Shown here: piece after piece, positions 1 through 64,000 of the stretch | Layout: every line of letters begins with the position of its first letter | How positions within the stretch are numbered: position 1 is the first letter of the stretch | Assembly: GCA_028867025.1 (NCBI GenBank) | Contig: JAGWHC010000001.1 | Span: forward strand, 11,663 to 75,662 | DNA: 64,000 bases | DNA from: Candidatus Micrarchaeota archaeon | GTDB lineage: Archaea > Micrarchaeota > Micrarchaeia > Micrarchaeales > CABMGC01 | Direction of reading: 5' to 3' | Made by a program: the position numbers and the translations under genes | Notes under the pieces: generated by a model | Databases searched by the model: none | What the model was told of the DNA's origin: nothing | What the model saw: the letters and a program-made list of their open reading frames with translations, nothing else

Positions 1-380
1 ATCCTGGCATTGTTAAGTGGTTTGGGTTTGTGAGCGACGCCGAGCTAAATCGCGCGTACGATGGCGCGAGCCTGTTCACGCATCCCTCAAGGGGCGAGGC
101 CTTCGCTCTTTCGGTGCTCGAAGCGCAGAGCCACGGCTTACCTGCAGTGGTCTTTGACATAGACGGACCAAAAGATCTCATAAAGAACGATTTTCAGGGG
201 GACGTGGTTAGGAAGTTCGATGTGAAGGAGTTTGCTGAAAGCATCGAGAAAAATTACAAGATGTGGAAACGTGACAAGAGCGGGTACGGGAAAAGGAAGG
301 AGAAGATCAAGGACTACGTGTATAAAAACTACAGCCCGGAAAAGGTCATCGCGCAGCTTAAGGAGTTTTTTGCGAGCTAG
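1..380 (+). CDS. Glycosyltransferase family 1 (GT4-type), C-terminal fragment; 5' end lies outside the window
   Basis: The frame is open from nt 3. The translation ...FVSDAELNRAYDGASLFTHPSRGEAFALSVLEAQSHGLPAVVFDIDGP matches the conserved GT-B C-terminal (E-x7-E region) pattern. Confidence 0.8.
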   Translation, partial: PGIVKWFGFVSDAELNRAYDGASLFTHPSRGEAFALSVLEAQSHGLPAVVFDIDGPKDLIKNDFQGDVVRKFDVKEFAESIEKNYKMWKRDKSGYGKRKEKIKDYVYKNYSPEKVIAQLKEFFAS

Positions 381-471
381 CCCGCATATCAGACTAACAA
401 TAATTTTGGTTAAAGACAGCAATATCATGAATATATAAATAGCCGGAAAAGCACAGCCTATCTTGTGTATT

Positions 472-903
472 ATGCCTTTCACTAGCGACATGAAGCAGGC
501 GAAAAAGGGAGAGCTTCTGCTGCTGCAGAGAAACGAAAGGGGAGAGGTATACGAGTACAGGATTGGGGATTATCTCCTACACGACATTCGCACAAATGCC
601 GGCTGGGCGAGAGGCGGTGACTATCACGAGGCTGTTTCGTACGCGAAGATGAAGCACGGTAGCGGGAAATGGGTGATTGAAGACCCGGACGGATCGCGCA
701 GGGAAGTGATCCAGACGAAGGACCAGATACTGGAGATGCCGCCCATGACAAGCCATTATTTTGTGGCTGTAGAAGACTGCGCCTTTGATGAATGGCTTGA
801 CGTTCCTGGTCCCTTTGTGTCCTTTTACAATCAGGGCATGAGAAACGAGGTTGCGAAAATAAACGAGGAAAGGGCGAAGATCGCTACGGTGCGCAGAGAA
901 TAG
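472..903 (+). CDS. Hypothetical protein
   Basis: ORF 463..903. ATG 472 lies about 30 nt after a TATA-like atatataaatag (432-444). I recognise no family. Confidence 0.45.
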   Translation: MPFTSDMKQAKKGELLLLQRNERGEVYEYRIGDYLLHDIRTNAGWARGGDYHEAVSYAKMKHGSGKWVIEDPDGSRREVIQTKDQILEMPPMTSHYFVAVEDCAFDEWLDVPGPFVSFYNQGMRNEVAKINEERAKIATVRRE

Positions 904-907
904 CTGG

Positions 908-1699
908 CTAGCCGCGGAAGCCTATATCTTTCATCATCTTGGCCACTCCTTCCTTCAGTTTTGTCTTGGGCCTCCAGCCGAGCTTCTTTATCTTCCTGAT
1001 GTCTGCGACCATTCTCTCGGCGTCAACGTTTTTGATGAAGATGGGCTTGGTCCTGTCTCCGAACATGAGCCGCGCGAATTCTGCGGAGGTGGTCCCCTCG
1101 CCGCTTGCCAGGTTGAGCACTCCCTTCCATCCTTTCTTCGCTCCCATGACTATCGCGTCCACGACGTCATCGATGTAGACGTAGTCTTCGATTCTGTCAG
1201 GAGAGCCCGCCATGAGCGGGGGGAGAAGCGGATACTTGCGGAAATAAGTCCTGCCCTTCCCATAAGGATTGAAGAGCCTCAGTATAAGCGCGTTTGGAAA
1301 AACCTTGAGGGAATTGCGCTCTCCTACCAGTTTGGATCTGCCGTAGTCGGTTATCGGGACTGCGGGATGCTTTTCATCTACAGGCAGGTAGCGCGCCTCG
1401 CCGTATACACTGCTAGTGCTCATGTAGATGAATTGCTTAACTCCCAGTCGCCTTGCGGCATGCGCCACGTTCAAGGTGCCCCGGGTGTTGGTGTCGAACG
1501 GAGATCCATCCGCAATCGCCAGGTGCAGGACGATGTCGGGGCGGAATGGTTCTATTTTTCCCTCCAAGGAGGATTCCATTATGTCTATTCCATTGTGCCT
1601 GCTTATTTCCAGTACCTCAAACCCCTCTCTCCTGAGTCGCGGGCATGCATGACTGCCGACAAACCCGCTTGCCCCAGTAACCGCAATTCTTCTTCGCAT
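908..1699 (-). CDS. NAD-dependent epimerase/dehydratase (extended SDR)
   Basis: N-terminal Rossmann motif VTGASGFVGSH and catalytic YGRSK. It sits in a sugar-modification gene context. Confidence 0.85.
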   Translation of the reverse strand: MRRRIAVTGASGFVGSHACPRLRREGFEVLEISRHNGIDIMESSLEGKIEPFRPDIVLHLAIADGSPFDTNTRGTLNVAHAARRLGVKQFIYMSTSSVYGEARYLPVDEKHPAVPITDYGRSKLVGERNSLKVFPNALILRLFNPYGKGRTYFRKYPLLPPLMAGSPDRIEDYVYIDDVVDAIVMGAKKGWKGVLNLASGEGTTSAEFARLMFGDRTKPIFIKNVDAERMVADIRKIKKLGWRPKTKLKEGVAKMMKDIGFRG

Positions 1700-1718
1700 A
1701 TGCTCACTGCCCGTACTA

Positions 1719-2564
1719 CTAGCTTTCCCAGAAGATTACTTCGCCCAGATTCTTGCTCGCGGCGAATATGGCTTCTTTCATCCTCTTCTCATACTGGCTG
1801 CTGTATATCTTCTTCATCGTCCTGTCCTTCTCCACAGGGTCAAATGGCGTGACCATCGACCTCGAAAATCCGCTCGGGAGCTTCCTTCGCAGTTTCTCAA
1901 TGCTCAGGTTTCCGCTTAGGTAAACATAGGGTATTTCTGCATACAGACCTATCTTTGCAGCTCCGGACAGTTCTCTTGCCATGCGGGCTATGACTCCGTG
2001 GTCGACGTGCGTTCCGACACCCATGGGCACGAGTATGCTCTTTATGTTGCTCTTGAACTGCCTGAGCAGCGGCGCCATTGCTTTGCCTGCCTGCAGCTCT
2101 TCCGCATAGCCTGACACCATTCTGTCGTACAGCTTTAGCGCAACTGATTTCACTCCGCCAGCGGAGAGCCTGCCGATTGCCCCGCCGGCGATGAACCTGT
2201 AGTATTTCTCTATCGACGCGTCCTTGAGCCCCATGAATACGGGCAGGTAGTTTATGCCCTGCAGGAAGAGCGTTTCCGAGAACGCCAGCTCCTCCCTCAT
2301 TCTTAGCATGCTCGTTTTGGCTATTGTAGCAAATGTAGTTTTGACGCTTGTGCTGACCGTGCTGTCGCTGGAGGTGAAAAAGTTGACGCCGATGAGATTC
2401 TTCCCCAATCGGCCCGATACAATCGTGGCATAAAGTGACAGGAAGATGTCATCAAGATGCGGCGACAGTATGAGCGTTGCTCTCTCCCCTCTGAGCTCCG
2501 CTATGCTCTTCCATCTTGTCGCGAACCTGGCGTAGTGCAGCTTTCCTGCTCCTGAATCCTTCAT
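1719..2564 (-). CDS. PIG-L/LmbE-family N-acetylglucosaminyl deacetylase
   Basis: LILSPHLDD motif near the N-terminus and a later GTHVDH metal-site motif, both typical of the PIG-L family. Confidence 0.75.
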   Translation of the reverse strand: MKDSGAGKLHYARFATRWKSIAELRGERATLILSPHLDDIFLSLYATIVSGRLGKNLIGVNFFTSSDSTVSTSVKTTFATIAKTSMLRMREELAFSETLFLQGINYLPVFMGLKDASIEKYYRFIAGGAIGRLSAGGVKSVALKLYDRMVSGYAEELQAGKAMAPLLRQFKSNIKSILVPMGVGTHVDHGVIARMARELSGAAKIGLYAEIPYVYLSGNLSIEKLRRKLPSGFSRSMVTPFDPVEKDRTMKKIYSSQYEKRMKEAIFAASKNLGEVIFWES

Positions 2565-2638
2565 GATGTACGAGTAGAGTTTGGAAAAATAAAGCTTAAT
2601 AGAGTAGCCTGCAGTGCCTGTTTTCAGAGTTTTGACTG

Positions 2639-4234
2639 CTACCTGATGAAGAAAGATGCGTAGGAAGTGAGCAGAATAACTGCTTTGCTTATCAGCGGTA
2701 TGTCTGCGGTAACGCCCCTCAGCGTGTCGACCTCTTTCTTGCTGAGCAGTTTCATGTAGGCGAGCACTGCCGGATACACCAGGATTATTACAGCGGCCGA
2801 GACGAGCAGAGTGAGCTCATACATGTTCTGCAGCAGCAACAGAACAGGCACCAGGAAAAGCATGCTGATGGCGGTAGCGACGACCACCTTAAGAAGCGCG
2901 ATTAGGTTTGTCCTGATCTTGAGCAGCTTCCTTACGCCGTAAACGAATATGGCGGCTGTGGCGAGCGGATTTATCACGAAGAGAGCAAGCACCGCGCCGA
3001 TGCCCTTCAACGTAGGTATCAGCGCTATAATCGATATCACCTGAACCAAGGCTATTATTGTATTGTACGCAAAGACGCTCTTCACTTTTCCTGCGCCGAT
3101 AAGCAGAAGAGAGGTGTAGTAGCCGAAGATTCCGAATATCAGGAAGGCGCTCATTATTCCCAGGTACATGGGCGCCAGCGAGTAGGTGGCGCCGACAAGT
3201 ATGAATGATATCTGCTTAGCCAGCACTGCTATGTACGCGAGGGCGGGTGCGAGCAGTATGAATATGATGTACATCACGTTGTTGTACGTGCTGCTCAGCT
3301 TCCTCCTGAGCGCCCTGATCGAGACCACAGCGGAGAACATCGGCAGTATCGCCATGCTTATCGACTCTGTTGCTACGCCTATGAAGTTGTTGAGGCGCAT
3401 CGCCACACCGAAGTTGCCGACGACCGCTGTTGCAGCAAAAATTCCAAGCACAACGGGCGGTACATAGTATGTAAATGAGACCATGAGATTAGAGCCGGCA
3501 AGAGGCAGCGCAAAGCCTAGCAGCTTCCTTATCCTTTCAACTGAAGGTCTCCTGAAGGAAAGATGGTTTTTGGAGTAGATTACAGCCAGAGAAAGCAGAA
3601 TCCCGAGAGTGTTTCCGGCTTCGAAACCAAGAAGCGGCGCAAGCGCACCAAAGCCGAGAAACGCGAGGAGCACACTGACCCCGCCCTGAACCCCGACCTG
3701 CGAGAAGGTGACTATTGCTATGTCCTTCCCCATCCCGAAGCCTGCAAGCGCATGGTACATCGCGCTGAAGACCATTGTCAGAAACACGAGCAGCGAAGCC
3801 ACTTCTATTGCAACCACTGTTTGGGTTCCGCCTCCGACATAATGTGCGGCCAGGCCGCTCAGCAGGAACGCCAGGATGGTCAGCGCTGCGCTTATTATGA
3901 CCAGCACAGTCAGGCCATCGGAGAGCAGCTCCTCTATCTTTCTTTTCTCTTTTCTTATGTGGTACTCGGCAATGAATTTGTTGAACGACTGGCCCACGCC
4001 AAAGTCGCTCAGCGCTCCGAAAACTCCCGCTATGGCGAGAGCGACAACGTACAATCCGTAGGACGACGGTCCGAGCAACCTCGCCACTATTATGAACGCC
4101 AGAGCGGAAATCAGCATTGAGCCTACTTTGCTGAAAACTAGAGAGCTCGCGACATGAGTTGCAGTACTGCCCACGGAATAGGATCTTGGTCCTGGTTCAC
4201 TTGCTATCCCTGCACTAGCATCCAAACAAAACAC
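2639..4234 (-). CDS. Polysaccharide/oligosaccharide flippase (MOP/Wzx-like), polytopic membrane protein
   Basis: About 12-14 hydrophobic segments and the IVARLLGPSSYG motif typical of Wzx/polysaccharide biosynthesis proteins. The start is uncertain (GTG 4234 or GTG 4174; see the frameshift finding). Confidence 0.8.
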   Translation of the reverse strand: MFCLDASAGIASEPGPRSYSVGSTATHVASSLVFSKVGSMLISALAFIIVARLLGPSSYGLYVVALAIAGVFGALSDFGVGQSFNKFIAEYHIRKEKRKIEELLSDGLTVLVIISAALTILAFLLSGLAAHYVGGGTQTVVAIEVASLLVFLTMVFSAMYHALAGFGMGKDIAIVTFSQVGVQGGVSVLLAFLGFGALAPLLGFEAGNTLGILLSLAVIYSKNHLSFRRPSVERIRKLLGFALPLAGSNLMVSFTYYVPPVVLGIFAATAVVGNFGVAMRLNNFIGVATESISMAILPMFSAVVSIRALRRKLSSTYNNVMYIIFILLAPALAYIAVLAKQISFILVGATYSLAPMYLGIMSAFLIFGIFGYYTSLLLIGAGKVKSVFAYNTIIALVQVISIIALIPTLKGIGAVLALFVINPLATAAIFVYGVRKLLKIRTNLIALLKVVVATAISMLFLVPVLLLLQNMYELTLLVSAAVIILVYPAVLAYMKLLSKKEVDTLRGVTADIPLISKAVILLTSYASFFIR

Positions 4235-4333
4235 TCTCTATGCTCTTCACTCTTATCCCTGACCCTGCAACCATAGTGCTAATACACCTCCTACAAGGTA
4301 TAAAAGTTTGTGTCAGGCGACTCTGGTCTGAGG

Positions 4334-5374
4334 CTAATCCACGAAAGTTGAGTTAAGATACAGCTTGTCATTGACGAATTTGTTCTTTATCAAGTACTCT
4401 AGCTGCTTTCCTGCCCAGAACTCCCTTTGCTGGAAAGATTCTTTGTTAAGGCCGTATTCTCTGTATGCCTCGTACAGCTCCTTCGCGCCTTTTTCCGGCG
4501 TCCACTCACAACTAAAATCAAGTGCTTTTTTAATTTTTGTGAAATCGACGTTATAGGATCTGGGATCCTTTTGGCCCTGCGGGTTGAATTCTATCATTGA
4601 GCCCGGGACCGCGGCCTTTGCTATTTTTGCTATGTCACTCACCGTGTAGTTGTATCCACCTACGGCAAAAACCTGCCCGGAAACAACTTCTCTGTCAGCT
4701 TCTAGAGCCTTTAAGAATGCGACGGAGACGTCACGTATGTGGACTATTGGCCGCCACGCAGTTCCGTCGCTGAGAACCTTCACTTTCCCTTCGACGAAGG
4801 CGTATGCGACGAGATTGTTCAGCACCATGTCGAATCTCATCCTTGGGGAAACGCCATAGCATGTGGCATTCCTCATGCACGTCACCGTGAAGGAGTCATC
4901 GTTGAGCTTGAGCAGGCCTTCCTCTGCGTGAAGCTTAGAGAAACCATAGGGAGTCACTGGGGCGGGTTTGCTTTCCTCACTTATCAGCTTGTCGCCGTTT
5001 GCTCCAAAGACAGAACAGGAAGATGCGAATATAAATCTTTTTACCCCGGCGGCTTTTGCACGCAAGGCAAGATCAATTGTTGCCTTGCTATTTAGCTCTT
5101 CGGCCATCTTTGGGTTGAGGTCTGCGGCCCAATCGTTCGGAAGGCCTGCCAGATGAACTACTGCGTCCATGCCCTTGAAGTCTGTGAAATCCCTGAAATC
5201 CATCTTCAATTGGACTTTCGGGTTTCTGAGGTTCATGGACTTGGCGAAGCCGTTAGTGCCGAAATATCCCGCGTCTATACCGCTAACGTTATAGCCTGAA
5301 CGGAGAAACAGGTCGGCCATTATCCTGCCAATGTAGCCCCTGTTGCCAGTCATTAGTACGTTCTTTTCAGCCAT
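4334..5374 (-). CDS. NAD-dependent sugar epimerase/dehydratase
   Basis: VLMTGNRGYIGRIM Rossmann motif and YGFSKLHAE catalytic motif. ATG 5374 gives MAEKNVLMTG. Confidence 0.85.
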   Translation of the reverse strand: MAEKNVLMTGNRGYIGRIMADLFLRSGYNVSGIDAGYFGTNGFAKSMNLRNPKVQLKMDFRDFTDFKGMDAVVHLAGLPNDWAADLNPKMAEELNSKATIDLALRAKAAGVKRFIFASSCSVFGANGDKLISEESKPAPVTPYGFSKLHAEEGLLKLNDDSFTVTCMRNATCYGVSPRMRFDMVLNNLVAYAFVEGKVKVLSDGTAWRPIVHIRDVSVAFLKALEADREVVSGQVFAVGGYNYTVSDIAKIAKAAVPGSMIEFNPQGQKDPRSYNVDFTKIKKALDFSCEWTPEKGAKELYEAYREYGLNKESFQQREFWAGKQLEYLIKNKFVNDKLYLNSTFVD

Positions 5375-5480
5375 TAAGTTACCCCCGATTATAGACAATA
5401 ATGTGATTGCGCTTTAATATATAAACTAATAGCGTATATGTCTCTTGCATCGAGAAATCTCGACAATTTCGGTTTCGATT

Positions 5481-6314
5481 ATGAGATTTTTGATAACTGG
5501 AGCTAGCAGTTACGTTGGTGCCAGAGTGTACCGGGCTCTTCGGGAAGAATTTGATGTGCTGGGCACATACCATAGCAATCGGCTCTTCAAAGAGCAAAAA
5601 AAGCTTGACCTTTCGAACTCTTCAGAAATTAAAGCTATCATCTCCAAGGAAAAACCCGAGGTGATAGTGCATATCGCCGGCCTACCTCTCGGGCAGTGCG
5701 CGGAAAACAGTAAACTGGCGCATGAGATAAACGTCGACGCCACAAGACGGATTGTGGAGACTGCAAATGAGATAGGTGCAAGAATCATATACATGTCAAC
5801 GATTATGGCAGGAAAGGCATCAGATGTATACGGCAAAACAAAACTTGAGGCTGAAGGATACGTGGCCGGAACCAAGGCTGGCTTCATAGTGCTGCGCGGG
5901 GCGCTCACAATAGGACAGAGCCCCAATACAACGGCAGAAAAATATTACAACCGGATTTTGAGGAGCGTGGCTGAAAAAAGCAGGCTTACCTTCGACAACT
6001 CCGCTCTGACCCAGATAACCTATCTGGGCAGCATACCTGAAATAATAAGCAGGTCTCAGGAGAACGACAAGCTCTGGGGACAGACAATACCTGTTGTAGC
6101 TGATGAGAAGAAAACAAGATTTGCGATAGCAAGCGACCTGCTTGGGGAGTTTGGGGTTACGTGCGAACCATCAAAAGGAACGCGGTATATTGATGAAGCT
6201 TATTACACAACCGAAAAGCTTAGAGAGTTAAAGTTGCCCGCCTACAATTATAGGCAGATTATCAAAAAAACCATTAGCGAGATGCATACGTGGCTAAACT
6301 CCAGGAAAACCTAA
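5481..6314 (+). CDS. NAD(P)-dependent sugar reductase/epimerase, RmlD-like
   Basis: MRFLITGASSYVGARV Rossmann motif and YGKTKLEAE. Length and layout are RmlD-like. Confidence 0.7.
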   Translation: MRFLITGASSYVGARVYRALREEFDVLGTYHSNRLFKEQKKLDLSNSSEIKAIISKEKPEVIVHIAGLPLGQCAENSKLAHEINVDATRRIVETANEIGARIIYMSTIMAGKASDVYGKTKLEAEGYVAGTKAGFIVLRGALTIGQSPNTTAEKYYNRILRSVAEKSRLTFDNSALTQITYLGSIPEIISRSQENDKLWGQTIPVVADEKKTRFAIASDLLGEFGVTCEPSKGTRYIDEAYYTTEKLRELKLPAYNYRQIIKKTISEMHTWLNSRKT

Positions 6315-6380
6315 CGAAAAGCTTAGAAGATTGGAATTAAAATCTTAACATGAGATGAGTCATAAGAATCAGGGAAATAT

Positions 6381-7046
6381 ATGATTGATGTTGGATTGCT
6401 CGCTTACAAGATATCTCCGAGGCTTTCAGACTGGGCGCTGAGGAAAAGGTATAGGGCGATCCAGCCATATTCCGACGTGGCCTTCAGTGAACTTCCGAGC
6501 AAGGACATGCAAATAAAGATAGGCAGGCACTCCACCTCCTTTTCAGTGATAAATCTCAGACACACTTCGCTGTACAAGCACAGCGTAGAGATTGGCTCTT
6601 ACACTCAAATCGCAAGCGACCTTGAGATATGGCTTTCGAGCGGGCACACGCCAAAGTACGTATCCAACAACATGAGCGGCCTTTTTGTGAAAGGGTCGCA
6701 CGTAGAGCATGCGCTGCGACACTACAAAAAATACAAGGATGAAAACTACGGATCGATAAAGATAGGCAACGATGTTTGGATCGGCATGGATGTCATCATA
6801 AGAGGGAACGCCAATATCGGGGACGGAGCGGTGGTGGCGGCAAGGTCTTTTGTCAGGGAAAGTGTTCCTCCCTACGCGGTGGTTGGAGGATCCCCAGCAA
6901 AACTGCTGAAATGGAGATTTGATAAAAAAACTCGAGATTCGCTTTGCAGAATAAAATGGTGGAATTGGTCCGATGAAAAAATAGCGGAGCACATAGACGA
7001 ATTTTATGATCCGAAGGCTTTTGTACGCAGATACGACCGCAGGTAA
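6381..7046 (+). CDS. Hexapeptide-repeat (LbH) acetyltransferase, Vat/CatB-like
   Basis: IGNDVWIGMDVIIRGNANIGDGAVVAARSFVRESVPPYAVVGGSPAKLL is a left-handed beta-helix repeat signature. Confidence 0.8.
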   Translation: MIDVGLLAYKISPRLSDWALRKRYRAIQPYSDVAFSELPSKDMQIKIGRHSTSFSVINLRHTSLYKHSVEIGSYTQIASDLEIWLSSGHTPKYVSNNMSGLFVKGSHVEHALRHYKKYKDENYGSIKIGNDVWIGMDVIIRGNANIGDGAVVAARSFVRESVPPYAVVGGSPAKLLKWRFDKKTRDSLCRIKWWNWSDEKIAEHIDEFYDPKAFVRRYDRR

Positions 7047-7052
7047 TTGGTA

Positions 7053-8699
7053 ATGATAAAAATTGTTGACGACCAGAACGAGGTTGAAAAGGCATACTCC
7101 TATCTGAAAGAAAAGTTTCCTGAGGTGTCGAAACTCCAGAGAGACCCATTAAAATCTCTTGACTACAAAACGGCGATAGAGCTTGCTGAAAAGAATCTAG
7201 ATCGAGACAGCTTCATACTGAACTGTGGCGCATCCAATGACCCTTCTTTGTGGTATCTTTCTGAACTTGGCTACAAGCACCTCTACGGAATGGACCTGGA
7301 CAAAAACATAACAGACATGCCATACTACTGGCGAATAAAATACATGTACGGCTCCATGGTCGATACGCACCTGCCGAGCAACATGTTCGATGCGCTCATA
7401 TCCATAAGCACCATAGAGCACGGGAACGGAATGGAGCAGGCCAAGGCATTTCTGAGGGAAGCCAAAAGAGTGTTGAAAGACGGCGGCATTCTTATGTTTT
7501 CCACAGACTACAGCGAGGGACACATAGACACGAGGGGCGATACGAAATACGGCGTTGGTTGGCACATCTTCGACAGGCAGGAAGTCAAATCGATAATAGG
7601 CTATGCAAAGTCAATAGGGTTTGGGCTCTACGCGAAGAGCGGCTTTCCCGAGCAGCGCACGGCACTAGTTTACAACAAGAGGCTGAAAAAGGGCTTTTCT
7701 TTTATACTGCTTGCGTTCGTGCTTAAGAAGCCGGCAAAGCTCAAGAAAATAAAGGAAGTAAACATACTATATCCGTATCTGGACAAGGTCGACGGTCTAA
7801 GCAAGTATTCCTACGCGCTTGCCGAAAAATTCAGGCAGGTTGGAGTAAAACCTCATTTATACAAGAGCGAGGAAAAGATCAAAAACAAGCACCTGCCGAC
7901 CGTGGCACCATATGACGATACAGTATTCAAAAGCCTGCCGAAGAACAAGAACACGGTCATGGAGACATTCTCCTATCCGGCTAACAAGAAGGTAATTTTC
8001 AATAACATATTTAGGATCATAGGCCCGGGCTCGGCCCTCTGGCGTGACCCGGTTGGAAGCGTCAGGAGGTTCAAAAAAGCTGAGAAGGACATGTCTGCGC
8101 TGGAGGAATATCCTCTCCTAGTATACAACAACGAATTTGGGGGAGCGTACTTCAAAAAATACACAATAATGCCGCACATAGCCTATCCGAAGATGAGATA
8201 CAAGAAAAAGGGAAAAGCTGGATTGTGCCTGGGCGCCTTTGGCTTTGCATTCAGAATCAAGCATTTCGATAAGATATGCGAGCTGGCGAAAAGATTGGGG
8301 GTGAAAGCGGTCTTGGTTGTGAGCGCGACAAACGTGAACGAAAAGGCAAAGAAGGAAAGTCTGGAGGTCATGGAAGAACTGAAGAGGTACGAATCTGCTA
8401 AGATAAGGATAGTGGACAGCTATGATGATGCTCGAACGCTGAGCGAGCTGAGCGCATGCACACACATAATATTCGCTCAGGATGATGCGCGCAACATATC
8501 CGGAAGCATGAGATTCTGCATGCAGCTGGGAGTGCCCGTGGTATCGACGGATACATATCAGGCAAGAGAGGCCCAGACGCACAGGGTTAAAAGTCTTGAT
8601 GAGATAACGATAGATTATCTGAAGAAGACCAAAGAGCCAACAAGGCTTGATGACGGTTTCACGTATCTCCTAAGATTCTTGGAGAGCGGATATGCTTGA
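7053..8699 (+). CDS. Fusion protein: class I SAM-dependent methyltransferase (N-terminal) plus GT-B glycosyltransferase-like C-terminal domain
   Basis: The N-terminal half has LNCGASNDPS...GMDLD and LKDGGILMFSTD (SAM-methyltransferase motifs I and post-II). The C-terminal half has VLVVSA...SACTHIIFAQ...MQLGVPVVSTD, resembling a GT1 C-terminal domain. Confidence 0.65.
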   Translation: MIKIVDDQNEVEKAYSYLKEKFPEVSKLQRDPLKSLDYKTAIELAEKNLDRDSFILNCGASNDPSLWYLSELGYKHLYGMDLDKNITDMPYYWRIKYMYGSMVDTHLPSNMFDALISISTIEHGNGMEQAKAFLREAKRVLKDGGILMFSTDYSEGHIDTRGDTKYGVGWHIFDRQEVKSIIGYAKSIGFGLYAKSGFPEQRTALVYNKRLKKGFSFILLAFVLKKPAKLKKIKEVNILYPYLDKVDGLSKYSYALAEKFRQVGVKPHLYKSEEKIKNKHLPTVAPYDDTVFKSLPKNKNTVMETFSYPANKKVIFNNIFRIIGPGSALWRDPVGSVRRFKKAEKDMSALEEYPLLVYNNEFGGAYFKKYTIMPHIAYPKMRYKKKGKAGLCLGAFGFAFRIKHFDKICELAKRLGVKAVLVVSATNVNEKAKKESLEVMEELKRYESAKIRIVDSYDDARTLSELSACTHIIFAQDDARNISGSMRFCMQLGVPVVSTDTYQAREAQTHRVKSLDEITIDYLKKTKEPTRLDDGFTYLLRFLESGYA

Positions 8700-8714
8700 T
8701 TGTAGGTAATTTTG

Positions 8715-9977
8715 ATGGATTTTGTGAAAGTCGAGAGATGCAGAAGTTGCGGTTCTGGCAATCTGACTGACATTCTCTCACTGGGAGAGCAGTACATGGT
8801 AAACTTCGTGGAAGACCCCAATGAGAAAGCTAACAGTGGGCCTCTGGACCTTGTGCTCTGCGATGCGGCGAAGGGCGGCTGCGGACTGCTGCAGTTGAAG
8901 CACACCTTCAGCAGAGATCTGCTTTACAGGAAGTACTGGTACAGGTCTGGAATCAGCTCCATGATGCGCGTGGCGCTTGCCGATATCGTAAATAAGGCAG
9001 AAAAACTTGTAGAGCTCAAAAAGGGCGACATTGTAATCGACATAGGCTCCAACGACGGCACGCTGCTTAAGAGCTACAAACCGGAAGTGACCAAGGTGGG
9101 CTTTGAGCCTTCAAATCTGTGGGAGGCGGGAGCAACGGATCCGAACACGACGGTCATACATGACTATTTCAGCCATAGCGCATTTGCGAAAAATTTCCCA
9201 GGAAAGAGGGCAAAGGTGATAACTGCGATTGCCATGTTCTACGACCTTGACGACCCAAACGGCTTCGTGGAGGACATCAAAAAATGCCTGGACAAGGACG
9301 GTGTCTGGATAATCCAGATGAATTATCTGGGCCTGATGCTGGAAAACAACACATTTGACAACATAAGCCACGAGCACCTCGAATACTACTCGTTCTTGAG
9401 CTTAAACAGGCTGCTTGCAAGGCATGACATGGAGGCGTTCGACGTTGAACTGAACGACGTGAACGGCGGCAGCTTCAGGATCTACGTCAGGAACAATAAC
9501 TCAAAGACGAAAGTTTTTGATGGCGCCGAGAAACGGGTCGCGGAACTGAAGGAATCGGAAACCAGGTTGGGATTGGACAGCGCAAACAGCTACCTGAAAT
9601 TTGCGGAAAGAATAAAGAAAATAAAAACAGAGCTCACATCGCTGCTGAAGAAGGAAGTCGCTGGGGGAAAAAAAATATTCATATATGGCGCCTCAACAAG
9701 GGGTCTTGTCGTGCTTCAATTCTGTGGCATCGACAACAAACTCATTGCTGCTGCGACTGACATGAACAAAGACAAGTGGGGCAAGTACATAGTCGGCACG
9801 GGAATTCCAATCATACCGATAGACGAATACAGGCGAAGCCGTCCCGATTACCTGTTTATTCTGCCGTATCACTTCTTGAAAGAGCTGGTGCAGCAAGAGA
9901 AGCAGTACTTGGTGGATGGTGGGAGATTTATAGTTGCCATACCCTCGGTAAGAGTCATAGACAAGAGCAAGATCTAG
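8715..9977 (+). CDS. NDP-sugar C-methyltransferase-like protein (Zn-ribbon plus SAM methyltransferase plus C-methyltransferase C-terminal domain)
   Basis: N-terminal CRSCGSGNL Zn-binding motif and VIDIGSNDGTLL SAM motif. The overall layout resembles TylC3-type sugar C-methyltransferases. Confidence 0.75.
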   Translation: MDFVKVERCRSCGSGNLTDILSLGEQYMVNFVEDPNEKANSGPLDLVLCDAAKGGCGLLQLKHTFSRDLLYRKYWYRSGISSMMRVALADIVNKAEKLVELKKGDIVIDIGSNDGTLLKSYKPEVTKVGFEPSNLWEAGATDPNTTVIHDYFSHSAFAKNFPGKRAKVITAIAMFYDLDDPNGFVEDIKKCLDKDGVWIIQMNYLGLMLENNTFDNISHEHLEYYSFLSLNRLLARHDMEAFDVELNDVNGGSFRIYVRNNNSKTKVFDGAEKRVAELKESETRLGLDSANSYLKFAERIKKIKTELTSLLKKEVAGGKKIFIYGASTRGLVVLQFCGIDNKLIAAATDMNKDKWGKYIVGTGIPIIPIDEYRRSRPDYLFILPYHFLKELVQQEKQYLVDGGRFIVAIPSVRVIDKSKI

Positions 9978-10012
9978 ATGATAAAATCGAAACGATAGGA
10001 GTTTATGTTTTT

Positions 10013-10903
10013 GTGGGAAAGAACTGGCGCGGCAACGATTTTCCAGTAGATCTCTGGGTAAAGCACAGCGAGAAACTCTTTGACGAGATCTCGATCGCTA
10101 CCCATTGCGACAGGTTTGACTTCAAGTACGGGAAGAACGTCAGGATAACGCACATTGAAGACGATCCGAATGTACACGGCACCTACAGGTACTACGTAGA
10201 TCCGCTGATGGTTGCACAGAAGGAGCTGAACACGGACTGGAAGGTGCTCATGCCAGTGGACGAGTTCTTGACAAAGAGAATAAACCCGGAAGAGTTGGAC
10301 AAACGCTATGCGTATGCGGCAAAGATACGCCAGTTCTACGGCAACCTTGAAACAGAACTCACAACGACCGGCTTTCCTGTCTATCAATGGAGAATACACT
10401 ATGGGAACAGACGCGTGATCAAGGACGGAGGTGACGTTGAACCGCCCTATTTCGCTAAGATGTCTCCTGCGCGACTTGCTGGCCTGGCCGTAGAGGAGGT
10501 TCAGAGGCTGATGTTCAATGCGGCGCCTAAAGTGAAAAAAGTAGCGGCAAAGAAGTATGTGGTGCATACTCCTCTTTCCTACAGAATATACGCCGGGCTT
10601 TGCGATGCCTCGAGGGCGAAACATTTCACTGTATGGCACACTGGATACGCCCGAAACCCAAAATCACTCATGATCAAGTGGCGGGAAGACATAGAAAGGG
10701 TCGCTAACAGCGGCCACGCACTGAACAAAGGCATGGTGGAAGTTCTGAAGAGGGGTAACGTCATATCGTACAACAACGCTTACAAGTATGTTTGGAGAGG
10801 GAGCGCGTTGCATAGGCTGAACAAGAAAGAGGTACCAAAAGTGCTGCTTGAGAACAAGAAAAGATTCACCTGGGCCAGTTTTGACAGGGAGTATGCCTCC
10901 TAG
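10013..10903 (+). CDS. Hypothetical protein in glycan cluster (possible GT-A-like); start uncertain
   Basis: The ORF track starts at 9776, but that overlaps the preceding gene by 200 nt. The first canonical start after that gene's stop is GTG 10013. No family recognised. Confidence 0.5.
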   Translation: MGKNWRGNDFPVDLWVKHSEKLFDEISIATHCDRFDFKYGKNVRITHIEDDPNVHGTYRYYVDPLMVAQKELNTDWKVLMPVDEFLTKRINPEELDKRYAYAAKIRQFYGNLETELTTTGFPVYQWRIHYGNRRVIKDGGDVEPPYFAKMSPARLAGLAVEEVQRLMFNAAPKVKKVAAKKYVVHTPLSYRIYAGLCDASRAKHFTVWHTGYARNPKSLMIKWREDIERVANSGHALNKGMVEVLKRGNVISYNNAYKYVWRGSALHRLNKKEVPKVLLENKKRFTWASFDREYAS

Positions 10904-11610
10904 TCCATGAGCCATTTTGGCTTCATGCTCTCGACTTCTTTCAGTTCCTTGATGGTGTTTATGCTGTACCACTCCTCACCGTCGGCCATTTGATGGACTC
11001 TTATCTTTCCGGTGCCCGCGAGTTTATGGAACACCGCAGTCTCTATAGATCCAGTGTCAGGAAGGTAGTCGAGTATCTTGGAGCTGAAGATATAGATTCC
11101 ATCACTGACAAAAACGTCCTTCACGCGCGCCCCATACGTGAATCCTGTTGCGGTTTTGTCTTCATCGAAGGTTACAACGCTAAATTTTGAATAAAACGGT
11201 GCGAGCGAGAGCGTCGCCACGGTGCCTTCCTTCTCCCTGTGCGTCTGGTAGAGCTTGCTTATGTCGAGGTTTGTGAGCTCGTCTGCGTTCATCGCAAGAA
11301 AATCATCATCTTTTACGTGCCTCGTGATTGCGAGCTTGAACGCCTGAGCTGTGCCGCCTTCCAATGTGTGTTCGCTAAACTTGACATTGAAGCCGAAGTT
11401 TTGGTTCGCGTTCATGTAATCGAATATCTTATCTTTCTTGTACGCTACTCCAATTACAACGTTTTTTATTCCGCCTTTCTTAAGCCAGCGAAGTACCCAG
11501 TACAGTATAGGTTTGCCGTTAACCTCCACCAAGGTCTTGGGTCTGTCAACAGTGAGCGGGGCGAGCCTCGAGCCCTCTCCTCCAGCTATTATGACTGCTG
11601 TTTTAAGCAT
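10900..11610 (-). CDS. Sugar-phosphate nucleotidyltransferase (NTP_transferase family)
   Basis: AVIIAGGEGSRLAPLTVDRPKTLVEVNGKPIL is the canonical G-x-G-t-R-l signature. Confidence 0.85.
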   Translation of the reverse strand: MLKTAVIIAGGEGSRLAPLTVDRPKTLVEVNGKPILYWVLRWLKKGGIKNVVIGVAYKKDKIFDYMNANQNFGFNVKFSEHTLEGGTAQAFKLAITRHVKDDDFLAMNADELTNLDISKLYQTHREKEGTVATLSLAPFYSKFSVVTFDEDKTATGFTYGARVKDVFVSDGIYIFSSKILDYLPDTGSIETAVFHKLAGTGKIRVHQMADGEEWYSINTIKELKEVESMKPKWLMD

Positions 11611-11789
11611 CTTTCCAGCCGCTACGGGTTCTCTAGATGACTACTGTTTTGGTCATATAAATAGTTTGCGTCTATCTCTGAAAGTTATCCTTCTGAAATT
11701 TTAGATCTGCCTGTGCTGAGGTTACAGGCAAGAGTCTAGGCATATAAATCTGCCATGCCTAACCTTTTCACACGTCAGAGAGGGTTCTG

Positions 11790-14237
11790 TTGGAGGCTAA
11801 TTCAGAAAACACAAGTGGGACTGGAGACGCTAGGCTGGAAGTTGATAGAAAACGCGCACTGTACATCTTCTGGATTGCAATCCTGGCAATAATAGTAGCT
11901 ACCGTCTACTTCCGCACGCCCCTCCTCTCTTTCTACGGCTTCTACGAGCCCGATGGCTACTTCCATTACTCCATGATCAGGGCGGCCGTGAACAACGGCT
12001 TCTCGCTGCCGCAGAACCTCGGAATATCGGGATGGCCGCCGCAGTGCAACAGCTTCAGCGCCAACATCTGCGGCCCGACAGTGCCGCACCATGAGCCTTT
12101 CGGCCTCTACTGGGTCACGCTCATACCCTACTTCTTCCTGCAATTCGCAGGAATAGGCTACTATGACATACAGCGCACCATACCGGTGCTTTTTGGAATT
12201 CTAGATGTAGCGCTCGCGTACTTCCTTGCAAGGGGCTGGAGCAAGGACAGGTTCTTCGGGCTCCTCGTCATGGCGCTGATAGCTCTCAACATGGGCAACG
12301 CCGCAAGGACCAGCGCGCTCATATACAGGGGCGACAGCTTCGTAACCACTTTCTTCATAGCTGCGCTGATAGTGACTGTCGCGATGTTCAAAGCCGGAAG
12401 CGGGCGCAGGAAGCTGGAGTACATGTCGCTCGCCGCTGTTCTTCTCGCCCTCTGCAACCTGGTGTGGAACGGCGCGCCTTTCGCAACTGCCATATTCATA
12501 TTCGCGTTTGTGCTTGTCGTCGTACTCGGTTTCACCTTTGAGAAGAAGGAGCTTCTGGACAATGGCAAATACATGCTCGGCGCGCTGCTGATATGGTACG
12601 TGCTTGTTACGCTGTTCAAGTACTTCCTGTGGATAGCGTCTGACCAGACGTTCACCGGCATACACTTCTTCCTGCTGTTCATTCCGATGGCAATCGGCTG
12701 GTTCGCCGCCGACTATCTTGGCAAGGGAAGGGTGGAGCACATCGCATACCTGCACGCCCCTGTGAGACGGTTTGCTCTTGCCCTGGCTGCGATAGCCGTG
12801 ATCTTTGTTCTGATCTACGTGCTGATACCCAGTTTTGTCAACGATGTCTTCGTGACGACTGGCTTTGACATATCAACCGCATTCTCGTCCACCATAGAGG
12901 AGCTGCAGCTGCCTACGTACCAGTTCCTCTTCGCGAGCTTCAACTTCCAGAACTTCACCAACCCGATGAGCCTGGTGATGATTCTCGCTGCGCTTGTGCA
13001 GAAGTACGTGGTGCTCTTCTGGTTTGCGCTTCTCGCGCTCTTCGTGCCCTACTTCTTCATGCATATAGAGGGAGGGGACAGTGGCATGATGAGCGGCCAC
13101 GCGCGCTGGCACTTCGAGTTCGACGAGACACTGCTCATACTCATCTCCTACTTCGCGCTCACAGCCTATCTGCAGATGAACGCGATAAGGTTCAACTCCC
13201 TAGTCTCGGTGCCGATGTCGATCTTCAGCGCTTTCACTATATACTGGCTGGTCCTTCTGGTCAAGAACTACAAGGACAACTACTTCTTCAGCAAGTGGAT
13301 CAACGCCTATCACGCATCGTTCGTGCTTCTCGCCCTGCTCCTGGTCTTCGTGGTGCAGACGGACCTCGGCTACATCAGCGGGCTCGCGCCAGCGGACCAG
13401 ATAAACCCTCAGTTCCTGCAGGCGATGGCGTGGATGAAGAACAACACGCCCTCGAACAGCGTTGTGCTCACTCTGTGGCCCGACGGCTCAGTGGTGGAGG
13501 GCGTGGCGAACCTGACAAGCGTCACGGACAGCGTCGGCTCGCAGTACGCCATAAAGGCGAACCCGTTCGCAGCGTGGCTCTACAACTCCAGTCCGGATCC
13601 CGCCTTCCTGCTCGCCAACATAACCGGCGCGCCCAACTACCTCGTAGTGAGGCAGTCGTGGATGGTCGAGACAGGAGGCATATTCACTGAATCGGGGATA
13701 AACGTGAGCACCAACAACGGCTACGGATACAACCCGTTCAGCAGCCTCAACGAGAGGGTAAACGCCACTACGCAGCTCTTCCAGTTCTTCGGAAGCGGCC
13801 TCGAGGAGGATACGATAATAAGCAACAGCACCGGCGGACACACGATAGCAAGCTACCTGAAGTTCAGCCAGGGCATACAGCCTTTCGGATACGTCGCCTT
13901 CTACAACGTAGTCACGGGCAACTGGTCGATAGTCAAGCAGACTGCATTCAACGTCACGAACAACCAGACATTCCTCATAAGCTACTCTCCCATCCCCGCC
14001 CCCAACCTCTACGTCAACATAACCTCCGCGTACATGCTGGGCACCTCGCTGGCGGACAGCAACATGGTCAAGTTCCTCTTCCACTGCAACTCCCAGGCGT
14101 GCCTGTGGAACAACAACGTCGCCGGCCTGCGCCTCGTATACATCAACCAGGACACGAAGGTGTACCAGATAGTGTACAACGAGAGCAACTCGACCGTGGC
14201 GACGGCACTAGCAAGGTTCCCGCGAAAGAACGCATGA
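11790..14237 (+). CDS. aglB: AglB/STT3-type oligosaccharyltransferase (GT-C), divergent catalytic motif
   Basis: The N-terminal half is polytopic, and the first-loop motif is YGFYEPDGYFHY. After the last TM, FLQAMAWMKNNTPSNSVVLTLWPDGSVVEG aligns with the W..NTP....V.sWWDYG block of STT3/AglB. Confidence 0.7.
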   Translation: MEANSENTSGTGDARLEVDRKRALYIFWIAILAIIVATVYFRTPLLSFYGFYEPDGYFHYSMIRAAVNNGFSLPQNLGISGWPPQCNSFSANICGPTVPHHEPFGLYWVTLIPYFFLQFAGIGYYDIQRTIPVLFGILDVALAYFLARGWSKDRFFGLLVMALIALNMGNAARTSALIYRGDSFVTTFFIAALIVTVAMFKAGSGRRKLEYMSLAAVLLALCNLVWNGAPFATAIFIFAFVLVVVLGFTFEKKELLDNGKYMLGALLIWYVLVTLFKYFLWIASDQTFTGIHFFLLFIPMAIGWFAADYLGKGRVEHIAYLHAPVRRFALALAAIAVIFVLIYVLIPSFVNDVFVTTGFDISTAFSSTIEELQLPTYQFLFASFNFQNFTNPMSLVMILAALVQKYVVLFWFALLALFVPYFFMHIEGGDSGMMSGHARWHFEFDETLLILISYFALTAYLQMNAIRFNSLVSVPMSIFSAFTIYWLVLLVKNYKDNYFFSKWINAYHASFVLLALLLVFVVQTDLGYISGLAPADQINPQFLQAMAWMKNNTPSNSVVLTLWPDGSVVEGVANLTSVTDSVGSQYAIKANPFAAWLYNSSPDPAFLLANITGAPNYLVVRQSWMVETGGIFTESGINVSTNNGYGYNPFSSLNERVNATTQLFQFFGSGLEEDTIISNSTGGHTIASYLKFSQGIQPFGYVAFYNVVTGNWSIVKQTAFNVTNNQTFLISYSPIPAPNLYVNITSAYMLGTSLADSNMVKFLFHCNSQACLWNNNVAGLRLVYINQDTKVYQIVYNESNSTVATALARFPRKNA

Positions 14238-14242
14238 AGGGA

Positions 14243-14635
14243 TTAGTATGGCTTCTCTGCCGTTATCTCTACTATGCCTTCGAAATCCCTGATGTTCTGC
14301 GTAAATAGTTTGCAACGCAAGCTTGATGCTGTAGCGGCTATGAGGGCATCTGCCAGATTTACCCTGTGCCGCCTCCTCATCTCTCCAGCGGACTTTGCAA
14401 TATCTTCGCTCACTTCGATTTTTGTGAAAAGGTCCAGAAGATCGCTCCAGATCTTCCTTTTTACAGGATCGTCTGCTTCTTTGCCTGAGAAGAGCTCCGC
14501 GAGCGTTATTGTGGAAACGTATCCGGAAAGAAGCCCGTCTTCGACCTGCTTGACCAGCGCCGTGGCCTCCTTGGAATTGTTAAGGTGGTCGACCAGTATG
14601 TTTGTATCGAACACTGCTTCGCTCATTTCACTCAC
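14243..14635 (-). CDS. vapC: PIN-domain ribonuclease toxin VapC
   Basis: AVFDTNILVDHL N-terminal acidic motif and a later D residue pattern. It overlaps the upstream antitoxin gene by 4 nt. Confidence 0.85.
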   Translation of the reverse strand: MSEMSEAVFDTNILVDHLNNSKEATALVKQVEDGLLSGYVSTITLAELFSGKEADDPVKRKIWSDLLDLFTKIEVSEDIAKSAGEMRRRHRVNLADALIAATASSLRCKLFTQNIRDFEGIVEITAEKPY

Positions 14636-14895
14636 TCTTCATGCAGTATTTCTTTAACTCTTTTTTCCATCTCTCTCCTTATGCGCCTTGTGTACTGAAG
14701 GCCTGTCTCCTTCCCTGTCCATGTGCCCGCGCTCCTCTCAACTATGCTTCCGCTGCTTCTTCCTTTTTTTATCACGCCTTTCAGTTTCTCGTTTATCAGT
14801 TTCGAAAGCGCCTTCGTGGTGCCGTACTTCTTTATGGCCTCCTTGAAGAGTTCTCTATATACTTCAGTATCAAGATTTATAGTTGTCTTCACCAT
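14632..14895 (-). CDS. vapB: VapB-like antitoxin
   Basis: An 87-aa ORF translationally coupled to vapC. Its N-terminus MVKTTINLDTEVYRELFKEA parallels the second antitoxin at 62977..63189. Confidence 0.6.
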   Translation of the reverse strand: MVKTTINLDTEVYRELFKEAIKKYGTTKALSKLINEKLKGVIKKGRSSGSIVERSAGTWTGKETGLQYTRRIRREMEKRVKEILHEE

Positions 14896-14986
14896 GCCAT
14901 TTACCCAGCATTATCTGGCGCTTAAGTTATAAAAGGCTTGCCGTCGAGCCTTGGAATGGTCAGCACGCGGCTCGCGCTGCACGCTA

Positions 14987-15025
14987 GAAATAAAAAAAGA
15001 AAAAGGAAAGAAAAACAAAAGAAAG
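14987..15025 (-). terminator. Oligo-T tract (minus strand) downstream of the 4-TM gene
   Basis: The plus strand has a purine run, aaataaaaaaagaaaaaggaaagaaaaacaaaagaaag, so the minus strand carries T-rich runs immediately 3' of the stop at 15037. This is the archaeal terminator type. Confidence 0.4.
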
Positions 15026-15036
15026 CTCTTTCCTTC

Positions 15037-15411
15037 TTACATCCTCTTTCCGCTCATCGCGGATCCGAGGAAGGTCAGGACGAAGCCCAGGACGCTGGCC
15101 CACAGCCAGGTCGAGTTGCCCCAAGTAAGCGCCGATAGCGTGAGTCCGGCCACTGCAGCCGTCTCCAGGCCCATCAGGCTCATCTGAGGTCCGCTCCATC
15201 CAGTTATCTGTCCGAAGCTTGCGAAGAATAGCGCTACAGAAGCTATCACCGCAGCGCCCACGAATACTGGCGCCCAGAATGATCCGCTTCCGGCGAATAC
15301 TCCGCCGCTTGGTGCCGAACCAGCGAGGCCCGCGAACACAACTCCAAGGAAGACAAGGCTCCCTATGAGCTGCAGGACGAAGGCACCCCAGTTCTGTTGT
15401 GCTCTTGCCAT
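15037..15411 (-). CDS. Small 4-TM membrane protein, paralogue A
   Basis: MARAQQNWGAFVLQLIGSL... with four hydrophobic segments. It shares the block GAAVIASVALFFASFG with 15595..15975. Confidence 0.6.
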   Translation of the reverse strand: MARAQQNWGAFVLQLIGSLVFLGVVFAGLAGSAPSGGVFAGSGSFWAPVFVGAAVIASVALFFASFGQITGWSGPQMSLMGLETAAVAGLTLSALTWGNSTWLWASVLGFVLTFLGSAMSGKRM

Positions 15412-15442
15412 ACAATTCACTTGAAACTAACTGTTAGCCAAA

Positions 15443-15454
15443 CTTTTTAAACTT
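15443..15454 (-). promoter_or_regulatory. TATA-like box for paralogue A
   Basis: The minus strand reads aagtttaaaaag about 35 nt upstream of ATG 15411. The same aagtttaaaaa core precedes paralogue B. Confidence 0.4.
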
Positions 15455-15552
15455 ATTCCATACCTACGTCAATGGTTTGACAAAAGACGAAGACGCGCCT
15501 GGCTGCGACGATGCCAGGTTCGACTATCGTTTATGTATTACTGGAAGTAACG

Positions 15553-15585
15553 AAAAAAGGAAAAAGGAAAGGGAAACAAAAACAA
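15553..15585 (-). terminator. Oligo-T tract (minus strand) downstream of paralogue B
   Basis: The plus-strand purine run gaaaaaaggaaaaaggaaagggaaacaaaaacaa lies directly 3' of the stop at 15595 and is similar to 14987..15025. Confidence 0.4.
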
Positions 15586-15594
15586 TGCCTTTCC

Positions 15595-15975
15595 TTACTT
15601 CTTGCCGCCGTAGGCCGCTCCCAGGAAGCTGAGTATGAAGCCGATCAGCGTAGCCCAGAGGTAAACACTCTGTCCGCCGCTCCATGACCACGTGAAAGCG
15701 GTCAGGGTCAGCGCTGCCAGTGCTGAGTCGCCCATTCCCATCAGGCTCAATCTAGGGCCTGCCATGCCCGAAAGGTTTCCGAAGCTAGCGAAGAAGAGCG
15801 CCACAGAAGCTATCACCGCTGCTCCCAAGAAGAGAGGCGTGAAGAAAGCTCCTGCTCCGGCGAAAGTGCCGGACGGCGAGCCAGCTAGGCCACCCCCGAA
15901 CACCACGTATAGGAAGGCGAGGCTCCCTATCAGTTCCAGGATGAAGGCCGTCATGTTCTGCTGTGCTTTTGCCAT
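15595..15975 (-). CDS. Small 4-TM membrane protein, paralogue B
   Basis: MAKAQQNMTAFILELIGSL... is collinear with paralogue A, 558 nt away. Confidence 0.65.
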   Translation of the reverse strand: MAKAQQNMTAFILELIGSLAFLYVVFGGGLAGSPSGTFAGAGAFFTPLFLGAAVIASVALFFASFGNLSGMAGPRLSLMGMGDSALAALTLTAFTWSWSGGQSVYLWATLIGFILSFLGAAYGGKK

Positions 15976-16003
15976 TACATCACGAATCCAAAGAGAACTG
16001 AAA

Positions 16004-16016
16004 AGTTTTTAAACTT
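16004..16016 (-). promoter_or_regulatory. TATA-like box for paralogue B
   Basis: The minus strand reads aagtttaaaaact about 30-40 nt upstream of ATG 15975. Confidence 0.4.
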
Positions 16017-16095
16017 GTCCCCATGGCTAGACAGGAGCAAGAGAAGCGCGGCAGGGATTCTTTTTTAACTTTGCATGCACATGCTTATCGTTTGC

Positions 16096-17220
16096 ATGCG
16101 CATAGCATTCGCCTCGGACAGCGCCTATCCCTGGTTCAACGGTGGCATTGAGAAGAGGAGATACATAATAATGAGGAAGCTCGCGGAGGAGGGCCACGAG
16201 GTGCACTGCTTCACGATGCACAGGAAGAACATGCCAGGGCACGTGTTCACGTACAAGGGGATAAGGTACCACAGCGTCGGCGAGGCCCTGGGCTGGGAGG
16301 GAATGTACCGCGGGGGCAGCAAGCGCAGGAGCATACGCATGCCCCTGATCTTCAGCGCGCAGCTGTTCTGGAAGATACTGCCCTACAGGTTCGATGCCGT
16401 CGACGCCGACAACTTCCCGTTCCTGCACCTCTTTCCGCTCTTCTTCTACTCGAAGATACGCGGGGCGAGGTTCGCCATAACCTGGCACGAGGTCTGGAGC
16501 GCCGGCTTCTGGAAGAGATACCTCAGCGGTCTCGGCATACTCGGCTACTTCGTGGAATGGATAAGCGCGCGCATGGCGGATGTGCACATAGCGAACTCGA
16601 GCACGACCAAGAGGCTGCTTATCAGTGAGCTGGGCGCCGATCCTGACAAGATAATCGTGTTTCCCGTAGCCGTTGACACAGAGGAGATGCGGAGGTATTC
16701 TAGGATCAGGTACAGGAAGAAAGACCAGTTCCTTGTGGCAAGCAGGCTTGTGGGCCACAAGAGGGTCGAGCTCGCAATCTCTGCGATAGCGAAGACAAAG
16801 GCGAAGCTGCTAGTCATAGGCACGGGACCGGATGAGGAGAAGCTGGTCAGGCTCGCCAGCGAGGTGGCCCCGGGCCAGGTCACGTTCAAACATTCGCTCC
16901 CCACCGAGCAGCACTACAGGAGCTTCCTGGAGTCAAGGGCCTTGATTATGCCATCGGCGCGCGAGGGCCTCTCGCTCGTCACTGTTGAGGCGCTGGCGCT
17001 GGGCGTGCCTGTAGTAGTCGCAAACACCAGCTCGCTTCCAGAAGAGGTGAAGAGCATGTGCCTGGAAACCGGAGAGGACCGGCTCGGCTCGATGCTCAAC
17101 AAGATACTCGCGAACAGCAAGAGGTACGAAAACAGGGCGATGGGGCTGCGCGAGAAGGTGCTGAGGGAGTTCTCCGGAGACGATGCGGGAAAGGTATACG
17201 AGCAGGTGGTCGAAAGCTAA
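16096..17220 (+). CDS. Glycosyltransferase family 1 (GT4-type)
   Basis: MRIAFASDSAYPWFNGG N-terminus and C-terminal PSAREGLSLVTVEALALGVPVVVANTSSLPE (E-x7-E region). Confidence 0.85.
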   Translation: MRIAFASDSAYPWFNGGIEKRRYIIMRKLAEEGHEVHCFTMHRKNMPGHVFTYKGIRYHSVGEALGWEGMYRGGSKRRSIRMPLIFSAQLFWKILPYRFDAVDADNFPFLHLFPLFFYSKIRGARFAITWHEVWSAGFWKRYLSGLGILGYFVEWISARMADVHIANSSTTKRLLISELGADPDKIIVFPVAVDTEEMRRYSRIRYRKKDQFLVASRLVGHKRVELAISAIAKTKAKLLVIGTGPDEEKLVRLASEVAPGQVTFKHSLPTEQHYRSFLESRALIMPSAREGLSLVTVEALALGVPVVVANTSSLPEEVKSMCLETGEDRLGSMLNKILANSKRYENRAMGLREKVLREFSGDDAGKVYEQVVES

Positions 17221-17250
17221 TCCGTTCCGTCCCTTATTTATAACTTATAT

Positions 17251-20200
17251 ATGTCTAATTATAGAACTTGCATGGGCGCCGCTGCGAATAACACCCTTCT
17301 TATCTTCATCTTGGCAGTTTCTCTTTTCTCAATTTCATCATACGCGCAGTCCACCCTTGTTGGCTGCAATAACGTATGCGGAGTCGCATGCCCAGCTTCG
17401 GGGTACAGCACCGCCTCGTGCTCCAGCAGCTATGCGTACACCTGCACCTCGAGTTCATGCGCAACAACCTGCAACCTCTGCGTGCAGATAACAACGCAGT
17501 ACCAGCAGAACACAAACTACCAGTTCCAGTCGTTTTCAACTACCCCGATACCCTCTACTCTTTCCCCCGCTGAAAGCGTCAACCAGTACAACATAGGCAA
17601 CTCGGGCTGGTTCCTCACCTGCCCTGAGCCGCTTGCTCCGATGCTCGGTGACGTGAGCCCGGGGGACAACTCCCTGTTCTATCCCTACACGGCAGACCAC
17701 CAGTTCCAGTGGATCGGAGGCGACGCCTGCCGTGCCAGCACTACGCCGCTCACCTCTACAGTAGACCTGCCTGTCTCGGTAGGCTGGACCGTAGGTCCGA
17801 ACGGGCAATTCGCCTCGGCAAGCGTCGGCACCCTTAGCGTGTCACCGGTAGGCAGCCTGGCGCTCACCAACCTTGCATACTCTCCTGAGCTGGACACAGG
17901 AGGCGCGACGATAGCAAGCAGCTTCAACGTCAACTCCTACGTTTTCCAGTCGATACCTGCGGCTGCGCAGAACGACATCTGGACATGGAGCGCGCCTTTC
18001 GCGAACCTAAACGCTGGGACATCGATCGGCGACTCGCAGACTGTGACCGCCTCGCCAGTTGCGAAGTTCACAGAGTACACCAACCCCACCACCGATGATG
18101 ACACCGGCGGCGTACTTGCAGGAGCCGACAACTCGATACAGAAAAACTCAAACCTTACGCTTGCTGGCACGAGTAACTCCACGAAAAATACGACAGCAAG
18201 CAAAAATTCCACTGCGCTCTTGCTATCCGACACTGGAAAAGCGGCCGCACAGCTCTCCCTGACTGGACTTGGAGGTCAGTGCGCCGTTGGTGACACGTTT
18301 TGCCTGCCTGCATGCGATTCGGGACTGACGTGCAAAGGCAGCGGAACAAGGGGAGAGACGGGAGCGCCGAACTGCGATCTCTGTAACCTGCCCTCGAGCG
18401 GCTGCCACCAATTCGGCACCTGCGTTTCCGTCGCCACCTCCACCACTAGCACCACGACAAGCACCTCTTCTACTACCACTTCCCCCACCACATCTGTGGA
18501 GCCATACGTATGCCAGTACAGCTACGCGTACACCGAGAAGACCACTCTGACAAGCATAAAGAACGAGCAGATACCCTTCAACGAGGTGAACGTGATGACT
18601 GACCCGAACAACCCCGGAGCAAACAAGTACACGTTCAACACATTCCAGACTCCGATACTGCCGTACATAACGCTCGGATACAACATGCCCGCGCTAGACG
18701 GCCAGCAGATGAGCAACAGCTACGACGTCTTCTCGCCATGGAACTACAACACGCCGATAAACTCGATAGAGATGCTGCCGATAGACACGCCAAGCGTGTT
18801 CTTCGTGAACTACAGCGGACAGCTCTCATCAGTTCCCGCGGGCTCGCTGCTAAATCCCGGTTCGCTGAAGAACCTGCTAAGCAACCTTGATAAGTTGCTG
18901 GGCAACTTGGGCAACCTGCTGGGCAGTGGAGTAAGCCAGAAGTCGCAGGCGTCTACGGACCTGTCGCAGTTCGGCCTCTACCAGCCGAACATATACGACC
19001 CGATATCGATCGCGCAGGTGAGCAACGACTACATCTTCGTGCTCAACTACTCAAACCCGAGCAACGGAGGGAATGGCGACTACTACATCAGCGTCTTCAG
19101 GCTCATACCAAGGGGCTACTTCAGCACCAGCGGCCCCGACGCTTACGCGCGCAGCAAAGGGTTGTACAACCTTCAGCAGAGCTGCGATCCGACGCAGTCC
19201 GGCTGCTCCCAGTCGTCGCTGGAGGGCGCGAACCTCCAGAACTGGAACAACAACTGGAACGGGTACTGGGCGAATGTGATCGAGGCGCAGAACTCGAGCG
19301 TGTACCTGATAAGGAGCATTGACCTAGGCAGTCCGACATCATCGAGCACCAGCACTTTCATAGGCGAGTACCTGAGCACGGCGAGCAGTTCCACGAGCTG
19401 CAGCTCCGGAAACAAGTGTTCCGGGATAGACTACTTCTCGCCCATCAACATAACAGCGGATTCGCAGGGAGACGTGTTCATAACTGGGGATCTGGCCAAC
19501 TACAACCACAAGGTAAGCAAGATTTTTGGAGATTATGACTGGGCCGGAATAATGAAAATACCTGCGGTCAACGGTCAGACGCAACCGTCCCCGAGCCAGA
19601 TAAGCAGCACCACTGGCGACTGGTCGTCCACGAGCGGCGTGCCAGTACTGACAGAAATCGCTGTGAGCTCTGACGGCACCTGGCTCTACGCTTCTAACGA
19701 AAACATAGGCACAGTATACCAGTTCTCAGCCAGGAACAAACAGCTGGAGGAGAACCAGGGACTCGACCTGACGTTCGCCACAGGCTTCGGAGCAACCACG
19801 CAAAGCAGCCAGGCCGGAGCTCTGCAGACCTCTTTGAACATAGCATATTACCTGCAGTACGGCGGGCTCTACGGATACAAGTTCGACGGGAGCAGCGGAT
19901 CGCTAAACCTAGCGGCGAGCACTGTAAACCCGAACAACGTGGAGGTCGGCACCGACATGGACAGCAACGCATTCCACCACGCGGTCGGCCTTGAGAACAT
20001 AAACGGCTACATCTACGTGCTCGACGACTGGAAGGGAAGGATCGGCTTCAGCACCTCAAGCGGAGTGGGTTGGTGCTGGACCTTCTGGAGCTGCCCGTCG
20101 CAGAACGGCGGCACGTATTTCGACATACTCGTGCTCCGCGTTCTCGACCCCGCTGGCAACAACGTGCCTATAAACCCGACCCTGTTCAACGACATGTTCA

Positions 20201-23200
20201 CCACGCAGAGCTGCGCTGCAACATACACTCCTCCGGCGCCGACGGGTGGAGGGCAGTCTTACGGCCCGTCAAGCTGCATACCTGAGAGCTCATCATCGCA
20301 GCCTCCGACGATAACGTGCTCCAGCACAGGTGGGGTCGTGTGCAACCCTACATACGCTGGATGCACAACACCCAGCGGAGGCAACGGGGAACGCGAGTAC
20401 TGCTCCGCTGTAGGCAGCAGCTCTGTGAGTGCGGGAGAGTCACAGTACTACGCACTCTCCACCGGCACGTACTTCGCAAGCCAATCGCAGGTCTATCCGC
20501 CATACGGCTGGGTGCTTTCCGCAAACATAACGGCCACGTCCAACGGCGCAAGCCAAGTGTACTCGTGGACGAACACGAATGCCGGGGCACCGCACGGAGC
20601 CGGGGTCGGGATGAGCTGCGCCGCGCAGACCAGCATATACTGCATGACGCTCACGGGCACGTACGTGCTAACTTCGAGCGGCAGCGCCTACTCGTGGACG
20701 AACACGAATGCCGGGGCAGTTCCCGGAGGCGCGGTCAGAATGAGCTGCGTCTCATATAGCTCGACGGTGTTCTGCGTCACGCCAGCAGGCACCTACACGC
20801 TCAGCACCTCTCCGAGGTACTCCTGGAAAAACATAAACTCGGGACCAATCCCCGGAGGCGCGGGAGGCATAAGCTGCATGGCATCGCCTCTCTTCTGCGC
20901 CACGTCGTCGGGCACGTACGAGCTCACGAAAACGTGCAGCGGCTTGACGTGCCAAACCTACACCTACTCATGGACAGACAGCCAGGCGGGGATCGTCCCT
21001 GGATTCTCTACAGGAGTGAGCTGCGTCTCCAACTTCTGCATGACAACAAGGGGCACATACCAATTGACTATCAGCGGAGGGTTTGGAAGCAGCTATTCAT
21101 GGACAGACAGCGGAGCGGGGGTGGTGCCAGGCGCTGGCACGAGCATGAGCTGCGCGGCATCGAGCAACACCTACTGCATGACCCCGACAGGCACGTACTA
21201 CTTGAGCACTTCATACGCCAGCCTCGTGCCCACTTACTCATGGACAGACACGGGAGCAGGATCCGTGCCAGATACTGCCCCTGGAATGAGCTGCGCGGCC
21301 ACCTCATCACCCTACTGCATGACGCTAACAAGCACGTATGTGCTTTCTGTGTCAAGCGGCGTGGGCACCTTCCCGCTCTCGACCACATTCTGCTCGGCTG
21401 ACAACAAGGACTGCATGTTCAACCCTACAAACCTCCCGACGGAGCCGTGGTACACAAGCACATGGAAGCCGGTAGGCCCAGCGCTCAATGCGCAATACGA
21501 CAGCCTCGCACAGACAGGATTTTCGGAAAGCCTCAACAGCACGCTAACAGTACTCTTCAAGCAGTCGAAGTCCTGCAATGGTTTCTGGTGCGGCACGTTC
21601 ATAGGCGGCACCACTGTATCCGATCCAATATACGATGAGCTGCTCACCAGCACGTTCGGGGTGGAGAACTACACAAAGCTGTTCGACGGCGCGCAGCCCT
21701 TCAGTTGCTTCACGAATTCGCAGGGACATGCTGTGCCCGACCCGACCAAGGGATGCGTGTACCTTAACGACAGCCCTGCCGGAGGTGCGGACTACATAGA
21801 TAACATGTATCCGCCGGTGTTCACGACCACCAATCCGCTCAGGTACCTTGAGAGCCTCGGCGCCACGCAGCTGATCACGCAGCCCGGACAGGGCATAGGC
21901 GCGGTGACGGGCAACCAGGGATGCACAGGCGCGACGAGCGGCAGCGGATGCATAACTGCATACATCAAGGGAACGCCGCAGCTGATGATCAACATGTACC
22001 CTGGGAACTGGGGCGTGCCTGACACGATATCGGTGCAGACAACAGGCTCTGAAGCGCCGACAGACTCAATGCAGTTGCAGATAAGCGGGGGCGGACTCGG
22101 AACTCCAATAACTGTTACCAGCCCTGGCAGCGCGAGCTACACAGTATGCTCCAGCCTGAGCGAGACAGTATGCAAGCTTGGAGGAGGGCACACCTACACA
22201 ATAAAGGCAACCGACACAACAACGAAGGACACCTATACCGAGTCAAACTTCCAGATAAACGACATTCCGCTGGTGACGCTGCAGGGTCCGCAGAGCGTTA
22301 TAGTCACCTGCACCAACGGGCAGAGCTCTTGCACTCCAGCCACCGGACTCGTTACTGAGACAACTATGACAATAACTGCCACGCTCCCTCCGGACATGCA
22401 GAACGACCAGGTGTCCATAGGCATAGCGTGCACCAGCGGCAACTGCCAGACTACTGGAGTGAGCTGCGCCACAAACTACGCCTCCATGCTCTACCCGCAA
22501 AACACGCTTATAGAGAGCAACCTCTGCGCGAGTGACAGCGGCACAGCGACATACCAGGTGACCGCTACAGACACTGCGAACGGAGTGCAGGGCTACGCCA
22601 CGTTCCAGGTTGTGCAGTCAGGAGGCACGCCTCCCACCCCGGGCGCAGCGGAATCGCTGACCAGCAGCCTCTCCGGCTACATCATAATCCCATACGAGTA
22701 CACGTACCAGATCAACCAGAACTGGAACATACAGCCCGGAGTAGTGGTCAAGACGTTTGACGGAGACGAGAGCTACTGCCCTCCTCAGTCCCAGGGACCG
22801 ACGAGCAGCATGGTCAACGTGTTCAGCTACTCGCTGGTGAACGGCCAATCAAACCAGATCAGCGCCGCAGTAGAGGGCGGGGGCGCGTACCTCAACGACG
22901 TCTCCAACAACGGCTACTACATAGCCAATCTCACGAACGCGCATCTCGTGCTTCCGCCGCAGATACAGTACAACGTGCAGAACGACAGGCTCTTCGGCAC
23001 CATATGGGCAAATGCAACGTACTGCAGCGGCTCAACATCTTCAGGCTACGACTGCTCCGCAGACAACCAGGTCATTCTCAACGCCACGGTGCAGCTGCAG
23101 TACAGCGTGGAGCAGCACAACGAGTACCCTGGAATCTGCAGCTCTCAGGGCTGCGTGACCTACGGCGGCTACGAGACCTTCGGCACCGCGCCTACGGGGC

Positions 23201-24960
23201 TGCCGTACGGCACGCCTTCAGCATCGCTCATAGCGCCAACGTCGCAGCAGGCCAGGGAGTACCCTCCAAGAGGCACCCTGGGCTCCTCCAGCGCCACGTC
23301 CGCTGACGGCAACGTGCAGATAAGCATAACCCAGGAGCCCATAACGATACAGAACTCTGACTTGGTAACAGCTGCAGCACGCAATGGCGACAGCGTTGAG
23401 CTGCTGCTCAACGGGGTGCAGGTGGGAACCACATCCTACGTGGTGAACCCTGCGGGCTGCGCCTCCACATCGACGTGTCTCGGGGCAGGAACGTACCCGT
23501 TCGAGGCGCTAGACACTGTAACAGGCGAGTCTGTGAGCATCAACCTGATAATACTCCCGCAGCAGATCGGCTTCAAGTTCAACCCAACGCAGAAGTTCTT
23601 CTCCGTCCCTCTCTTCGACCTCTACAAGGAGGTGACCTACGACAGCCCGCTGGGCCTGTATCTGAACGGCACGCAGTACTGCATAGGCCCGAACTGCATA
23701 GGCCAGTATCCACTGCGCGGATACCAGCAGATTGTCTACGTCATGAACGACAGGTTCAACAATCTCATATACGTGCCCGTCGAGGCTGACATAGCGGACC
23801 CGATACAGATAAAGCTGAGCATAACGCAGCAGCCGGATGCGAACAATCCCAACCTCACCTCGATCACTATAAACGGGGTGGCGGGCTCCTACTCCAACAT
23901 AGGCTCCATCTTCACGCCGCTGCCGCAGGGCCAGGACATATACCTGTACTACAACAACAACCTCAACTACGTAAGCTACAACCCGCTTGCCGGAGGCTCG
24001 CAGACGCTTGACGCGGAGTACTGCGCCTTCGGAACTCAGGGCGAGGTGGCGAGCCTCAGCTGCGTCCAGTCAGATCCGGTGTACACCGGCACGTCAACGA
24101 GCCCGAGCAGGACGCAGAACGCGGACGTGGTCACGTACGCGCCCGAGTACAACTCCATTGGCCAGTGCAACCCGCCCACGCAGGGGCTGCTCGAGCCTCA
24201 GAACTTCATGTGCAACGTATACGGCTATCCTGAGGGAGCGGGCCTGCAGAACTCGTGCCCGAGCACGGGCGCGCTCTCGAAGTGCGACGCTGCGTATCCG
24301 TCTGTGGCGCAATGCCTCAGCACAGGCTGGACGCAGCCCACGACCGGCATAATACAGGATCCGCAAAGCTACTGCAGCCAGACAATGCCTGCTGACTACT
24401 CCGCATATCTCAGCTGCGCAGCATCGCAGACGTCTGGCAGCCCGCAGTTCTGCGAGCAGACAGACTACACTACGGGCAACGGCATATGCAGCTCGCAGAT
24501 CGGCCTGATACCATACTCGACGCAGCTTGCCAACGGCCAGTGGCAGGCCCAGAACACTGGAGCGGTGCCGATAAGCGACGGCAACGGCGACTTCTCTACG
24601 CAGCTATACGCGTGCGGCTCAAGGACAGACAGCGTGATAGCGAAGTACTATGGCTGGCCTCCTCCCGAGCCGATTCAGGTGACCCAGGTGCCGCTGGCGT
24701 TCACAGCGAACGCGGTCAACGGGAAGGGAGGATGCACAGGCACATGCAGCTCCTTCGTCTCTACCGAGCGAAGCGGCGGCGGGCAGAACGAGTTCAACTA
24801 CATATACGCACCGTACACCACGAGCCAGAGCGTCCAGATCGGACTCTTCGAGCTCGGCTACGGCAGCCTGAACCTCATCGCGACAGCGGCTACGATTGCG
24901 ACCGCGCTCATCCTGATGTTCAGGCATGAGCTTTTCGCGGGCAGGCGCGGACGGAAATAA
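17251..24960 (+). CDS. Giant (2569 aa) secreted, cysteine-rich, repeat-containing surface protein with a C-terminal membrane anchor
   Basis: A single uninterrupted ORF. The N-terminal signal-like segment is LLIFILAVSLFSISSYA/QS, and the C-terminus is LNLIATAATIATALILMF followed by RHELFAGRRGRK. The alternative start ATG 17272 fits a TATA-like tatttata at 17235. Confidence 0.85.
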   Translation: MSNYRTCMGAAANNTLLIFILAVSLFSISSYAQSTLVGCNNVCGVACPASGYSTASCSSSYAYTCTSSSCATTCNLCVQITTQYQQNTNYQFQSFSTTPIPSTLSPAESVNQYNIGNSGWFLTCPEPLAPMLGDVSPGDNSLFYPYTADHQFQWIGGDACRASTTPLTSTVDLPVSVGWTVGPNGQFASASVGTLSVSPVGSLALTNLAYSPELDTGGATIASSFNVNSYVFQSIPAAAQNDIWTWSAPFANLNAGTSIGDSQTVTASPVAKFTEYTNPTTDDDTGGVLAGADNSIQKNSNLTLAGTSNSTKNTTASKNSTALLLSDTGKAAAQLSLTGLGGQCAVGDTFCLPACDSGLTCKGSGTRGETGAPNCDLCNLPSSGCHQFGTCVSVATSTTSTTTSTSSTTTSPTTSVEPYVCQYSYAYTEKTTLTSIKNEQIPFNEVNVMTDPNNPGANKYTFNTFQTPILPYITLGYNMPALDGQQMSNSYDVFSPWNYNTPINSIEMLPIDTPSVFFVNYSGQLSSVPAGSLLNPGSLKNLLSNLDKLLGNLGNLLGSGVSQKSQASTDLSQFGLYQPNIYDPISIAQVSNDYIFVLNYSNPSNGGNGDYYISVFRLIPRGYFSTSGPDAYARSKGLYNLQQSCDPTQSGCSQSSLEGANLQNWNNNWNGYWANVIEAQNSSVYLIRSIDLGSPTSSSTSTFIGEYLSTASSSTSCSSGNKCSGIDYFSPINITADSQGDVFITGDLANYNHKVSKIFGDYDWAGIMKIPAVNGQTQPSPSQISSTTGDWSSTSGVPVLTEIAVSSDGTWLYASNENIGTVYQFSARNKQLEENQGLDLTFATGFGATTQSSQAGALQTSLNIAYYLQYGGLYGYKFDGSSGSLNLAASTVNPNNVEVGTDMDSNAFHHAVGLENINGYIYVLDDWKGRIGFSTSSGVGWCWTFWSCPSQNGGTYFDILVLRVLDPAGNNVPINPTLFNDMFTTQSCAATYTPPAPTGGGQSYGPSSCIPESSSSQPPTITCSSTGGVVCNPTYAGCTTPSGGNGEREYCSAVGSSSVSAGESQYYALSTGTYFASQSQVYPPYGWVLSANITATSNGASQVYSWTNTNAGAPHGAGVGMSCAAQTSIYCMTLTGTYVLTSSGSAYSWTNTNAGAVPGGAVRMSCVSYSSTVFCVTPAGTYTLSTSPRYSWKNINSGPIPGGAGGISCMASPLFCATSSGTYELTKTCSGLTCQTYTYSWTDSQAGIVPGFSTGVSCVSNFCMTTRGTYQLTISGGFGSSYSWTDSGAGVVPGAGTSMSCAASSNTYCMTPTGTYYLSTSYASLVPTYSWTDTGAGSVPDTAPGMSCAATSSPYCMTLTSTYVLSVSSGVGTFPLSTTFCSADNKDCMFNPTNLPTEPWYTSTWKPVGPALNAQYDSLAQTGFSESLNSTLTVLFKQSKSCNGFWCGTFIGGTTVSDPIYDELLTSTFGVENYTKLFDGAQPFSCFTNSQGHAVPDPTKGCVYLNDSPAGGADYIDNMYPPVFTTTNPLRYLESLGATQLITQPGQGIGAVTGNQGCTGATSGSGCITAYIKGTPQLMINMYPGNWGVPDTISVQTTGSEAPTDSMQLQISGGGLGTPITVTSPGSASYTVCSSLSETVCKLGGGHTYTIKATDTTTKDTYTESNFQINDIPLVTLQGPQSVIVTCTNGQSSCTPATGLVTETTMTITATLPPDMQNDQVSIGIACTSGNCQTTGVSCATNYASMLYPQNTLIESNLCASDSGTATYQVTATDTANGVQGYATFQVVQSGGTPPTPGAAESLTSSLSGYIIIPYEYTYQINQNWNIQPGVVVKTFDGDESYCPPQSQGPTSSMVNVFSYSLVNGQSNQISAAVEGGGAYLNDVSNNGYYIANLTNAHLVLPPQIQYNVQNDRLFGTIWANATYCSGSTSSGYDCSADNQVILNATVQLQYSVEQHNEYPGICSSQGCVTYGGYETFGTAPTGLPYGTPSASLIAPTSQQAREYPPRGTLGSSSATSADGNVQISITQEPITIQNSDLVTAAARNGDSVELLLNGVQVGTTSYVVNPAGCASTSTCLGAGTYPFEALDTVTGESVSINLIILPQQIGFKFNPTQKFFSVPLFDLYKEVTYDSPLGLYLNGTQYCIGPNCIGQYPLRGYQQIVYVMNDRFNNLIYVPVEADIADPIQIKLSITQQPDANNPNLTSITINGVAGSYSNIGSIFTPLPQGQDIYLYYNNNLNYVSYNPLAGGSQTLDAEYCAFGTQGEVASLSCVQSDPVYTGTSTSPSRTQNADVVTYAPEYNSIGQCNPPTQGLLEPQNFMCNVYGYPEGAGLQNSCPSTGALSKCDAAYPSVAQCLSTGWTQPTTGIIQDPQSYCSQTMPADYSAYLSCAASQTSGSPQFCEQTDYTTGNGICSSQIGLIPYSTQLANGQWQAQNTGAVPISDGNGDFSTQLYACGSRTDSVIAKYYGWPPPEPIQVTQVPLAFTANAVNGKGGCTGTCSSFVSTERSGGGQNEFNYIYAPYTTSQSVQIGLFELGYGSLNLIATAATIATALILMFRHELFAGRRGRK
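20560..21360 (+). repeat. Six tandem 43-49-aa coding repeats (YSWT[ND]..AG...SC....C.T..GTY.L) inside the giant gene
   Basis: The repeat heads tactcgtggacgaacacgaatgccggggca (x2) and tactcatggacagaca (x3) are visible in the DNA. Each unit keeps two Cys and a GTY motif. Confidence 0.85.
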
Positions 24961-25013
24961 AGTATAGCTTTTAATAGCAAGCCAGTCATATTCTATATCA
25001 AGAAGGGAGTGGT

Positions 25014-26219
25014 ATGCTGCCGATAGTTTTGAGCTTCGGAGCGATATACGCTCTTATCCCACTGCTCATAATAATCATACTCATAGCCGCTGCAGCGGGG
25101 ATAAGCAGGGGCTACGACATATTCTCCATATTCGGCATAGGCGTGCTCGCCGGCATAGGAGGCGCCGCCTCTAGGGGAGGCAAGGCCACGGGAAGCATCG
25201 CGGGCAAGACAGCTTACAAGGGCAGGGCTGGAAGCGTGCTTGTAAGGCCCATGGGCAAAAGCATAGCGGGAAAAATGCTAGGCAAAGGGGTCGCGGGCAC
25301 TGCAGGCAAGATAAAGGGCGTGGGAAACACAATCAAGGCAAAGCAGCTTGCGAATGACCTGAAGTCCATGCAGAAAGGAGGAGAGCTGAGCACAAGCAAC
25401 CTCGGAAAAGCGCAAGGAGTCAAGCTCGCTGCAGGGGCCGTGCTCGCCGTGGGGGCGCTTCACAACGTGGGCTTGAGATTATTGGGCAGCGGCGCATACG
25501 GAAGGGCGGCGAAGAAATTCGAGGAGGCCAGGCAGAGGAACGACACGAAGAAGATGCAGGAATGGGGCTACAAGATGAACCAGTGGAGGGAGAGGCACGG
25601 GGTGCAGCCGACGACAGCGCTCGAGCTCGCATCTACAGCCTACGCGCTTCAGTACATGGCAGACAAGGTCGGCGCGCAGAAAGGTCCCGGTGCGGAGCTG
25701 AACATAAGCCTTAACGAGAAGGGCAAGCCTGTATCCAATAGGGCGAAGACGCTAAGCGAGATACAGGCGAGGAAAAGAACTGGTGGGATGAGGACCGGCA
25801 TGAAACATTACACTAGTGACCTCAAGGATTTCACGAAAACCTACTTCAGTCCCAAGTATCTGGCGGGCGAGGGCCTGATGGGCAGGAAAACCGACAAAGC
25901 CAAGTACGAATCGATGGTAAATCTTGCAAAGATGTCGACGCTATACATAGAGGCAAGGAAGGGTGGAGACGTAGACCAGCTCATGAAAGATTTCAGCGCT
26001 GGCAAAGGGGCTTTCGAGAGCGGCAAGATAGCTACGGAACTGAACAATGTGCTGCAGCTGCACGGCATAAAGACACCGCTGCCTCCCACTCCGATTGCAT
26101 CTGTTAAGGGAACAGCCGGGAAGACTTTTGGAGACGAGCACAAGACCATTAATGAGTTTAGGAAGAGGCTCATATACAAGACAGGAGAGGAGCTGGGCAA
26201 GAAGAAAAAGGGACCCTAG
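25014..26219 (+). CDS. Lys/Gly-rich basic membrane protein (two N-terminal TM segments), unknown function
   Basis: MLPIVLSFGAIYALIPLLIIIILIAAAAG and IFGIGVLAGIGGAA, followed by a K/G-rich soluble region. It starts 53 nt after the giant gene. Confidence 0.6.
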   Translation: MLPIVLSFGAIYALIPLLIIIILIAAAAGISRGYDIFSIFGIGVLAGIGGAASRGGKATGSIAGKTAYKGRAGSVLVRPMGKSIAGKMLGKGVAGTAGKIKGVGNTIKAKQLANDLKSMQKGGELSTSNLGKAQGVKLAAGAVLAVGALHNVGLRLLGSGAYGRAAKKFEEARQRNDTKKMQEWGYKMNQWRERHGVQPTTALELASTAYALQYMADKVGAQKGPGAELNISLNEKGKPVSNRAKTLSEIQARKRTGGMRTGMKHYTSDLKDFTKTYFSPKYLAGEGLMGRKTDKAKYESMVNLAKMSTLYIEARKGGDVDQLMKDFSAGKGAFESGKIATELNNVLQLHGIKTPLPPTPIASVKGTAGKTFGDEHKTINEFRKRLIYKTGEELGKKKKGP

Positions 26220-26233
26220 AAAGCCAAGCTGAA

Positions 26234-26362
26234 CTAGAACTCTTCCGATTCCTCGCTGTCGAAGTCCTCGTCGTCCTCGTCACCGCCGTCATCCATGTCC
26301 TCGTCCGAGTCCTCGTCGTCGTTATCGTCGTTTGTGTCCTCGTCGTCATCCTTCTTAGCCAT
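26234..26362 (-). CDS. Possible 42-aa hyper-acidic micro-protein (not in ORF track)
   Basis: The minus-strand ATG at 26362 translates to MAKKDDDEDTNDDNDDEDSDEDMDDGGDEDDEDFDSEESEEF, ending at TAG (26234-26236). A TATA-like tttaaataag lies about 30-40 nt upstream on the minus strand. Confidence 0.35.
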   Translation of the reverse strand: MAKKDDDEDTNDDNDDEDSDEDMDDGGDEDDEDFDSEESEEF

Positions 26363-26449
26363 AATCGCCACGCTCTCTCATTATATGCATAACTTATTTA
26401 AAGGTATGCTGGATCGGCAAATTGAGCGGGCCCGATGCGCTGGGAAATG

Positions 26450-26458
26450 TTATAAAAG
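26450..26458 (+). promoter_or_regulatory. TATA-like box of tRNA-Ala
   Basis: ttataaaag is centred 26 nt upstream of the tRNA 5' end. Confidence 0.55.
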
Positions 26459-26479
26459 AGGCACGCGTATCTTATCCGA

Positions 26480-26551
26480 GGGCTCTTAGCTCAACGGTAG
26501 AGCGTCCGCTTTGCAGGCGGAAGGTTGCGGGTTCGAATCCCGCAGAGTCCA
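26480..26551 (+). tRNA. tRNA-Ala (anticodon UGC)
   Basis: Manual cloverleaf: GGGCTCT/AGAGTCC acceptor with the G3:U70 Ala identity pair. The anticodon arm is TCCGC-TTTGCAG-GCGGA and the T arm is GCGGG-TTCGAAT-CCCGC, with discriminator A. No CCA is encoded. Confidence 0.92.
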
Positions 26552-26563
26552 TCCGTGAACTGC

Positions 26564-27952
26564 TTACGGCCCGCCGACCTGGGTCACCTGCTGATTCCCT
26601 GGTTTTATTGCGGGTTTTGGAGAGGTGCGAAGCACATCTCTCAGAGCGTAGTTCCTGAGGAAGTATTCGTCGAACTTCTCATACATCTCCCACCTCTGAA
26701 CCCCGAACTGCGCACGCATGATCTTGCTGATCTCGACGTAGTTGTCCGCAATCTGATCCACGGCGTCATCCTCGGCGGCGGTAAGCATCTTGCCTATGTG
26801 TTTGCTTGCCTGGCTTACGTCCTCTGTGGTGAGCGTCCTGGAGGTCACATTCAGGTTCCTCTTCTTTGCAACCAACTCGAGATGGAGCTGCAACTCCTCG
26901 AACCTTTTATCCACCTCGGCGGCCTTCTTGTCTTCAAAGGCTCCCGCGGCTTTCATCGCTTCTTTTTCCTTGGCGAGCTGCCACATCTGCGAGCTTATCA
27001 GCCTCTGGGCCTTCTTGTCTTTCGCGCTGAGCCTGTCGTCCATGAATTCCTCAAGCGTATTCATTCTGCCAAGCATGTGTCCTGCAGTGTTTGCTCCTAT
27101 CTTTGCCTTGGCTTCAGCCTTCATCTGCGCCTCCATTCCTGGAAGCAGGACGGTGTTTGACATTCCGCGCCTTCTTATCTCCTCCTGATTGCCGACCATC
27201 TTGTTGAGGAACGCGTATGCGCCCACAACCCCTTCCCTTGTCATTATGTCCGATGCCTCGTCCAGTATTGTGTAGAGCGAGACAACGTGCTCTCGGCGTA
27301 TCTGGTCGACATGCAGGTTCGGGACGTTCATCTGCGCGTATGTCTCCAGGAAAGTAACCATCTGCTCGTCAGTGGTCTTTGGCTGCTTGAAGGGTGCGTT
27401 CTGCGCCAAGCCAGTAAGGTTTCGCACAATCCACTTTGCGGAATGCTTGTGCTCCTCTTTCTTTAGGTACTGATCCAACTCGTGGAACGCGTCTCCAAAC
27501 TGCTGGTTGCCTCCGGAAGGCGTCACGAAAGCCTCACTGAAAAATTCATTTAGCCTGGTAGGAGCGGCTGTCAGTTCAAGCAGCTCTTGCTTTGCGCTCT
27601 GCATTGAGTTCTTTACATTCTGCTCAAAAGAATCATTGTTTTTCATCAGAGGATCGAATGAGCCGAGTATTTTTGCTAGCGAATCGGCTGTGCGCTCATC
27701 GCCCCTGTTGATGTCTGACCCGCTCAGAAATGTTTTGAATTCGTCATTGTTGTGCTTTGCGAGTTTCAAAACCCCATACCATCTCCTTTCTTCGGGCGTC
27801 ATCGCTGCGCCCTTGGACTGTAGGCTGGATATTCCAAGGTCGATTATACTTGCAAGGTGGTTGGTATCGTTGAAATGCTTGTACATCTTGTGGTACTGTT
27901 CCTGCGTCTGCTCTACAAAATCGGCTGCTCTTTCCCTCTCTTTCTCCCCCAT
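26564..27952 (-). CDS. Hypothetical soluble alpha-helical protein (462 aa)
   Basis: A long ORF with a coherent, charged, helix-prone composition and no TM segment. No family recognised. Confidence 0.7.
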   Translation of the reverse strand: MGEKERERAADFVEQTQEQYHKMYKHFNDTNHLASIIDLGISSLQSKGAAMTPEERRWYGVLKLAKHNNDEFKTFLSGSDINRGDERTADSLAKILGSFDPLMKNNDSFEQNVKNSMQSAKQELLELTAAPTRLNEFFSEAFVTPSGGNQQFGDAFHELDQYLKKEEHKHSAKWIVRNLTGLAQNAPFKQPKTTDEQMVTFLETYAQMNVPNLHVDQIRREHVVSLYTILDEASDIMTREGVVGAYAFLNKMVGNQEEIRRRGMSNTVLLPGMEAQMKAEAKAKIGANTAGHMLGRMNTLEEFMDDRLSAKDKKAQRLISSQMWQLAKEKEAMKAAGAFEDKKAAEVDKRFEELQLHLELVAKKRNLNVTSRTLTTEDVSQASKHIGKMLTAAEDDAVDQIADNYVEISKIMRAQFGVQRWEMYEKFDEYFLRNYALRDVLRTSPKPAIKPGNQQVTQVGGP

Positions 27953-28105
27953 TGCCCTTGCAGGAAGAACCCCCTCTAGTTTGGTCGCTGATATTTCATC
28001 ATCCCCTGTAGATATTGTGTTTTTGTCTGTTTATAAACCTTGACTTTATTCGCGCATACGTCTGAAAAGGGGCGGGCTAAGGGATATATTGTTTGCCTGA
28101 CAAAT

Positions 28106-28474
28106 ATGCATGATTGCATGTTTCCAAACATAGACCCGAAGGCGCTGAAGGGAGTGATGGACAAGCTAGGCATAAAGAACACTGCGATTGAGAGCACGCA
28201 GGTTGTTATACACTGCAGCGACAAGGACATAGTCATAGATGCTCCGGAGGTCACGCTGATAGAGGGCCAGGGGATGCGCAGCTTCCAGATAAGCGGCAAC
28301 ATACGTGAGGTCGACAAAAGCAAGGTGGAGATAAGCGACGACGACATAGAGTTCGTGCAGGAGCAGAGCGGCGTCGGGGACGCGCAGCTTGTGAGGAGGA
28401 CTCTGGAAGAGAGCCGCGGAGACATGGCTGGCGCGATACTGAAGCTGAAGAAGGAGAAGGAACAGCAGGCCTAG
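28106..28474 (+). CDS. nac: Nascent polypeptide-associated complex protein (NAC alpha homologue)
   Basis: PKALKGVMDKLGIK...VVIHCSDKDIVIDAPEVTLIEGQGMRSFQISG (NAC domain) plus a C-terminal UBA-like DAQLVRRTLEESRGDMAGAILKL. Confidence 0.8.
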   Translation: MHDCMFPNIDPKALKGVMDKLGIKNTAIESTQVVIHCSDKDIVIDAPEVTLIEGQGMRSFQISGNIREVDKSKVEISDDDIEFVQEQSGVGDAQLVRRTLEESRGDMAGAILKLKKEKEQQA

Positions 28475-28785
28475 AACACGTCCACCTTGAATATCTGGAC
28501 GAAAGGCACCTTGCCCACCTTTTTGACCTCGCCCTTGCCCACGAGTCCCTTGTTCATCATCACCGCCACAGACCTCTCTCCGACGACGTTAGCGGAGTAT
28601 ATCTCCTCATCGTCAACCATCCCGCTCGCCCTCTGCTCGCTGATCAGCTCGCCCCTGTAGAAGTCTGCGTACTTCTCAAGGTCGATGCAGAGCTTGCCCT
28701 GGCTGAGCACCTTGCCAAGCAGTTCCTCGTCGCACATCGCGAGTATTGTCCCCTGCTCGGCGGCATGCTTCTTTAGGAAGATCAT
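28471..28785 (-). CDS. DUF424-like small archaeal protein
   Basis: ILAMCDEELLGKVLSQGKLCIDLEKYADFYRGE resembles the conserved DUF424 N-terminal pattern as I remember it. Confidence 0.5.
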   Translation of the reverse strand: MIFLKKHAAEQGTILAMCDEELLGKVLSQGKLCIDLEKYADFYRGELISEQRASGMVDDEEIYSANVVGERSVAVMMNKGLVGKGEVKKVGKVPFVQIFKVDVF

Positions 28786-28795
28786 GAAATCGCCG

Positions 28796-30346
28796 CTAGC
28801 TGTATCTGGCGAAGAAGAAGAAGGCGGAGCTGTAGAGTATGCCGTACCAGAGAAGCCACAACGCCCCGGAGATGTTGTATACCAGAAACGCGACGAAGCT
28901 GCTTATGAAGAGCAGGCCCGAGAAGACGAGCTCGAAGCCCGCACGCCTTAGCGCGAAGAAGAACCTGTTGACCTTCTGTGCAGGCGCGGCGCCTTTGGGC
29001 CATCGCGGCGTTGTTGAGAGTATTGCAGCAAGCGCGCCCTTGAGCCTGACAAACGAGAGCGCGAAATTGAGCACGAACATCATCACTCCCTTGGAGTAGG
29101 AGCCGAAGTACGCCTTTGTCAGCGCCACAGGTATGAATATCGAGAGCAGGAAGGCGCTTATGCCTAGCAGCTCCAGGTTGAGCACGGTATAGGGCGGGGT
29201 GAAGACCTGCTTGATCGACGCGAAAGCGAAAGGCGCTGCGGATATGACGATGAGCATCGAGACCACTGTGAAGAGTATGAGTATTGAGGAGAGGTAGTTG
29301 AGCCCGAAGCCGTGGGCGGTGTAGTCTATCTTGGAAAGCGCCGAGAGGGTGCCCTTCTTGCTGAGCTTCCTGTGCTTGAGGAAGTAGATGAGGAACTGTG
29401 TGTCTCCGTAGTTGTATCTCCACTGCTGGTGCGCAAGCTCCGTGAAGCTGCCCATAGGCTTGCCCAGCGCGTACACCTGTGGCACATGGAGGCCCTTGAA
29501 GTTGTGCACGTCAGACTCGAAGCTGAAGAATGTGTCCTCGGTTATGTAGGGCGGGAAGCCTCCGATCTCATCGAGAGCCGAGCGCCTTATGATTGCGCAG
29601 GAGCCGGCGAATATGCCAGTGCCGTTGAGGACACGTGAGGGCTGTATCAGCTTGAAGAACAGGGCGTCGAACAGGTCAACAGTGTCGGAGAAGAAAGTGC
29701 CCTTTGCCACTCTTTTCTCGGTCTGAACGAAAGATACCTTGCTGTCCTGGAAGTATGGAAGCAGGTCGGTGAGGAAGTTCTCGTTGGTCAGGTATTCGTC
29801 GGCATCGAAGAATGCGAGATACTCCTCGCTCGATTTCTTGAGCATGCTGTTGAGCGCTCCCGCCTTGAAGTCCTTGCGCTCGTTCCTGTGCATGAATACT
29901 GCGCTATTCCTCCTGCTTATCTCCTCCATCGCGCCGACTATCTTCGGGTCTGTCGAGTCGTCGAGCACGTAGAACCTCAGTTTGGATTTGTCGTATTTCA
30001 GGTACTGCAGCCTGGCGAGGTTCTTTGCGACCATCTCCGGGTTCTCATTGTAAGTAGAAATTACAACAGCCACTGTTGGGTAGCTCCCCATCGGCTTGAG
30101 CCCCTTCTTTATCTTCTCAAGGTACTCGTCGTAGAAGTAGGAGCGGAAGTAGGAGTATGAGGAGATTATGTTGAACACTCCGGATATGAGCGACAGCGCT
30201 GTGAACGATATCGCAACAATGTACACGAACAGGTTGTCTGCCGTGACTATAAGGTATACGGAAAAGACAAGGCTGACGGAAGTGAGTCCGAAAAACAATA
30301 GCACTAGCAGAAGCCTTGATAGAACTCCTCTAGGAATCAGCCTCAA
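28796..30346 (-). CDS. Processive family 2 glycosyltransferase (cellulose/chitin-synthase-like) with flanking TM segments
   Basis: VAVVISTYNE, YVLDDSTDP, AFFDADE, TEDTFFSF and QQWRYNYG (Q-x-x-R-W type) motifs, with N- and C-terminal hydrophobic helices. Confidence 0.85.
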   Translation of the reverse strand: MRLIPRGVLSRLLLVLLFFGLTSVSLVFSVYLIVTADNLFVYIVAISFTALSLISGVFNIISSYSYFRSYFYDEYLEKIKKGLKPMGSYPTVAVVISTYNENPEMVAKNLARLQYLKYDKSKLRFYVLDDSTDPKIVGAMEEISRRNSAVFMHRNERKDFKAGALNSMLKKSSEEYLAFFDADEYLTNENFLTDLLPYFQDSKVSFVQTEKRVAKGTFFSDTVDLFDALFFKLIQPSRVLNGTGIFAGSCAIIRRSALDEIGGFPPYITEDTFFSFESDVHNFKGLHVPQVYALGKPMGSFTELAHQQWRYNYGDTQFLIYFLKHRKLSKKGTLSALSKIDYTAHGFGLNYLSSILILFTVVSMLIVISAAPFAFASIKQVFTPPYTVLNLELLGISAFLLSIFIPVALTKAYFGSYSKGVMMFVLNFALSFVRLKGALAAILSTTPRWPKGAAPAQKVNRFFFALRRAGFELVFSGLLFISSFVAFLVYNISGALWLLWYGILYSSAFFFFARYS

Positions 30347-30388
30347 TTTAGCCCCTCGTTTTATTTAGAATAAGCATATGTTGCATAC

Positions 30389-30402
30389 TAATATTAATTA
30401 AG
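30389..30402 (+). promoter_or_regulatory. TATA-like box of tRNA-Ser
   Basis: taatattaattaag is centred about 27 nt upstream of the tRNA 5' end. Confidence 0.5.
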
Positions 30403-30421
30403 CGTTGAGATACGTATCGAT

Positions 30422-30506
30422 GCCGGGGTGGCAGAATCTGGTCATCGCGCTGGTCCCGAAAACCAGTGCCCTTCGGGGCTTTAGGGTTCAAATCCCTACC
30501 CCGGCG
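30422..30506 (+). tRNA. tRNA-Ser (anticodon CGA), type II with long variable arm
   Basis: GCCGGGG/CCCCGGC acceptor with discriminator G. The anticodon arm is CTGGT-CCCGAAA-ACCAG, the variable arm is GCCC-TTCG-GGGC and the T arm is TAGGG-TTCAAAT-CCCTA. The D stem is imperfect. Confidence 0.85.
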
Positions 30507-30669
30507 AACGCTTTCCTGCGCGTCGCAGATTCAGGATAAAAAACCGAACAGTGTATGCTTCCCTTAAATAATTTTTATGGGCTAAAGTAAAATGTGGGTG
30601 TGGCGGCAGGCGAACACTTTTGGTTCTCCCCGATCCGCGTGTCTTCTCGCCTGGCCGCCCTTTCCCTAA

Positions 30670-31881
30670 TCACTTTTCCTTGATCAGTTCGTCAAGCAGG
30701 ACAGTGGCATAAGCTCCTTTCGGAAGCGAGAAGCTGAGCCTCACCTCCGGGCCAACGACGTTGAGAGAGATATCCTTGACTGGCGACAGGAGCGTCCTGT
30801 ATGCTCCCTTCATCGCAATCTCAGGCATTGGTTTTATTGCGAACTGCTCTTTTGACACCTGCATGCGTTCCATCGCCGCTTTTGCATAGCTGCCCAGCTC
30901 CTCGTCCCTGCTCTCATAGCCGACAAGCATACCTAGCGGAAACTCGCCCTCCGGGCCGGGGCTCTCAGAATCCGGGAACCCGTAGAAATTGCTGCGCGCA
31001 TAGGTAGCGCTTTTGAAATCTCCGCTTCTGACTCTCTGCTCAAGCTCCTCGTTGAATATCTGCGACTGCACAGCGTGTATGAACATCATTGCTATTCCCC
31101 TCGGCAGCAGTCTGAGCGAGTTGGCGTAGTTGCCCGGATACTTCGACAGGTAGTAGAGCACCTTCCTCTCGCCTCTCATGTATCTCGGGAACTGCTCGAG
31201 TGCGCCAGCGAAATCGAGCGTTTCCTTGAGCCGGACCCTGGCTTCGCGGACCTTTTCGTTGCGCTCCGCTCCAGAGCCGGTGAGGTACTCCATGACCGCC
31301 CCCTCGAAGTCCCCGGACAGGATTGCGAGGCCTACGGCGACGTTGTTGCCCCTCTCGCCGAATCTCTGCGCCCCGAAATAGTTGGGCATCTTCCCGTCAA
31401 GCTCGCTCAGTATCGCCTCTGCATTTTCAGGGCGCTCGGCTCCCCTGACTACCACCTCGAATGCGTTGCCCAGCTCCTGCCCCAGCGCAACGCCGTTGCT
31501 CCGCCACTGCCCGTTGATGCTTATGCCGCTTATCCGTATCGTGCCGAGATCAAAGGGGGTTGTGTGGAAGACGCTCGCCAGCTGCACGCTTACAGATTTC
31601 TTGTCCTTCGATCCGCAGTAAGCTGTTGACTTGCGCCCGTGGCCCATCTTTTTCGCGATTGCGAGCAGCGCGTCTACCGTGTTCCAGTCGCGCTTCTGCA
31701 GCACGAATGTTATGTGCTTGCCGTCCGCGGCCTCCTCAGCGCCAAGTGCTTTGGAATCGTAGCGCGTGTCAGGCTGCAGTATCTTGCCCTCGTTCGTTAT
31801 CTCCTTGACTACGAAATCTTCCGGAGAGTGCTTGATTCCGCCGCCGATGCCGGCGTGCTTGCTTAACGTCAGCAGAGCCAT
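30670..31881 (-). CDS. truD: tRNA pseudouridine synthase TruD/Pus7 family
   Basis: From ATG 31881 the translation reads MALLTLSKHAGIGGGIKHSPEDFVVKEI, the TruD N-terminal signature. The length is about 404 aa. The longer ORF-track start would run past the divergent gene's start. Confidence 0.85.
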   Translation of the reverse strand: MALLTLSKHAGIGGGIKHSPEDFVVKEITNEGKILQPDTRYDSKALGAEEAADGKHITFVLQKRDWNTVDALLAIAKKMGHGRKSTAYCGSKDKKSVSVQLASVFHTTPFDLGTIRISGISINGQWRSNGVALGQELGNAFEVVVRGAERPENAEAILSELDGKMPNYFGAQRFGERGNNVAVGLAILSGDFEGAVMEYLTGSGAERNEKVREARVRLKETLDFAGALEQFPRYMRGERKVLYYLSKYPGNYANSLRLLPRGIAMMFIHAVQSQIFNEELEQRVRSGDFKSATYARSNFYGFPDSESPGPEGEFPLGMLVGYESRDEELGSYAKAAMERMQVSKEQFAIKPMPEIAMKGAYRTLLSPVKDISLNVVGPEVRLSFSLPKGAYATVLLDELIKEK

Positions 31882-31927
31882 TGAAAAACATATAATAGCA
31901 TGACATACGTAGTATTTAGGGGTTTCT

Positions 31928-32737
31928 TTGGCTGATCGGGCGATAGCTGAAAGGCTACTCTTCAGGCTGGTAAGGAGGCACATAGCTGGCACCACCATGA
32001 GCTCCGCCATAGATAAGGCGAGGGAGCTGAACGACAAGAAGCTGCCGGTATCGCTCGCCTTCCTCAGCGAGAGCGCTCACGACAGCACAAAGGCGAGGTA
32101 CGCCACCACCACCTACCTCGAGCTGATAAGGCGCATCGCCAGGCTTGGGCTGAAGGCGAGCGTGCAGGTGCCCCTGGACCAGATAGGGTTCGACATCTCC
32201 GACGAGGTTGCGGAGAAGAACGTCAACGAGATACTGGCAACAGCAAGGAACTACGGCGTGTTCGTCTGGCTGGAGATACGCGACCACAGGTTCACGCTGC
32301 CCAGCTTTATTCACGAGGCAAAGGGCGTGGGCTACGCAGTGAACGTGGACCATTCCGACGATTACATCTACGCCAACAGGGGCCACATCAGGGCGCTGAA
32401 GATACTATGCACCGAGGCCCACGGGGACGGAAAGGAGGCGGGCAAGAGGATATCAGGGAAGGTGAAGACAGCAGCGAAGGTGGTCAGGAACGCTGTGGTA
32501 CAGTCGCCGCCCGATTCCGCGATGCGCGAGCTTCTCAACGGGGCGGGCGCCAAGAAGTCAATCATAATAGAGCTGCAGCTCGGCTACAGCAGCAAGAAGA
32601 TGAACAGGATAACCAAGAGGGGCGCGAGGGTGAGCGTGTACGTGCCTTTCGGCAAGGACTGGGAGCACTACGCGATAAGCAGGACGCCGGAGAGGTACGC
32701 GAGATTCCTAGCCACGAGGATACTCAAGGAGGCCTAG
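31928..32737 (+). CDS. Proline dehydrogenase (PRODH/PutA-type) family protein
   Basis: HIAGTTMSSAIDKAREL near the N-terminus. The C-terminal RVSVYVPFGKDWEHYAISRTPER resembles the YVPyG.dW..Y..RRlaERP end of monofunctional PRODHs. Confidence 0.55.
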   Translation: MADRAIAERLLFRLVRRHIAGTTMSSAIDKARELNDKKLPVSLAFLSESAHDSTKARYATTTYLELIRRIARLGLKASVQVPLDQIGFDISDEVAEKNVNEILATARNYGVFVWLEIRDHRFTLPSFIHEAKGVGYAVNVDHSDDYIYANRGHIRALKILCTEAHGDGKEAGKRISGKVKTAAKVVRNAVVQSPPDSAMRELLNGAGAKKSIIIELQLGYSSKKMNRITKRGARVSVYVPFGKDWEHYAISRTPERYARFLATRILKEA

Positions 32738-32740
32738 GCT

Positions 32741-33703
32741 ATGCAGAATGACATGCACGCTGACACTGTCTTCGTAACTGGCGCGACAGGCAGGCTTGGG
32801 CGCGCGACTGTCAAGGCGCTGATTGCATCGGGCTCAACGGTGAAGGCGCTTGTCATCAACAAGGACGACGTGAAGCATCTCGCCACAGGCGCGATACCGT
32901 TCATAGGCACGCTTAACGACGCAAGCGTGGTTGACGAGGCATGCGCCGGAGCAGACACTGTGTTCCACTTCGCCGCGATAGTCCACGCCGCAAGGTCGAC
33001 CGCCGAGGAGGTGATGGACGCCAACGTGGAGGGCACGAAGAGCCTGCTTGAAAGCTGCAAGAAGAACAAGGTCAAGCAGTTCATATTCACCAGCAGCATC
33101 GACGTGTACGGAAGGAAAAGGCAGGGCACTCTCACAGAGGAGTCCAAGCCGCTCCCGACGGACAAGTACGGCTACAGCAAGATGATTGCTGAGCAGGAGA
33201 TAGTGGCGAGCGGTGTCCCCTATACCATACTGCGCATGGCAAACGTCTACGGACCGGGCTTCGAGCACTCGTTCTTCAAGGTCTTCAGGGCGGTTAACGA
33301 GGGTAAGATGGTGATAATAGGCAAGGGGGACAACCACATGGCGCTGATTCATGTGCAAGACGTGGTGAAGGCGCTGATGCTGGTGAAGGAGAATCCGCGG
33401 GTGAGCGTTGGAAAGGTGTACAACATAGGCGACGGCGCTGTTTACACGCAGGAGGGCCTTGTGAACACGGTCGCCGACATGCTCGGCGTGCAGAGGCCGA
33501 CCAGGCACGTGGCCGAGGTGCTGGTCAGGATGCTCGCGAAGTCCAGGGGCCTGGACAGCGACGAGCTGCGATTCCTCACCTCCGACCGCGTCATAGACAT
33601 AGGCAGGATAAAGCGCGAGCTCGGGTTCGAGCCGGACATGGACATAAAGACTGGAGGCAGGGAGATGATAAACGAGTTTTTAAATAAGACGAGGACGAAA
33701 TAG
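32741..33703 (+). CDS. NAD-dependent epimerase/dehydratase family protein
   Basis: VFVTGATGRLGRATV Rossmann motif and YGYSKMIAE catalytic motif. Confidence 0.85.
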   Translation: MQNDMHADTVFVTGATGRLGRATVKALIASGSTVKALVINKDDVKHLATGAIPFIGTLNDASVVDEACAGADTVFHFAAIVHAARSTAEEVMDANVEGTKSLLESCKKNKVKQFIFTSSIDVYGRKRQGTLTEESKPLPTDKYGYSKMIAEQEIVASGVPYTILRMANVYGPGFEHSFFKVFRAVNEGKMVIIGKGDNHMALIHVQDVVKALMLVKENPRVSVGKVYNIGDGAVYTQEGLVNTVADMLGVQRPTRHVAEVLVRMLAKSRGLDSDELRFLTSDRVIDIGRIKRELGFEPDMDIKTGGREMINEFLNKTRTK

Positions 33704-33713
33704 GTTTGTTTGC

Positions 33714-34508
33714 ATGTCAATCAAAATCGGGAAGGTGGAGAAGTACATAAACGACACTCTGGCGAGCAAGGGCTCGATGCTCTTCATGCTCATAGACCCA
33801 GTTGATTACAAGACGTCGCAGGACGCGATAAAGACAGGAGTTGACAGCGCCGAGGGCGGCGCTGACCTCGTGCTCATCGGGGGCAGCATAGGCGCGCAGG
33901 GAGAACTGCTTGACAGCGTAACCGCAGGAATAAAGGACAAGGTGAAGCACGTGCCTGTGGTGCTCTTTCCGGGCAACATAGCAACCATAACGCCCCACGC
34001 CGATGCTGTTTACTTCATGTCACTGCTCAACGCCAGAAACCCGTATTGGATAACCCAGGCGCAGATGCTAGCAGCACCGCTGATAAAGCACCTGAAGATA
34101 GAGCCGCTGCCCATAGGTTACATAGTAATCGAGCCAGGAGGCACGGTCGGCTGGGTCGGAGATGTCAATATGATACCCAGGGCGAAGCCTAGAATAGCCG
34201 CAGCGCTCGCGGAAGCCGGAGAGTTCCTCGGCAACAGGATCATAATAACAGACGCTGGGTCAAACCCGCAACTGCAAGGATTCGGCCCGATACCGGCGAG
34301 CATAATAAGCGCCGTGAGGAACTCGATAAGCGTGCCGTATATAGTGGCTGGAGGAATAAGAACCTCCGACCAACTCCGCACAGCCTACAGGGCGGGAGCC
34401 GACATAGTGCAGATAGGCGCGGTGCTGGAGGAGAAGAACGGCGGCACCAGGGCGCTGGTTACAAAGTTCGAGAAGGTAGCGAAGGAGGAAGGGAGGAAGA
34501 GGAGGTAA
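33714..34508 (+). CDS. Geranylgeranylglyceryl phosphate synthase (GGGPS, PcrB family)
   Basis: LFMLIDP...GGADLVLIGGS...VVLFPGN...ADAVYFMSLLNARNPYWI...VAGGIRT is the collinear GGGPS TIM-barrel signature. Confidence 0.85.
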   Translation: MSIKIGKVEKYINDTLASKGSMLFMLIDPVDYKTSQDAIKTGVDSAEGGADLVLIGGSIGAQGELLDSVTAGIKDKVKHVPVVLFPGNIATITPHADAVYFMSLLNARNPYWITQAQMLAAPLIKHLKIEPLPIGYIVIEPGGTVGWVGDVNMIPRAKPRIAAALAEAGEFLGNRIIITDAGSNPQLQGFGPIPASIISAVRNSISVPYIVAGGIRTSDQLRTAYRAGADIVQIGAVLEEKNGGTRALVTKFEKVAKEEGRKRR

Positions 34509-34515
34509 TGCGATT

Positions 34516-35367
34516 GTGCCCGGCAAGATACGCGCCCTCTCATCTGCGGAACTGGGAGCAGTAGCAAAGGAGCTAGGAACCCTGGTCTCTTCCTATTTCA
34601 AGAACTTCTATGAGCTGAAGGAAGGCTCTTTCCTTATGACATTCTCGAAGGAGCGAAAAGAAACGGCTGTTTACATCAACCTCGCGAAGACTATCAACCT
34701 CACCGAGTTCAAGGAAAAAACAGGAGAGCCTACAGAGTTTGCGCTCTCGGTGAGAAAGAAGCTCGACGGAAACAAGGTGGAGAGCGTGGCGCAGCACGAA
34801 TCTGACAGGATACTCGTTATCTCTTTCTCTGGAAAGGAGCAGCGGAGGATGATAATCGAGATGTTCGACAGAGGCAACCTGCTGCTCGTCAACAAGGACA
34901 ACATAATAGAGCTTGTCTACAGCGGCAGGAGCTTCAAGGAAAGGAGCGTCAGGAAGAGCATGCTATACTCGTTCCCGCAGCAGCGCGGCAGCGCGGGCTC
35001 GGGAGCAGTATCGGAAAGGCTGAAGGAGGTCGAGTCGCACATGTTCGCCACTCTGAGCGAGCTGCTTGACTCGCTGTACGTGGATGAGAGAAGCACATCG
35101 CTCAATCCCGAGAAGAGCAGGGAGGCCGAGGAGCTGCAGAAGAGCGCGGGGAAGCTCCGCAAGCAGATGGAGGAGCTGAAGGTGAAGGCTGACGAGTACA
35201 GGGAGGCGGCCAACAGGATATTCGCGAACATGCACGAGATAAACGAGCTCATTTCGCTCGCGGGCAAAAGCAAGGCAAAGAGCGCAGAGCAGCTCGGCGA
35301 TACCGGAAGGATAAGGGTAAAAAGGCTCGATGCAAAGAAGAAGACCATAACTGTGGAGCTGGATTGA
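34516..35367 (+). CDS. NFACT-N (FbpA/Rqc2 N-terminal) domain protein, short form with coiled-coil tail
   Basis: LSSAELGAVAKELGTLVSSYFKNFYELKEGSFLMTF...DRILVISF...IIEMFDRGNLLLVNKD matches the NFACT-N pattern. The C-terminal 100 aa are coiled-coil-like. Confidence 0.6.
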   Translation: MPGKIRALSSAELGAVAKELGTLVSSYFKNFYELKEGSFLMTFSKERKETAVYINLAKTINLTEFKEKTGEPTEFALSVRKKLDGNKVESVAQHESDRILVISFSGKEQRRMIIEMFDRGNLLLVNKDNIIELVYSGRSFKERSVRKSMLYSFPQQRGSAGSGAVSERLKEVESHMFATLSELLDSLYVDERSTSLNPEKSREAEELQKSAGKLRKQMEELKVKADEYREAANRIFANMHEINELISLAGKSKAKSAEQLGDTGRIRVKRLDAKKKTITVELD

Positions 35368-35371
35368 CAGC

Positions 35372-36265
35372 ATGCAGATAAAGACGATAATACTTGGAAC
35401 CGCGGGCTCTGCGCCGACAAGGGAGCGGCGCATGCCGAGCGTGGCCATGATCTACGAAGGGGAGGTGCTGCTCTTTGACTGCGGAGAAGGGACGCAGTTC
35501 CGCATGCTCGAGCACGACATAAACCCGGTGAAGGTCAAGGCGATATTCATCAGCCACGCCCACGGAGATCACACGATCGGCATAGCGGGCCTGGTGCGCA
35601 CTATGGGCATGAACAACAGGAAGGAGCCGTTGCTGATATTCGTGCCGGCGGGGGACGAGAAGGTCATACAGAGCCTGATAACCTTCGACAGGGCGCTGAT
35701 AACATACAAGATAATCATAAGGGGAATAAGGTCGGGGCTTGTCTACTCCGGGCGCGAGTACGAGGTGTTGGCCTTCAAGCTCAGGCACACGATACCGACC
35801 TATGGCTACGCGTTCCGCGAGAAGAGCAAGACGAAGTTCAAGAAGGAGCTGGCGCACAGGCTCGGGATAAGGGGCGAGATGTTCTCCAAGCTGGAGAAGA
35901 ATGGAAGCGTGAAGGTGGGCAAGAGGACGGTAAGGCTGAGCCAGGTTTCCTGGAGGCAGGAGGGCAAGAAGATAGTCTACGCAACAGACACCAGGCCGAC
36001 GCAGGAGACAATCGCGGCAGCGAGGAACGCGGATCTGCTCATACACGAGTCATCTTACAAGGCCTCGGAGATAGGCCTTGCGAGGAAGCGCATGCACTCT
36101 TCAGCGGGCGAGGTGGCGATGCTTGCTAAAAAAGCAGGAGTCAAGCGCCTGGTGCTGACGCACATAAGCGCGAGGCACAGGACAGACACGGAGCTGCTTC
36201 GCGACGCGAGGAATATCTTCAAGAACACGGTCGTAGCCAATGATGGCTACACCGTGATTATTTAA
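35372..36265 (+). CDS. rnz: Ribonuclease Z (tRNA 3' endonuclease, metallo-beta-lactamase fold)
   Basis: ILGTAGSAPTRERRMPSVAM...LFDCGEGTQ...ISHAHGDH...LTHISARH. Confidence 0.85.
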   Translation: MQIKTIILGTAGSAPTRERRMPSVAMIYEGEVLLFDCGEGTQFRMLEHDINPVKVKAIFISHAHGDHTIGIAGLVRTMGMNNRKEPLLIFVPAGDEKVIQSLITFDRALITYKIIIRGIRSGLVYSGREYEVLAFKLRHTIPTYGYAFREKSKTKFKKELAHRLGIRGEMFSKLEKNGSVKVGKRTVRLSQVSWRQEGKKIVYATDTRPTQETIAAARNADLLIHESSYKASEIGLARKRMHSSAGEVAMLAKKAGVKRLVLTHISARHRTDTELLRDARNIFKNTVVANDGYTVII

Positions 36266-36266
36266 G
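36258..36266 (+). promoter_or_regulatory. TATA-like box of tRNA-Val
   Basis: ttatttaag is centred 28 nt upstream of the tRNA 5' end and overlaps the rnz stop codon. Confidence 0.5.
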
Positions 36267-36289
36267 CATAAGGAAGAAAAAAGAATTGC

Positions 36290-36360
36290 GGAGGCATCGT
36301 CTAGTGGTAGGACGGCAGATTGACATTCTGCAAGCGGGAGTCCAATTCTCCCTGCCTCCA
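36290..36360 (+). tRNA. tRNA-Val (anticodon GAC) with a non-canonical T-loop
   Basis: GGAGGCA/TGCCTCC acceptor with discriminator A. The D arm is GTCT-AGTGGTA-GGAC, the anticodon arm is GCAGA-TTGACAT-TCTGC and the T arm is GGGAG-TCCAATT-CTCCC. The variable loop is 4 nt. Confidence 0.8.
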
Positions 36361-36397
36361 TCGCTTGCTTTAATAGTTATCCTGGTCAATATAGTTG

Positions 36398-36742
36398 ATG
36401 GCATCGCTTACCGTAGAAGAAATAGTAGAGATAAATAGGAAAGTAGGCGAGAAAGGGACTTTGATAAATAAGGGAAACCTCGAGTTTACCGTCCAGAAGG
36501 TCGAAAAGGCAAAGGAACTTGGCAGGAAAGCGGCTTTGCTATTACACGATCTGATTGTGTTGCACCCTTTCCTTGATGGAAACAAAAGAACAGCATTTGT
36601 AAGCGCGAACACATTGGTAGAACTTGAAAGTAAAAAGCTGAAAATTACTGATAAAGAAGCGCTTGATCTTGCTTACGGGATAGCTAATGGAAAGTATAAT
36701 ATATCAAAAGTTGAAGATATTATTAGTAAGCTGATAGAATGA
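36398..36742 (+). CDS. doc: Doc (death-on-curing)/Fic-family toxin
   Basis: LHPFLDGNKRTAFVSAN matches the Doc variant (H-x-F-x-D-G-N-K-R) of the Fic motif. The size is 114 aa. Confidence 0.8.
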   Translation: MASLTVEEIVEINRKVGEKGTLINKGNLEFTVQKVEKAKELGRKAALLLHDLIVLHPFLDGNKRTAFVSANTLVELESKKLKITDKEALDLAYGIANGKYNISKVEDIISKLIE

Positions 36743-36858
36743 GAGGCTTCGTAGAGAAGATAGTCGACAGGATTATAGCAGAAAGGAAGAAACTACTTAA
36801 GATCATGGCTAGCGAAGCCTATGCACAACAACTACGAATGCAGCAAAAATCTCACTAA
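36739..36858 (+). CDS. Possible 39-aa ORF translationally coupled to doc (candidate cognate partner)
   Basis: ATG 36739 overlaps the doc stop in an ATGA arrangement. The translation is MRGFVEKIVDRIIAERKKLLKIMASEAYAQQLRMQQKSH. It is too short for the ORF track. Confidence 0.3.
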   Translation: MRGFVEKIVDRIIAERKKLLKIMASEAYAQQLRMQQKSH

Positions 36859-36920
36859 TGTGCATGAAATACTAGTAAAAATCCAGCTCACGTGACGTCG
36901 GTAATTCGTTGCCTCCAGTT

Positions 36921-38051
36921 TTATGGCACACGCACAGGCGGGCGTGAAGATGGCGTGTAGTTCAGGACCAGCACCAAGCCGTTCCCTCCAGCAGCTCCAT
37001 CCTGCTGCGAGGCGCCGCCGGTAACATTGTAGGTTCCTTGCGTGTAGCCGCCTGAACCGTATGCCAAGAGTATGACACCTCCGCCGCCGGCCCCTCCTCC
37101 GTCCGTCGGTCCTGCCGAGCCCTGCTGGCCCTGCGCGGTGATTGTGCCTGCATCTATCTTGTTGGCCTGGACGTAAACGCCGTATGATCCGCTGCCCCCC
37201 TTTCCGCCGCTACCTGTACAAAGTACGTTGATGTTAGTATAAGTGCCGCCTGGCACCGTGGTGTCACCGCCGTAACCGGCGTGCCCCTTGTTCGGGCATC
37301 CGCCCCCGCCTCCGGCACCGGTGAGATAGCTGCCTATGCGGTTTGAGTACCATATGCTTACCAGAGAGGCTGTGAGCTTCGGCGCGTGCGCAGTCGCTCC
37401 GGGCTGCGCGTTGCCTCCGCCGCCTCCGCCAGATCCGCCAGAACCACCATATGAGCTGTAGTAGCTTGTCCCGTTGACTCCCAGCCCGGCGTTGTCTCCC
37501 GGGTTTCCGGCAACGAGCGAGCCCATGTTGTTGAATGTGCCGCCCGAGATTAGATTGAAACCGTTGGTTGTGAGCACAACGCCCTTGTCTATGGTTATGT
37601 TGCCTGCAGTTGCTACGCTGCCGTAAAGCATAGTGTTTGAGTTGTACTCCACGTTCTCGGAGTAGTTCATCCCGTTCGCAGGATTAAGTATCCGCGGGAT
37701 GATGGTCGTGGTTATAGTAGAGGAGATTGTAGGCCCTGTAGTGGTGTATACAACGCCGCCCTGCACCCCGGACCTGCCGAACATCAGGAAAACTATGAAA
37801 GCGAGCAGCAGCATGGTTATCGCAGCAAGCGCCACTGTCTTGAGATTGGCGAGCGCTTCGCCGAGCGCCGAGGCCCAATCCCTCGCTATTGCGAGAGACC
37901 TCCCGCATTCGTTGCAGTACTTCGCGTCGTGCCTGTTCTCAGACCCGCATCTCGGGCAGCGGATCGTTCTCTTCACTATGTCTGTGCCACACTGGCTGCA
38001 GTACTTCGCGTTGTCGCTGTTCTCGGCTCCGCACTTGTGGCACTTAACCAT
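36921..38051 (-). CDS. Double zinc-ribbon / single TM / glycine-rich extracellular domain protein
   Basis: The N-terminus has CHKCGAEN..CSQCG and CPRCGSEN..CNECG. The TM is LAAITMLLLAFIVFLMF. Then come GGSGGSGGGGGG, GAGGGGGCP and GGGAGGGGVILLAYGSGG tracts interspersed with beta-strand-like segments. Confidence 0.75.
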   Translation of the reverse strand: MVKCHKCGAENSDNAKYCSQCGTDIVKRTIRCPRCGSENRHDAKYCNECGRSLAIARDWASALGEALANLKTVALAAITMLLLAFIVFLMFGRSGVQGGVVYTTTGPTISSTITTTIIPRILNPANGMNYSENVEYNSNTMLYGSVATAGNITIDKGVVLTTNGFNLISGGTFNNMGSLVAGNPGDNAGLGVNGTSYYSSYGGSGGSGGGGGGNAQPGATAHAPKLTASLVSIWYSNRIGSYLTGAGGGGGCPNKGHAGYGGDTTVPGGTYTNINVLCTGSGGKGGSGSYGVYVQANKIDAGTITAQGQQGSAGPTDGGGAGGGGVILLAYGSGGYTQGTYNVTGGASQQDGAAGGNGLVLVLNYTPSSRPPVRVP

Positions 38052-38112
38052 TAGAATCAGTAATCAATCTCCTTCCCGGCTTCTTTAACTTTCGCATTAT
38101 GCAGAAGCGGGC

Positions 38113-38493
38113 CTAGCTGGAGCGCTTTCCTGATGTAATTCCTCCCAGCGCTCCGCCTATGATTGCCATTATCACAGTAGCTGATATCAGGACAAACGGG
38201 CCCCGGGAATAGTAGTAGGTGAATGCTGTGCCGACCCATCCCGACAGGGGCCCTTCGGTGATAACGAACACCTGCGAGGGCGTGATGTAGAACAGCCATG
38301 TCATTATGAGCGCACCTACTGCGCCTATCACGAAACCGATCTCCGCACCCTGGTTCCTGTGTTTCGTATGCAGCCCAGCAAGGTATCCTGCTACCAAGGG
38401 ACCTATCAAAGGGACCCACCCCAGCAGCAGTATCACTACGAGCCCAACTAAGGCTCCGAAACCCACCCCCCGTTCCATGATGAGATTATGCAT
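38113..38493 (-). CDS. Small polytopic membrane protein (DUF5518-like?)
   Basis: It has three to four hydrophobic segments. A TATA-like gtttatatc lies only about 14 nt from ATG 38493, which suggests that ATG 38478 (MERGVGF) may be the true leaderless start. Confidence 0.6.
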   Translation of the reverse strand: MHNLIMERGVGFGALVGLVVILLLGWVPLIGPLVAGYLAGLHTKHRNQGAEIGFVIGAVGALIMTWLFYITPSQVFVITEGPLSGWVGTAFTYYYSRGPFVLISATVIMAIIGGALGGITSGKRSS

Positions 38494-38551
38494 TCGGAGA
38501 TATAAACGCTTTTGCTCTAAGCTAGACGATTGCGCAAACGTCTTTGGTCTT

Positions 38552-39229
38552 CTAGCGCGCTTTCGCGGCGACTGCCTTCGCCCTCCGGAGCACGCCTACG
38601 AACATCCTCTCTGTGAGCGTGCCCGTGTTGGTGTTCCTCGGGGATACATGATAGGAGGTGAGTATCCTGTACGGCCCTGCGGCGTACTCCTTGCCGTGGC
38701 CGAAGTCCTCCACATTGCTTGTGTCTATGCCAAGCTGCTTGAGCGAGAACTCGAGCCACTTGAGCGCGAAAGCGCCGAGCGGGACTATGACCCTTACGTT
38801 CTTGAGGGCGCGCAGCTCGTTTAGCATGAATGCTGTGGAGCACCTCGTCGCTTCTATCCTCTCCGGCTTGTTGTCAGGGGGAGCGCATTTTACGATAGCG
38901 GTGACGTACAGGTCCTTCAGTGTCAGGCCGTCATCGCTGCTTATTGATTCTGGCTGGTTGGAGAGTCCCGCTTTGTAGATCGCGTCGAAAAGGAAGTCGC
39001 CAGAGGGGTCGCCGGTGAACACCCTGCCGGTGCGGTTGCCGCCGTGCGCCGATGGGGCGAGGCCCACAATCAGTATCCTGGCGTTCATGTCGCCGAAACC
39101 AGGAACTGGCCTGTGCCAGTACTTCCAATCGGCGAATCTCTTCGCCGGCATGACAGACTCTCGATATTTTACTAATCTTGGGCAAAGTTTGCAAGCAGAA
39201 ATCTGATTGAATAATATAGACTGCTGCAT
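38552..39229 (-). CDS. udg: Uracil-DNA glycosylase, family 4/5 (UdgB-like, Fe-S type)
   Basis: CKLCPRL...ILIVGLAPSAHGGNRTGRVFTGDPSGDFL...SYHVSPRNTNTG is the motif A GLAP-type and motif B pattern of the thermostable UDG superfamily. Confidence 0.8.
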   Translation of the reverse strand: MQQSILFNQISACKLCPRLVKYRESVMPAKRFADWKYWHRPVPGFGDMNARILIVGLAPSAHGGNRTGRVFTGDPSGDFLFDAIYKAGLSNQPESISSDDGLTLKDLYVTAIVKCAPPDNKPERIEATRCSTAFMLNELRALKNVRVIVPLGAFALKWLEFSLKQLGIDTSNVEDFGHGKEYAAGPYRILTSYHVSPRNTNTGTLTERMFVGVLRRAKAVAAKAR

Positions 39230-39245
39230 ATTTTCCTATATCAAA

Positions 39246-39605
39246 TCAGGATATTAATCGTATGCTAGTTATAGGATGTATCTCCATCCACCCGTGGTAT
39301 TTATCCAAAACGTAACTGCCAATCACGCTAACGTGGCTTCCGTTTAGATTTTCTATAGGAGTTACATTAGTGAAATTATATGCAAAACCATAACATGCGT
39401 CTACAGCATCGTTCTGTTTAACCGGATTTTGGCATATTGGCTCAAGAACCAGGTCACCATGCTCTGAATCTGCAGAGTTGTGTGCATTTGTGAGGTTTTG
39501 AAACTGCTGATCTAATTTCAAGCCTATGTGATAGTCTCCATCCTTATCTACTCTGATAAAATCAACGTAACCTGTAACTGTTTTGCAAGGCTGAATGATT
39601 TGCAA
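39246..39605 (-). CDS. Hypothetical exported protein; coding probably extends upstream to 39836 but no canonical start exists there
   Basis: The ORF is called from TTG 39605. The 77 in-frame codons upstream (39606..39836) are stop-free and encode a signal-anchor, KFIIALGIILIFLFIIVGF, plus an S/T-rich linker. The segment is AT-rich. Confidence 0.5.
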   Translation of the reverse strand: MQIIQPCKTVTGYVDFIRVDKDGDYHIGLKLDQQFQNLTNAHNSADSEHGDLVLEPICQNPVKQNDAVDACYGFAYNFTNVTPIENLNGSHVSVIGSYVLDKYHGWMEIHPITSIRLIS

Positions 39606-39836
39606 CCTGCTTGAATTGTAGACATGGTTCCAAAGCGACGGATTACAATATGGTGTATTGTTAAGAACTGATGTAACTTGAGTTGGGGGCGCTTGATTTA
39701 CACTTGTTGTACTGGCACTGCTCTTTAAGCCACCACTAAAACCGACGATTATGAATAAAAAAATTAAGATTATTCCGAGAGCGATAATAAATTTACCAAA
39801 GGTGCAATCATCCTTTGCGTTCGTTGTAAAAATGCT

Positions 39837-40529
39837 TCAGATATTGTTTAGCCTGACCTTCAGCTCCTCTCCGTTGAGCTTCGTCGTGAGAAGCGGTATC
39901 TTCTCTATCTGCGCTATCTTTATCGCCAGCTTGTCTACTTGGTCGACGTTCTGTATGACGACGAGCTTTGGCTTTATCGGCGCCACGCGTATTACGACCA
40001 TCGGCGACCTGCCCGTGCTGACCTGGTCGAAGATGAAGGCGCGCTCAGTGGTAGTGCCGAAGAGCTTCGGGTATTCTGTGGGAGATATCTCCAGTATGAC
40101 CTTGAGGCTGTCCAGCAGCGTGTAGCCGAAGAGCTTGACAGTGTCAAGCAGTCCGGGGTTCGCGGCTATCTTCGCCTCTATCAGTCGCGAGAAGTCCATG
40201 CCGCTTATGGGCGTTGAGAAGTCCTTGATCATGTAGAAGCTGCCGCTCTGCTCCTTCGCTGCGTTGAACTTCTCCAAGTTTCTTGTGACTTCGCTGCCTT
40301 TCTGCTCGTCAAGCGTGAGAAGCGCCTTGACGAAGCGCTTGATTATGCCTACGCCGGGGCTCGCCCTGCGGTTGCCCTCGTAGTCGCTTATGGTGCTGGC
40401 CGAGATCTTCAGGTACTTTGCAAGCTCGACCTGCGAGATGCCGAACAATTCGCGCCACTTCTTCATCGCACTGCCGGCGCTCTCTGCCATCGCAATTTCT
40501 CCCCCAATCCTTTCCTCCAGGCTGTCCAT
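39837..40529 (-). CDS. XRE-type HTH transcriptional regulator with C-terminal domain (archaeal COG1395-like)
   Basis: MKKWRELFGISQVELAKYLKISASTISDYEGNRRASPG is a classic XRE helix-turn-helix. ATG 40529 is preferred over TTG 40544. Confidence 0.75.
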   Translation of the reverse strand: MDSLEERIGGEIAMAESAGSAMKKWRELFGISQVELAKYLKISASTISDYEGNRRASPGVGIIKRFVKALLTLDEQKGSEVTRNLEKFNAAKEQSGSFYMIKDFSTPISGMDFSRLIEAKIAANPGLLDTVKLFGYTLLDSLKVILEISPTEYPKLFGTTTERAFIFDQVSTGRSPMVVIRVAPIKPKLVVIQNVDQVDKLAIKIAQIEKIPLLTTKLNGEELKVRLNNI

Positions 40530-40672
40530 GCGAGGAATTGGCAATCAAGGTTTAATAAGATATGTGTCTAACTCATATTCGTCAATTCTCACGCTCGTGG
40601 AGTGTATTCCTGTATAGTCCCGAAATAAGAGTATTTTTAAAGCTTTGATACTAGTTTTAAGCAGATGAGTTC

Positions 40673-40900
40673 ATGCGAATGTTCATAGCAAAAGGCAAAC
40701 AAACGCTCAAGATATGCGGCACGTTATCATCTAATGCGCTAGATACTCTACTTGTATGTGAGGCCATTCCTCTTGTATTAAGCCCGAGCGGATCTAGTTG
40801 CCCGGAAATTCTATTTTCAAAAAATGTAGTTAAGCTAAAAGACGATTATGGTGGGCACTTCCCTGTAAACAAAAAGTTACTAGAGAAACTTTTGGACTAA
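40673..40900 (+). CDS. Hypothetical small ORF (weak)
   Basis: A 75-aa ORF in an AT-rich spacer. Its 3' end overlaps the convergent gene by 4 nt. There is no supporting motif. Confidence 0.25.
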   Translation: MRMFIAKGKQTLKICGTLSSNALDTLLVCEAIPLVLSPSGSSCPEILFSKNVVKLKDDYGGHFPVNKKLLEKLLD

Positions 40901-41928
40901 TCTGCGGCGATATTTTCTTTCTTTGACATTCTTTGATAGAAGTTGTAATCATCTAAATGAAAGGGCCATTTGCCTGTTATGACATCAGTAAGTATTGCTT
41001 TTTCTATTTTAGGTGATTCGTCAGTTAATATTGTCTTCAATAGATCTGGTCCTCTTTCTGAAAGTTTTTCACCATTCTCGAAAGTACAGACGTATAATAG
41101 ATCATGTGCTCCAACAGCATCAATTACGAGGACATAATCTGAAGTTACTTCTTGCTTATTTTCTTTCAGAAGTTCCTCGCCGAAACTAAACATTAATTTA
41201 TCGTGGTTTCCACCGGGGTTGAGGTACGCGGTATAGGCAAGGAATATCCTTTTTGAAGGGTTTTGGGTTAGTGCAGCAAATTTTTTAATAACACCTTCTG
41301 TTTTGAATTTTTTAAGCACATAAATAACCCTCATTTGAGTGGTTTTTGATTTCTGAACGAGCTCTTTAAGTTTGATTCTTGAATTATCATTAAGGGCGCA
41401 AAGCACCTTCTTTTCAGTGTCTGATAAGTTTTCACTTGCCTCGATTAGTGCATTCTTTATAGGCAAGAACCCGATGATGTTTTGATCTGCTGTGGACGTT
41501 TTGAATGAAGGTTCATATTTTCTTAATTCTATCCTGAGCTTCCATTGCCAACTAACGAATTCTTTTGATGACAGACCTATGACGTAAAGCAGAAGATCGA
41601 AATCTCCTTCAGCGAGGTAAGCATCTTGGACAAAAACATCTTTCTGAAATCTTTGTTTAAGCAATTCAACAGATGGTCTTTCATTAAATTTTATTGTTAT
41701 TATTCGGCCTTCTGAAAACCCAAGTTTGCCTGTATCGATGTCAAGAGTATAGTTAAGTTTATACTTTTCCTCTAGCTGAGAAAGCGTCTTAGATACCGTA
41801 TGATATGAAATGTGAAGGCCTCTGCCTAGCTCTTTTAAAGATCGTCTTGAATCTTTGTACATTTCAAGAAGTAATTTATATGGCAATTCCTTCTCCACAT
41901 ACTCTTTACTTTCCCTAGATGCCCTCAT
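40897..41928 (-). CDS. Tandem (duplicated) Lrp/AsnC-like transcriptional regulator
   Basis: It has two successive wHTH-plus-RAM-like modules. They are LLLEMYKDSRRSLKELGRGLHISYHTVSKTLSQLEE...DFDLLLYV and VLCALNDNSRIKLKELVQKSKTTQMRVIYVLKKF...AHDLLYV. The gene is strongly AT-rich. Confidence 0.6.
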   Translation of the reverse strand: MRASRESKEYVEKELPYKLLLEMYKDSRRSLKELGRGLHISYHTVSKTLSQLEEKYKLNYTLDIDTGKLGFSEGRIITIKFNERPSVELLKQRFQKDVFVQDAYLAEGDFDLLLYVIGLSSKEFVSWQWKLRIELRKYEPSFKTSTADQNIIGFLPIKNALIEASENLSDTEKKVLCALNDNSRIKLKELVQKSKTTQMRVIYVLKKFKTEGVIKKFAALTQNPSKRIFLAYTAYLNPGGNHDKLMFSFGEELLKENKQEVTSDYVLVIDAVGAHDLLYVCTFENGEKLSERGPDLLKTILTDESPKIEKAILTDVITGKWPFHLDDYNFYQRMSKKENIAAD

Positions 41929-42191
41929 TTTAATCCCATAATTATAATATTTTGCACTGGAATTTAATTGTTTTCCTAATATTTAATATTATTTTTCCAA
42001 TAAGTATTTATATGATTTCACTTATATCATATACACATGGGAAGGGGCATTTCGGGCTGGCATATTTTGTATGCTATTTCTTTAGAGTTTACCACCCACC
42101 CAACCTACTCTAGGGCCCAGTCTCTTCCCATACCCACTCTTACATACTTTTCACCTGCCTGATCTTCGCTCTTACCAACCCAGGGAGAACC

Positions 42192-42482
42192 ATGTATAAC
42201 GGGAAAGAAAGCAGGAAGACGCATGGCGGCATCGCCGGCACCTGCTTCCTTCTTCTCGAGCCCAGGCACCTTGACGATTCAGGAGAGACGGCCAAGCGTA
42301 TAGTGCGTTGCAGGGGCGTGCGCGAAGTGCACCTGACCAGCGGAAGGTACGGCTTCGTCGTCTCGGCAAACGCGAGCGACTCCAACGACGTCGGCTCCAT
42401 AAGCTCCGCGGTCAAGAAGGCGTCGAGGAGCAGGCTCGTCAGCGTCGCTGTCAGCCATCTGGTGTACAGGAGGAGCGCATGA
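42192..42482 (+). CDS. Stand-alone Lrp/AsnC ligand-binding (RAM)-like small protein
   Basis: CFLLLEPRHLDDSGETAKRIVRCRGVREVHLTSGRYGFVVSANASD follows the RAM-domain pattern (afili...v...l..i.gV.ev..v.G.yd.iv). A gggag SD-like element precedes the ATG. Confidence 0.5.
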   Translation: MYNGKESRKTHGGIAGTCFLLLEPRHLDDSGETAKRIVRCRGVREVHLTSGRYGFVVSANASDSNDVGSISSAVKKASRSRLVSVAVSHLVYRRSA

Positions 42483-42616
42483 TGGCCAAAATCAAGAACG
42501 TGTTTCGCAGGATGAAGCCCAGCGCCATACCGGCTGCGGACGACGACAGACCCATCAAGTTCGTCAGGGAAAACGAAAATTCTTGGAGAATAGTCTACGC
42601 AGACGCGAACAACTGA
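42479..42616 (+). CDS. 45-aa ORF translationally coupled to the RAM-like gene
   Basis: ATGATG overlaps the upstream TGA, and aggagg lies 5-10 nt upstream. The translation is MMAKIKNVFRRMKPSAIPAADDDRPIKFVRENENSWRIVYADANN. Confidence 0.4.
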   Translation: MMAKIKNVFRRMKPSAIPAADDDRPIKFVRENENSWRIVYADANN

Positions 42617-42625
42617 ACTCCAGGT

Positions 42626-43375
42626 TCAGCTCTTCCTCTTTCCGCCCTTCTGCTTGTCCATCTTCTCATACTCGTGCGCGGCCTGCGTGTCCATCTCCGC
42701 CTGCTCAGTTTTCTTGTCCTTTGATATGAGAGAGTATATTGTCAGGCCGAGCCCTGCCACGAAGAGCACGACCGCTACGCCCACAGCTGTGTAGATCGAG
42801 GTCGCGCCCGACTGTATCTTCGACAGCGAGACGGAGAGCGTCGTGATCGTTACGCCCGCCGGGATGCTGCCCGGGTCGTAGAATATGGCGTAGTACGTGC
42901 CTGGCTGCAGGAAAGACACGTTCAGGAGGTAGTTCGGAGAGGTTATGTTGGCGTAGCCCAGGTAGGGGAATGCGCCTTTCTTGCTTGCAACGTATACCTC
43001 GTAGACGCCGTTTCCCTCCAACGCCACAGCCTTGCTCATCGCGCTCGAGTCAGCAGCTGGCGCGCTTATCTGGCCGTAAGCTGTCGCGTTGGTGAAGAAG
43101 AAGTCTATGCTTGTGCTGGAGTTGAAGGTGAGCACTGGCAGTCCTGCCTGTGAGAGAGGCATCGGTATCGCGTTTATCGAGTTGGCCGCCACCTCTATGC
43201 TCTGCGACGTCGCGTTCGGGAAGATTGATGGTATGACTGAGCTTGGTCCTATGACGAAGACTGCTATGCCCGCTATTATGAGCACTATGCCTATGTAAAA
43301 AAGGTTCTTCTTCAATCGATCACACTGCATTCTCATCCTATGCTTAAAGCCTTTTCCTCGTCGCTTCTCAAACAT
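42626..43375 (-). CDS. Bitopic membrane protein with extracellular beta-rich domain
   Basis: N-terminal TM FYIGIVLIIAGIAVFVI and C-terminal TM AVGVAVVLFVAGLGLTIYSLI followed by a charged tail. Several N-x-S/T sequons are present. Confidence 0.65.
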   Translation of the reverse strand: MFEKRRGKGFKHRMRMQCDRLKKNLFYIGIVLIIAGIAVFVIGPSSVIPSIFPNATSQSIEVAANSINAIPMPLSQAGLPVLTFNSSTSIDFFFTNATAYGQISAPAADSSAMSKAVALEGNGVYEVYVASKKGAFPYLGYANITSPNYLLNVSFLQPGTYYAIFYDPGSIPAGVTITTLSVSLSKIQSGATSIYTAVGVAVVLFVAGLGLTIYSLISKDKKTEQAEMDTQAAHEYEKMDKQKGGKRKS

Positions 43376-43413
43376 TATTTAAATCATCTAGTAGTAATAG
43401 AGTAAGTGGTCGA

Positions 43414-44151
43414 TTGGCCAATCTTGTCAAGACCGGCATATCTGGGCTGGACGCAATGCTTTACGGCGGCATACCCGAAGGCAACCAGGTGATAGTTGCC
43501 GGAGGACCTGGCGCTGGCAAGACGCTTCTATCTTTCGAATACCTATACAGGAACGCAAAGATGGGCTTCACCTCGGTCTTCTTCGCGCTTGAGGAAACCC
43601 CGGAGCGCGTCCTTGAGAACGCCAAATCAGCGTTTCCGGAATTCAAGGACATAGACTCGCTGGTCAAGGCAAAGAAGCTGATAATAGACGGCGAAGACCC
43701 CGCAACAGTGCTGCACAGCAGCACCTCGGACGACAACTCCTCGCAGTACGAGTTCGGGAAGGTCGTAGCTGACATAGAGTCTACCATAGTGTCGACCAAG
43801 GCGACGAGGGTGGTGATAGACTCGCTTTCAGTATTCGAGATGCTGATAAACGATCCCACGGCCTACAGGCGCTCCATGCTGGCGCTCATAAGCAACCTTC
43901 GCAGGCTCGGCGTGACAACGCTGCTCACCGCCGAGATGTCCTCGCCCGAGAGGAGCAGGCTGCGCTTCAAGACTGAGTACTTCGTTTTCGACGACATAGT
44001 CATAATGTACGAGAAGGGCGAGGAGGAGAAGCGAATGCTCGCCATGGAGGTGATAAAGACGCGCGGCACAAAGCACAGTTTCGTGACCACTCCTTATGAC
44101 ATCTCCGCAAGCGGCATAAACGTCCTGTCCGCGGAGGAGATGGGCCTCTAG
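43414..44151 (+). CDS. KaiC-like / RecA-superfamily ATPase (single domain)
   Basis: GISGLDAMLYGGIPEGNQVIVAGGPGAGKTLLSFEYL (Walker A) and RVVIDSLS (Walker B). It starts at TTG. Confidence 0.8.
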   Translation: MANLVKTGISGLDAMLYGGIPEGNQVIVAGGPGAGKTLLSFEYLYRNAKMGFTSVFFALEETPERVLENAKSAFPEFKDIDSLVKAKKLIIDGEDPATVLHSSTSDDNSSQYEFGKVVADIESTIVSTKATRVVIDSLSVFEMLINDPTAYRRSMLALISNLRRLGVTTLLTAEMSSPERSRLRFKTEYFVFDDIVIMYEKGEEEKRMLAMEVIKTRGTKHSFVTTPYDISASGINVLSAEEMGL

Positions 44152-44168
44152 TCAGCTCAGCTGGTTCG

Positions 44169-45197
44169 ATGCAAGAAGAGGGCAAGGGCGCAGGATCCAC
44201 AAGAAGGCTCAGAGCGTATCTTGTGCTCACAATACTGCTCGTCGCTCTCGCCGCGGTCTCTTTCCTGCTGGTGCCGCAGGGCAACAGCGTGGGCTCGTGC
44301 GACAGGCTCGCCTTCCAGAGCAGCAGGTACGTGTGCATAACCGCGCTTGCGCTGTCGCAGGGGAACGCAAGCGTCTGCGGCTATGCTGGCTCCTCATCCG
44401 ACTCGTGCTATATGCAGGTTGCTGAGAAGACCGGCAACGCCGACACGTGCAGCAGCATATCGAATTCCACAACCTTCAGCGTCTGCGTTTCCGCAATAGC
44501 GACTGCAAGAGAGGACTATGCCCTCTGCTCCAGCGCCGGCGAGCCCTACGCGTCGCAGTGCGCTGCAAGCGTAGCGGTCAGGCTTGAAAACGCAACGCTC
44601 TGCGGCAGTATATCCAACACATACTATCGCGCCGAGTGCTCGTCGATAATCGGCATACGCCAGGCAACTCTGACGGGTAATGCAGCCTACTGCCTCAACG
44701 TGAGCAGCTCCGGGAACAGGAACCTCACCGCGTACGTCATAGCGAATGTCAGCGCCGGATCGGCGTACACTCAGAACAGCTTCATACTCAGCTCATTCTC
44801 CTTCCTCCCTAACGTCACATACACGGCCAAAGACTACTGCTACATCAGCCTCGCCACGAAGTTCTACAACCCGCTGCTCTGCGCCAACGTCAGCGCAGGA
44901 GAGGCGTCCACTCTCTGCGTCGCGCAGTCCAGTTCCGCATACGGCAGAAACGCAACAGTGAACTACACGGCGCTGCTTAATGCGTGCTCCGATGCGGGCA
45001 GCTTCGCGCAGCAGTGCCAGGAGTCGGTGTTGCTCTCGCGGGCTGTCAAGACAAGGAACGTGACAATGTGCTCCAGCCTTCCGAGCAGCATGGCGGTGAG
45101 CTGCTTCAGCCTGATGGCAAGCACCTACAAGAACGCGACCTACTGCGGCTACATAGCGAACTCTACGGCGAACAGCTACTGCCTGAGCAACTCTTGA
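44169..45197 (+). CDS. Membrane-anchored cysteine-pair repeat protein (secreted domain)
   Basis: N-terminal anchor AYLVLTILLVALAAVSFLLV, then about 10 units of N-x-[ST]-x-C-x(9-12)-C-x(8-12), for example NASVCGYAGSSSDSC, NADTCSSISNSTTFSVC and NATLCGSISNTYYRAEC. Confidence 0.7.
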   Translation: MQEEGKGAGSTRRLRAYLVLTILLVALAAVSFLLVPQGNSVGSCDRLAFQSSRYVCITALALSQGNASVCGYAGSSSDSCYMQVAEKTGNADTCSSISNSTTFSVCVSAIATAREDYALCSSAGEPYASQCAASVAVRLENATLCGSISNTYYRAECSSIIGIRQATLTGNAAYCLNVSSSGNRNLTAYVIANVSAGSAYTQNSFILSSFSFLPNVTYTAKDYCYISLATKFYNPLLCANVSAGEASTLCVAQSSSAYGRNATVNYTALLNACSDAGSFAQQCQESVLLSRAVKTRNVTMCSSLPSSMAVSCFSLMASTYKNATYCGYIANSTANSYCLSNS

Positions 45198-45205
45198 GTG
45201 GTGTA

Positions 45206-46624
45206 TTGAAGGGCATAGTATCTTGCATAAGGCGCCACTCCGACCCCGAATCTACGGACTACTTCATAGTCACGCACGACGGCACGCTGAGGACTCGCGC
45301 GCTGCGCAGCAAGCTTGTCCTGGGACTTGGCGAGCTCGCCGAGATGTCGATACTCGAGGGCTTGGTTGACAGGTTCGACCCTGTCGACGGGCCTGTGGAG
45401 CGGGAGAGGCTGGAAAAGGAGATAGCGCGCACAGCGGGCGGCATGCTAAAGGGCGCGCTCTACAAGAAGGGGATCGGAGCGCTCGACGCGGTAACTGAGC
45501 GCATGCACGCGAAGCTAGAGGATGCGATGCGCGTTCTCGCGCGCAAGCTCACCATAGGTGCGCCTATAGTCATAAGGTTCCACAACGACATAGACGGGTC
45601 GAGCGGCGCATACGCGCTGTACAAGGCGATAGCTTTCGCCGTGGAAACGAGCGAGCACATGGAATACAAGCCGAACATAATGTGGCGCATGCACGGCTCG
45701 GTCTCGTACTCCAGGGAGGACGCCACAGCCGACGTGCTGAACTGCAACAGCTTCGAATGCATGGAGAAGCCGCTGCTCGTCATCCTCGACTTCGGGACCT
45801 CGGAGGAGAGCAACCGCGGGATAGAGATAGTGAGGGACAGGTTCGACATCGTCTGGTTGGACCACCACCCGATAGTCGAGGGCTTCGAGGGCAAGAGGCT
45901 TGAGCACTACATCAACCCTTGGAGCTTCGGCGGAGATTCCAACTACACCGCCGGGTTCCTGTCATGCGCGTTCGCAAAGACGCTCGCAAACGTGGATGTT
46001 GACGAGATGGCCGAGTCGTCGCTGCTTGGCGACTACAGCGAATACTCTAAGCCGGGAGCTGCGAGCAGGAGGCTCGCTGCACTGCTCGACCTGCTGACAA
46101 GCGACACGCGCGTGATAGCGGGAGTGAAGGGCAACCTCACCCCCGAGGATGTGGACTCGGTGATAAGGGACAGGAAGAAGAGCGACGAGCTCATAGCGTA
46201 CGCGGAGAACAGGGTCAGCGAGATGCTAGATCTCGCGCTCACTTCTGTGAAGGTGTACAAGGCGAAGAGGGCGCAGGTGTACGTGCTTGACTTCGAGGGC
46301 GTGAGGATAAACGAGCAGGAGAGGTATCCGCTTCCGGGAAGGTTCGCGTCCAAGCTGCTAGGCAAGATAGAGGAGCTGAACAGCGCTCCGGCGATACTGC
46401 TGCTGCATTTCGGCAGCTTCGTTTCCGCGCGCATGAGCAAGCGGCTCATCGGGAAGGTGGAGCTGCTGAAGCGCCTGGAGCAGGTGCACTCCGAATTCCC
46501 AAACTACGTCGAGTCCACGGGCGGGCACAGCAACGCCGCAAGCATAAAGCTCAGGGACGACAGCATGAAGAAGCAGATAATCAAGATCACCGTTGACAAG
46601 CTCAAGGAGGAACTAGACTCGTAG
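45206..46624 (+). CDS. DHH/DHHA1-family phosphoesterase (RecJ/NrnA-like)
   Basis: RFHNDIDGSSGAY (motif I), VILDFG, WLDHHP (DHH) and GGHSNAASIKL (DHHA1). The start is TTG 45206 or ATG 45344. The ORF-track start at 44984 overlaps the previous gene. Confidence 0.75.
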   Translation: MKGIVSCIRRHSDPESTDYFIVTHDGTLRTRALRSKLVLGLGELAEMSILEGLVDRFDPVDGPVERERLEKEIARTAGGMLKGALYKKGIGALDAVTERMHAKLEDAMRVLARKLTIGAPIVIRFHNDIDGSSGAYALYKAIAFAVETSEHMEYKPNIMWRMHGSVSYSREDATADVLNCNSFECMEKPLLVILDFGTSEESNRGIEIVRDRFDIVWLDHHPIVEGFEGKRLEHYINPWSFGGDSNYTAGFLSCAFAKTLANVDVDEMAESSLLGDYSEYSKPGAASRRLAALLDLLTSDTRVIAGVKGNLTPEDVDSVIRDRKKSDELIAYAENRVSEMLDLALTSVKVYKAKRAQVYVLDFEGVRINEQERYPLPGRFASKLLGKIEELNSAPAILLLHFGSFVSARMSKRLIGKVELLKRLEQVHSEFPNYVESTGGHSNAASIKLRDDSMKKQIIKITVDKLKEELDS

Positions 46625-46627
46625 CCG

Positions 46628-47200
46628 CTAGCCCGCAGTCACTGTGACGTAGCCCAGGGTGCGCTCAAGCAGCCTGCCTCCAGGAGTCGAAGAGTAGACC
46701 ATGACTATGTTCGTGCTGTACTCGCCGCTGCTCTTCGGCTGGTACCCGCTTGCGCCTCCGCTCAGCGTTATGATGCGCGTCGCGCCAGAGAAAAGCGTAG
46801 ATATGCTTGCCGACCTGGGGAACTGCGACGCGTTCGCGAAGGTGAAGTTCGCTGAGAACGGCACCGCGTAGAATGTCACATTGTAGAGCGAAGCGCCCGT
46901 GTCCTGGAGGAAAGTGAAGTTTATCTCTCCGTTGTAAAGGCTCGGGCTGCCGCAGAGGTACAAGGTCTCGAAACCGCAGACGTTCACCACTGCGAGCGTG
47001 TTGCTTGGAAGCGACGAATACAGCGTTGAGACCAGCGGCACCACGACCACGGCCGTGAGGTACACCGCTGTGGCGAGTATGGCTATGACCCTTATCGCGG
47101 GCCAGAAGAGGCTTCCCTTCATTTTGGGCTCTTCGCTCGGCGGCTTGTCGCCGAAATACTCCATTACCTCTTCGCCGCCCTGTTTATCTTTTCCGCCCAT
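46628..47200 (-). CDS. Membrane-anchored protein with a pilin-like globular domain signature but no class III motif
   Basis: TM segment AIRVIAILATAVYLTAVVVVPLV. The following VCGFETLYLCGSPSLYNGEINFTFLQDTGASLYNV parallels the pilins' CIAYSGYECQSPILHGGQFSATIGQSTGSGWTAV. Confidence 0.6.
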   Translation of the reverse strand: MGGKDKQGGEEVMEYFGDKPPSEEPKMKGSLFWPAIRVIAILATAVYLTAVVVVPLVSTLYSSLPSNTLAVVNVCGFETLYLCGSPSLYNGEINFTFLQDTGASLYNVTFYAVPFSANFTFANASQFPRSASISTLFSGATRIITLSGGASGYQPKSSGEYSTNIVMVYSSTPGGRLLERTLGYVTVTAG

Positions 47201-47239
47201 CGATTAACTCTTCTGATGAACTGATTAAAAAGCAGCGCA

Positions 47240-47947
47240 CTAGACTCCGTGGAACCAGAATCCCTTTTCGTCCTTCTTCTCCTTCTTTTTCTTCAGCACC
47301 TTGCCGAGGAGGGACTTGTCCTCCTTCTTCTCCTCTATCTTTATGCCGAGCTCGGCAGCCAGCTCCGGATAATCCTGCACGTACTCGTTCTGGAAAGCGT
47401 GGAACTTGTCGAGCTTCGCCTTGTCGTACTCGCTCTTGTGCGTCTCGTACTCGGCCTTCATTCCCTTCCTCCACTCCTCCAGCGTGTACCCGTATGGCGG
47501 GTGCTCCCTTATGCTGGGCGGGTTGTACTGGTACTTGTATATCTCGTTGTAGTAGTCGACGTCGCGCTGCTGCGCAGTCTGCAGGTCGACGTGAACGCCC
47601 TCCTTGGCGAGAAATTCGGTGAGCTGCTGCATGCTTATCTTCTCCTTCCTGTTGTCTGCGGTGTCCGGGTTGTAGGTTATCCTTATCTTCCTGGCCACGA
47701 ACTCGACCTTCGCGAAGAGTACCGAGTCCTTGAGCATGAGCCTGTACTGCAAACGGGCTGCGTGCTCCGTGTCTATCAGCTCCTCTTTCTTTATTCCGGT
47801 GAACAGCACCTCCCTGACCATGTGGTAGGGCACGCGGAACTTCGCCCCGTTCTCATCCACGTATTCCTGATACTCCTTCGAGTCAGCCTTCTCCTTGGCT
47901 AGTTCCTCTTGGTAAGTGTGGACCTCTGCGTCTCCTCGCTTGTCCAT
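47240..47947 (-). CDS. Hypothetical charged protein downstream of the radical SAM gene
   Basis: A 235-aa ORF 30 nt downstream of 47978..49903 on the same strand. It has an HMA/ferredoxin-like stretch (AKVEFVARKIRITYNP...LTEFLAKEGVHV) without CxxC and a Lys-rich tail. Confidence 0.65.
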   Translation of the reverse strand: MDKRGDAEVHTYQEELAKEKADSKEYQEYVDENGAKFRVPYHMVREVLFTGIKKEELIDTEHAARLQYRLMLKDSVLFAKVEFVARKIRITYNPDTADNRKEKISMQQLTEFLAKEGVHVDLQTAQQRDVDYYNEIYKYQYNPPSIREHPPYGYTLEEWRKGMKAEYETHKSEYDKAKLDKFHAFQNEYVQDYPELAAELGIKIEEKKEDKSLLGKVLKKKKEKKDEKGFWFHGV

Positions 47948-47977
47948 TCAAATCACTTGTTTGCTGTTGAGCGGTTT

Positions 47978-49903
47978 CTAGTGGTGTCCGCCGCAGCCGC
48001 AGTCAGCGTTTCCGCAGTCGCACGCGGCACCGTCTTCGTGGGCGACGTTCTCTATCGGTGCTGCCGGCACTTCGATCTCCTTGGTGCCCCTGCTTGTCTC
48101 CACGACAGCCAGCCTCTGCGCCCTGGCGACCTGTATCTTCGCAGCCTCAGCTGCGTTTACTGGAAGCGTGAAAAAGTCAGTTGCTTTGTTGTAAAGCTTC
48201 TGGTATTCGGGAGTCGCCTCCAGCGCCTTTATGTCGCGCTTGTACTTGTCAGCGGCGTAGTTCCAGCTCGGGTGCGTCGCCTCCCAGTCCTTGCTTGGTA
48301 TGGCGTACTGCCTCTGGACCTTGTCCCTGTATACCTCTGGGAAGACGTTGAACGTGCAGAACGGAAGCACACGCCCATCTGGCATCGAGTAGTGTATGTC
48401 GCACTTCTCAACCCTCTTTATGTCATAGGTGTACTCGTCCTGGAAGTGCATCATGCCCAAAAAGAGGCTCTTCATCTGGAACATGCCGACGCTCGCGAAG
48501 TCGTGCTTCATCAGCACGCTCATGAACAGCTTCGCGAAGTTTATCGACTTGGGCTGCTTCTCCTTGTCTATGAACTTGTTCATCTGAAGCAGGCTGCGCA
48601 TCGCTATTATCCTGCGCTCGAGCTTGCTCTTGCCGTGCATCTCGTTGACAGCTTCCTGCAGGTGCTCCAGCAGTCCGGCTGCGTCGACGAACCTGGTGAG
48701 CGGTATTATCTTGTTGTCCTTGTCCAGGAAGATGTAGCTTCCAGCGCCGCAGGCGAAGTGTATCGAGAGGTCGTACTTGTACTCGCCGCTTAGCGCCTCT
48801 ATGAACCTGTTTATCCCGCCGACGTACGGCACCGAGAACCAGTCGTCCTTCGTTATGACTCCGCCGGTCTGCTGCTCTATCTGCTTTATCGCTCCGGGTA
48901 TCGTGATGCGCTGCTTCTCCCTCATCCTGGCAGGCATCCTGCCCACCAGCGACACAGGCTGGAAGTTGACCGCGCGGATTATGTCTATGTTGTTGAGCGC
49001 GAAGTTGATTATGCTGCCAAGCTCGTGGTCGTTTATTGTCCTTATGACAGTTGGAACGAGCACTATGCTCAGGTTCGCCTTCCTCGCAGCTGCGAGCGTT
49101 GCAGGGACCTCCCAGTGGTTCTTGGGGTTGGCCCTCTTGCTGACTCCGTCGAAGCTCATGTAGAGCGTGCTGACGCCAGCGTGCCTCAGCTTTACCATCT
49201 GCTCCGGATGAAGGCCCAGGTTTATGCCTGTAGTGTTTAGCTGTATCTGGTCGAAGCCGGCCTCCTTCGCCATGTTGATTATCTGCGGCAGGTCCTCGCG
49301 CATCGTGGGCTCTCCGCCCGTTATCTGAAGCGCGTTCGCAGGTATCGGCTTCTGGTTCCTCAGCTTCACGAACATCTTGTTCAGCTCCTGCGTCGAGGGC
49401 TCGTATACGGGCTCGCCCTCCTTCGCATAGAAGAAGCAGTACCAGCACGAGAGGTGGCACCTGTTGGTTATGACAACGTTCACTAGTCCGCTGTGCGACT
49501 TGTGCCTCAGGCACATCGCGCAGTCGAACGGGCAGTTCTCTCCCTTGTTTATGACGTCAGGGTTGTCGAAGCCCCTGCCGTAGTAATTGTAATTCCTCAT
49601 TCGCATGTACATGTCGTAGTCTTCCCAGTACTTCTCTATCGTCCAGCCGTCGTCGGGGCAGTACTTGCGGATCATTACGTTGTCCCCGTCCTTGTAGATT
49701 ATGCCGTCGATTATCAGCTTGCATTCCGGGCATACTGTCTTCGTCTTGTCGATGACAGGCATCGACTCGATCTCCTCCATTGTCCTGTGATAAGGAGCGT
49801 GCAGCTCGTCTACCGGAGCTCCGGTAGCTGCGCTTACCATCGTGTTGGTCTTCTCGTCTATATGAAGCATATCAGAAGGTCTAGATGCGCTACTAATTCC
49901 CAT
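47978..49903 (-). CDS. Radical SAM enzyme, tetraether lipid synthase (Tes / GDGT-MAS, MJ0619-type)-like
   Basis: CPECKL...KYCPDDG rubredoxin-like N-terminal region and CPFDCAMCLRHKS. The radical SAM cluster is ITNRCHLSCWYCF. Also present are ITGGEPT, VLVPTVIRTINDHE, VNFQPVSLVGR and MMHFQDEYTYDIKRVEKCDIHYSMPDGRVLPFCTFN, collinear with my recollection of the MJ0619 family. There is a C-terminal CDCGNADCGCGGHH tail. Confidence 0.8.
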   Translation of the reverse strand: MGISSASRPSDMLHIDEKTNTMVSAATGAPVDELHAPYHRTMEEIESMPVIDKTKTVCPECKLIIDGIIYKDGDNVMIRKYCPDDGWTIEKYWEDYDMYMRMRNYNYYGRGFDNPDVINKGENCPFDCAMCLRHKSHSGLVNVVITNRCHLSCWYCFFYAKEGEPVYEPSTQELNKMFVKLRNQKPIPANALQITGGEPTMREDLPQIINMAKEAGFDQIQLNTTGINLGLHPEQMVKLRHAGVSTLYMSFDGVSKRANPKNHWEVPATLAAARKANLSIVLVPTVIRTINDHELGSIINFALNNIDIIRAVNFQPVSLVGRMPARMREKQRITIPGAIKQIEQQTGGVITKDDWFSVPYVGGINRFIEALSGEYKYDLSIHFACGAGSYIFLDKDNKIIPLTRFVDAAGLLEHLQEAVNEMHGKSKLERRIIAMRSLLQMNKFIDKEKQPKSINFAKLFMSVLMKHDFASVGMFQMKSLFLGMMHFQDEYTYDIKRVEKCDIHYSMPDGRVLPFCTFNVFPEVYRDKVQRQYAIPSKDWEATHPSWNYAADKYKRDIKALEATPEYQKLYNKATDFFTLPVNAAEAAKIQVARAQRLAVVETSRGTKEIEVPAAPIENVAHEDGAACDCGNADCGCGGHH

Positions 49904-50003
49904 TCAAAAGCACCCTATTACTCTGTTATGAACACAAGGTATTTTAAGCTTATTTCGAACGTGCGGCCCCTTGCTCACGTCTTGCATCGAAGTCCTCATT
50001 CGT

Positions 50004-50615
50004 TCACCGTTTTTGCGTTTTTGTCAGCGCTTGTGTTCCAAGAGACGCGGCGCCTATGCCCATGAGCTTTGCACTTTTTAGGAACATCTCCTCGTCCACG
50101 AAGAACATGAAATGGTTGTCCAGTTCGAGCCAGCCTGCCAGATCGCCATGCTTTCTCTCATTATTCTTCAGTGCCTCTCTGACACCTACGTAATCCCTTG
50201 TTCTTATACCGCCATGAGCAATTCTCTTTATGACTTCTCTTACACCCTTTTCAATCTTCGAGTTGCAGAAATAGAAGACATCGCCTTCTTCAAGTTTCAG
50301 CACTCCCGTAGCTATCTCGTGCTGTTTGTTCATCTCGAAAATTTTACCCAGAGAGGTGGGTATTGCTCCCCATTCGTACTCGGCTGCACCCATGTAGGCG
50401 AAGGAGAAAACCTTGTTTAGCGCTTCATTTGCTTCGTCGCTCAGGCCACCGTTCTTGTATCCGGCCCCGAACGAGAAGGGATTGCCGAGGGGAAGTCTCT
50501 CATCGGGCATCAGCAGGCGCTGTATCAACCATGGCTTCCGCATGACGCTCTCCCTTACGGCGTCGGCGAGTCCCGTCTCTGTGACGTTTATCTCTGCCTT
50601 CTTTCCTCTTTCCAT
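50004..50615 (-). CDS. Hypothetical protein (occupies the position usually held by fibrillarin downstream of nop5)
   Basis: A 203-aa ORF 19 nt downstream of nop5 on the same strand. It has no SAM-methyltransferase motifs and I recognise no family. Confidence 0.65.
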   Translation of the reverse strand: MERGKKAEINVTETGLADAVRESVMRKPWLIQRLLMPDERLPLGNPFSFGAGYKNGGLSDEANEALNKVFSFAYMGAAEYEWGAIPTSLGKIFEMNKQHEIATGVLKLEEGDVFYFCNSKIEKGVREVIKRIAHGGIRTRDYVGVREALKNNERKHGDLAGWLELDNHFMFFVDEEMFLKSAKLMGIGAASLGTQALTKTQKR

Positions 50616-50634
50616 AAGATTACATCAATTCAAA

Positions 50635-51531
50635 TTAGCCACGATTTCCTCTGAATCGTCTGCTGAACTGGCGCTGCCTGCCTCCATATCCGCGCCCTGC
50701 AGCGTGCTGTTCCCTCGCAGGCGGCATGCTCTTCTCCTTCTCCCTTATCCTCTTCAGGTTCTCGTCTATCGACTCGCGCAGCTGCTTGCCTATGAACCTC
50801 CTCGATATCGCGTCAGCGCGCGCTGCTATGCTGAGCTTAGTTGCGAACAGCCTGGCTATGCGGCCGCGGCTGCGCCTGTCAGCCTCCGTGACCTCCTTGA
50901 GCTTGAACAGAACGCCGTACTTCGGCGGCTTGCTGCCTGAGCGCAGGTGCCTGAAGAGCGCCTTCTCAGCTCCCAGCAGCTGGAGCGTTCCCGAAGGCAT
51001 GACAGCCAGCTTGTTAAGCGAGCCAGCCTTGCTCAGAAGCTCGGCCGCAAGCTTGTAATCGACAAGGTATGAGACGTTGGGCATCAGTTTTGGCACGTTG
51101 TCCTTGAGATAGGCGTCGATCTCCTTCTCGGTGCGCAGCAGCTCCAGCTCGGCATTTGCTATTGCGCTGAGCGCCTTGAACTCGCTCTCCTCCGGCTCCG
51201 CGCCTATGCTCTGCCTTATCCAGGTGAGCATCTCCTTGCTGCCCTCCCCGAATATCTCCCTCAGCTTTTCCTCGCTCGCCTGCTTCTTGTTCGAGCCTGC
51301 GCTCAGCACGAACCTTGTGTACTTCTCCGCGCTTCCGAGCGTGAGCTCTGGGAAGTAGATTCCGTACCACTCCTCCACGCGCTCGTGCAGCAGGTTCCTC
51401 GTCTTCTCTATCTCGTTATAGGCGTTTATCGCCTGCGCTATCGAGTGCTCGCCTGTGGAGTAGGCCTTGCTGACGGCCTGCTTCGCTAATCCTATTAGCC
51501 TTTGCCTCTTCTCCTCCGCAGTCTCTGCCAA
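50635..51531 (-). CDS. nop5: Nop5 (Nop56/58) C/D-box sRNP core protein homologue lacking the N-terminal domain
   Basis: RVEEWYGIYFPEL and LLGAEKALFRHLRSGSKPPKYGVLF are the Nop domain signature. It starts at TTG, is only 298 aa long, and has a C-terminal RG-rich tail, GRGYGGRQRQFSRRFRGNRG. Confidence 0.8.
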   Translation of the reverse strand: MAETAEEKRQRLIGLAKQAVSKAYSTGEHSIAQAINAYNEIEKTRNLLHERVEEWYGIYFPELTLGSAEKYTRFVLSAGSNKKQASEEKLREIFGEGSKEMLTWIRQSIGAEPEESEFKALSAIANAELELLRTEKEIDAYLKDNVPKLMPNVSYLVDYKLAAELLSKAGSLNKLAVMPSGTLQLLGAEKALFRHLRSGSKPPKYGVLFKLKEVTEADRRSRGRIARLFATKLSIAARADAISRRFIGKQLRESIDENLKRIREKEKSMPPAREQHAAGRGYGGRQRQFSRRFRGNRG

Positions 51532-51586
51532 AAAAGCCCCGAATAAATAGATAGCTTAGGCTATTAATATATTGGCATCTGCGAGC

Positions 51587-52918
51587 TCAGGAGCCCTGGA
51601 TTATGTCGTTCGTGCCTGTCACGCTCTGCTGCGCGACGGTGGTGTTGTCAAGTATGACGAGGTTGTTGTTGCCGCTCGCGGTCAGGTTGCTTATCCTGCT
51701 GTTCACGAACTTGACCCTGTTGTACGTTCCTGTTATGTCAAGAACGACGTTGCTGTCGAACATCGTGACGTTGTTGTAGTTGCCCGCTATCTTGAGCGTT
51801 GCGGTGCTGTTGAATATCGCGAGATTGTTCTGCGAGCCTGTTGAGGAGATGTTGATGAACACATTTGACAGAGTGAACAGGCCTGCGGTGTTGTTCTTTC
51901 CGCTAACAGAGACTGTCTGCGTTGTCTGAGACAGGGCCAGGCAGCCGCCGTTGGTGTTGCCGGAAAGCTTGTAGCTGCCGCCCGTGTAGTTCGTGGCGTT
52001 GAGCGAGTAGACGCCAACAGCCGTCTGGTTCGCGTAGGTCACGTTGACAACGGCTGCGCAGCCGTTCGACAGCGTAGACACGGAAACGTTAATAGACGAG
52101 GCTCCGGGACCCGAGTAAGTGATCTTGGGCTGGCTTCCGGGCTGCGGAGTCACGTTGATGGTGGCCACGTAGAGCGTGTAGCCGAAGACATCAAAAGTGG
52201 CGTTTATGGTGTAGGGGCCGTTGGATCTTATGTTAGGCGCGTATAGCGTAAGGCCTATCTGGGGCTTCTTGAAGCTGCCGGTGGACGAGATGAAAGTTCC
52301 GACGTAGTTCTGCGGCACTGCGCTATTGCAGTCGCCGCCGTTGAATCCGCAGTAGCCCACGTGCGCAGTTATGTTTCCGTTCGACTGCGAGCCTGGCTGC
52401 TGGAACGCGCTAAGCTTTGCGTAGCATACGAACGACTGCCCCGGCTTTATCTTGCCTCCGGTGCACTTGGCGTTGGTAGGCTGACCGTTGACAAGCACTG
52501 TAAGGCCGAGGTTCGTTATGGGATACTCCTGGGAGTTGCTTCCCGCCATGGCAAACATTGTTGACGTGGAATTGGAGGTTACGATGACATCGCCGCACGC
52601 GACCCCAAGGTCGAAGTTGCACATTGGCGCTGCGACGCTTCCCACGCTGGACCCTATGCCCAATAACGTGTATGCGGCACCAATCATTACACTGAGACCG
52701 GCCACGAATGTCAACAGGAACTCTATTGACACCTGGGCCCTCAGTCCACCTGGCGTTTCCCCCACCCCACCGCTCTGTAATGCCCGATGAGTATTATGCG
52801 TTCCGAAGTATTTAAGCTTTGGTATTAGCTTGGACGCATATTGGTGGCTTTTGGTCTGCCTTTTGTCGTCGCCCTTAGGGCTGGCGCTATCTCTAGCGCT
52901 ATTGAAAGTGTGAAGCAT
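51587..52918 (-). CDS. Large class III signal-peptide (pilin-like) surface protein, paralogue 1
   Basis: LRAQVSIEFLLTFVAGLSVMIGAAYTLLGI carries the Q-x-S-x-E class III motif plus a hydrophobic helix. It is followed by a Cys-hairpin domain and an N-x-S/T-dense C-terminal repeat region. The alternative start GTG 52765 gives a short leader. Confidence 0.75.
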   Translation of the reverse strand: MLHTFNSARDSASPKGDDKRQTKSHQYASKLIPKLKYFGTHNTHRALQSGGVGETPGGLRAQVSIEFLLTFVAGLSVMIGAAYTLLGIGSSVGSVAAPMCNFDLGVACGDVIVTSNSTSTMFAMAGSNSQEYPITNLGLTVLVNGQPTNAKCTGGKIKPGQSFVCYAKLSAFQQPGSQSNGNITAHVGYCGFNGGDCNSAVPQNYVGTFISSTGSFKKPQIGLTLYAPNIRSNGPYTINATFDVFGYTLYVATINVTPQPGSQPKITYSGPGASSINVSVSTLSNGCAAVVNVTYANQTAVGVYSLNATNYTGGSYKLSGNTNGGCLALSQTTQTVSVSGKNNTAGLFTLSNVFINISSTGSQNNLAIFNSTATLKIAGNYNNVTMFDSNVVLDITGTYNRVKFVNSRISNLTASGNNNLVILDNTTVAQQSVTGTNDIIQGS

Positions 52919-53041
52919 GAAAACATCGGTCTATTCATCGTGTGCTTTGCACTTCAGAAACTTTTAAAAAGCAGCATCCGGGGTCCATTACTGGAGGTTA
53001 AACGACAGGAAGCGAAGTCGCTTGCATGAGGTTTTTGCTGG

Positions 53042-54265
53042 CTAGGAGCTCTGTATTATGTCGTTGGTGCCGGTCACAGTCTCCTTAGAGACAGTGGTGT
53101 TCACCAGGACTATGAGGTTGTTGTTGCCGCTCGCGGTCAGGTTGCTTATCCTGCTGTTCACGAACTTGACCTGGTTGTACGTTCCTGTTATGTCGAGCAC
53201 CACATCGCTGTTGTACATTGTCACATTGTTGTTGTTTCCAGCTATCTTTAGCGTGGCGGTGCTGTTGAACACAGCGAGATTGTTCTGCGAACCGGTGGAT
53301 GAGACGTTGATGAAGACGTTTGAGAGTGTGAAGAGGCCGGCTGTGTTCGACTTGCCGCTGACCGACACGGAGGTTGTGCCTGACGAAAGCAGCTTGCACT
53401 GGCTCCCGCTGTTCCCGGAGAGCGAGAATGACGAGCCTGTGTAGTTGCTTGTGTTGAGCGCCACCACGCCCGTGGAGGTGAAGTTTGAGTAGGTTACATT
53501 GACTATCCCAGCGCAATAGTCGGCCAGCGTGTTGACCGACACGTTTAGCAATGACGCCTGGGGACCCGAATATGAGATTGCGGGCGGAGCGCCTGACTGC
53601 GGCGTCAGTGTTATGGTACCAAGCTCCTGCGCATAGCCGAAGACCTCGAAGCTGGAGTTGATCTCGTAAGAGCCGTTGGGCTCCTTTATAGGAGCGAACA
53701 GCATGATTCCTATCTGCGGCTTTACGAACCTTCCAGTGGTAGAGACGTAGGCGCCGGAGTAGCTCTCCGAGACGCCGCTGCCGCAGTCGCCGCCGTTGAA
53801 GCCGCAGTATTCGAAGCTTGCGGTGGCGTTGCCTACGACCTGGTAGCCGGACTGCTGGAACGCGCCCAGGTTTCCGAAGCATACGAAGACCTGGCCGGGC
53901 CTTATCTTTCCTTTTGTGCAGCGCGCTGTCGCTGACTTGCCGTTCAGCGTGACTGTGAGGCTGACAGCGTTTATCGGGAACTCTTGGGAGTTGGTTCCGA
54001 GCATGGCGAATTCAGTGGATGTGGAGTTTGACGCGATGACGAAGTCGCTGCAGTTTATGCCCAGGCTGAAAGTGCAGCGGGAAGGTATCGCGTTCCCTAT
54101 GCCGCTCAGCGCATGCAGAAGGAGAAACGAGGCCACTATGGCAATCGCGACTCCGAAGGCAAGAGCCGTTATCTCCTCTATGCTTACCTGCTCCTTCTCC
54201 TCGTAAGATTTTGCCCCGCGCTTGCGCGCAGTCTTGGCCAAGTGTTCCACCCCACGCTTCCGCAC
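53042..54265 (-). CDS. Large class III signal-peptide (pilin-like) surface protein, paralogue 2
   Basis: EKEQVSIEEITALAFGVAIAIVASFLLL, collinear with paralogue 1. The C-terminal ~130 aa are near-identical, with a 58-nt exact DNA match (53114..53171 = 51659..51716). Confidence 0.75.
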   Translation of the reverse strand: MRKRGVEHLAKTARKRGAKSYEEKEQVSIEEITALAFGVAIAIVASFLLLHALSGIGNAIPSRCTFSLGINCSDFVIASNSTSTEFAMLGTNSQEFPINAVSLTVTLNGKSATARCTKGKIRPGQVFVCFGNLGAFQQSGYQVVGNATASFEYCGFNGGDCGSGVSESYSGAYVSTTGRFVKPQIGIMLFAPIKEPNGSYEINSSFEVFGYAQELGTITLTPQSGAPPAISYSGPQASLLNVSVNTLADYCAGIVNVTYSNFTSTGVVALNTSNYTGSSFSLSGNSGSQCKLLSSGTTSVSVSGKSNTAGLFTLSNVFINVSSTGSQNNLAVFNSTATLKIAGNNNNVTMYNSDVVLDITGTYNQVKFVNSRISNLTASGNNNLIVLVNTTVSKETVTGTNDIIQSS

Positions 54266-54372
54266 TGTAATAAGTGCAGATGCTCATATAAAAAACGTTG
54301 CACACATGATGCGCGCACGGCCCACGCATCGGATTAATAATTGCTCTGCATAATCTAATTGATTCCGATTTT

Positions 54373-55851
54373 ATGCCGACAAAGAAGGAGAGCAGGGCGG
54401 GCGACATAGCAGCGAGGCGAGGCATCTACTTCCAGGCGTTCGGCATATACGACGGCGTCGCCGGCTTCTACGACTACGGGCCCATAGGCGTGAGGATAAA
54501 GAGGAAGTTCGAGGGCGCGTGGCGCTCCCTGTTCGTCAACAGGACAGGCGCGCTGGAGATAGAGAGCACGAACATAGTGCCCGAGCAGGTGCTCAGGGCG
54601 AGCGGCCATCTCTCCGCGTTCACGGACCCGATGGTCGCGTGCACTGTATGCAAGACGCCGTACAGGGCGGACAAGCTACTTGAGGAGTACTACGAGAAGA
54701 AGGGCATGGGCGATGAGGCGGCTAAGGTAAAGAAGATGACGATCGAGCAGATGGAGAAGAAGCTCGCTGAGCACGGGATAAAGTGCGAGAGGTGCGGCAA
54801 CAAGCTTGGCAAGGTCGAGAAGTTCAACATGACATTCAAGACGCAGATAGGTCCTACTTCAGGGGGAACTGTGGCGTACCTGAGGCCGGAGACTGCGCAG
54901 AGCATCTTCGTAGACTTCATGCACCTGTACAAGACCTACGGGCTCAAGCTGCCCGTTGGAGTGGCGCAGGTGGGAAGGGCGTACAGGAACGAGATATCGC
55001 CGAGGCAGCAGCTCGTTCGGCTGCGCGAGCTCACGCAGATGGACCTCGAGATTTTCATCGACCCCGAGGACGACCCGAGGGAGATAATGGGCTTCGACGT
55101 CAGGGGCGTGCTGCGCGAGAGGGTGAGCTTCGTGTCCAGGGGTAGCGAGGAGGCGAAGGCGGAGAGCATAGAAGAGCTGCTGAAGCGCGGATCGCTGCCG
55201 AACAAGTACATGGCCTTCCTCATCTACCTCCAGGAGAAGCTGATGCAGGAGCTGGGAGTCGACAAGAGCACGTACAGGTTCCGCGAGCTGGAAAGGGAGG
55301 AGCTGCCCCACTACTCGAAGGGCAACGTCGACCTTGAGATGAAGACGTCATACGGCTACATTGAGCTCTCCGGAACCGCCTACAGGACGGACTGGGACCT
55401 CTCGCAGCACGGGAAGGAATCAGGGAAGGAGCTGGCGGTGCTTTCCGAAAGCGGAAAGCGCGTGGTGCCGCACGTTGTGGAGCTGACTATAGGCGGCGAC
55501 AGGCCTGTGTTCGCGATACTCGACAACAGCGTTGTGGACGACGACGGGAGGGGCTGGGCGTGGCTGAGGCTCAGCGAGAAGATAGCGCCGTATGCGTACG
55601 GGGTCTTTCCGCTGCAGAAGGACGACAAGCTGGTGGACAAGGCGAAGCAGGTGTACAAGATGCTGCAGGAGAAGAACGTGGACTGCTACTACTCCGAGAC
55701 CGCGAGCATAGGCAAGAGGTATGCGCGCGCCGATGAGATAGGAGTGCCGTACTGCATCACAATAGACTATACAACGCTCGAGGACGACACGGTGACCGTG
55801 AGGAACAGGGACACAACAAAGCAGGTAAGGAAGCTGGTCGGAGAGATTTGA
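54373..55851 (+). CDS. glyS: Glycyl-tRNA synthetase (archaeal/eukaryal class II type)
   Basis: RRGIYFQAFGIYDGVAGFYDYGPIGVRIKRKFEGAWRSLF N-terminal signature. It also has FRNEISPR (motif 2) and a C-terminal anticodon-binding domain. Confidence 0.9.
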   Translation: MPTKKESRAGDIAARRGIYFQAFGIYDGVAGFYDYGPIGVRIKRKFEGAWRSLFVNRTGALEIESTNIVPEQVLRASGHLSAFTDPMVACTVCKTPYRADKLLEEYYEKKGMGDEAAKVKKMTIEQMEKKLAEHGIKCERCGNKLGKVEKFNMTFKTQIGPTSGGTVAYLRPETAQSIFVDFMHLYKTYGLKLPVGVAQVGRAYRNEISPRQQLVRLRELTQMDLEIFIDPEDDPREIMGFDVRGVLRERVSFVSRGSEEAKAESIEELLKRGSLPNKYMAFLIYLQEKLMQELGVDKSTYRFRELEREELPHYSKGNVDLEMKTSYGYIELSGTAYRTDWDLSQHGKESGKELAVLSESGKRVVPHVVELTIGGDRPVFAILDNSVVDDDGRGWAWLRLSEKIAPYAYGVFPLQKDDKLVDKAKQVYKMLQEKNVDCYYSETASIGKRYARADEIGVPYCITIDYTTLEDDTVTVRNRDTTKQVRKLVGEI

Positions 55852-56711
55852 TGCAGAGCATGAGAGTGGGCGATTTTGACATAACGCACACTATCGAGAG
55901 CGCGCAGCCGCTCACATTTATCGGGGACGAGAGGCCTGACAGGAAGGGAATCACGTACACTTGCGGGGACAGTTTTGTGGAGGTCGACCAGAGGGGCAAG
56001 CGCCTGGCATACAGGGCCTACGGATCGCTTGGCCGCGCGCGCCTCAGCAGGGAGATAATTGCAAGGTTCGGGCTAGGGGACGACATGGGCGATGTTTACA
56101 GGCGCATAGGCACAGACGCTTTCATGAAGAAAGCTGTGAGTAGGTACAGGGGGATGCGCATAACAAGGAACGAGCCCTGGGAGACTGCCCTGTGCTTCGT
56201 GATCTCGCAGTTCAACAGCGTGAAGAGGATACGTGGCATAGTCAAGAGGCTCATCGCAGCGTACGGGAGGGAGCACACGTTCTCGGCTGGAAGCGTGAGG
56301 CTCAGCTTCAGGAGCTTCCCTTCCCCTGAGTCGATAGCGGAAAGGAGCACGGGCGACCTGATGGCGCACGGCGCGGGATTCAGGGCAAGGTACATGAGGG
56401 CGGTGGCGAGGGAGTGGAGCGAGCAGCGCGGTTTCAGCAAACTGCGCGACAAGGACTATGCGGAAGCCAAGGAGGAGCTGATGTCGCTCGAAGGCGTCGG
56501 CGACAAGGTTGCCGACTGCATACTCCTTTTCGGCTACGGCAGGCTCGAGGCCTTCCCGATAGACACGTGGATAAAGCGGGTCGTGGAGCGCGTCTACTTC
56601 AGAGGGAGGAAGCAGAGCATAAGGAAGATACACGAGTTTGCAGATGAAAGATGGGGCGCGTACGCAGGTTACGCCCAGCAGTACATGTTCCATTTTGCTA
56701 GAAATGAGTGA
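55848..56711 (+). CDS. ogg: 8-oxoguanine DNA glycosylase / AP lyase (HhH-GPD superfamily, Ogg-type)
   Basis: LMSLEGVGDKVADCILLFGYGRLEAFPIDTWIKRV is the HhH-GPD motif with the catalytic K/D pattern. It overlaps glyS by 4 nt. Confidence 0.75.
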   Translation: MMQSMRVGDFDITHTIESAQPLTFIGDERPDRKGITYTCGDSFVEVDQRGKRLAYRAYGSLGRARLSREIIARFGLGDDMGDVYRRIGTDAFMKKAVSRYRGMRITRNEPWETALCFVISQFNSVKRIRGIVKRLIAAYGREHTFSAGSVRLSFRSFPSPESIAERSTGDLMAHGAGFRARYMRAVAREWSEQRGFSKLRDKDYAEAKEELMSLEGVGDKVADCILLFGYGRLEAFPIDTWIKRVVERVYFRGRKQSIRKIHEFADERWGAYAGYAQQYMFHFARNE

Positions 56712-57298
56712 TTGATTTGATGCGAAGCATACCTGATGTTGCAAGGATAGAAAGGCGGTTGCTGGACCTGCAGAAGAAAAAGGACAGGGTGCTCGAGCTT
56801 TCGCGCGACGTCGTGCGCGTCGCGGGCAAGTCCATAACTGAGATGCATGCCGGGAATCTGAGGGAGGCGGGCAGTGGAATGAAGCGCATCACCGCGCTCG
56901 TCTCCAGGCTCAGAAAGATCGAAAAGGGATTCGAGTACTTCTCCGTGCAGGCGCATCAGGAGTACGTGGAGGCGATGGCGTTCTACATTATACTGAAGGA
57001 GCGCAGGCTCGCCTCAGCCGGCGAGCTGCGCGTCGGCGAGATACCTTACCTTCTGGGCATGATGGACCTGACAGGAGAGCTGAAGCGCGAGGCGATAGAG
57101 TCGATAAGGGAGGAGGACCTGGACGCGGCCAACGCATACTACGGCTTCATGAAGGGCATCTACGACTCCACGAGGGCTATGCGCTTCGCGAACTCGCTTG
57201 TGCCCGAGTTCAGGAGGAAGCAGGACACAGCGCGCATACAGCTGGAAACCACTGCCGGAGAGCTGCTTTCCGCTGTGCGGAAACGAAGAAATGTTTAA
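56708..57298 (+). CDS. Translin-family nucleic-acid-binding protein (COG2178-like)
   Basis: HQEYVEAMAFYIIL...IPYLLGMMDLTGELKREAIE matches the translin Y-L-x-G-x-x-D-x-x-GEL motif. It overlaps ogg by 4 nt. Confidence 0.65.
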   Translation: MIDLMRSIPDVARIERRLLDLQKKKDRVLELSRDVVRVAGKSITEMHAGNLREAGSGMKRITALVSRLRKIEKGFEYFSVQAHQEYVEAMAFYIILKERRLASAGELRVGEIPYLLGMMDLTGELKREAIESIREEDLDAANAYYGFMKGIYDSTRAMRFANSLVPEFRRKQDTARIQLETTAGELLSAVRKRRNV

Positions 57299-57342
57299 AT
57301 TACTTCCTGTCGCATAATCCCAATAAGGCATGGATTGAGACG

Positions 57343-57867
57343 ATGACTAACAATAGGAAGTTTGTGAAAGCGCAGAGCGCGATGGAATACCTGATGACCT
57401 ACGGATGGGCAATACTCATCATCGCGGTCGTGCTGGGGGCGCTGTTCTCGCTGGGCGTGTTCAGCAGCGGATCGCTGCTGGGGACGAGCTGCATCGCTTA
57501 CTCTGGCTATGAGTGTCAGAGCCCGATTCTACACGGCGGCCAATTCTCCGCTACGATAGGACAATCGACAGGCTCTGGCTGGACTGCGGTAAACATAATA
57601 CTTGTCGGATACGGAACAGCCAATCCTGCCGCAGCGCAGTTCGCATTCGTTAATTGCTACCCGTCACAGACAGGCCTGTCTATATCCAGCGGATCTGCGG
57701 TAACATTCAGTACTTACAACTCTGTTTCGGGAAGCACACCTGCCTGCACGCTATTGCCTACTACAGTGGGCACAGCCTTTGCGGGAGGCATCTGGGCTTT
57801 CTACACATCCGGAGGAACCGCAGGATTGATATCGCAGCTCGCGACGCTGAACGTCAAGGCCACATAA
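57343..57867 (+). CDS. Type IV pilin-like protein (class III signal peptide), copy 1
   Basis: MTNNRKFVKA/QSAMEYLMTYGWAILIIAVVLGALFSLGVF has a short basic leader, Q at +1, E at +5 and a hydrophobic helix. The length is 174 aa. Confidence 0.8.
   Translation: MTNNRKFVKAQSAMEYLMTYGWAILIIAVVLGALFSLGVFSSGSLLGTSCIAYSGYECQSPILHGGQFSATIGQSTGSGWTAVNIILVGYGTANPAAAQFAFVNCYPSQTGLSISSGSAVTFSTYNSVSGSTPACTLLPTTVGTAFAGGIWAFYTSGGTAGLISQLATLNVKAT
57365..57506 (+). repeat. 142-nt 5' cassette, identical to 57974..58115
   Basis: Character-by-character comparison of tgaaagcgcagagcgcgatgg...catcgcttactctgg shows no mismatch. Confidence 0.9.
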
Positions 57868-57910
57868 GCAGCCGCTTGTTCATGGCTTTGCCCCTGCCGT
57901 ATTTGAGATA

Positions 57911-57920
57911 AATTTAAATA
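57911..57920 (+). promoter_or_regulatory. TATA-like box of pilin copy 2
   Basis: aatttaaata lies about 35 nt upstream of ATG 57952, and caggag lies 6-11 nt upstream of the ATG. Confidence 0.45.
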
Positions 57921-57951
57921 CGTGACGATTGAAGAGTATTCAGGAGTTTGC

Positions 57952-58473
57952 ATGGGAAAGAACGTTAAGATGTTGAAAGCGCAGAGCGCGATGGAATACC
58001 TGATGACCTACGGATGGGCAATACTCATCATCGCGGTCGTGCTGGGGGCGCTGTTCTCGCTGGGCGTGTTCAGCAGCGGATCGCTGCTGGGGACGAGCTG
58101 CATCGCTTACTCTGGTTACGTATGTTCGAACCCTCTGCTTCACAGCGGCGTCTTCTCGGCCACGGTGGGCCAGTCCACAGGAACCGCGTGGACCACTGTT
58201 AACATAATATTCCTAGGATACGGATCAGCCACGCCTGTGGCGGGCTCGTTCACCTCGGGCTGCGCCTCGAGCTTCGCAACGATATCAAGCGGCCAGCAGG
58301 TCTCGTTTGCGAGCACAAACGACGTTACTGGAACAGTTCCTAGCACATGCACGTCGCTTGCCAGCACGGGCGTGGGAGGCACTGTCGCAGGAGGCATCTG
58401 GGCTACCTACACCGCAAGCGGAACGAGCGGACTCATATCGCAGCTCGCGACGCTGAACGTCAAGGCATCATAG
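57952..58473 (+). CDS. Type IV pilin-like protein (class III signal peptide), copy 2
   Basis: MGKNVKMLKA/QSAMEYLMTYGWAILIIAVVLGALFSLGVF. The central domain diverges from copy 1, and the last 32 nt before the final codon are identical to copy 1 (58435..58466 = 57829..57860). Confidence 0.8.
   Translation: MGKNVKMLKAQSAMEYLMTYGWAILIIAVVLGALFSLGVFSSGSLLGTSCIAYSGYVCSNPLLHSGVFSATVGQSTGTAWTTVNIIFLGYGSATPVAGSFTSGCASSFATISSGQQVSFASTNDVTGTVPSTCTSLASTGVGGTVAGGIWATYTASGTSGLISQLATLNVKAS
57974..58115 (+). repeat. 142-nt 5' cassette, identical to 57365..57506
   Basis: See 57365..57506. Confidence 0.9.
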
Positions 58474-58559
58474 CACCTACCTTTGCAAGGAGTTTTTCCA
58501 GACGTAGCGCAGCGCGGATAAGGCTTTAAATGTAATATGACAAACGTAGAATTGAGCCT

Positions 58560-59234
58560 ATGAAGATTCTGGGGAACCAACCAAGTATCGGCGCGGTCAA
58601 GCGCGTATTTTCAAGGCGCTTGAACCTCATATTCTCGGTCTTGATGGTGATAGTGGCCGCTTCAGTGCCGCTGGGCATGGGCGCATTCAACAACACCGGC
58701 CCTCTCCACAAGACGATGGTGTCGTTGCGCTCGAAGGAGGTCAAGGCGCAGAGCGCGATGGAATACCTGATGACCTACGGATGGGCAATACTCATCATCG
58801 CGGTAGTGCTGGGGGCGCTGTTCTCGCTGGGCGTGTTCAGCAGCAACAATTCGCTGGGGACAAGCTGCATATCAAATGCAGGCTACCTCTGCTCGAACCC
58901 TCAGATTCATGGAGGCACGCTCACTGTCAACGTGGGTCAACTCACCGGCAGCAGCTGGACCACAGTGAACGTGCTGCTTGTGGAAACAGGCGCCCCCGCT
59001 CCGACCACATCCTCGTTCGCGCTCTCGTGCGCGCAGCAGTTCTCGAGCGGGATAAACAACGGCCAGCAGGTTGCGATGTCGGTCACTGGAGGCATTACTT
59101 CAGGAGGAGCGTGCACTGCGCTTCCGAGCAGCGTTGGCACAGCAGTGTCGGGAGCCGTATGGGCCCAGTACACCGTAGGTTCGAACAGCGGGCTGATAGC
59201 AAAGCTCGCCGGGATATCGGTCAAGGTTTCCTGA
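58560..59234 (+). CDS. Type IV pilin-like protein, copy 3 (possible long N-terminal extension; canonical-length form would start at ATG 58716)
   Basis: ...MVSLRSKEVKA/QSAMEYLMTYGWAILIIAVVLGALFSLGVF. ATG 58560 lies about 32 nt after the TATA-like ctttaaatg (58524-58532), and ATG 58716 gives a 172-aa pilin. Confidence 0.75.
   Translation: MKILGNQPSIGAVKRVFSRRLNLIFSVLMVIVAASVPLGMGAFNNTGPLHKTMVSLRSKEVKAQSAMEYLMTYGWAILIIAVVLGALFSLGVFSSNNSLGTSCISNAGYLCSNPQIHGGTLTVNVGQLTGSSWTTVNVLLVETGAPAPTTSSFALSCAQQFSSGINNGQQVAMSVTGGITSGGACTALPSSVGTAVSGAVWAQYTVGSNSGLIAKLAGISVKVS
58746..58844 (+). repeat. 99-nt 5' cassette, one mismatch relative to copies 1 and 2
   Basis: gcgcagagcgcgatggaatacc...gtgttcagcagc has a single c-to-a difference (cggtCgtg vs cggtAgtg). 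Confidence 0.85.
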
Positions 59235-60174
59235 TTCCCAGCGCACGGTTCCCGCTTTCTTTGCTCTCGCTTTCCTCGACCAGCTTCAGCACCTCCATAA
59301 GCTCGTTGGCGCTGAGCAGCGGCTTCCTCAGCCTCTCGGTGTCGTCTATCGCGATCCTGGGGCAGGCGGTGTTGACAAAGGCGTCGAATTCGAGCATATT
59401 GTTGATGGAGTCAAAGTCGAGGGTGTTGGAAACGAGTATAGCGGCGGTGAGCCCCGCGCCCTCTATCCTCTTCTTCAGTATCCCCGCAAGGTTCATATTG
59501 TACTGGCCGTTCTTCGTGCTTACAAGTATACCGAAGTTTCTCGCCTTCAGCGATGCCAGCACCTTGCCACGGCTCCTCTTCCTGTATCTATCTCGCATCG
59601 AGTCTATGTTTTCGACAGCGTTGCGGAAGGGATCGACTATGAAGAACGGTTTCGTGGTCTGCAGCAGCGCCCCGAGCGGGTGGAATATGCCTCCGCCGAA
59701 GTAGACGAAGGCGTCGACGTTCCTGTCAAGCAGCATTACGTTGCCGTCGTCGCAGCCGAGTATCTGGCCGTTCGCCTTCGCGAAGCCGTTCGGCCTGTTC
59801 AGCACAATTTCCTTGCCGCTCTCTTCGTAGAATTTCTTTATGGAATCAAGCTGGTGCACATGCTGTATTGTGGTCATGAGGCAGATCCTCCTGAAGGCGT
59901 CCAGTGCCTTCAGCGACTCGGGAAGCATGTCGAGGGAAGCGTCGATCAGGTACGGCACGTACTCGACGTTGAAGTCCACGTGGTGGAACTCCGCGTGGCC
60001 GAAATGCACGAGCTTCTCCGCACCTACCTTCTTTGCCTCGTCTATCGCGAGATCGCAGGCGCCGAAGGTCGGCGACGCTGATATGATGACCTCGTTGCCC
60101 TCGGCCTCTAGCTTCTTCGCGTGCCTGAGCGCCTCCTGCTTCAGGCCCTCTGGAAACTGGAGTAGTATCCTCAT
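59221..60174 (-). CDS. dph2: Diphthamide synthase subunit Dph2 (2-(3-amino-3-carboxypropyl)histidine synthase)
   Basis: MRILLQFPEGLKQEALRHAKKLEAEGNEVIISASPTFGACDL is the archaeal Dph2 N-terminal signature. ATG 60174 is preferred. Confidence 0.85.
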   Translation of the reverse strand: MRILLQFPEGLKQEALRHAKKLEAEGNEVIISASPTFGACDLAIDEAKKVGAEKLVHFGHAEFHHVDFNVEYVPYLIDASLDMLPESLKALDAFRRICLMTTIQHVHQLDSIKKFYEESGKEIVLNRPNGFAKANGQILGCDDGNVMLLDRNVDAFVYFGGGIFHPLGALLQTTKPFFIVDPFRNAVENIDSMRDRYRKRSRGKVLASLKARNFGILVSTKNGQYNMNLAGILKKRIEGAGLTAAILVSNTLDFDSINNMLEFDAFVNTACPRIAIDDTERLRKPLLSANELMEVLKLVEESESKESGNRALGIRKP

Positions 60175-60192
60175 GCGATTACATCTCAACCC

Positions 60193-60480
60193 ATGAATAA
60201 ATCCTTTGCGCTAAAGCGCACGCTTATTAAGATGGAGGGAAAACACATGCGTATGCCAGACACTGGGAAGAAAACTCAACGAAAACCCTTCAAGTTCATT
60301 CCTGATGAACTTGTACCGATTTATGAGCATAACCTGAGGGAGCACGAGCGCCTCCTGAAGAATCCGGGAGCTGAGCCGAACTGGATGACTCTGCCCTTTG
60401 ACGATAAAAAGCTAAAGGAGGAGCAGGAAAAGATAATCGCAAGCGTCAAGAGGCCCGAGCGGGCTGCTTCTGCGAGTTAA
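60193..60480 (+). CDS. Hypothetical small basic protein (uncertain)
   Basis: A 95-aa ORF filling the dph2-rpl10e spacer. Its 3' end overlaps the convergent rpl10e by 35 nt. No family recognised. Confidence 0.35.
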   Translation: MNKSFALKRTLIKMEGKHMRMPDTGKKTQRKPFKFIPDELVPIYEHNLREHERLLKNPGAEPNWMTLPFDDKKLKEEQEKIIASVKRPERAASAS

Positions 60481-60991
60481 GCATGACTATCGCGTATGTG
60501 CCTGAGAGCTTGTCCGACGCCCTCCTCAGGGCTTCGCGCGCCACGTCCTTGTTCTCCGCATTTGTCTTAAGCTCGAAAACCGTCTGGCCCTCGAAGACTC
60601 TGGCGGCAACAGCGGCCGGCTTGCCGAAAGATAGCGTCATTCCCTGCGAGACCCTGTCTGCTCCAGCGCCTGTCGCGAACTTCTTCTCGCGTATCACGTT
60701 GTGCGGGAAGGGCACAAGGCGCATGAAGTAAGCTCCTGGTATCTCGCGCTCGAGGTACTTGTTGGCAGCCTGCCTCGCGGCCTCCAGCGCGTTCGAGCGC
60801 AGCTGCACGTTCTGCCTCGACCTGAGAGTGAAATCGAGCTCGTAGGCTGCGTTGCTCACGCCCATGTTGAAGATGAGCAGGCTCGTCCTCGGCAGCGCCT
60901 TGATGTAGTTCTTCTTCGGCTTCTTTATCGAGTACCTTGCCCAAGCCTGGCTGTTGATCTTGCGCACAGTCCTGCCCGGTCTAAGCTTCAT
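60446..60991 (-). CDS. rpl10e: 50S ribosomal protein uL16 (L10e)
   Basis: MKLRPGRTVRKINSQAWARYSIKKPKKNYIKALP...RLVPFPHNVIREKKFATGAGADRVSQGM. Confidence 0.9.
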   Translation of the reverse strand: MKLRPGRTVRKINSQAWARYSIKKPKKNYIKALPRTSLLIFNMGVSNAAYELDFTLRSRQNVQLRSNALEAARQAANKYLEREIPGAYFMRLVPFPHNVIREKKFATGAGADRVSQGMTLSFGKPAAVAARVFEGQTVFELKTNAENKDVAREALRRASDKLSGTYAIVMLNSQKQPARAS

Positions 60992-61061
60992 GCTGGCTCA
61001 CCTAATTAGCATAGTCTGTTGTCTTGGAAGCTATATATTGCTTTCTGATAAGACAAGCCTG

Positions 61062-61865
61062 TTAGCGCTTTACCCTGATTGGCTGCCTGCCGGGGGGACG
61101 GGAAAGATCCAGGCCTGTCCTTATCTTCAGCTGCACCGCAACGTACTCCGGGTCGCTAGTCCTCAGCGCATCCCTGATACTGCCTACCGCATCGTCTATC
61201 GCCTCGTCCGCTTCTCTGCTGCGGCCGAAGTGTTTGCTGAGCAAAATTACAGTTTCCCTTATTTCAGGGCTCTTGGGAGATGACGAGGAACCTAGTCTCT
61301 TCATGTCCTCTGCGGATACGTAGTCTAGGAACTCCTCCTTTTGGGCCAGCAGTTCCCTTACATCATTTGCAGACTGCATGTCAACGGCGCACTCAAGCAG
61401 TCCGTAGGCGAGGTTGGAGATGTAGGACGTGGCGGCGACGTGCTCCCTGTCCTCCTGCATGCCTTTCCTCTTTCTGAAAACCTCCAGCGCGCCCTTCTCC
61501 TTTACCTCTCCGGATGTTAGGTCCATTATGCTTTGCAGCTCCCGCTCAAGCAGCGAACCTGCTAAAGAATCCAACGAGCCTTTCGGCTCAGAGTCGGAAA
61601 GTAGGCCGAGCGCCACCTTCGCTGCCCCGTATGTCACTAGTGACCTGCAGTAGTCGCTATCGAGAAAGGCGAGAGCAGCGGCGCGGTTATGGGCTTGAAC
61701 TGCTGTGAGAATCGCCTCGTCCACGAAAGCACGGCCGAAATCCTCCCTCACGTGCCTCTCCATCTCTTTCCTGTTATCCCAGGATATTGGAGACCTGCCT
61801 GCTTTGATTGCATCGAGCTCTTGGTCGTGCCTGTCAACATACCAGTAGTCGTTGATAGCGTCCAT
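61062..61865 (-). CDS. Hypothetical soluble protein (267 aa)
   Basis: A coherent ORF with helical, acidic composition. No family recognised. Confidence 0.65.
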   Translation of the reverse strand: MDAINDYWYVDRHDQELDAIKAGRSPISWDNRKEMERHVREDFGRAFVDEAILTAVQAHNRAAALAFLDSDYCRSLVTYGAAKVALGLLSDSEPKGSLDSLAGSLLERELQSIMDLTSGEVKEKGALEVFRKRKGMQEDREHVAATSYISNLAYGLLECAVDMQSANDVRELLAQKEEFLDYVSAEDMKRLGSSSSPKSPEIRETVILLSKHFGRSREADEAIDDAVGSIRDALRTSDPEYVAVQLKIRTGLDLSRPPGRQPIRVKR

Positions 61866-61935
61866 TTTTCCACCTTGATTGCGGGAAAAAGGTTACGGCT
61901 TAAGGGATAAAAGGTGTTCGGAGATGAAAGTTTAC

Positions 61936-62547
61936 CTATTTCTTAGCCGCTTCGAATCTTTTCGCAACGTCCTCCCAGTTGACTACGTGCCACCATGCGT
62001 CGACGTAAGCGCCGCGATCCGAGAAATACTGCAGGTAATAGCTGTGTTCCCAGACGTCAAGGCCGAGTATCGGGGTTTTGCCCTGCGTCACCGGCGAGTC
62101 CTGGTTCGGGGTGCTCATGAGAGCCAGCCTGCCGTTGTCCACGACCAGCCATTCCCATCCGGAGCCGAATATTTTCTTGGCCGCATCTCCAAATTGCTGT
62201 TTGAACGCGTCCACGCTTCCGAACTGCTTCGTCACCTCGTCGGCCACAGGGCCCGATGGCTTCTGGTCCTTGTTCGGGCTCATCATGAGCCAGAAGAGGG
62301 AATGGTTGTAGAAGCCGCCGCCGTGGTTCCTGAGCGTGTTCTTTATGTCGTCAGGCGCGCTCGCGTAGCTCTTGAGTATCTCATCTATGCTCTTGTTTCC
62401 CCATTCAGGATGCTTGTCTATCGCGCCGTTGAGGTTATTTGTGTAAGCCGCATGGTGCTTGTCGTGATGCAGCTTCATTATCTGCTCCGAGATATATGGC
62501 TCAAGTGCGTTGTACGCATAGGGCAGAGCTGGTAGTTCGAATTTCAC
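61936..62547 (-). CDS. sod: Fe/Mn superoxide dismutase
   Basis: FELPALPYAYNALEPYISEQIMKLHHDKHHAAY...GLDVWEHSYYLQY. Confidence 0.92.
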   Translation of the reverse strand: MKFELPALPYAYNALEPYISEQIMKLHHDKHHAAYTNNLNGAIDKHPEWGNKSIDEILKSYASAPDDIKNTLRNHGGGFYNHSLFWLMMSPNKDQKPSGPVADEVTKQFGSVDAFKQQFGDAAKKIFGSGWEWLVVDNGRLALMSTPNQDSPVTQGKTPILGLDVWEHSYYLQYFSDRGAYVDAWWHVVNWEDVAKRFEAAKK

Positions 62548-62608
62548 TATTGTATCACCCAGTTCTATAATGAGCTAAAAGTATTTAACACTTGGGTGAT
62601 TTTGGAGC

Positions 62609-62989
62609 TCAGAAGAATTCGATACCCTTGAATTTCTCAAAGTCTTTACGATTGTTAGTAAGAAGCTTGCAGTCATTGTTTATTGATATGGCAGCTATCA
62701 TCGCGTCTGGCTTCATAGGTTTCACTCCGGTTTCCTCAGCTCTTGTTTCTAACTCTGAAGAAAGAATTGCATCCTCTCTTGTATAACTCAGGATAAGAAG
62801 ATTTGGGATATCATCAGTGCTTCCCCCGTATTTCAATACGCCATATAAAAACTCGTGCAGATTGATGGCAGTTGTGCAAACCCTTTCGCCGCTCGTCTTA
62901 ATCTTTTCGTATGCCTTGCTGCCGAGCTCTGAACCTTTTTCTAGAATTTCTATAAGTACGTCAGTATCTAGCAGTATCATTGGCGCCAC
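62609..62989 (-). CDS. vapC: PIN-domain toxin VapC
   Basis: ILLDTDVLIEILEKG N-terminal motif. It overlaps the upstream antitoxin by 13 nt, and the segment is AT-rich. Confidence 0.85.
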   Translation of the reverse strand: MAPMILLDTDVLIEILEKGSELGSKAYEKIKTSGERVCTTAINLHEFLYGVLKYGGSTDDIPNLLILSYTREDAILSSELETRAEETGVKPMKPDAMIAAISINNDCKLLTNNRKDFEKFKGIEFF

Positions 62990-63189
62990 TCCTTCCTACT
63001 TGCATATATCTCGGCAAGCATTTTTCGTTTATTTTTAAATGTCATTGATCCCCGCATCTTTGAAAGCGTGTACATGGGACTTGTCATCTCAAGGAGCCTT
63101 TCGAAAAGTTCGCTGAAGCTCTCTCTGGCCTTCTTGGCACGCACCAGTTTCTCGTAGACTTCTGTCTTTATCGTTATAGTCTTCACCAT
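62977..63189 (-). CDS. vapB: VapB antitoxin (DUF217/VapB_antitox-like)
   Basis: MVKTITIKTEVYEKLVRAKKARESFSELFERLL matches the M.KTI.i.dEvYe.L...K...ESFSe pattern. Confidence 0.7.
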   Translation of the reverse strand: MVKTITIKTEVYEKLVRAKKARESFSELFERLLEMTSPMYTLSKMRGSMTFKNKRKMLAEIYASRKEWRQ

Positions 63190-63195
63190 TTTATC

Positions 63196-63215
63196 GTTTA
63201 AACATACGTTTAAAC
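63196..63215 (-). promoter_or_regulatory. Two tandem GTTTAAAC palindromes (12-nt period) between the TATA-like box and the vapB start; candidate operator
   Basis: gtttaaacatacgtttaaacatat lies directly upstream of the vapB ATG (63189). A TATA-like atatatttaaaag is at 63217..63229. Confidence 0.35.
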
Positions 63216-63379
63216 ATATATTTAAAAGTTGGGTTGCGTATCCATTTGTTATATCCTTATACTGGAAAAGTCGGCGCGCTTCTTGCTTTCAATCTGCTCA
63301 TACTCTTTGTAATGCTTCTCGTCCTGTGAGTTTCTGCGGTCGCAGTAGATTATTAAAGTGTTGATTCTGCAATAAGCTC

Positions 63380-63721
63380 ATGGTTCAGGGGAGTGCCACG
63401 CCTTTACTGGTCGGCTGCCTACTGGCGCTTGGGATATCGGTTGGGACTGCGTTTGCAATGAACGCCACCACGGGCAACACCATCAATTCGACTACAATTT
63501 CAAACTCCACGGCCAACTCTGCTTCTTCGCAACGGCAGTCATCTCCGTATGGCGCTTTCATAGAGATAGTTCTGGTTGTCGTGATAGTGGCGATGATAGT
63601 CATCTTCCTGATGCTCGGAAAGCCGCCCTCAAGCGGAGCGTACGAGAACCAGGAACCGCAGGTAACTGACCAAAGCGGCGAACCGAGCGGAAATACTAAC
63701 GTACCCAAGCCAGAGTACTAG
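63380..63721 (+). CDS. Small secreted/membrane-anchored protein with N/S/T-rich stalk
   Basis: Signal-like LLVGCLLALGISVGTAFA, then NATTGNTINSTTISNSTANS, then the TM IEIVLVVVIVAMIVIFLML. Confidence 0.5.
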   Translation: MVQGSATPLLVGCLLALGISVGTAFAMNATTGNTINSTTISNSTANSASSQRQSSPYGAFIEIVLVVVIVAMIVIFLMLGKPPSSGAYENQEPQVTDQSGEPSGNTNVPKPEY

Positions 63722-63744
63722 CTGCTGCGGAGCAAAAGAGAAGA

Positions 63745-64000
63745 CTACAGCTTAATCTCGGCAAGCTTGGCCTTTATTTCTGGAAAATTCGCCCTGAAAA
63801 GAGCCTCGTCTTCAAGGACGCGCTCCTTCTCCTGGGCCGAGGTCACCAGGAATATGACATTGTGCACATCTAGCGTTCTGACGAGCAGTTCCGCGTCTGC
63901 AAGCGCAGACTCGAACCTGGGCACACGCAGGACATAGGTTGCCTTGTCGTCAAGCCCGGCCCTGCTCACCAGCTCTGTGGTCGGCGCCTTGCTCGGCTTT
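63745..64000 (-). CDS. C-terminal fragment of an unidentified protein; 5' end outside the window
   Basis: The minus-strand frame stays open from the TAG at 63745 to the window edge (...KPSKAPTTELVSRAGLDDKATYVLRVPRF...). Confidence 0.5.
   Translation of the reverse strand, partial: KPSKAPTTELVSRAGLDDKATYVLRVPRFESALADAELLVRTLDVHNVIFLVTSAQEKERVLEDEALFRANFPEIKAKLAEIKL

Follow-up and report, generated by a model that had tools for sequence, protein, structure and literature searches.

What does a giant protein do when its gene lies directly behind glycosylation genes in a micrarchaeal genome? The question is raised by a 64,000-nucleotide stretch of DNA from a Candidatus Micrarchaeota archaeon (the window, as referred to below), in which a single ORF of 2569 codons runs without interruption from 17251 to 24960, as stated in an initial annotation, where its product was guessed to be the main envelope or attachment protein of the cell. 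All features described here are on the plus strand, and residue numbers follow the 2569-aa ORF, which begins at 17251. The start codon is probably ATG 17272 (M8), not ATG 17251, which gives a gene at 17272..24960 coding for 2562 aa plus the stop, the length also found in the NCBI model (P0001). This start is preferred because a TATA box occupies the spacer and because, of the syntenic relatives, L001 lacks ATG 17251 and L004 has it in another frame; ATG 17272 is kept in the homologue alignment. The box, TTATTTATAA, is located at 17234-17243, within the 30-nt spacer between a GT4 glycosyltransferase gene and the giant gene, and is conserved in 4/5 aligned loci (conserved in L001, L004 and L007 and recognisable in L006, upstream of the orthologues). 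By its agreement with the archaeal TATA consensus it would be the giant gene's own promoter, and the distance of about 33 nt from its centre to ATG 17272 would thus imply a near-leaderless mRNA. The predicted product has a mass of about 270 kDa, a pI of 4.2 and 3.3% Cys, and it is Ser/Thr-rich.

An ORF of this kind could be spurious, a pseudogene with frameshifts or a chimera of the assembly; such an explanation, which has nothing in its favour but the unusual length and some low-complexity stretches, has a negligible probability, since more than 100 independently assembled, full-length homologues are collinear and four contigs belonging to three sources gave the closest relative in identical form. 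The most repetitive-looking part of the gene, at 20548..21363 (aa 1100-1371), is formed by six YSW[T/K] units of 43-49 aa (about 45 aa), each with a conserved Cys pair; the six units previously described are indeed present, but five are YSWT and one is YSWK. They are an insertion unique to the window protein, with an alignment occupancy of 0.03-0.14 over aa 1101-1350, and they are all that a piecewise self-BLAST picks up, the search on the whole protein giving nothing. The units are only 50-68% identical to each other in DNA, and TRF detects no array of repeats in the gene, its sole report being a 36-bp two-copy repeat of an 18-bp unit (23149-23184); a collapse during assembly is hence unlikely and, judged by sequence, the repeats are old. 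Collinear homologues, identical recovery of the closest relative and divergent repeats led to rejection of the artefact, and the giant gene encodes a real protein.

The protein fits no named S-layer or adhesin family, as had been supposed: 0 matches were obtained in Pfam and 0 in NCBIfam at E <= 0.1, and 0 among PDB sequences, either by phmmer or with a 30-sequence family profile. Likewise, no adhesin, lectin or enzyme domain was recognised in it by Pfam or NCBIfam. Two word-indexed homology searches with alignments yielded no new members; an exhaustive search of cluster representatives with a profile of the C-terminal block found 203, of which 187 at E <= 1e-30, and the block almost always has a C-terminal position, in proteins that are 1,500-3,800 aa long. 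The window protein scores 496.8 bits against this profile, its own sequence being among the 11 used to build it. The family is sharply bounded, with about 200 clusters at 50% identity and at least 80 genome loci, mostly one per assembly; by title, the 80 loci belong to Micrarchaeota, Micrarchaeia or Micrarchaeaceae (70), to an unclassified archaeon (6) and to Marsarchaeota (4). All members are annotated as "hypothetical". The family, which had not been annotated before, is nearly confined to genomes with a Micrarchaeota label. Its core, about 1,650 residues in profile length, is collinear and comprises an N-domain, a beta-sandwich, a propeller-like region with YVLDDW and YPPYGW, an ENYTK block, a C-terminal Cys-paired block, a TM segment and a basic tail, all of which occur in the window protein. 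Between genomes the giant protein is 34-53% identical, against 52-92% for syntenic neighbours; it evolves much faster than they do. Relatives carry further modules, namely GH5, GH39, GxGYxYP, SLT_3, SLT, NlpC/P60, M23, PKD and DUF2341, the true PKD domains being found in one long relative.

The N-terminal half opens with a putative signal peptide, MGAAANNTLLIFILAVSLFSISSYA (17272..17346), with a hydropathy maximum at aa 7-34 and predicted cleavage; its hydrophobic h-region, LLIFILAVSLFSISSYA, bears out the signal-like helix noticed earlier, and a hydrophobic segment is present at the N-terminus of 97/124 full-length relatives. Next come a Cys-rich module of 8 Cys (aa 39-77; 17365..17481), variable across the family, and a conserved beta-rich domain (about aa 100-280; 17548..18090) with invariant C124/C160 and an IWTWSA motif, for which most 10-residue blocks have a pLDDT of 63-89 in the AlphaFold model discussed below and three stretches fall to 40-51. 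A lineage-specific segment (18091..18435; alignment occupancy 0.13-0.18) includes a four-sequon cluster at aa 301-319 and a second Cys-rich module at aa 344-391, so that two Cys-dense modules are confirmed. It leads to a linker composed purely of S/T/P, which proved to be 20 residues long (18436..18495) and not 21, and to a conserved beta-sandwich-like domain (aa 418-523; 18502..18819), recognised by conservation and with eight predicted strands. The following loop, aa 524-583 (18820..18999), is an insertion hot spot, occupied here by a Leu/Gly/Asn-rich amphipathic segment, GSLKNLLSNLDKLLGNLGNLLGSG, with a hydrophobic moment of 0.56. Among 91 relatives, the loop is short and L/G/N-rich in 63 and contains inserts of 126-465 aa in 28; SLT_3, SLT or NlpC/P60 domains were identified in eight of the 10 long inserts tested, and most of the lytic modules tested in relatives are located at this one site.

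Modules of this type could mean that the protein is a cell-tethered scavenging platform, whose surface-held polysaccharide- or peptidoglycan-degrading and binding modules capture products of biofilm matrix or necromass with no specific partner cell. The GH5, GH39, GxGYxYP, SLT, NlpC/P60 and M23 modules of relatives would agree with such a use, as would the lack of many biosynthetic pathways in Micrarchaeota and their life in EPS-rich biofilms, reported in PMC8975820 and PMC5498576. However, no enzyme module is detectable in the window protein or in most relatives (63/91 have the short hot-spot loop only), a tether would need far less than the roughly 1,650 residues of the conserved core, and the modules are mostly wall-lytic and not typical exo-acting nutrient hydrolases; scavenging is thus considered unlikely.

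The centre of the protein, aa 584-1100 (19000..20550), has helical insertions and contains the motifs GDVFITG, NGYIYVLDDW and YPPYGWVLSAN. An AlphaFold model of aa 33-1100 based on a 42-sequence alignment reached a mean pLDDT of 63 and a pTM of 0.55, whereas with 13 sequences the pLDDT was 41.6 and the model unusable. When compared by Foldseek with PDB at E <= 1e-3, all of the 15 matches were beta-propeller proteins, and those in BFVD were similar; propeller matches include PpgL (2e-5), YncE, CylK, PAL, Sec12 and 1l0q. For the top 15 the target-normalised TM scores are 0.09-0.38 and the RMSD 10-20 A, from a query model with a pLDDT of 63, so these matches weakly suggest that the centre may be beta-propeller-like at the level of fold. 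GDVFITGD, DGTWLYASN and NGYIYVLDD, which had been read as propeller blade strands, are present, in a region whose model matches only beta-propellers. No YVTN, NHL or lactonase-type blade repeat was matched by Pfam in the giant protein, and the 30-sequence profile found no PDB sequence. A known archaeal surface protein offers a parallel: the Methanosarcina mazei surface-layer protein (PDB 1L0Q; Jing et al. 2002, a reference of PMC5498576) combines tandem YVTN beta-propeller and PKD domains. It would share with the giant protein the archaeal surface and the association of propeller-like and beta-sandwich modules (1l0q matches the model with a Foldseek E of 9e-3); the giant protein, instead, is unrelated to it in sequence, with no YVTN or PKD matches in Pfam, is several times larger, has large helical insertions in its propeller-like part and, in the rest of its core, has no counterpart there.

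Beyond the YSW units, a conserved core block (aa 1376-1575; 21376..21975) contains the sequons N1429-S-T (27/29) and N1473-Y-T (29/29), together with Cys1486 and Cys1502 (29/29). Two tandem beta-sandwich-type modules of 80-120 aa (aa 1576-1667 and 1672-1790; 21976..22620), both ending in GxxTYxxxAxDT, are followed by a second conserved block (aa 1800-2000; 22648..23250) with sequons N1893, N1921 and N1944, and then by a third module at aa 2023-2098 (23317..23544). All three modules that had been pointed out are therefore present: an HMM of module 1 from the relatives recovers the first copy (iE 2e-23) and the third (iE 4.7e-9), while homology of the middle copy follows from its position, at which P0002 and P0003 match with iE of about 1e-8. 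The third module has a column occupancy of 0.10-0.12 among 30 members and, among the 13 closest homologues aligned, is common only to the window protein and its closest relative, P0002. The three constitute a repeat family of their own, for which an Ig-like fold may be proposed; PKD, CARDB and bacterial Ig-like adhesin modules gave no Pfam match in the giant protein.

The family-signature block, aa 2103-2538 (23557..24864), has about 10 invariant Cys and the sequon N2201 (29/29). It ends, by hydropathy, in a TM helix at aa 2539-2557 and a basic, predicted cytoplasmic tail, RHELFAGRRGRK (24865..24957), in accordance with the C-terminal helix and RRGRK tail seen initially; 119/124 full-length relatives have such a hydrophobic segment, which, with the N-terminal one, upholds the description of a secreted, C-terminally anchored giant surface protein. 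The resemblance of this end to sortase-type signals was correct in noting the absence of PGF; as a sorting signal it was rejected, because no archaeosortase motif (PGF, PEF or VPXXXP-like) precedes the TM, where the family-conserved QIGLFELSYG stands, and no NCBIfam CTERM model matches. No archaeosortase gene was found among the 26 window ORFs scanned (64 kb of the 658-kb contig). In appearance, the anchor is an ordinary type-I TM segment.

Cysteine pairing statistics indicate that the protein is disulfide-rich and disulfide-stabilised: the number of ectodomain Cys is even in 87/93 complete members (p = 1.7e-19). N-x-S/T sequons had been called abundant, but the 18 observed are about half of the chance expectation, 38 +/- 5 in composition-preserving shuffles; sequon richness was accordingly discarded as an argument for glycosylation, the valid one being conservation of position, which holds for 8/18 sequons in at least 22/29 relatives and for N1473 and N2201 in every one. 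The giant protein is thereby probably N-glycosylated. Its genomic context points in the same direction. The GT4 (GT-B fold) glycosyltransferase gene at 16075..17220 (Pfam Glycos_transf_1, 2e-20) is found directly upstream of the giant gene in 5/5 syntenic loci (L001, L004, L006 and L007 among them), on the opposite strand in one. An AglB/STT3-like oligosaccharyltransferase gene, located at 11790..14237 and part of the same conserved island, is near the giant gene in 4/5, and in the window the giant gene is also flanked by further sugar-modification genes; the Pfam STT3 match of the AglB-like gene is weak (5.7e-5, below the curated cut-off), and the product is 62-72% identical to the orthologues of L001, L004 and L007, the latter two being flagged PF02516. 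The spacings first given, 30 nt from the GT4/GT1-fold gene and about 3.0 kb from the STT3/AglB-like gene, proved correct, and the position of the gene behind the N-glycosylation machinery is not accidental, given these frequencies and the conserved core sequons.

On the other side, 53 nt downstream as already described, a basic membrane protein is encoded at 25014..26219. Its N-terminal domain, about 75 aa long with two TM segments, is conserved, the rest being variable, Lys-rich and probably cytoplasmic; this domain lies directly downstream on the same strand in 51/80 loci, three of which are weak matches inside the giant ORF and may be spurious. No match to the partner was found in Pfam, NCBIfam or PDB. 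Sulfolobales build their S-layer from a two-gene module, SlaA/SlaB, in which SlaB has an extracellular coiled-coil stalk. The arrangement is similar, a large outer protein, probably glycosylated in the window, being encoded beside a smaller one of the membrane; however, the large protein of the window has its own TM anchor and the bulk of its partner is Lys-rich and predicted to be cytoplasmic, and neither the giant protein, nor the family profile, nor the partner profile matches SlaA, SlaB or any PDB chain in sequence.

A large, acidic, secreted, Ser/Thr-rich protein adjoining glycosylation genes could be the main S-layer lattice protein of its organism, yet this is very unlikely. In Ca. M. 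harzensis the lattice protein has been identified experimentally as SLP_Mh (Micr_00292; PF05123/TIGR01564, MSTP-like), the most abundant protein of this organism, a glycosylated product of about 100 kDa (101 kDa) with almost no sulfur-containing residues, and its homologues occur in 38/49 genomes examined (bioRxiv 10.1101/2021.04.28.441871); predicted Micrarchaeota lattices are MSTP-like as well (bioRxiv 10.1101/2024.05.28.596244). SLP_Mh and the giant protein are alike in phylum, in being secreted envelope proteins and in their vicinity to AglB, but the former is almost Cys-free and has an S_layer_N domain, whereas the latter has 3.3% Cys and 0 matches to MSTP-type domains (PF05123 S_layer_N, TIGR01564, TIGR01567) at E <= 0.1. 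Since that role is taken by a different protein with a domain that the giant lacks, the main S-layer reading was rejected, and of the two roles guessed at the outset attachment is, on indirect evidence, the better half.

A subtler structural role deserves more weight, even if we regard it as rather unlikely: the protein may be a structural part of the envelope, serving as membrane anchor, stalk or pillar to keep the S-layer of Micrarchaeota in place or at a distance, or as a minor second constituent of this layer, and not a cell-cell contact protein. In that role it would have its C-terminal block and TM in the pseudoperiplasm and its distal domains docked to the PF05123 lattice protein. The conserved TM anchor, the structural sequons, the disulfides and the synteny with AglB and GT4 would suit it; PMC8975820 states in so many words that it is unknown how the S-layer protein of Micrarchaeota is anchored, and its Supplementary Data S5 shows that, in Ca. 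M. harzensis, the S-layer gene and AglB have a giant gene of 5,095 aa between them. Phylum-wide presence, about one locus per assembly and fixed synteny with glycosylation genes are, moreover, expected of a housekeeping envelope component and not typical of a host-specificity factor, and so speak against a contact role. Conversely, the lytic and glycoside-hydrolase modules of many relatives make little sense in a pillar; the range of lengths, about 1,500-3,800 aa, and the fast divergence do not suit one, nor has the protein any similarity to SlaB or other known anchors, or to a chain in PDB.

Giant surface proteins of symbionts have been described elsewhere. The SPEARE proteins of Nanohaloarchaeota, reportedly presented by Hamm et al. 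in 2019, are defined by serine protease, adhesion and restriction-endonuclease-type domains in proteins of more than 3,000 aa. None of these domains was detected by Pfam in the window protein or in the 29 relatives scanned. Giant genes with wall-degrading domains are also reported from episymbiotic or predatory bacteria (bioRxiv 10.1101/2023.11.21.568195). The likeness is one of concept, small-genome symbionts directing surface giants with adhesion-type repeats and lytic modules against the envelope of another cell; it does not extend to shared domains or detectable homology, the window member has no enzyme module, and its membrane anchor, like its conserved partner gene, is peculiar to its own family. 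Closer in taxonomy are the huge proteins MIA14_0152, _0331, _0793 and _0946 of Ca. Mancarchaeum acidiphilum Mia14, termed "strain-specific secreted surface proteins" in PMC5498576, and Micr_00291 of Ca. M. harzensis, the 5,095-aa ConA-like protein encoded just after AglB (PMC8975820, Supplementary Data S5). By description only, these too are giant Micrarchaeota surface proteins with beta-propeller, PKD or lectin-like modules and a proposed part in host interaction (PMC5498576 and PMC8975820); they are described as strain-specific, while the window family is phylum-wide with a conserved core. PMC8975820 and its Supplementary Data S5 give for the giant protein beside the S-layer gene, likened to the present one by description alone, a low abundance, 0.95 versus 124.8 for the S-layer protein, and report that the filaments seen by cryo-ET at contact sites of Ca. 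M. harzensis appear host-derived; both count against a contact function.

The reading that we prefer, with about as much confidence as doubt, is that of a type-I membrane-anchored, disulfide-stabilised, N-glycosylated ectoprotein that would act in contact or as a scaffold presenting effectors. The protein would be made from its own TATA-driven, near-leaderless transcript and exported by Sec; the adjacently encoded AglB/GT4 pathway would N-glycosylate the conserved core sequons, and the C-terminal helix would hold the protein in the membrane, probably together with the conserved two-TM partner. The N-terminal half, with its beta domain, S/T linker, beta-sandwich, beta-propeller and lineage-specific modules, would be directed outward and touch a second cell, for which the host is the most plausible candidate, or the matrix of that cell. 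The conserved core may then serve as a scaffold on which binding or lytic modules, different from lineage to lineage, are displayed at fixed junctions; in the window member these would be the Cys knots, the YSW repeats as hairpins, the additional beta-sandwich modules and the amphipathic loop. Membership in the family, the topology signals, the Cys pairing statistics, the conservation of sequons, the synteny, the fast divergence and the modular inserts of relatives are shown by the sequences; glycosylation, the role of the partner, an orientation beyond the S-layer and the contact function are what we infer; for an outward-facing interaction we count the fast divergence, the propeller-like centre, the repeated beta-sandwich modules, the modules of relatives and the lytic inserts at the hot spot.

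A bolder proposal, unlikely as it stands, is that of a contact device for breaching envelopes, common to the whole phylum and made up of the giant protein and the two-TM partner, in which the conserved scaffold would carry an interchangeable effector at one fixed site between beta-sandwich and propeller. Against walled targets the effector would be lysozyme-like, SLT or NlpC/P60; in the acid-mine clade of the window, whose known hosts are wall-less Thermoplasmatales, the Leu/Gly/Asn amphipathic segment would engage the host membrane, and the Lys-rich cytoplasmic domain of the partner would couple contact to the interior of the symbiont.

By what means DPANN archaea recognise their hosts, hold on to them and tap them is still an open question, and neither an attachment factor nor the S-layer anchor is known for Micrarchaeota. 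From one odd ORF, a defined family has emerged, with a conserved core, a partner gene, a glycosylation neighbourhood and, in relatives, a fixed wall-lytic hot spot, and annotators gain a profile for a protein that is now "hypothetical" everywhere. Were the giant protein a mere structural pillar, the question of S-layer anchoring would be answered; in either case, it is a concrete candidate for study in the Micrarchaeota co-cultures of Ca. M. harzensis, Mia14 and ARM-1.

The giant gene is a single open reading frame that runs without interruption from 17251 to 24960 (2569 codons, which set the residue numbers used here), as the initial annotation had described. Its spacings were also given correctly: 30 nt to the GT4 glycosyltransferase gene and 3 kb to the STT3-like gene upstream, and 53 nt to a gene for a basic membrane protein downstream. 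The 30-nt spacer contains a canonical TATA box, TTATTTATAA (17234-17243), which is conserved ahead of the orthologous gene at three other loci and recognisable at a fourth. ATG 17251 is missing in the related locus L001 and out of frame in L004; this finding, together with the conserved TATA box, places the true start almost certainly at ATG 17272 (M8; 2562 aa), which is the start of the NCBI model. Block 17234-17271, comprising the TATA box and the 21 nt before ATG 17272, is strongly conserved DNA across four loci (CTTATTTATAACTTATATATGTCTAATTATAGAGTTTGCATG), and its conservation far exceeds that of the downstream coding sequence. A protein identical to that of the window is recorded on a 658-kb contig. 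Six YSW units are found in the protein, as previously counted, with YSW[T/K] as the motif rather than YSWT; they share 50-68% DNA identity with one another, and Tandem Repeats Finder detected one 36-bp two-copy repeat and no repeat array in the giant gene. The repeats are ancient, and an assembly artefact is an unlikely origin of the giant frame, because the units are so divergent and no array was detected; the probability that the frame is an artefact is negligible.

Pfam and NCBIfam searches of the giant protein gave no match, nor did PDB sequence searches with the protein alone or with a 30-sequence family profile of 1,648 positions (E <= 10), in line with the earlier statement that no named S-layer or adhesin family could be recognised. 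Twelve relatives retrieved by an initial search align collinearly with the giant protein from end to end. An HMM of the C-terminal block (aa 2103-2569), searched exhaustively against 1.84 billion cluster representatives, retrieved 203 proteins at E <= 1e-3, of which 187 also pass E <= 1e-30; the family is sharply bounded. Nearly all matches are 1,500-3,800 aa long, with the block at their very C-terminus, and the source name was “hypothetical protein” in every record seen. Scanning species-representative genomes yielded at least 80 loci; among the 80 listed, 70 carry titles of Micrarchaeota, Micrarchaeia or Micrarchaeaceae, six only “archaeon” and four Marsarchaeota, and only one assembly among the matches listed has two loci. 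The Marsarchaeota-labelled assemblies (loci L051, L065, L072 and L077) hold typical members of what is otherwise a Micrarchaeota-only family, and an NCBI “Marsarchaeota” protein falls in the cluster of the relative P0012 as well; such carriers are possibly mislabelled bins.

A segment-by-segment conservation profile of the alignment separated a shared core (aa 100-250, 400-1000, 1050-1100, 1400-1550, 1800-1950, 2100-2350 and 2400-2550) from several inserts. The latter comprise a sequon cluster with a Cys module and the S/T linker (aa 250-400), the six YSW units, which are unique to the window protein (aa 1100-1375), two beta-sandwich-type modules present in about half of the aligned members (aa 1550-1800, column occupancy 0.33-0.59), a third copy of this module (aa 2000-2100), which among the 13 closest aligned homologues is common only to the window protein and its closest relative, and a Cys-rich insert (aa 2350-2400). 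A module HMM found at least one copy in 53 of 153 sequences and matched the window protein at 1576-1667 (iE 2e-23) and 2023-2098 (iE 5e-9), confirming at the level of sequence that the modules are related as repeats. The YPPYGWVLSANIT region is conserved, and a hydrophobic segment is N-terminal in 97 and C-terminal in 119 of 124 full-length relatives. Several features reported earlier for the window protein are confirmed: it has a hydrophobic segment at the N-terminus, two modules dense in Cys at aa 39-77 and 344-391, three modules with GxxTYxxxAxDT at their end, and a TM segment at the C-terminus with RRGRK behind it; the pure S/T/P linker also exists, with 20 residues (18436-18495) instead of 21.

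With a pI of 4.2 the protein is acidic; Ser+Thr make up 24% of its residues and Lys+Arg just 2.7%, and it contains 85 cysteines, 84 of them beyond the signal peptide. The ectodomain Cys count is even in 87 of 93 complete family members (binomial p = 1.7e-19), which is strong statistical evidence that the cysteines of the family are paired in disulfides. Small Cys-rich modules with adjacent poly-Ser/Thr linkers also occur in the N-terminal and linker regions of the relatives P0002, P0003, P0004, P0006 and P0011-P0013 (e.g., CxCNxC...CPxSCP and CPxGSxC...GGxC...CCC); they have no match in Pfam and look like a putative family of disulfide knots.

AlphaFold prediction of aa 33-1100 improved from a pLDDT of 41.6 with 13 sequences to a mean of 63 (pTM 0.55) with 42 family members. 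The model consists of a beta-rich N-terminal domain (pLDDT 63-89 in most 10-residue blocks), a disordered linker, an eight-stranded beta-sandwich and a long region of four-stranded beta-meanders broken by helices. The strands GDVFITG, DGTWLYASN and NGYIYVLDD, which had given the impression of propeller blades, are all in the sequence, and the 15 Foldseek matches against the PDB at E <= 1e-3 are without exception beta-propeller proteins, including PpgL (6igb, 2e-5), putative 6-phosphogluconolactonases, CylK, YncE, Sec12 and the NHL-type lyase PAL; next comes 1l0q, a YVTN-type propeller from a surface protein of Methanosarcina, at E 9e-3. A viral structure library returned comparable matches (WD40, YVTN, NHL and YncE-like), as well as some unnamed proteins and a small number of other types. 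Target-normalised TM scores are low (0.09-0.38 among the 15 best matches) and RMSD is large; the impression of a propeller is thus weakly supported at the fold level.

The partner gene (25014-26219, +), 53 nt downstream of the giant gene, codes for a basic protein of 401 aa whose N-terminal ~75 residues are strongly conserved and contain two TM segments (consensus ...ALIPIIIIIILIAAAAGLTRGYDIFALFGIGTLLGIGAG...); Pfam, NCBIfam and PDB searches gave no match. The remainder is variable, Lys-rich and hardly alignable, and by the positive-inside rule it is expected on the cytoplasmic side. Searched with an HMM, the N-terminal domain turned up immediately after the giant gene, in the same orientation, in 51 of the 80 loci listed; three of these 51 matches are weak, fall within the giant ORF and may not be genuine. 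Together, the giant gene and its partner make up a conserved two-gene module. The next gene slot codes in the window for a helical, Lys/Glu-rich protein of 462 aa (26564-27952, -) and in L001 (18146-19708, -), L004 and L007 for a helical protein of ~520 aa lacking a Pfam match, with no detectable similarity between the two; it is a second fast-evolving or replaced gene beside the module.

When the window was compared with L001, L004 and L007, the syntenic neighbours (52-92% identity overall; AglB 62-72%, GT4 67-73%, TruD 72-75%, PcrB 88-92%) proved much more conserved than the giant protein (34-53%) and the partner, which is barely alignable outside its N-terminal domain. The relatives also differ in accessory modules, all of them missing from the window protein: GH5 cellulase, GH39, GxGYxYP and SLT_3 among the first 13, and SLT_3 (6 of 16), NlpC/P60, peptidase M23, SLT, PKD and DUF2341 among 16 long members. 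The loop between the beta-sandwich and the propeller-like region (window aa 524-583) is a hot spot for insertions: among the 91 members in which both flanks were detected, it is a short Leu/Gly/Asn-rich loop in 63 and 126-465 aa long in 28. Ten long inserts were scanned and contained SLT_3 (six), SLT (one) and NlpC/P60 (one), seven of these eight domains exceeding the Pfam curated cut-off. The window sequence at this site, GSLKNLLSNLDKLLGNLGNLLGSG, is amphipathic, with a hydrophobic moment of 0.56 and a mean hydrophobicity of 0.12. A two-gene envelope-breaching device, whose hot spot would carry a wall-lytic domain or a membrane-active segment according to the target envelope, is conceivable and, in our estimate, improbable.

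The initial annotation had referred to many N-x-S/T sequons; the count does not bear this out, as 18 were observed versus 38 ± 5 expected, and none of 2,000 composition-preserving shuffles was as low. Eight of the 18 (N733, N1092, N1429, N1473, N1893, N1921, N1944 and N2201) are kept in 22 or more of the 29 relatives aligned, N1473 and N2201 in all 29; the raw count is no argument for glycosylation, while the conserved positions are. The neighbourhood is conserved as well: the giant proteins of four other loci are only 34-53% identical to that of the window, and in three of these loci the STT3/AglB-like gene comes first, then two small genes on the reverse strand, GT4, the giant gene and its partner, and after them the ~520-aa gene, NAC, DUF424, GT2 and TruD; the fourth, L006, retains only the giant gene, its partner and, on the opposite strand, GT4. 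Since both the sequon positions and the gene neighbourhood are conserved, it is a well-founded inference that the giant protein would be glycosylated by the neighbouring pathway.

The AglB-like gene (11790-14237, +) has a weak Pfam STT3 match (E 5.7e-5, below the curated cut-off) and none in NCBIfam; its orthologues in L004 and L007 are 69-72% identical and flagged PF02516, and that of L001 (916 aa, 62% identical) has no recorded Pfam match. Further upstream, a sugar-modification cluster (2639-11610) codes for a Polysacc_synt flippase-like protein, two epimerase/dehydratases, a hexapeptide acetyltransferase-type acyltransferase, a nucleotidyltransferase and two methyltransferases, one of the C-methyltransferase type; this gene set suggests that the glycan contains an unusual methylated or deoxy sugar. 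A PIN-domain gene (14243-14635, -) lies between AglB and the giant gene, and AbiEii, PIN and MazE genes occupy varying positions in the same island of related loci (L007 6728-7549 and 19449-20108; L006 4860-5537), where toxin-antitoxin-type genes seem to have inserted repeatedly. The window also contains tRNA-Ala-TGC (26480-26551), just past the partner gene, tRNA-Ser-CGA (30421-30507) and tRNA-Val-GAC (36290-36360), and a low-GC stretch (40001-42000; 0.41 vs ~0.55 elsewhere) overlapping a gene (40897-41928, -) whose 343-aa product has two winged-helix HTH domains.

In Ca. M. harzensis the S-layer has been assigned experimentally to SLP_Mh (Micr_00292), a glycosylated protein of 101 kDa theoretical mass with PF05123/TIGR01564, almost devoid of sulfur-containing residues, which is the organism's most abundant protein and has homologues in 38 of 49 Micrarchaeota genomes (bioRxiv 10.1101/2021.04.28.441871); lattice predictions also place Micrarchaeota with MSTP-like S-layers (bioRxiv 10.1101/2024.05.28.596244). 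The giant protein, unlike SLP_Mh, has none of these domains; the proposal that it is the main envelope protein is therefore unsupported, and its being the S-layer lattice protein itself is very improbable. A sortase-type sorting signal was likewise rejected: the C-terminus has no PGF-type motif, the absence of which had been noted, and matches no CTERM model, and it reads as a putative plain type-I anchor. A scan of 26 window ORFs revealed no archaeosortase. A gene order reminiscent of the window is seen in the cultivated Ca. M. harzensis strain A_DKE (region Micr_00288-00293), where Micr_00291, of 5,095 aa with a ConA-like lectin/glucanase domain, lies within three genes of AglB (Micr_00288) and is followed by the S-layer gene; the abundance values are 0.95 for Micr_00291 and 124.8 for the S-layer protein (PMC8975820, Supplementary Data S5).

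S-layer anchoring was flagged as an open question by Krause et al. (PMC8975820), and a structural role as anchor or pillar of the S-layer is the main rival reading: conservation across the phylum, mostly one locus per assembly among the loci listed and fixed synteny speak for it, but the enzyme inserts of the relatives and the varying length across the family do not, and we consider it rather unlikely. A tethered scavenging platform appears doubtful. Fast divergence, propeller and beta-sandwich content, module swapping and lytic inserts at a fixed site together are what one would expect of a protein that faces another organism, and this pattern has its parallel in proposals made for other giant surface proteins of DPANN archaea (PMC5498576). 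Thus, the giant protein would be expressed from its own promoter, exported by Sec, N-glycosylated at the conserved core sites and stabilised by disulfide formation; the C-terminal helix would retain it, possibly in complex with the TM hairpin of the partner, and the scaffold would project outward, its conserved core displaying modules that differ by lineage to the surface of another cell or to a matrix. To this display role we give an even chance. Giant modular surface proteins are a known type in symbionts with small genomes; what is new is a family with neither name nor annotation in the source records and domain libraries queried, which has its own conserved core, partner and hot spot.

Follow-up and report, generated by a model that had tools for sequence, protein, structure and literature searches.

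We report a tandem pair of genes, here paralogues A and B, in a 64,000-nucleotide stretch of a Candidatus Micrarchaeota MAG (hereafter the window), and suggest, with somewhat better than even confidence, that the encoded proteins are archaeal modular pilins that undergo cleavage by a prepilin peptidase and are exposed on a type IV pilus-like structure. Their design, 'pilin carrier plus binding module', is already known; they are an unannotated case of it and no new kind of system. Around them we define a large unannotated surface-protein family, in which a common pilin-type carrier module bears varied cargo, and, within it, draw attention to one conserved subfamily with a predicted glycosylated beta-solenoid as its cargo. 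Micrarchaeota (ARMAN), archaea of ultra-small size, rely on contact with their Thermoplasmatales hosts, and pili-like connections have been observed between the two; paralogues A and B are named candidates for surface display, host contact or envelope anchoring.

The two minus-strand ORFs lie where the original prediction had placed them, but the 443 and 407 aa that it gave as protein lengths are those of the maximal ORFs, and the proteins are likely to be 392 and 399 aa long. Paralogue A is identical (100%) to P0001 (NCBI KGH57_00305), and we place its start at GTG 52765 because a conserved promoter and the agreement of the NCBI and orthologue starts point to this codon: a CTTTAAATA box that is invariant in 5 related loci, and reads GCTTAAATA in the window, lies ~45 nt 5' of the conserved GTG. 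An upstream alignment across related loci revealed no conservation beyond this TATA box. Paralogue B, identical to P0010 (NCBI KGH57_00310), most likely starts at TTG 54241, the counterpart by homology of the ATG in the L001 orthologue. The features of both genes, and of three small pilin-like genes ~3 kb from the pair, are as follows.

51587..52765, minus strand: paralogue A coding sequence, 392 aa plus stop, GTG start
52809..52816, minus strand: TATA-like box CTTAAATA of paralogue A, within the conserved promoter block, read from the sequence
52736..52765, minus strand: leader of A, MGETPGGLRA, with a predicted prepilin-peptidase cut after Ala10, before Gln11
52652..52735, minus strand: QVSIEF motif and hydrophobic alpha-helix of A, residues 11-38 (AF2, hhalign to the small pilin-like proteins)
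52268..52633, minus strand: domain 1 of A, residues 45-166, beta-sandwich (AF2, cysteine conservation)
52001..52267, minus strand: domain 2 of A, residues 167-255, Ig-like beta domain (AF2)
51590..52000, minus strand: C-terminal beta-solenoid of A, residues 256-392, rich in sequons (AF2, DUF3060 matches, Foldseek)
51659..51716, no strand assigned: 58-nt tract identical to 53114-53171, inside the solenoid region
53114..53171, no strand assigned: partner of the 58-nt tract, identical to 51659-51716
53042..54241, minus strand: paralogue B coding sequence, 399 aa plus stop; the maximal ORF reaches 54265
54286..54295, minus strand: inferred TATA-like box TTTTTATATA 5' of paralogue B, read from the sequence
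54191..54241, minus strand: leader of B, MAKTARKRGAKSYEEKE, with Lys at -2 and an atypical Glu at -1, then Gln18
54107..54190, minus strand: QVSIEE motif and hydrophobic helix of B, residues 18-45 (alignment to A)
53723..54088, minus strand: domain 1 of B, residues 52-173, six cysteines as in A (alignment to A)
53456..53722, minus strand: domain 2 of B, residues 174-262, Ig-like (gap-free alignment to A, AF2)
53045..53455, minus strand: C-terminal beta-solenoid of B, residues 263-399 (alignment to A)
57343..57867, plus strand: small pilin-like gene 1, 174 aa, site VKA/QSAMEYLMTYGWAILII, shares the N-terminal module
57922..58473, plus strand: small pilin-like gene 2, ORF of 183 aa, true start probably internal, near MLKA/Q
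58560..59234, plus strand: small pilin-like gene 3, ORF of 224 aa, true start probably internal, near MVSLRSKEVKA/Q

In both proteins a hydrophobic helix follows the Q-V-S-I-E motif, as had been proposed, and the signal does appear to be of the class III (prepilin-type) Gln+1 / Q-x-S-x-E kind. In paralogue A it reads R(-2) A(-1) / Q V S I E F, with ~28 hydrophobic residues after Q-V-S-I-E-F and an N-terminal helix predicted by AF2 at residues 6-38. The Pfam model Class_IIIsignal (PF04021) scored 15.7 bits (E 0.015) on A, below its gathering threshold of 23.7 bits; it matched neither B nor the small pilin-like proteins, and reached E <= 0.001 in only 3 of 91 members of the wider family. A cleavage site was detectable in 136 of the 167 family sequences examined, with Gln at +1 in 134 of these, Lys or Arg at -2 in 112 and Ala, Gly or Ser at -1 in 98, a pattern that fits peptidase recognition and is not expected for a plain transmembrane anchor. 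The -1 position was Leu in 17 of the 136 and Glu in 9. The Glu at -1 of copy B had been correctly flagged and is conserved; a B-type protein with this residue is the sole copy at locus L004 of one related genome. We know of no demonstration so far that PibD, FlaK or EppA can cleave after Glu at -1, and the recurrence of Glu and Leu raises a concrete question on the specificity of DPANN prepilin peptidases.

Exactly five ORFs in the window carry this N-terminal module, namely A, B and the three small pilin-like genes, whose products matched the family N-module with an hhalign probability of 99.1% (E 7e-19, profile of 132 sequences). Small pilin-like gene 1 is a candidate filament subunit. The family profile retrieved 350 relatives (protein clusters) at E <= 0.001, ranging from 69 to 1610 aa, and the part common to them is the first 210-260 residues, comprising the signal, the helix and the first domain. 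All clusters bearing an organism name are from Micrarchaeota, and the C-terminal cargo is varied: Pfam identified InlB B-repeats, YncE/NHL propellers, pentapeptide repeats, DUF2341 and Hint among 91 members. Judged by these profiles, this is a large family of carrier-plus-cargo surface proteins, belonging to Micrarchaeota wherever the source is named. The large and small gene sets occupy fixed places in a conserved locus at six related loci, where A/B-type genes are present in one or two copies within a housekeeping neighbourhood. The neighbours of A and B are likewise housekeeping genes (GlyRS, Nop5) and no pilus locus; genes for a pilus ATPase, a platform protein and a prepilin peptidase were sought within the 64-kb window and none was found. 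A KaiC-like ATPase encoded at 43414-44151 is a stand-alone gene, without a FlaI or FlaJ partner.

The AF2 model consists of four parts: the N-terminal helix, a six-cysteine beta-sandwich, an Ig-like domain and a C-terminal beta-solenoid. No variation was seen among 14 close homologues in the cysteine hairpin, in the YCGFNGGDC motif or in any of the 8 cysteines. Domain 1 of A holds six of these cysteines (C49 and C57 of the hairpin, C101 and C114, and C139 and C146 of YCGFNGGDC), each at least 90% conserved across the wider family; the structural matches of this domain in Foldseek were generic Ig, CARDB or pilin-like ones only. At the position of domain 2, for which AF2 predicts a beta-sandwich in A, Pfam Big_1 (PF02369) matches 56 of 91 wider-family members and neither A nor B. 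The proteins are also as sequon-dense as first described, with 15 N-x-S/T sites each (3.8 per 100 aa), against 0-0.4 per 100 aa in cytosolic neighbours and 8.7 +/- 2.5 sites in composition-preserving shuffles (P = 0.0135 for the observed 15), and 12 sequon positions are retained in at least 10 of the 14 homologues. The best reading of these sequence features is that A and B are extracellular, disulfide-stabilised and, by prediction, heavily N-glycosylated surface proteins. The window also encodes an STT3/AglB-like gene and a glycosyltransferase gene.

The C-terminal region had been likened to a beta-helix, and structure prediction bore this out: modelled as a domain on its own, it is a high-confidence beta-solenoid (AF2, pLDDT 91.8, pTM 0.86) of ~6.5 coils of 18-19 aa, with 15 strands spaced ~9-10 residues apart. 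When only the solenoid was submitted to Foldseek, PDB and BFVD yielded matches at the level of fold class and no significant neighbour; the top PDB matches were all beta-helix proteins, the best at E 0.19, with TM of at most 0.47 and none significant. Searches with the whole four-part chain were uninformative (generic Ig/Fab, CARDB 3idu and a Pyrobaculum pilin, all at low TM). An HMM search of the C-terminal module detected a distant match to DUF3060 (PF11259) in 16 of 18 solenoid sequences, with a best E of 1.4e-8; scores were 18.5 bits for the domain of A and 14 for its full length, and 10.8 for B, so that the cut-off of 23.1 was not reached. Pfam and NCBIfam searches with the full proteins returned only this and the Class_IIIsignal match, both sub-threshold, and sequence profiles of the full family, of the small pilin-like proteins and of the solenoid yielded nothing or noise in PDB. 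In line with the original prediction, these Pfam, NCBIfam and PDB profile searches place neither protein in a characterised family. When the solenoid profile was used in a word-index search, a single fragment from this subfamily came back and known members were missed, which makes the search weak evidence that the module is restricted.

Paralogy of the two proteins is clear from 61% identity over 384 aa without gaps (E 1e-161), and their similarity does peak towards the C-terminus, where 30-aa windows starting at residues 279-354 are 77-93% identical and the high-identity stretch runs from residue 279 to ~383 of the 392-aa protein. The 58-nt exact match proved real and not extendable; it is embedded in a 300-nt repeat of 83% identity, at which a run of this length has P ~7.5e-4. 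Between A and B, dS is 0.70 in the last 92 codons vs 1.5-1.6 in the remaining gene, and dN is 0.08 in the distal solenoid vs 0.34-0.44 elsewhere, the solenoid being the most conserved region. The 58-nt tract is probably a short gene-conversion tract. The cross-genome comparison backs this weakly, in that the last 60 codons are 84% identical between the in-genome paralogues vs 72% between copy B and its orthologue. A recent duplication of the whole gene was rejected, dS being saturated (~1.5) over most of the gene and reduced only in the last ~90 codons. The tandem pair probably originated by duplication, with the solenoid ends later partly homogenised through gene conversion.

We infer that the short basic leader would be removed at [K/R]-x/Gln by the cell's prepilin (class III) signal peptidase, leaving an exposed Q-V-S-I-E helix that would act as a pilin-type carrier and keep the protein in the membrane. 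This helix probably joins a type IV pilus-like filament, or a short pseudopilus, built of the small pilin-like proteins. The six-cysteine beta-sandwich and the Ig-like domain, both predicted folds, would form a stalk, and the DUF3060-like beta-solenoid, whose fold is predicted with high confidence, would be the distal effector that binds a conserved partner.

Several observations count against display on a pilus. Paralogues A and B sit among housekeeping genes with no assembly genes in the 64-kb window, Class_IIIsignal matches A below threshold and neither B nor the small pilin-like proteins at all, the -1 residue of copy B is Glu, domain 1 has generic structural matches only, and the conservation of the distal solenoid is unusual for, and opposite to the usual pattern of, a host-specific adhesin. 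A possible but less probable explanation is that A and B are monomeric or envelope-structural surface glycoproteins, whose N-terminal helix, with or without cleavage, is a permanent membrane anchor and which form no filament; the protein would span the pseudoperiplasm and its solenoid would dock on a self structure, for example as a stalk or anchor of the Micrarchaeota S-layer. The conserved solenoid suggests just such a conserved, possibly self, partner, and the retention of the gene, singly or in duplicate, among housekeeping genes at six related loci, together with the lack of assembly genes nearby in the window, fits this explanation, as does the chance that the Glu and Leu variants at -1 (26/136) escape cleavage. 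A separate stalk protein has also already been suggested for anchoring the S-layer protein of Micrarchaeota in the membrane (10.1101/2021.04.28.441871). Yet a plain anchor would not readily account for the near-universal Gln at +1, the strong preference for K/R at -2 and an N-terminus common to small pilin-sized proteins, and A and B bear no likeness to known S-layer or SlaB-type proteins. It is improbable, in our view, that the A/B-type gene encodes the missing membrane stalk of the Micrarchaeota envelope, with the pilin-derived helix as a permanent S-layer anchor and the invariant glycosylated solenoid docking onto the S-layer protein; if true, this would be a pilin-derived S-layer anchor, of a kind not known from any archaeon. 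That A and B are themselves S-layer proteins was rejected, with no S-layer domain match in Pfam or NCBIfam: the Micrarchaeota S-layer protein SLP_Mh (S_layer_N, PF05123) is ~100 kDa, whereas A and B are ~40 kDa before glycosylation and without S-layer domains.

Other roles for a class III signal fit less well. The pair could encode major subunits of a separate, thick glycosylated filament rather than minor or tip components, a proposal for which the conserved locus and the strong purifying selection on the solenoid speak, as does the possibility of end-to-end stacking, of which beta-solenoids are capable. We nonetheless regard it as distinctly unlikely: the 160-200 aa proteins with the same N-module, found next door and in the wider family, are better candidates, and a bulky globular part of 350 aa would, by analogy with the modelling of PilB, clash with helical pilin packing (10.1101/2021.01.27.428410). 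In Sulfolobales it is established that non-pilin binding proteins can carry class III signals, and such proteins have been predicted to be widespread (10.64898/2026.04.22.720090), and A and B might on this precedent be bindosome substrate-binding proteins. This we consider very improbable indeed, as Pfam and NCBIfam detected no solute-binding domain in either protein, the predicted fold is one of Ig-like domains and a solenoid, and ABC transporter genes were adjacent at none of the loci examined. A bindosome identity was rejected on this domain content.

Non-major class III proteins, large ones among them, are usually interpreted as minor pilins or adhesins (PMC4858521), and it is with such systems that the modular pilin reading we favour is best compared. 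Like the Methanococcus-type (clade 1 / Epd) class III pilins (DUF361 / PF04021), A and B have a basic leader, a [K/R]-[A/G] / Q-x-S-x-E site and a helix; they differ in their sub-threshold Pfam scores, in a three-domain globular part of ~350 aa, in gene positions outside a pilus locus and, for copy B, in the Glu at -1. With DUF3060 (PF11259), a mainly bacterial family, they have in common an 18-19-residue repeat with a G-x-x-N turn; since this family has neither a known function nor a known structure, belonging to it would reveal little. The tapirins of Caldicellulosiruptor, which are encoded beside type IV pilus genes, are likewise surface adhesins with a C-terminal beta-helix, but they are bacterial and lack a pilin N-terminus. 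The tapirin C-terminal domain (6n2b) matched the solenoid at E 0.46 and TM 0.39 in Foldseek, which is not significant, and we treat the likeness as a loose analogy.

Closer to hand, two type IV pilus systems, of which one is of the Methanococcus type, are reported for the cultured micrarchaeon Ca. Mancarchaeum acidiphilum Mia14, along with a single FlaK-like peptidase, a PilB-like ATPase and a PilC/TadC-like platform protein (PMC5498576). Its protein ASI14087.1 (P0041) has the same N-module, with class III signal, helix and six-cysteine domain. The 'cell surface proteins' of Mia14 combine CARDB-like modules with beta-propeller or PKD domains, and were treated as S-layer components, their pilin-type signal being unremarked (PMC5498576); their cargo is propellers or PKD domains, in contrast to the solenoid of A and B.

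The same design, an N-terminal pilin carrier with a bulky effector module, is found in Streptococcus sanguinis PilB and PilC and in Thermus thermophilus ComZ, and a tip location has been predicted for bacterial modular pilins (10.1101/2021.01.27.428410). ComZ is itself a modular pilin bearing a beta-solenoid (PMC6561018; 10.1101/2021.01.27.428410), but its solenoid forms an insertion within the pilin fold, and that of A and B is appended after two beta domains. The bacterial proteins carry the Gly(-1) / N-methyl-Phe signal (IPR012902) with Glu at +5, while A and B have Ala/Gln or Glu/Gln at the cleavage site, and no Pfam or NCBIfam match to the bacterial N-methylation motif was found in either. 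By this comparison the bacterial modular pilins are functional analogues of paralogues A and B, without sequence homology, and not fellow members of one family.

As originally predicted, the window holds two paralogous genes; both lie on the minus strand. Their products (the large proteins, copies A and B) share 61% identity across a gap-free alignment of 384 residues (E 1e-161). Copy A matches KGH57_00305, from a Candidatus Micrarchaeota MAG (658-kb contig), at 100% identity. These genes, and three small pilin-like genes nearby, are located as follows:

51587-52918, minus strand: maximal ORF of copy A
53042-54265, minus strand: maximal ORF of copy B
57343-59234, plus strand: three tandem small pilin-like genes, ORFs of 174-224 aa

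The protein lengths first proposed, 443 and 407 aa, are those of the maximal ORFs and should be revised to a likely 392 and 399 aa. The start of copy A, GTG 52765, is that of the NCBI model and of the orthologues, and gives the leader MGETPGGLRA; for copy B the most likely start is TTG 54241, which is homologous to the ATG of an orthologue at a related locus (L001). Upstream of copy A, an alignment of five related loci revealed an invariant CTTTAAATA box (GCTTAAATA in the window) ~45 nt ahead of a conserved GGTGGGGTGGGGGAAACG block that contains GTG 52765, and no conservation further upstream beyond this box.

Protein identity between the copies is uneven: it is 30-60% up to residue 270, and reaches 77-93% in 30-aa windows with starts 279 to 354, i.e. 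from residue 279 to ~383. Over most of the gene dS is 1.5-1.6 (saturated), dropping to 0.70 across the final 92 codons, where dN is 0.08 compared with 0.34-0.44 elsewhere. The exact 58-nt DNA match noticed earlier (51659-51716 and 53114-53171) is real and lies inside a 300-nt repeat of 83% identity; given that identity, an exact run of this length has P ~7.5e-4. In the last 60 codons, identity is 84% between the two copies of this genome and 72% between copy B and its orthologue in another genome. We read the pair as an old duplication whose C-terminus is under strong purifying selection, and a short, recent gene-conversion tract may also be part of its history.

A full-length AlphaFold2 model built on a 14-sequence alignment (mean pLDDT 81) predicts the following layout:

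Residues 6-38: helix
Residues 48-164: first beta domain, a six-Cys beta-sandwich; the six Cys are invariant (C49/C57 hairpin, C101/C114, C139/C146)
Residues 170-254: second beta domain, Ig-like
Residues 258 to 391: run of short strands, the C-terminal beta-solenoid

Modelled alone, the C-terminal region reached pLDDT 91.8 and pTM 0.86, with 15 strands ~9-10 residues apart and ~6.5 coils of an 18-19-residue repeat, h-x-h-x-G-x-x-N-x-h-x-h-x-N/D-S/T. Its top Foldseek matches in the PDB are all beta-helix proteins (CAP CARP domain, PL3 pectate lyase, SufD, tapirin, ice-binding proteins and tailspikes), none of them significant (best E 0.19, TM <=0.47), and a viral library contributed nothing more. 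Pfam DUF3060 was matched by 16 of the 18 solenoid sequences (best E 1.4e-8), the window copies scoring below the cut-off. The domain model, the Foldseek matches and DUF3060 therefore support the earlier guess of a beta-helix as a fold class; in sequence, the only relative of the module is the distant and uncharacterised DUF3060.

The N-terminal module defines a large family: against 1.84 billion representative proteins, a profile search yielded 350 matches at E <= 0.001. Beyond close homologues of the two copies, the solenoid is also present in only ~5 representative clusters of that search, and the remaining matches (69 to 1610 aa) align over the first 210-260 profile positions only. All matches with an organism name are Micrarchaeota, one being a "cell surface protein" of Ca. 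Mancarchaeum acidiphilum Mia14, and some members are of pilin-like size (160-200 aa). Among 91 matches scanned with Pfam, 56 have Big_1 at the position of the Ig-like domain, and the C-terminal cargo varies (InlB B-repeats, YncE/NHL/lactonase propellers, pentapeptide repeats, DUF2341, Hint). Searching all window ORFs with the N-terminal module profile (hmmsearch) returned exactly five matches, the two large genes and the three small ones; with hhalign, the 132-sequence profile aligned to the three small proteins across signal, helix and hairpin (probability 99.1%, E 7e-19). All three have the site VKA/QSAMEYLMTYGWAILII (cut after VKA) and then a C-x7-C hairpin, and by length would be ~150-170 aa after the predicted cut. 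Their mature N-termini are identical for 35 residues (QSAMEYLMTYGWAILIIAVVLGALFSLGVFSS), and a 271-nt DNA repeat spans the three genes at 85% and 70% identity; the second and third ORFs probably extend too far upstream.

A predicted class III cleavage site was detectable in 136 of 167 family sequences. Gln occupies +1 in 134 of these sites and K or R occupies -2 in 112, with Ala (62), Gly (21), Leu (17), Ser (15) or Glu (9) at -1. Ile, Val, Gln, Thr, Met, Phe, Tyr and Asn also occur at -1 in the family (P0015-P0163), an unusually varied set. Such variety beside a near-invariant Gln is a hint that the peptidase has relaxed specificity at -1. The Glu at -1 noted in the second paralogue is indeed present: the B-type N-terminus, E-[K/R]-E / QVSIEEITAL... 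(cut before Q), is near-identical in three genomes and belongs to the sole copy in one. Since that locus (L004) carries only a B-type large protein with Glu at -1, this form is no spare copy in decay. Either recognition by the Micrarchaeota peptidase depends on Gln at +1, with many residues tolerated at -1, or part of the family is uncleaved, and Glu at -1 is the oddity of this finding most directly open to test.

The large proteins had been described as sequon-dense, and each contains 15 sequons, a density of 3.8 per 100 aa where cytosolic neighbours have 0-0.4; the small pilin-like proteins contain 0, 0 and 2. Twelve sites are kept in at least 10 of 14 homologues, many of them on solenoid turns. 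The window encodes an STT3/AglB-like oligosaccharyltransferase (11790-14237; 23.2 bits, slightly below the Pfam cut-off) as well as a GT2 glycosyltransferase (28796-30346). Epimerase/dehydratase-like and other sugar-enzyme genes lie at ~900-10600, judging from ORF starts alone. The sugar-enzyme genes of the window are consistent with a capacity for N-glycosylation, which has been demonstrated for surface proteins of a cultured micrarchaeon (10.1101/2021.04.28.441871).

The gene order Dph2, one to four small pilin-like genes, translin, OGG, GlyRS, one or two large-gene copies, Nop5, a 201-aa protein and radical SAM was found again in six related loci, with two large-gene copies at L001 and L006 and one at L002, L003, L004 and L005. 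In one related genome (L005, 2621-9773) the large gene is surrounded by insertions, three Laminin_G_3 (LamG-like) genes and a ParE toxin gene, in the stretch from OGG/GlyRS to Nop5, and this locus appears to be a hot spot for insertion of surface-protein genes. The radical SAM protein of the window (641 aa, 47978-49903, minus strand), whose related-locus orthologues carry Pfam Zn_ribbon_HMPTM and Radical_SAM, presumably resembles tetraether lipid synthase (Tes). Directly downstream of Nop5, a 203-aa protein (50004-50615, minus strand) has no Pfam match, and its orthologues (201-219 aa) are kept there in all related loci reaching that far. Elsewhere, a 2569-aa ORF (17251-24960, plus strand), whose N-terminus resembles a Sec-type signal, has no Pfam match at E <= 0.001 and possibly encodes a large surface or adhesin protein; the 401-aa membrane-like ORF directly after it (25014-26219) is also without matches. 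GC drops to 0.41 at 40001-42000 (~0.55 elsewhere), a dip that covers ORFs 39837-40544 and 40897-41928 and could indicate foreign or island DNA. Judged by sequence alone, 14243-14635 and 62609-63189 (both minus strand) resemble PIN-domain (VapC-like) toxin genes, the latter with a small antitoxin-like ORF upstream.

Class III proteins other than major pilins are usually read as minor pilins or adhesins (PMC4858521), and non-filament binding proteins also use class III signals (10.64898/2026.04.22.720090). Two type IV pilus systems are present in Mia14, one of them Methanococcus-type (pilins with Gln at +1), together with a single FlaK-like peptidase (PMC5498576; PMC4858521). We lean towards the large proteins being an archaeal counterpart of modular pilins, with pilin-type display: the class III signal, helix and six-Cys domain would form the carrier, the Ig-like domain the spacer and the solenoid the effector, of proteins that would be cleaved, glycosylated, incorporated into filaments and engaged in binding. 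It is possible, though less likely, that the helix is instead a permanent anchor and the protein an envelope component. Three points weigh against a simple tip adhesin and leave room for such an anchor. In the 64-kb window we looked for pilus assembly genes and found none, and the large genes sit in a housekeeping locus. The distal solenoid is moreover the best-conserved stretch, and this suggests a conserved, possibly self, partner. An S-layer stalk is a candidate envelope role, since what anchors the Micrarchaeota S-layer is not known (10.1101/2021.04.28.441871). The predicted site pattern has the look of a peptidase recognition site, which would be superfluous for a plain signal anchor.

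The observation holds up, and the modular pilin reading has precedents in bacteria, where PilB and the solenoid-bearing ComZ, for example, are modelled at filament tips (10.1101/2021.01.27.428410; PMC6561018). These and the large proteins share a known design, a pilin-type carrier with an effector module, of which the large proteins are an unannotated subfamily.

Follow-up and report, generated by a model that had tools for sequence, protein, structure and literature searches.

What keeps long stretches of DNA identical at the ends of neighbouring genes whose middle parts encode clearly different protein domains? This question is raised by three tandem genes, g1, g2 and g3, that lie within 64,000 nt of the metagenome-assembled genome of a Candidatus Micrarchaeota archaeon, a tiny symbiont (GenBank assembly GCA_028867025.1, contig JAGWHC010000001.1, positions 11,663 to 75,662); this whole stretch is hereafter called the window, and positions are given in its coordinates. 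The original prediction, made from the sequence alone, regarded the three genes as pilin genes with identical 5' and 3' cassettes, and proposed recombination between the copies, leading either to variable surface filaments or to a set of distinct pilins. Here the array is compared with related loci of other genomes (L001, L002 and so on), both at the level of the proteins and at the level of synonymous sites.

The array and the proteins it encodes

The array and its immediate surroundings contain the following features:

57343-57867, plus strand: g1, pilin-like gene, 174 aa (NCBI KGH57_00330), an open reading frame with a 100% match to P0001; leader MTNNRKFVKA, predicted cleavage ahead of Q11
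57952-58473, plus strand: g2, pilin-like gene, 173 aa, ATG at 57952; leader MGKNVKMLKA
58716-59234, plus strand: g3, pilin-like gene in its short form, 172 aa; leader MVSLRSKEVKA
58560-58715, plus strand: in-frame 52-codon extension of g3, a basic stretch and a hydrophobic helix before the KA/Q site
57294-57300, plus strand: TATA-box-like TTTAAAT 5' of g1, 49 nt ahead of its ATG
57913-57919, plus strand: TATA-box-like TTTAAAT 5' of g2, 39 nt ahead of its ATG
58525-58531, plus strand: TATA-box-like TTTAAAT 5' of g3, 35 nt ahead of ATG 58560
56708-57298, plus strand: translin-like gene, left flank of the array
59221-60189, minus strand: dph2 (diphthamide synthase), an open reading frame, right flank of the array

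The heptamer TTTAAAT occurs only six times on the plus strand of the 64 kb, and three of these copies precede the three pilin genes; the others lie 35-37 nt ahead of start codons. Apart from these TATA-like boxes the regions upstream of g1-g3 are unrelated. In g2 an AGGAG lies 6 nt 5' of ATG 57952, and the alternative start further upstream, GTG 57922, is unlikely. The start of g3 is ambiguous, since ATG 58716 gives a normal 10-residue leader and the TATA-like box stands, in the usual geometry of the window, ahead of ATG 58560, the start of the annotated form of 224 aa (KGH57_00340). The 52-codon extension may be either translated or a 5' leader; blastn and tblastx against 83 loci gave no match to it, no homologue was found in the protein collection, and the long N-terminal form, if made, would be topologically awkward for a pilin.

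The 3' end of g3 overlaps the convergent dph2 by 14 nt, and in every locus compared the array lies directly upstream of a convergent dph2 (PF01866 in the syntenic L001, L002, L003 and L027). On its left the array adjoins translin in L001, L003/L004, L083 and the window itself (the syntenic genes in L001, L003 and L083 carry PF01997), the window aligning to L083 at 81% across the whole translin-like gene; the more distant L002 and L027 have other left neighbours.

All three proteins carry, as predicted, a K-A signal, in which K(-2) and A(-1) are followed by QSAMEYLMTYGWAILIIAVVLGALFSLGVF, with Q(+1) and E(+5), and then by a hydrophobic helix of about 30 residues. The leaders together with QSAMEYLMTYGWAILIIAVVLGALFSLGVF have the characters of archaeal type IV pilin, or class III, signals, namely a short basic leader, a charged residue at -2, G, A or S at -1 and a hydrophobic domain of at least 20 residues (PMC4371748). 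The more specific motif first proposed, QxSxExxxL, is matched only in part: Q+1 and E+5 are in place, but the serine stands at +2 and not at +3, which is occupied by A, and T is found at +9. The assignment to the Pfam Class_IIIsignal type did not hold, as PF04021 (DUF361; gathering score 23.7 bits) gave no hit at E<=1 with full-length g1-g3 and none at E<=10 with their isolated N-termini. Pfam and NCBIfam scans of the three proteins and of the isolated N-terminus returned no family, and a profile search of PDB found no more than a non-significant match over the hydrophobic N-terminal segment (9i5h_C, 'Flagellin', E 0.46).

Modelling of the pilin domains had been suggested as a check. The AF2 model of g1 (pLDDT 85.8) consists of a helix (residues 13-36) and a beta-sandwich, and its top PDB match in Foldseek is an archaeal type IV pilus subunit of Pyrobaculum (8fk7_A), a weak match with E 2.4e-3 and TM 0.36-0.44. 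The cysteines of the outer domain are arranged as C-x7-C-x-[SN]-P, and not with the C-x6-C spacing first reported; C50 and C58 are invariant across 58 homologues. The family comprises 2,561 homologues, unannotated and with no Pfam match. The prepilin-type signal, the hydrophobic helix, the predicted fold and the structural match agree with the reading of the genes as pilin-like, and we infer that g1-g3 belong to a Micrarchaeota-specific family of pilin-like proteins, with processing and assembly as predicted properties. Another possible member, the S-layer protein Micr_00292 of Ca. Micrarchaeum harzensis, which is in culture, was rejected, since it has a PF05123-type S-layer domain and a different signal; the paper on the co-culture of this organism does not mention pili.

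On this basis, the preprotein would bear a short basic leader, which a FlaK/EppA-type prepilin peptidase is expected to remove by cutting after K-A. Cleavage would expose Q(+1) of the hydrophobic helix QSAMEYLMTYGWAILIIAVVLGALFSLGVFS, which hardly varies and is expected to build the core of the filament; the surface of the filament would be made up of the beta-sandwich, about 125 residues long and with a disulfide.

Genes for a prepilin peptidase or for PilB/PilC, for which a search had been suggested, are not present within the 64-kb window. Among the fetched loci only L027 has a PilB-like ATPase near family members: there a gene that joins the family N-terminus to LamG domains immediately precedes the gene of a T2SSE ATPase, an enzyme of about 438 aa that is conserved across Micrarchaeota. 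The T2SSE gene of L084 stands alone, with no adjoining platform-protein gene, and with the L027 ATPase as query no protein from the 658-kb contig of the window was among the best 120 matches. In Mia14, a representative of Micrarchaeota, two type IV pilus systems occur, one of them of the Methanococci/Thermococci type, together with one FlaK-like peptidase, a set reported to be common to many Micrarchaea (PMC5498576), and pili-like structures that link ARMAN cells and Thermoplasmatales are described in the literature. In Micrarchaeota the N-terminal module of the family is joined to varied C-terminal domains, including LamG, in proteins of 280-640 aa. Three further genes of the window encode proteins with some resemblance to the family:

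51587-52918, minus strand: larger protein with class III-like signal RA/QVSIEFLL and many N-x-S/T sequons
53042-54265, minus strand: paralogue of the preceding gene, 61% identical to it, with degenerate signal KE/QVSIEEI
46628-47200, minus strand: distant pilin-like protein with a C-x7-C-x-SP...Q.TG scaffold and a different N-terminus

The first of these, whose position is syntenic in L001 and L003, has a weak PF04021 match (11.5 bits, E 0.3), its signal region aligns to the pilin profile, and it is possibly an accessory pilin or adhesin. The third matches the family profile weakly (hhalign E 2e-4, probability 45%).

Prepilin-type signals may also reside on proteins that do not form filaments, in which the N-terminus would serve for export or anchoring only, as in bindosome proteins or the pseudopilins of type II secretion; in proteins like those of the Sulfolobus bindosome, or presented by a pseudopilus, homogenisation of the 5' segment would happen equally. 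In fact, class III signals are known on non-pilin binding proteins (bioRxiv 10.64898/2026.04.22.720090), and the sharing of one N-terminal module by many C-terminal domains would agree with such a role. We nevertheless consider it unlikely for g1-g3. Scans of these proteins revealed no ligand-binding domain, their top structural match comes from a pilus, and, like typical major pilins, they are small, have one Ig-like domain, occur as tandem copies and share a helix that is extremely conserved.

Homogenisation of the 5' segment

The shared stretches of DNA are the following:

57365-57506, plus strand: 5' homogenised block, copy 1, 142 nt, comprising codons K-2 and A-1 and mature residues 1-45
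57974-58115, plus strand: 5' homogenised block, copy 2, exactly identical to 57365-57506
58746-58844, plus strand: 5' homogenised block, copy 3, 99 nt, ungapped, with one mismatch to copies 1 and 2
57829-57860, plus strand: 3' identical block, copy 1, encoding ISQLATLNVKA of the C-terminal strand
58435-58466, plus strand: 3' identical block, copy 2, 32 nt, same as 57829-57860

By string comparison the 142-nt and 32-nt identities between g1 and g2 are exact, as had been reported, and both are maximal, the flanking base differing on either side; alignment likewise recovered the match of copy 3 over 99 nt with its single mismatch. At the protein level the products of g1, g2 and g3 do not differ in mature residues 1-32, and their outer domains are 42-58% identical. 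Codons for the same degenerate amino acid in both paralogues were compared inside and outside the blocks with a Fisher test. Between g1 and g2, 43/44 such codons are identical inside the 5' block versus 43/69 outside (p=7e-6), and the corresponding values are p=9e-6 for g1/g3 and p=2e-4 for g2/g3; the Nei-Gojobori pS of g1/g2 is 0 over the 142-nt block versus 0.66 in the middles. For the 3' block, 11/13 codons are identical versus 32/56 outside the 5' block (p=0.11), which is indistinguishable from amino-acid conservation combined with codon usage; L083 has 31/32 nt of this block. The proposed 3' cassette is thus a real identity that is not significant at synonymous sites.

Such genes might also go back to a recent tandem duplication, after which the middles diverged very fast and conversion played no part. 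Genuine recent duplicates do occur in the family, namely copies c and d of L002 and the L059 pair, 93-100% identical throughout; two adjacent copies in L002 are 100% identical. In the window, however, the middles are saturated (the pS of 0.66 corresponds to a JC-corrected dS of ~1.6) beside a block without synonymous differences, the g2 body has an orthologue in the single gene of L083 at 89% nt identity and the g1 body has none, and the paralogue types a and b are older than the split of L001 and L005. We therefore give very little credit to this scenario, and as the origin of the pattern it is ruled out by the contrast at synonymous sites.

A wider comparison was made across genomes, where two genes that agree in their first 32 aa typically differ at 16/96 nt (median, n=99 pairs); within genomes the first 96 nt of a pair often differ by 0-3. 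The synonymous sites of the block are free to change, since orthologues have a block dS of 0.47-1.06 with dN ~0. Moreover, the outer domains group by orthologue and the 5' DNA groups by genome: the outer domains of L001_a/L005_a and L001_b/L005_b share 67% and 70% aa identity versus 38% for L005_a/L005_b, whereas in the 5' DNA L005_a and L005_b differ at 7/132 nt and the orthologue pairs with L001 at 17-22. Both signatures of concerted evolution are present, that is, incongruence between tract and flanks and a synonymous deficit confined to the tract. The 5' identity is gene conversion, not protein-level selection; it is a known evolutionary process, here in an unannotated protein family. The recombination originally suggested for this block is thus borne out by the synonymous-site statistics, by syntenic loci elsewhere and by a natural hybrid gene described below. 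Homogenised 5' blocks were found in at least nine genomes (the window genome, L002, L005, L007, L016, L017, L025, L036 and L059); they are absent in others, for example L013, L019-L021 and L001, whose paralogues differ at 15-23/99 nt in the 5' segment. When JGI metagenome contigs were searched for exact copies of a 32-mer from the block that is specific to the window, none was found, and this source yielded no population variants.

The 5' sequence might also be held identical by selection on the nucleotides or the mRNA as such, for instance on translation initiation or targeting, and the block does begin near the start of each gene. Against it, the same peptide is encoded in other genomes with the median of 16 synonymous differences per 96 nt given above, the L001 paralogues have diverged in this segment, orthologue dS is as high in the block as in the rest of the gene, and no Rfam match was found. 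Its probability is negligible in our judgement, and synonymous divergence between genomes rules it out.

The window genome is known from one assembly only, and a repeat of 142 nt is near the largest k-mer sizes of assemblers; since the assembly of short reads can smooth away a few differences where repeats are nearly identical, the perfect identity of the block may be slightly overstated. That repeat collapse or consensus smoothing in the metagenome assembly generated the whole pattern is nonetheless extremely improbable: smoothing could erase one or two differences, not the ~16 expected, and each copy of the block has its own, syntenic flanks. The pattern recurs in L002, a single-contig chromosome-level MAG, in several other species, and in contigs of one sister species from three separate records, which have the same 114-nt exact block (GCA_027364115.1, ERZ27237490 and JAKASU010000001.1, from NCBI, ENA and GenBank, respectively).

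The number of genes in the array varies from one in L083 and L027 to two in L003/L004/L005, three in the window and four in L001 and L002, the latter with one further copy ~3 kb upstream. In the single gene of L083 the upstream region and leader of g1 are joined within the block to the body and 3' flank of g2, as expected from recombination through the block, with the reservation that L083 is a 1.5-kb MEGAHIT contig in which a mis-join through the repeat is possible.

All considered, g1-g3 are probably independently transcribed type IV pilin-like paralogues, with cores homogenised by conversion and outer domains that are old. Because the protein sequence of the core helix is nearly invariant, its DNA stays similar and is a substrate for recombination between tandem copies. 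Non-reciprocal exchange would periodically wipe out the synonymous differences in this segment, in tracts of perhaps 100-140 nt beginning at the cleavage-site codons, where homology starts. Occasional unequal crossing-over through the block may delete or duplicate genes and make hybrids, from which arrays of 1-5 genes and the combination of g1 leader and g2 body would follow. Homogenisation may be advantageous, by keeping the subunits able to co-assemble, or may be a mere by-product of homology.

Outer domains and surface variation

The suggested dN/dS analysis gave 0.13-0.19 for orthologous outer domains, that is, purifying selection, which favours stable, differentiated pilin paralogues over rapid variation of a cassette type. 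The outer domains would accordingly represent old, distinct paralogue types, each of them under purifying selection. Every copy is complete, with a start codon, a signal peptide and its own TATA-like box.

If, instead, the 5' block (and perhaps the 3' block) served as handles by which outer-domain cassettes are shuffled at high frequency, the population would keep varying the filaments that hosts or viruses meet, and the array would be an archaeal counterpart of antigenic variation in pilins. Mosaic genes with sharp boundaries, a copy number of 1-5 with a hybrid gene in a related strain, and a pN/pS of 0.76-0.88 in the variable mid-segment between recent copies of L002 are in line with such programmed variation. 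We regard it as improbable, however, given that orthologous outer domains last across species under the constraint just described, that no silent or partial cassettes are found among the copies, that the 3' handle is not significant and that several genomes, such as L001, have been without exchange for a long time. A scan of positions 56.5-60.5 kb found no Rfam family, no G-quadruplex motif and no meaningful inverted repeat, and no recombinase gene was found near the array. The shuffling of variable middles that had been envisaged is thus not favoured, and the alternative offered with it, a set of distinct pilins, fits better with middles that form old orthologue groups. These paralogue types most likely give filaments, or subunits, that differ in surface or adhesion; like peptidase cleavage and filament assembly, such functional differences are predicted.

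A population-level version of the idea, in which the invariant 5' block is the recombination hub of pilin diversification in DPANN archaea, seems to us doubtful. If it were true, unequal exchange would continually yield hybrid genes and arrays of 1-5 copies, and each symbiont lineage could re-tool the surface of its attachment filament, for host switching or virus escape, keeping one assembly-competent core.

Micrarchaeota, like other DPANN archaea, spend their lives attached to host cells, and electron microscopy has revealed pili-like links to hosts of the Thermoplasmatales. The family of g1-g3, phylum-wide, with an almost invariant core helix of 33 residues and located beside dph2, is a concrete candidate for the subunits of those filaments. 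It also shows, cleanly and in a form that can be quantified, gene conversion confined to one segment of the genes of an archaeal multigene family: the polymerisation segment is homogenised, and the surface domains remain old and distinct. The conserved N-terminus can be used as a profile to annotate surface proteins of Micrarchaeota, including LamG-fused forms and forms of 500-600 aa; trees of family genes must leave out the 5' block, and short-read assemblies of these arrays call for care.

Comparison with known filament systems

The array resembles Neisseria pilE/pilS in having a constant N-terminal segment and recombination between type IV pilin or pilin-like copies. In Neisseria, silent promoterless partial cassettes are copied into one expression locus, and it is the variable part that is exchanged, in a G4-dependent manner; in the window the copies are complete and have their own TATA-like promoters, the constant part is converted, and no G4 motif is present. 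Also unlike a system of the pilE/pilS type, with its variable region under diversifying selection, the variable parts of g1-g3 are under purifying selection (dN/dS 0.13-0.19), and g1-g3 are thus not a system of that type.

A further comparison is with Campylobacter flaA/flaB and other bacterial flagellins, which have conserved ends and variable middles. In the concerted evolution of such duplicated filament-subunit genes the segments of the polymerisation interface are converted between tandem paralogues and the surface-exposed middle diverges. The flagellins belong to a different superfamily and domain of life, and in g1-g3 only the 5' end is demonstrably converted, in tracts of ~100-140 nt.

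Among archaea, the Epd pilins of Methanococcus maripaludis, processed by EppA, have cleavage sites of the RAQ/KGQ type (PMC4371748, Table 1), and share with g1-g3 a Q at +1 after [KR]-[GA]. Epd/EppA is TFF 'system 1', which is reported in DPANN archaea. The major Epd pilin has no globular domain, whereas g1-g3 have the beta-sandwich of about 125 residues; in g1-g3, unlike the Epd pilins, PF04021 is unmatched and no Epd-like gene cluster adjoins the array.

A similar arrangement is that of the adhesion pilins PilA1-PilA6 of Haloferax volcanii (Esquivel et al. 2013), although no sequence relationship to them is detectable: the Pfam and NCBIfam scans of g1-g3 gave no homology to the haloarchaeal PilA family (arCOG02416), with no PF07790-type or other Pfam match, and the cleavage site is KA/Q with E(+5) in g1-g3 and [DR]A/VS in PilA1-6. 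Unlike PilA1-6, g1-g3 form one tandem array at a conserved chromosomal site, and their function is predicted. The homogenisation at the DNA level demonstrated here has, to our knowledge, not been examined for pilA1-6. In both organisms, however, several paralogues combine a nearly fully conserved H-domain with divergent outer domains, so that g1-g3 are a paralogue set of the PilA1-6 type, and in both they are encoded away from pilB/pilC. In Haloferax each PilA paralogue can build a pilus, and adhesion and microcolony behaviour differ among them (PMC4371748).

Pilin-like character and putative promoters of the tandem genes

The contig of the window is part of a Candidatus Micrarchaeota MAG and is 658 kb long. 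Three tandem genes, g1 to g3, had been predicted to encode pilins, and their pilin-like nature holds up, given a prepilin-type signal and a modelled helix followed by a beta-sandwich:

57343-57867 (+), g1 (KGH57_00330)
57952-58473 (+), g2
58716-59234 (+), g3 (KGH57_00340, annotated from 58560)

Common to all three products are K-A-QSAMEYLMTYGWAILIIAVVLGALFSLGVF and the scaffold C-x7-C-x-[SN]P ... GQ.TG..WT.VN; the scaffold had been recognised before with a cysteine spacing (C-x6-C) that was off by one. Archaeal prepilins carry a charged residue at -2, G, A or S at -1 and a cleavage site before the hydrophobic domain (PMC4371748). By rule-based criteria of this type the g1-g3 signal is typical, and its KA/Q site (the stroke marks cleavage) resembles the RAQ/KGQ sites of the Methanococcus Epd pilins processed by EppA (PMC4371748). 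The assignment to class III signal peptides stands only in part: the mature peptide has Q at +1 and E at +5, with S at +2 and T at +9, a partial fit to QxSxExxxL, and PF04021 (Class_IIIsignal) did not match the isolated N-terminus even at E <= 10. Scans against Pfam and NCBIfam gave no family for g1-g3, and the N-terminal peptide of the family was not found in the literature searched. Homologues of g1 number 2,561 at E <= 1e-3; among the best 120, the named ones are all from Micrarchaeota-type MAGs, some labelled Marsarchaeota, and those listed are all called hypothetical, none with a precomputed Pfam domain.

An AlphaFold2 model (58 homologues; pLDDT 85.8, pTM 0.73) has a helix at 13-36 and then a beta-sandwich. 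Its best PDB match by Foldseek, a weak one (E 2.4e-3, TM 0.36/0.44), is 8fk7_A, the archaeal type IV pilus subunit of Pyrobaculum calidifontis; the matches ranked below it are generic Ig-like domains. The family profile also aligned, non-significantly (E 0.46), with the hydrophobic N-terminal segment of 9i5h_C, deposited as 'Flagellin'. Each protein contains four cysteines, of which C50 and C58 are invariant across the family, and no N-glycosylation sequon was found in g1 or g2.

The motif TTTAAAT precedes each of the three genes and is rare, with just six plus-strand sites in the whole 64-kb window:

33679, 43378, 57294, 57913, 58525, 63034 (+), TTTAAAT
63226, 57918, 43383, 26402 (-), TTTAAAT

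From the sites at 33679, 43378, 57913, 58525 and 63226 (-) to the start codon the distance is 35-39 nt, and 35-37 nt for those away from the pilin genes; for g1 it is 49 nt; the sequence suggests that TTTAAAT is the TATA-box consensus of this genome and that 5' leaders are mostly short or absent. Since the box at 58525 stands 35 nt before ATG 58560, the usual promoter-to-start distance in the window, g3 may really be made in its annotated 224-aa form. A start at this ATG would add 52 residues, with a basic stretch and a second hydrophobic helix before the cleavage site, a topology that would suit a prepilin poorly; searches of 83 loci and of the protein collection gave no homologue of the extension.

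Homogenisation of the 5' block

String comparison confirmed that g1 and g2 are identical over 142 nt (57365-57506 and 57974-58115), the identity stopping at both sides, and again over 32 nt encoding ISQLATLNVKA (57829-57860 and 58435-58466); g3 aligns without gaps at 58746-58844, with one mismatch in 99 nt. Nei-Gojobori estimates on codon alignments of g1 and g2 gave pS = 0 in the 142-nt block, and pS = 0.66 with pN = 0.31 in the middle. Comparing g3 with g1 or g2 gave pS values of 0-0.1 for the helix segment and 0.56-0.70 for the middle. A Fisher test, limited to codons at which the two genes compared agree in a degenerate amino acid, found 43/44 identical codons inside the 5' block versus 43/69 outside for g1/g2 (p = 7e-6), with p = 9e-6 for g1/g3 and 2e-4 for g2/g3. 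The same-amino-acid codon test gave no significance for the 3' block (11/13 versus 32/56 elsewhere, p = 0.11), whose identity is real and could be explained by a conserved C-terminal strand plus codon usage. The original prediction of gene conversion or recombination is borne out for the 5' block, by synonymous sites and by the comparison of loci below; the 3' 'cassette' is not supported.

Throughout the family the first ~33 mature residues hardly vary; their DNA does. Where two genes agree in their first 32 residues, those from different genomes have a median of 16 differences in 96 nt (n = 99; minimum 1, next 7), and those sharing a genome often have 0-3 (n = 34). A constraint on the nucleotide sequence itself is ruled out, because the block gains synonymous changes between orthologues at the gene-wide pace (dS 0.47-1.06 with dN ~0; outer domain dS 0.30-2.1). 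Outer domains group by type (L001_a/L005_a 67% and L001_b/L005_b 70%, versus 38% for L005_a and L005_b), and for the 5' DNA the grouping is by genome: L005_a and L005_b have 7 differences in 132 nt and share a 114-nt exact run, against 17-22 differences for the L001/L005 orthologues.

A homogenised 5' block with diverged bodies was found in the window and in L002, L005, L007 (110-nt run), L016, L017, L025 and L036; the 5' identity in L059 is that of a recent whole-gene duplicate. Paralogues are not homogenised in L001 (15-23 differences per 99 nt), L013, L019, L020, L021 and L047. Since some genomes are homogenised and others not, conversion of the block is, as read from these loci, episodic and lineage-specific. 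Tracts start at the cleavage-site codons, and the leaders and promoter regions upstream are unrelated. Homogenisation may be selected, by keeping subunits able to co-polymerise, or may be a mere by-product of homology; it is not required, since long-unconverted arrays such as L001 exist.

As regards assembly artefacts, the two-gene arrangement of the sister species and its 114-nt exact block are present in contigs of three separate records, NCBI GCA_027364115.1, ENA ERZ27237490 and GenBank JAKASU010000001.1. L002 is a single-contig chromosome-level MAG from a long-read project. In the genome of the window, represented by one assembly, a difference or two could have been lost to consensus smoothing, not the ~16 expected without conversion.

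Unequal recombination is suggested by L083, a 1,559-nt contig of a related strain (81-94% nucleotide identity to the window) in which just one gene separates translin from dph2, the convergent gene for diphthamide synthase. In a three-way alignment it starts with the upstream region, TATA-like box and leader (MTNNRKF) of g1, switches inside the shared block to the body and 3' flank of g2, and then runs directly into the dph2 end. Such a product is expected if the blocks of g1 and g2 recombined by crossing over and g3 is absent. No g1-type body at 70-100% identity occurs elsewhere in the protein collection, which is consistent with its true absence from the related strain; L083 is a short MEGAHIT contig, and a mis-join through the repeat is possible. 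Its block has ~11 synonymous differences from the window's, where the g1 and g2 blocks are mutually identical, and thus the last conversion in the window post-dates the split from the L083 strain. In L002 a whole 700-nt unit is repeated, promoter included; two copies are 100% identical, and divergence among the repeats is concentrated in codons 86-150 (pS 0.23-0.46, pN/pS 0.76-0.88).

Array site, assembly machinery and other putative surface proteins

The array site is conserved immediately upstream of dph2. On the left the array is flanked by a translin-like gene in the window, L001, L003/L004 and L083, and by other genes (GDH/NUDIX) in the more distant L002 and L027.

Family genes in the array, by locus
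L083, L027: 1
L003/L004/L005 (one species): 2
Window: 3
L001: 4, one divergent
L002: 4, and one more ~3 kb upstream

The divergent member of L001, 'c' (9199-9786, 195 aa), lies within the array, is without the QSAMEY motif and keeps the hydrophobic N-terminus and C-x-C scaffold; gene d begins 3 nt past its stop codon.

None of the genes in the 64-kb window codes for an ATPase, a platform protein or a peptidase; evidence for an assembly machinery is indirect and comes from other Micrarchaeota and the literature. In the Micrarchaeota locus L027, two tandem LamG-domain (PF13385) proteins (1319-4499) bear the pilin N-terminus of the family, with a T2SSE ATPase (PF00437, E 1e-32) directly downstream of both and a family pilin adjoining dph2 1.5 kb away; this arrangement connects the N-terminal module with an ATPase of the type IV filament kind. 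Close homologues of the ATPase (~438 aa) occur throughout the Micrarchaeota, among them in ARMAN-2 and on the L002 chromosome, and the homologue in L084 stands alone. In Mia14, also of the Micrarchaeota, two type IV pilus systems, one of the Methanococci/Thermococci type, and one FlaK-like prepilin peptidase were reported; key components are reportedly common to many Micrarchaea, and pili-like structures were noted between ARMAN and Thermoplasmatales cells (PMC5498576). A 2026 preprint assigns TFF 'system 1' (Epd-like) to DPANN archaea (bioRxiv 10.64898/2026.04.22.720090).

The invariant N-terminus QSAMEYLMTYGWAILI... also heads longer proteins (280-640 aa) in L010, L055 and L061-L070; in L010, the chromosome of the cultured Ca. 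Micrarchaeum sp. A_DKE, one such protein has at least 543 aa. It looks as if the module serves diverse surface proteins of Micrarchaeota as a general tag for export or assembly. Further candidates lie in the window:

51587-52918 (-), 443-aa protein, class III-like signal RA/QVSIEFLL
53042-54265 (-), 407-aa paralogue, class III-like signal KE/QVSIEEI
46628-47200 (-), 190-aa membrane-anchored distant pilin-like protein (hhalign E 2e-4, probability 45%)
17251-24960 (+), giant ORF of 2,569 aa

The first two are 61% identical, with many N-x-S/T sequons, a highly conserved C-terminal repeat region and a position that is kept by synteny in L001 and L003; both are possible accessory pilins or adhesins. 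The third, possibly an accessory subunit, has the C-x7-C-x-SP...Q.TG scaffold of the family in its outer part and a different N-terminus. The giant ORF, with an N-terminal signal-like segment and rich in Cys/Ser/Thr, probably encodes a large surface protein. A conserved cluster of small unannotated genes with a DUF87/FtsK/TrwB-like (HerA/VirB4-like) ATPase lies downstream of an SOD gene and, in L001, a VapBC pair (L001 14135-16546, L003 11768-16519), and may be a DNA- or protein-translocation system; its counterpart here is just beyond 63380-64000, the window ending before most of it.

Outer domains and known filament systems

Orthologous outer domains have dN/dS of 0.14, 0.13 and 0.19, values that point to purifying selection, and the paralogue types predate the species that were compared. 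These two features, together with TTTAAAT before each gene, speak for a stable set of pilins that are expressed separately, differ in function and have one assembly-competent core helix in common. The alternative that the middles are variable cassettes is not supported, the outer domains being under such selection and silent copies being absent. A Neisseria-like cassette system finds no support either: there are no silent copies and no G4 motif, and the converted part is constant, not variable. The closest described analogue is the PilA1-PilA6 set of Haloferax volcanii. The g1-g3 genes belong with the known archaeal type IV pilin paralogue sets that have a shared H-domain, and their 5' homogenisation is of a known kind, the concerted evolution of filament-subunit genes.
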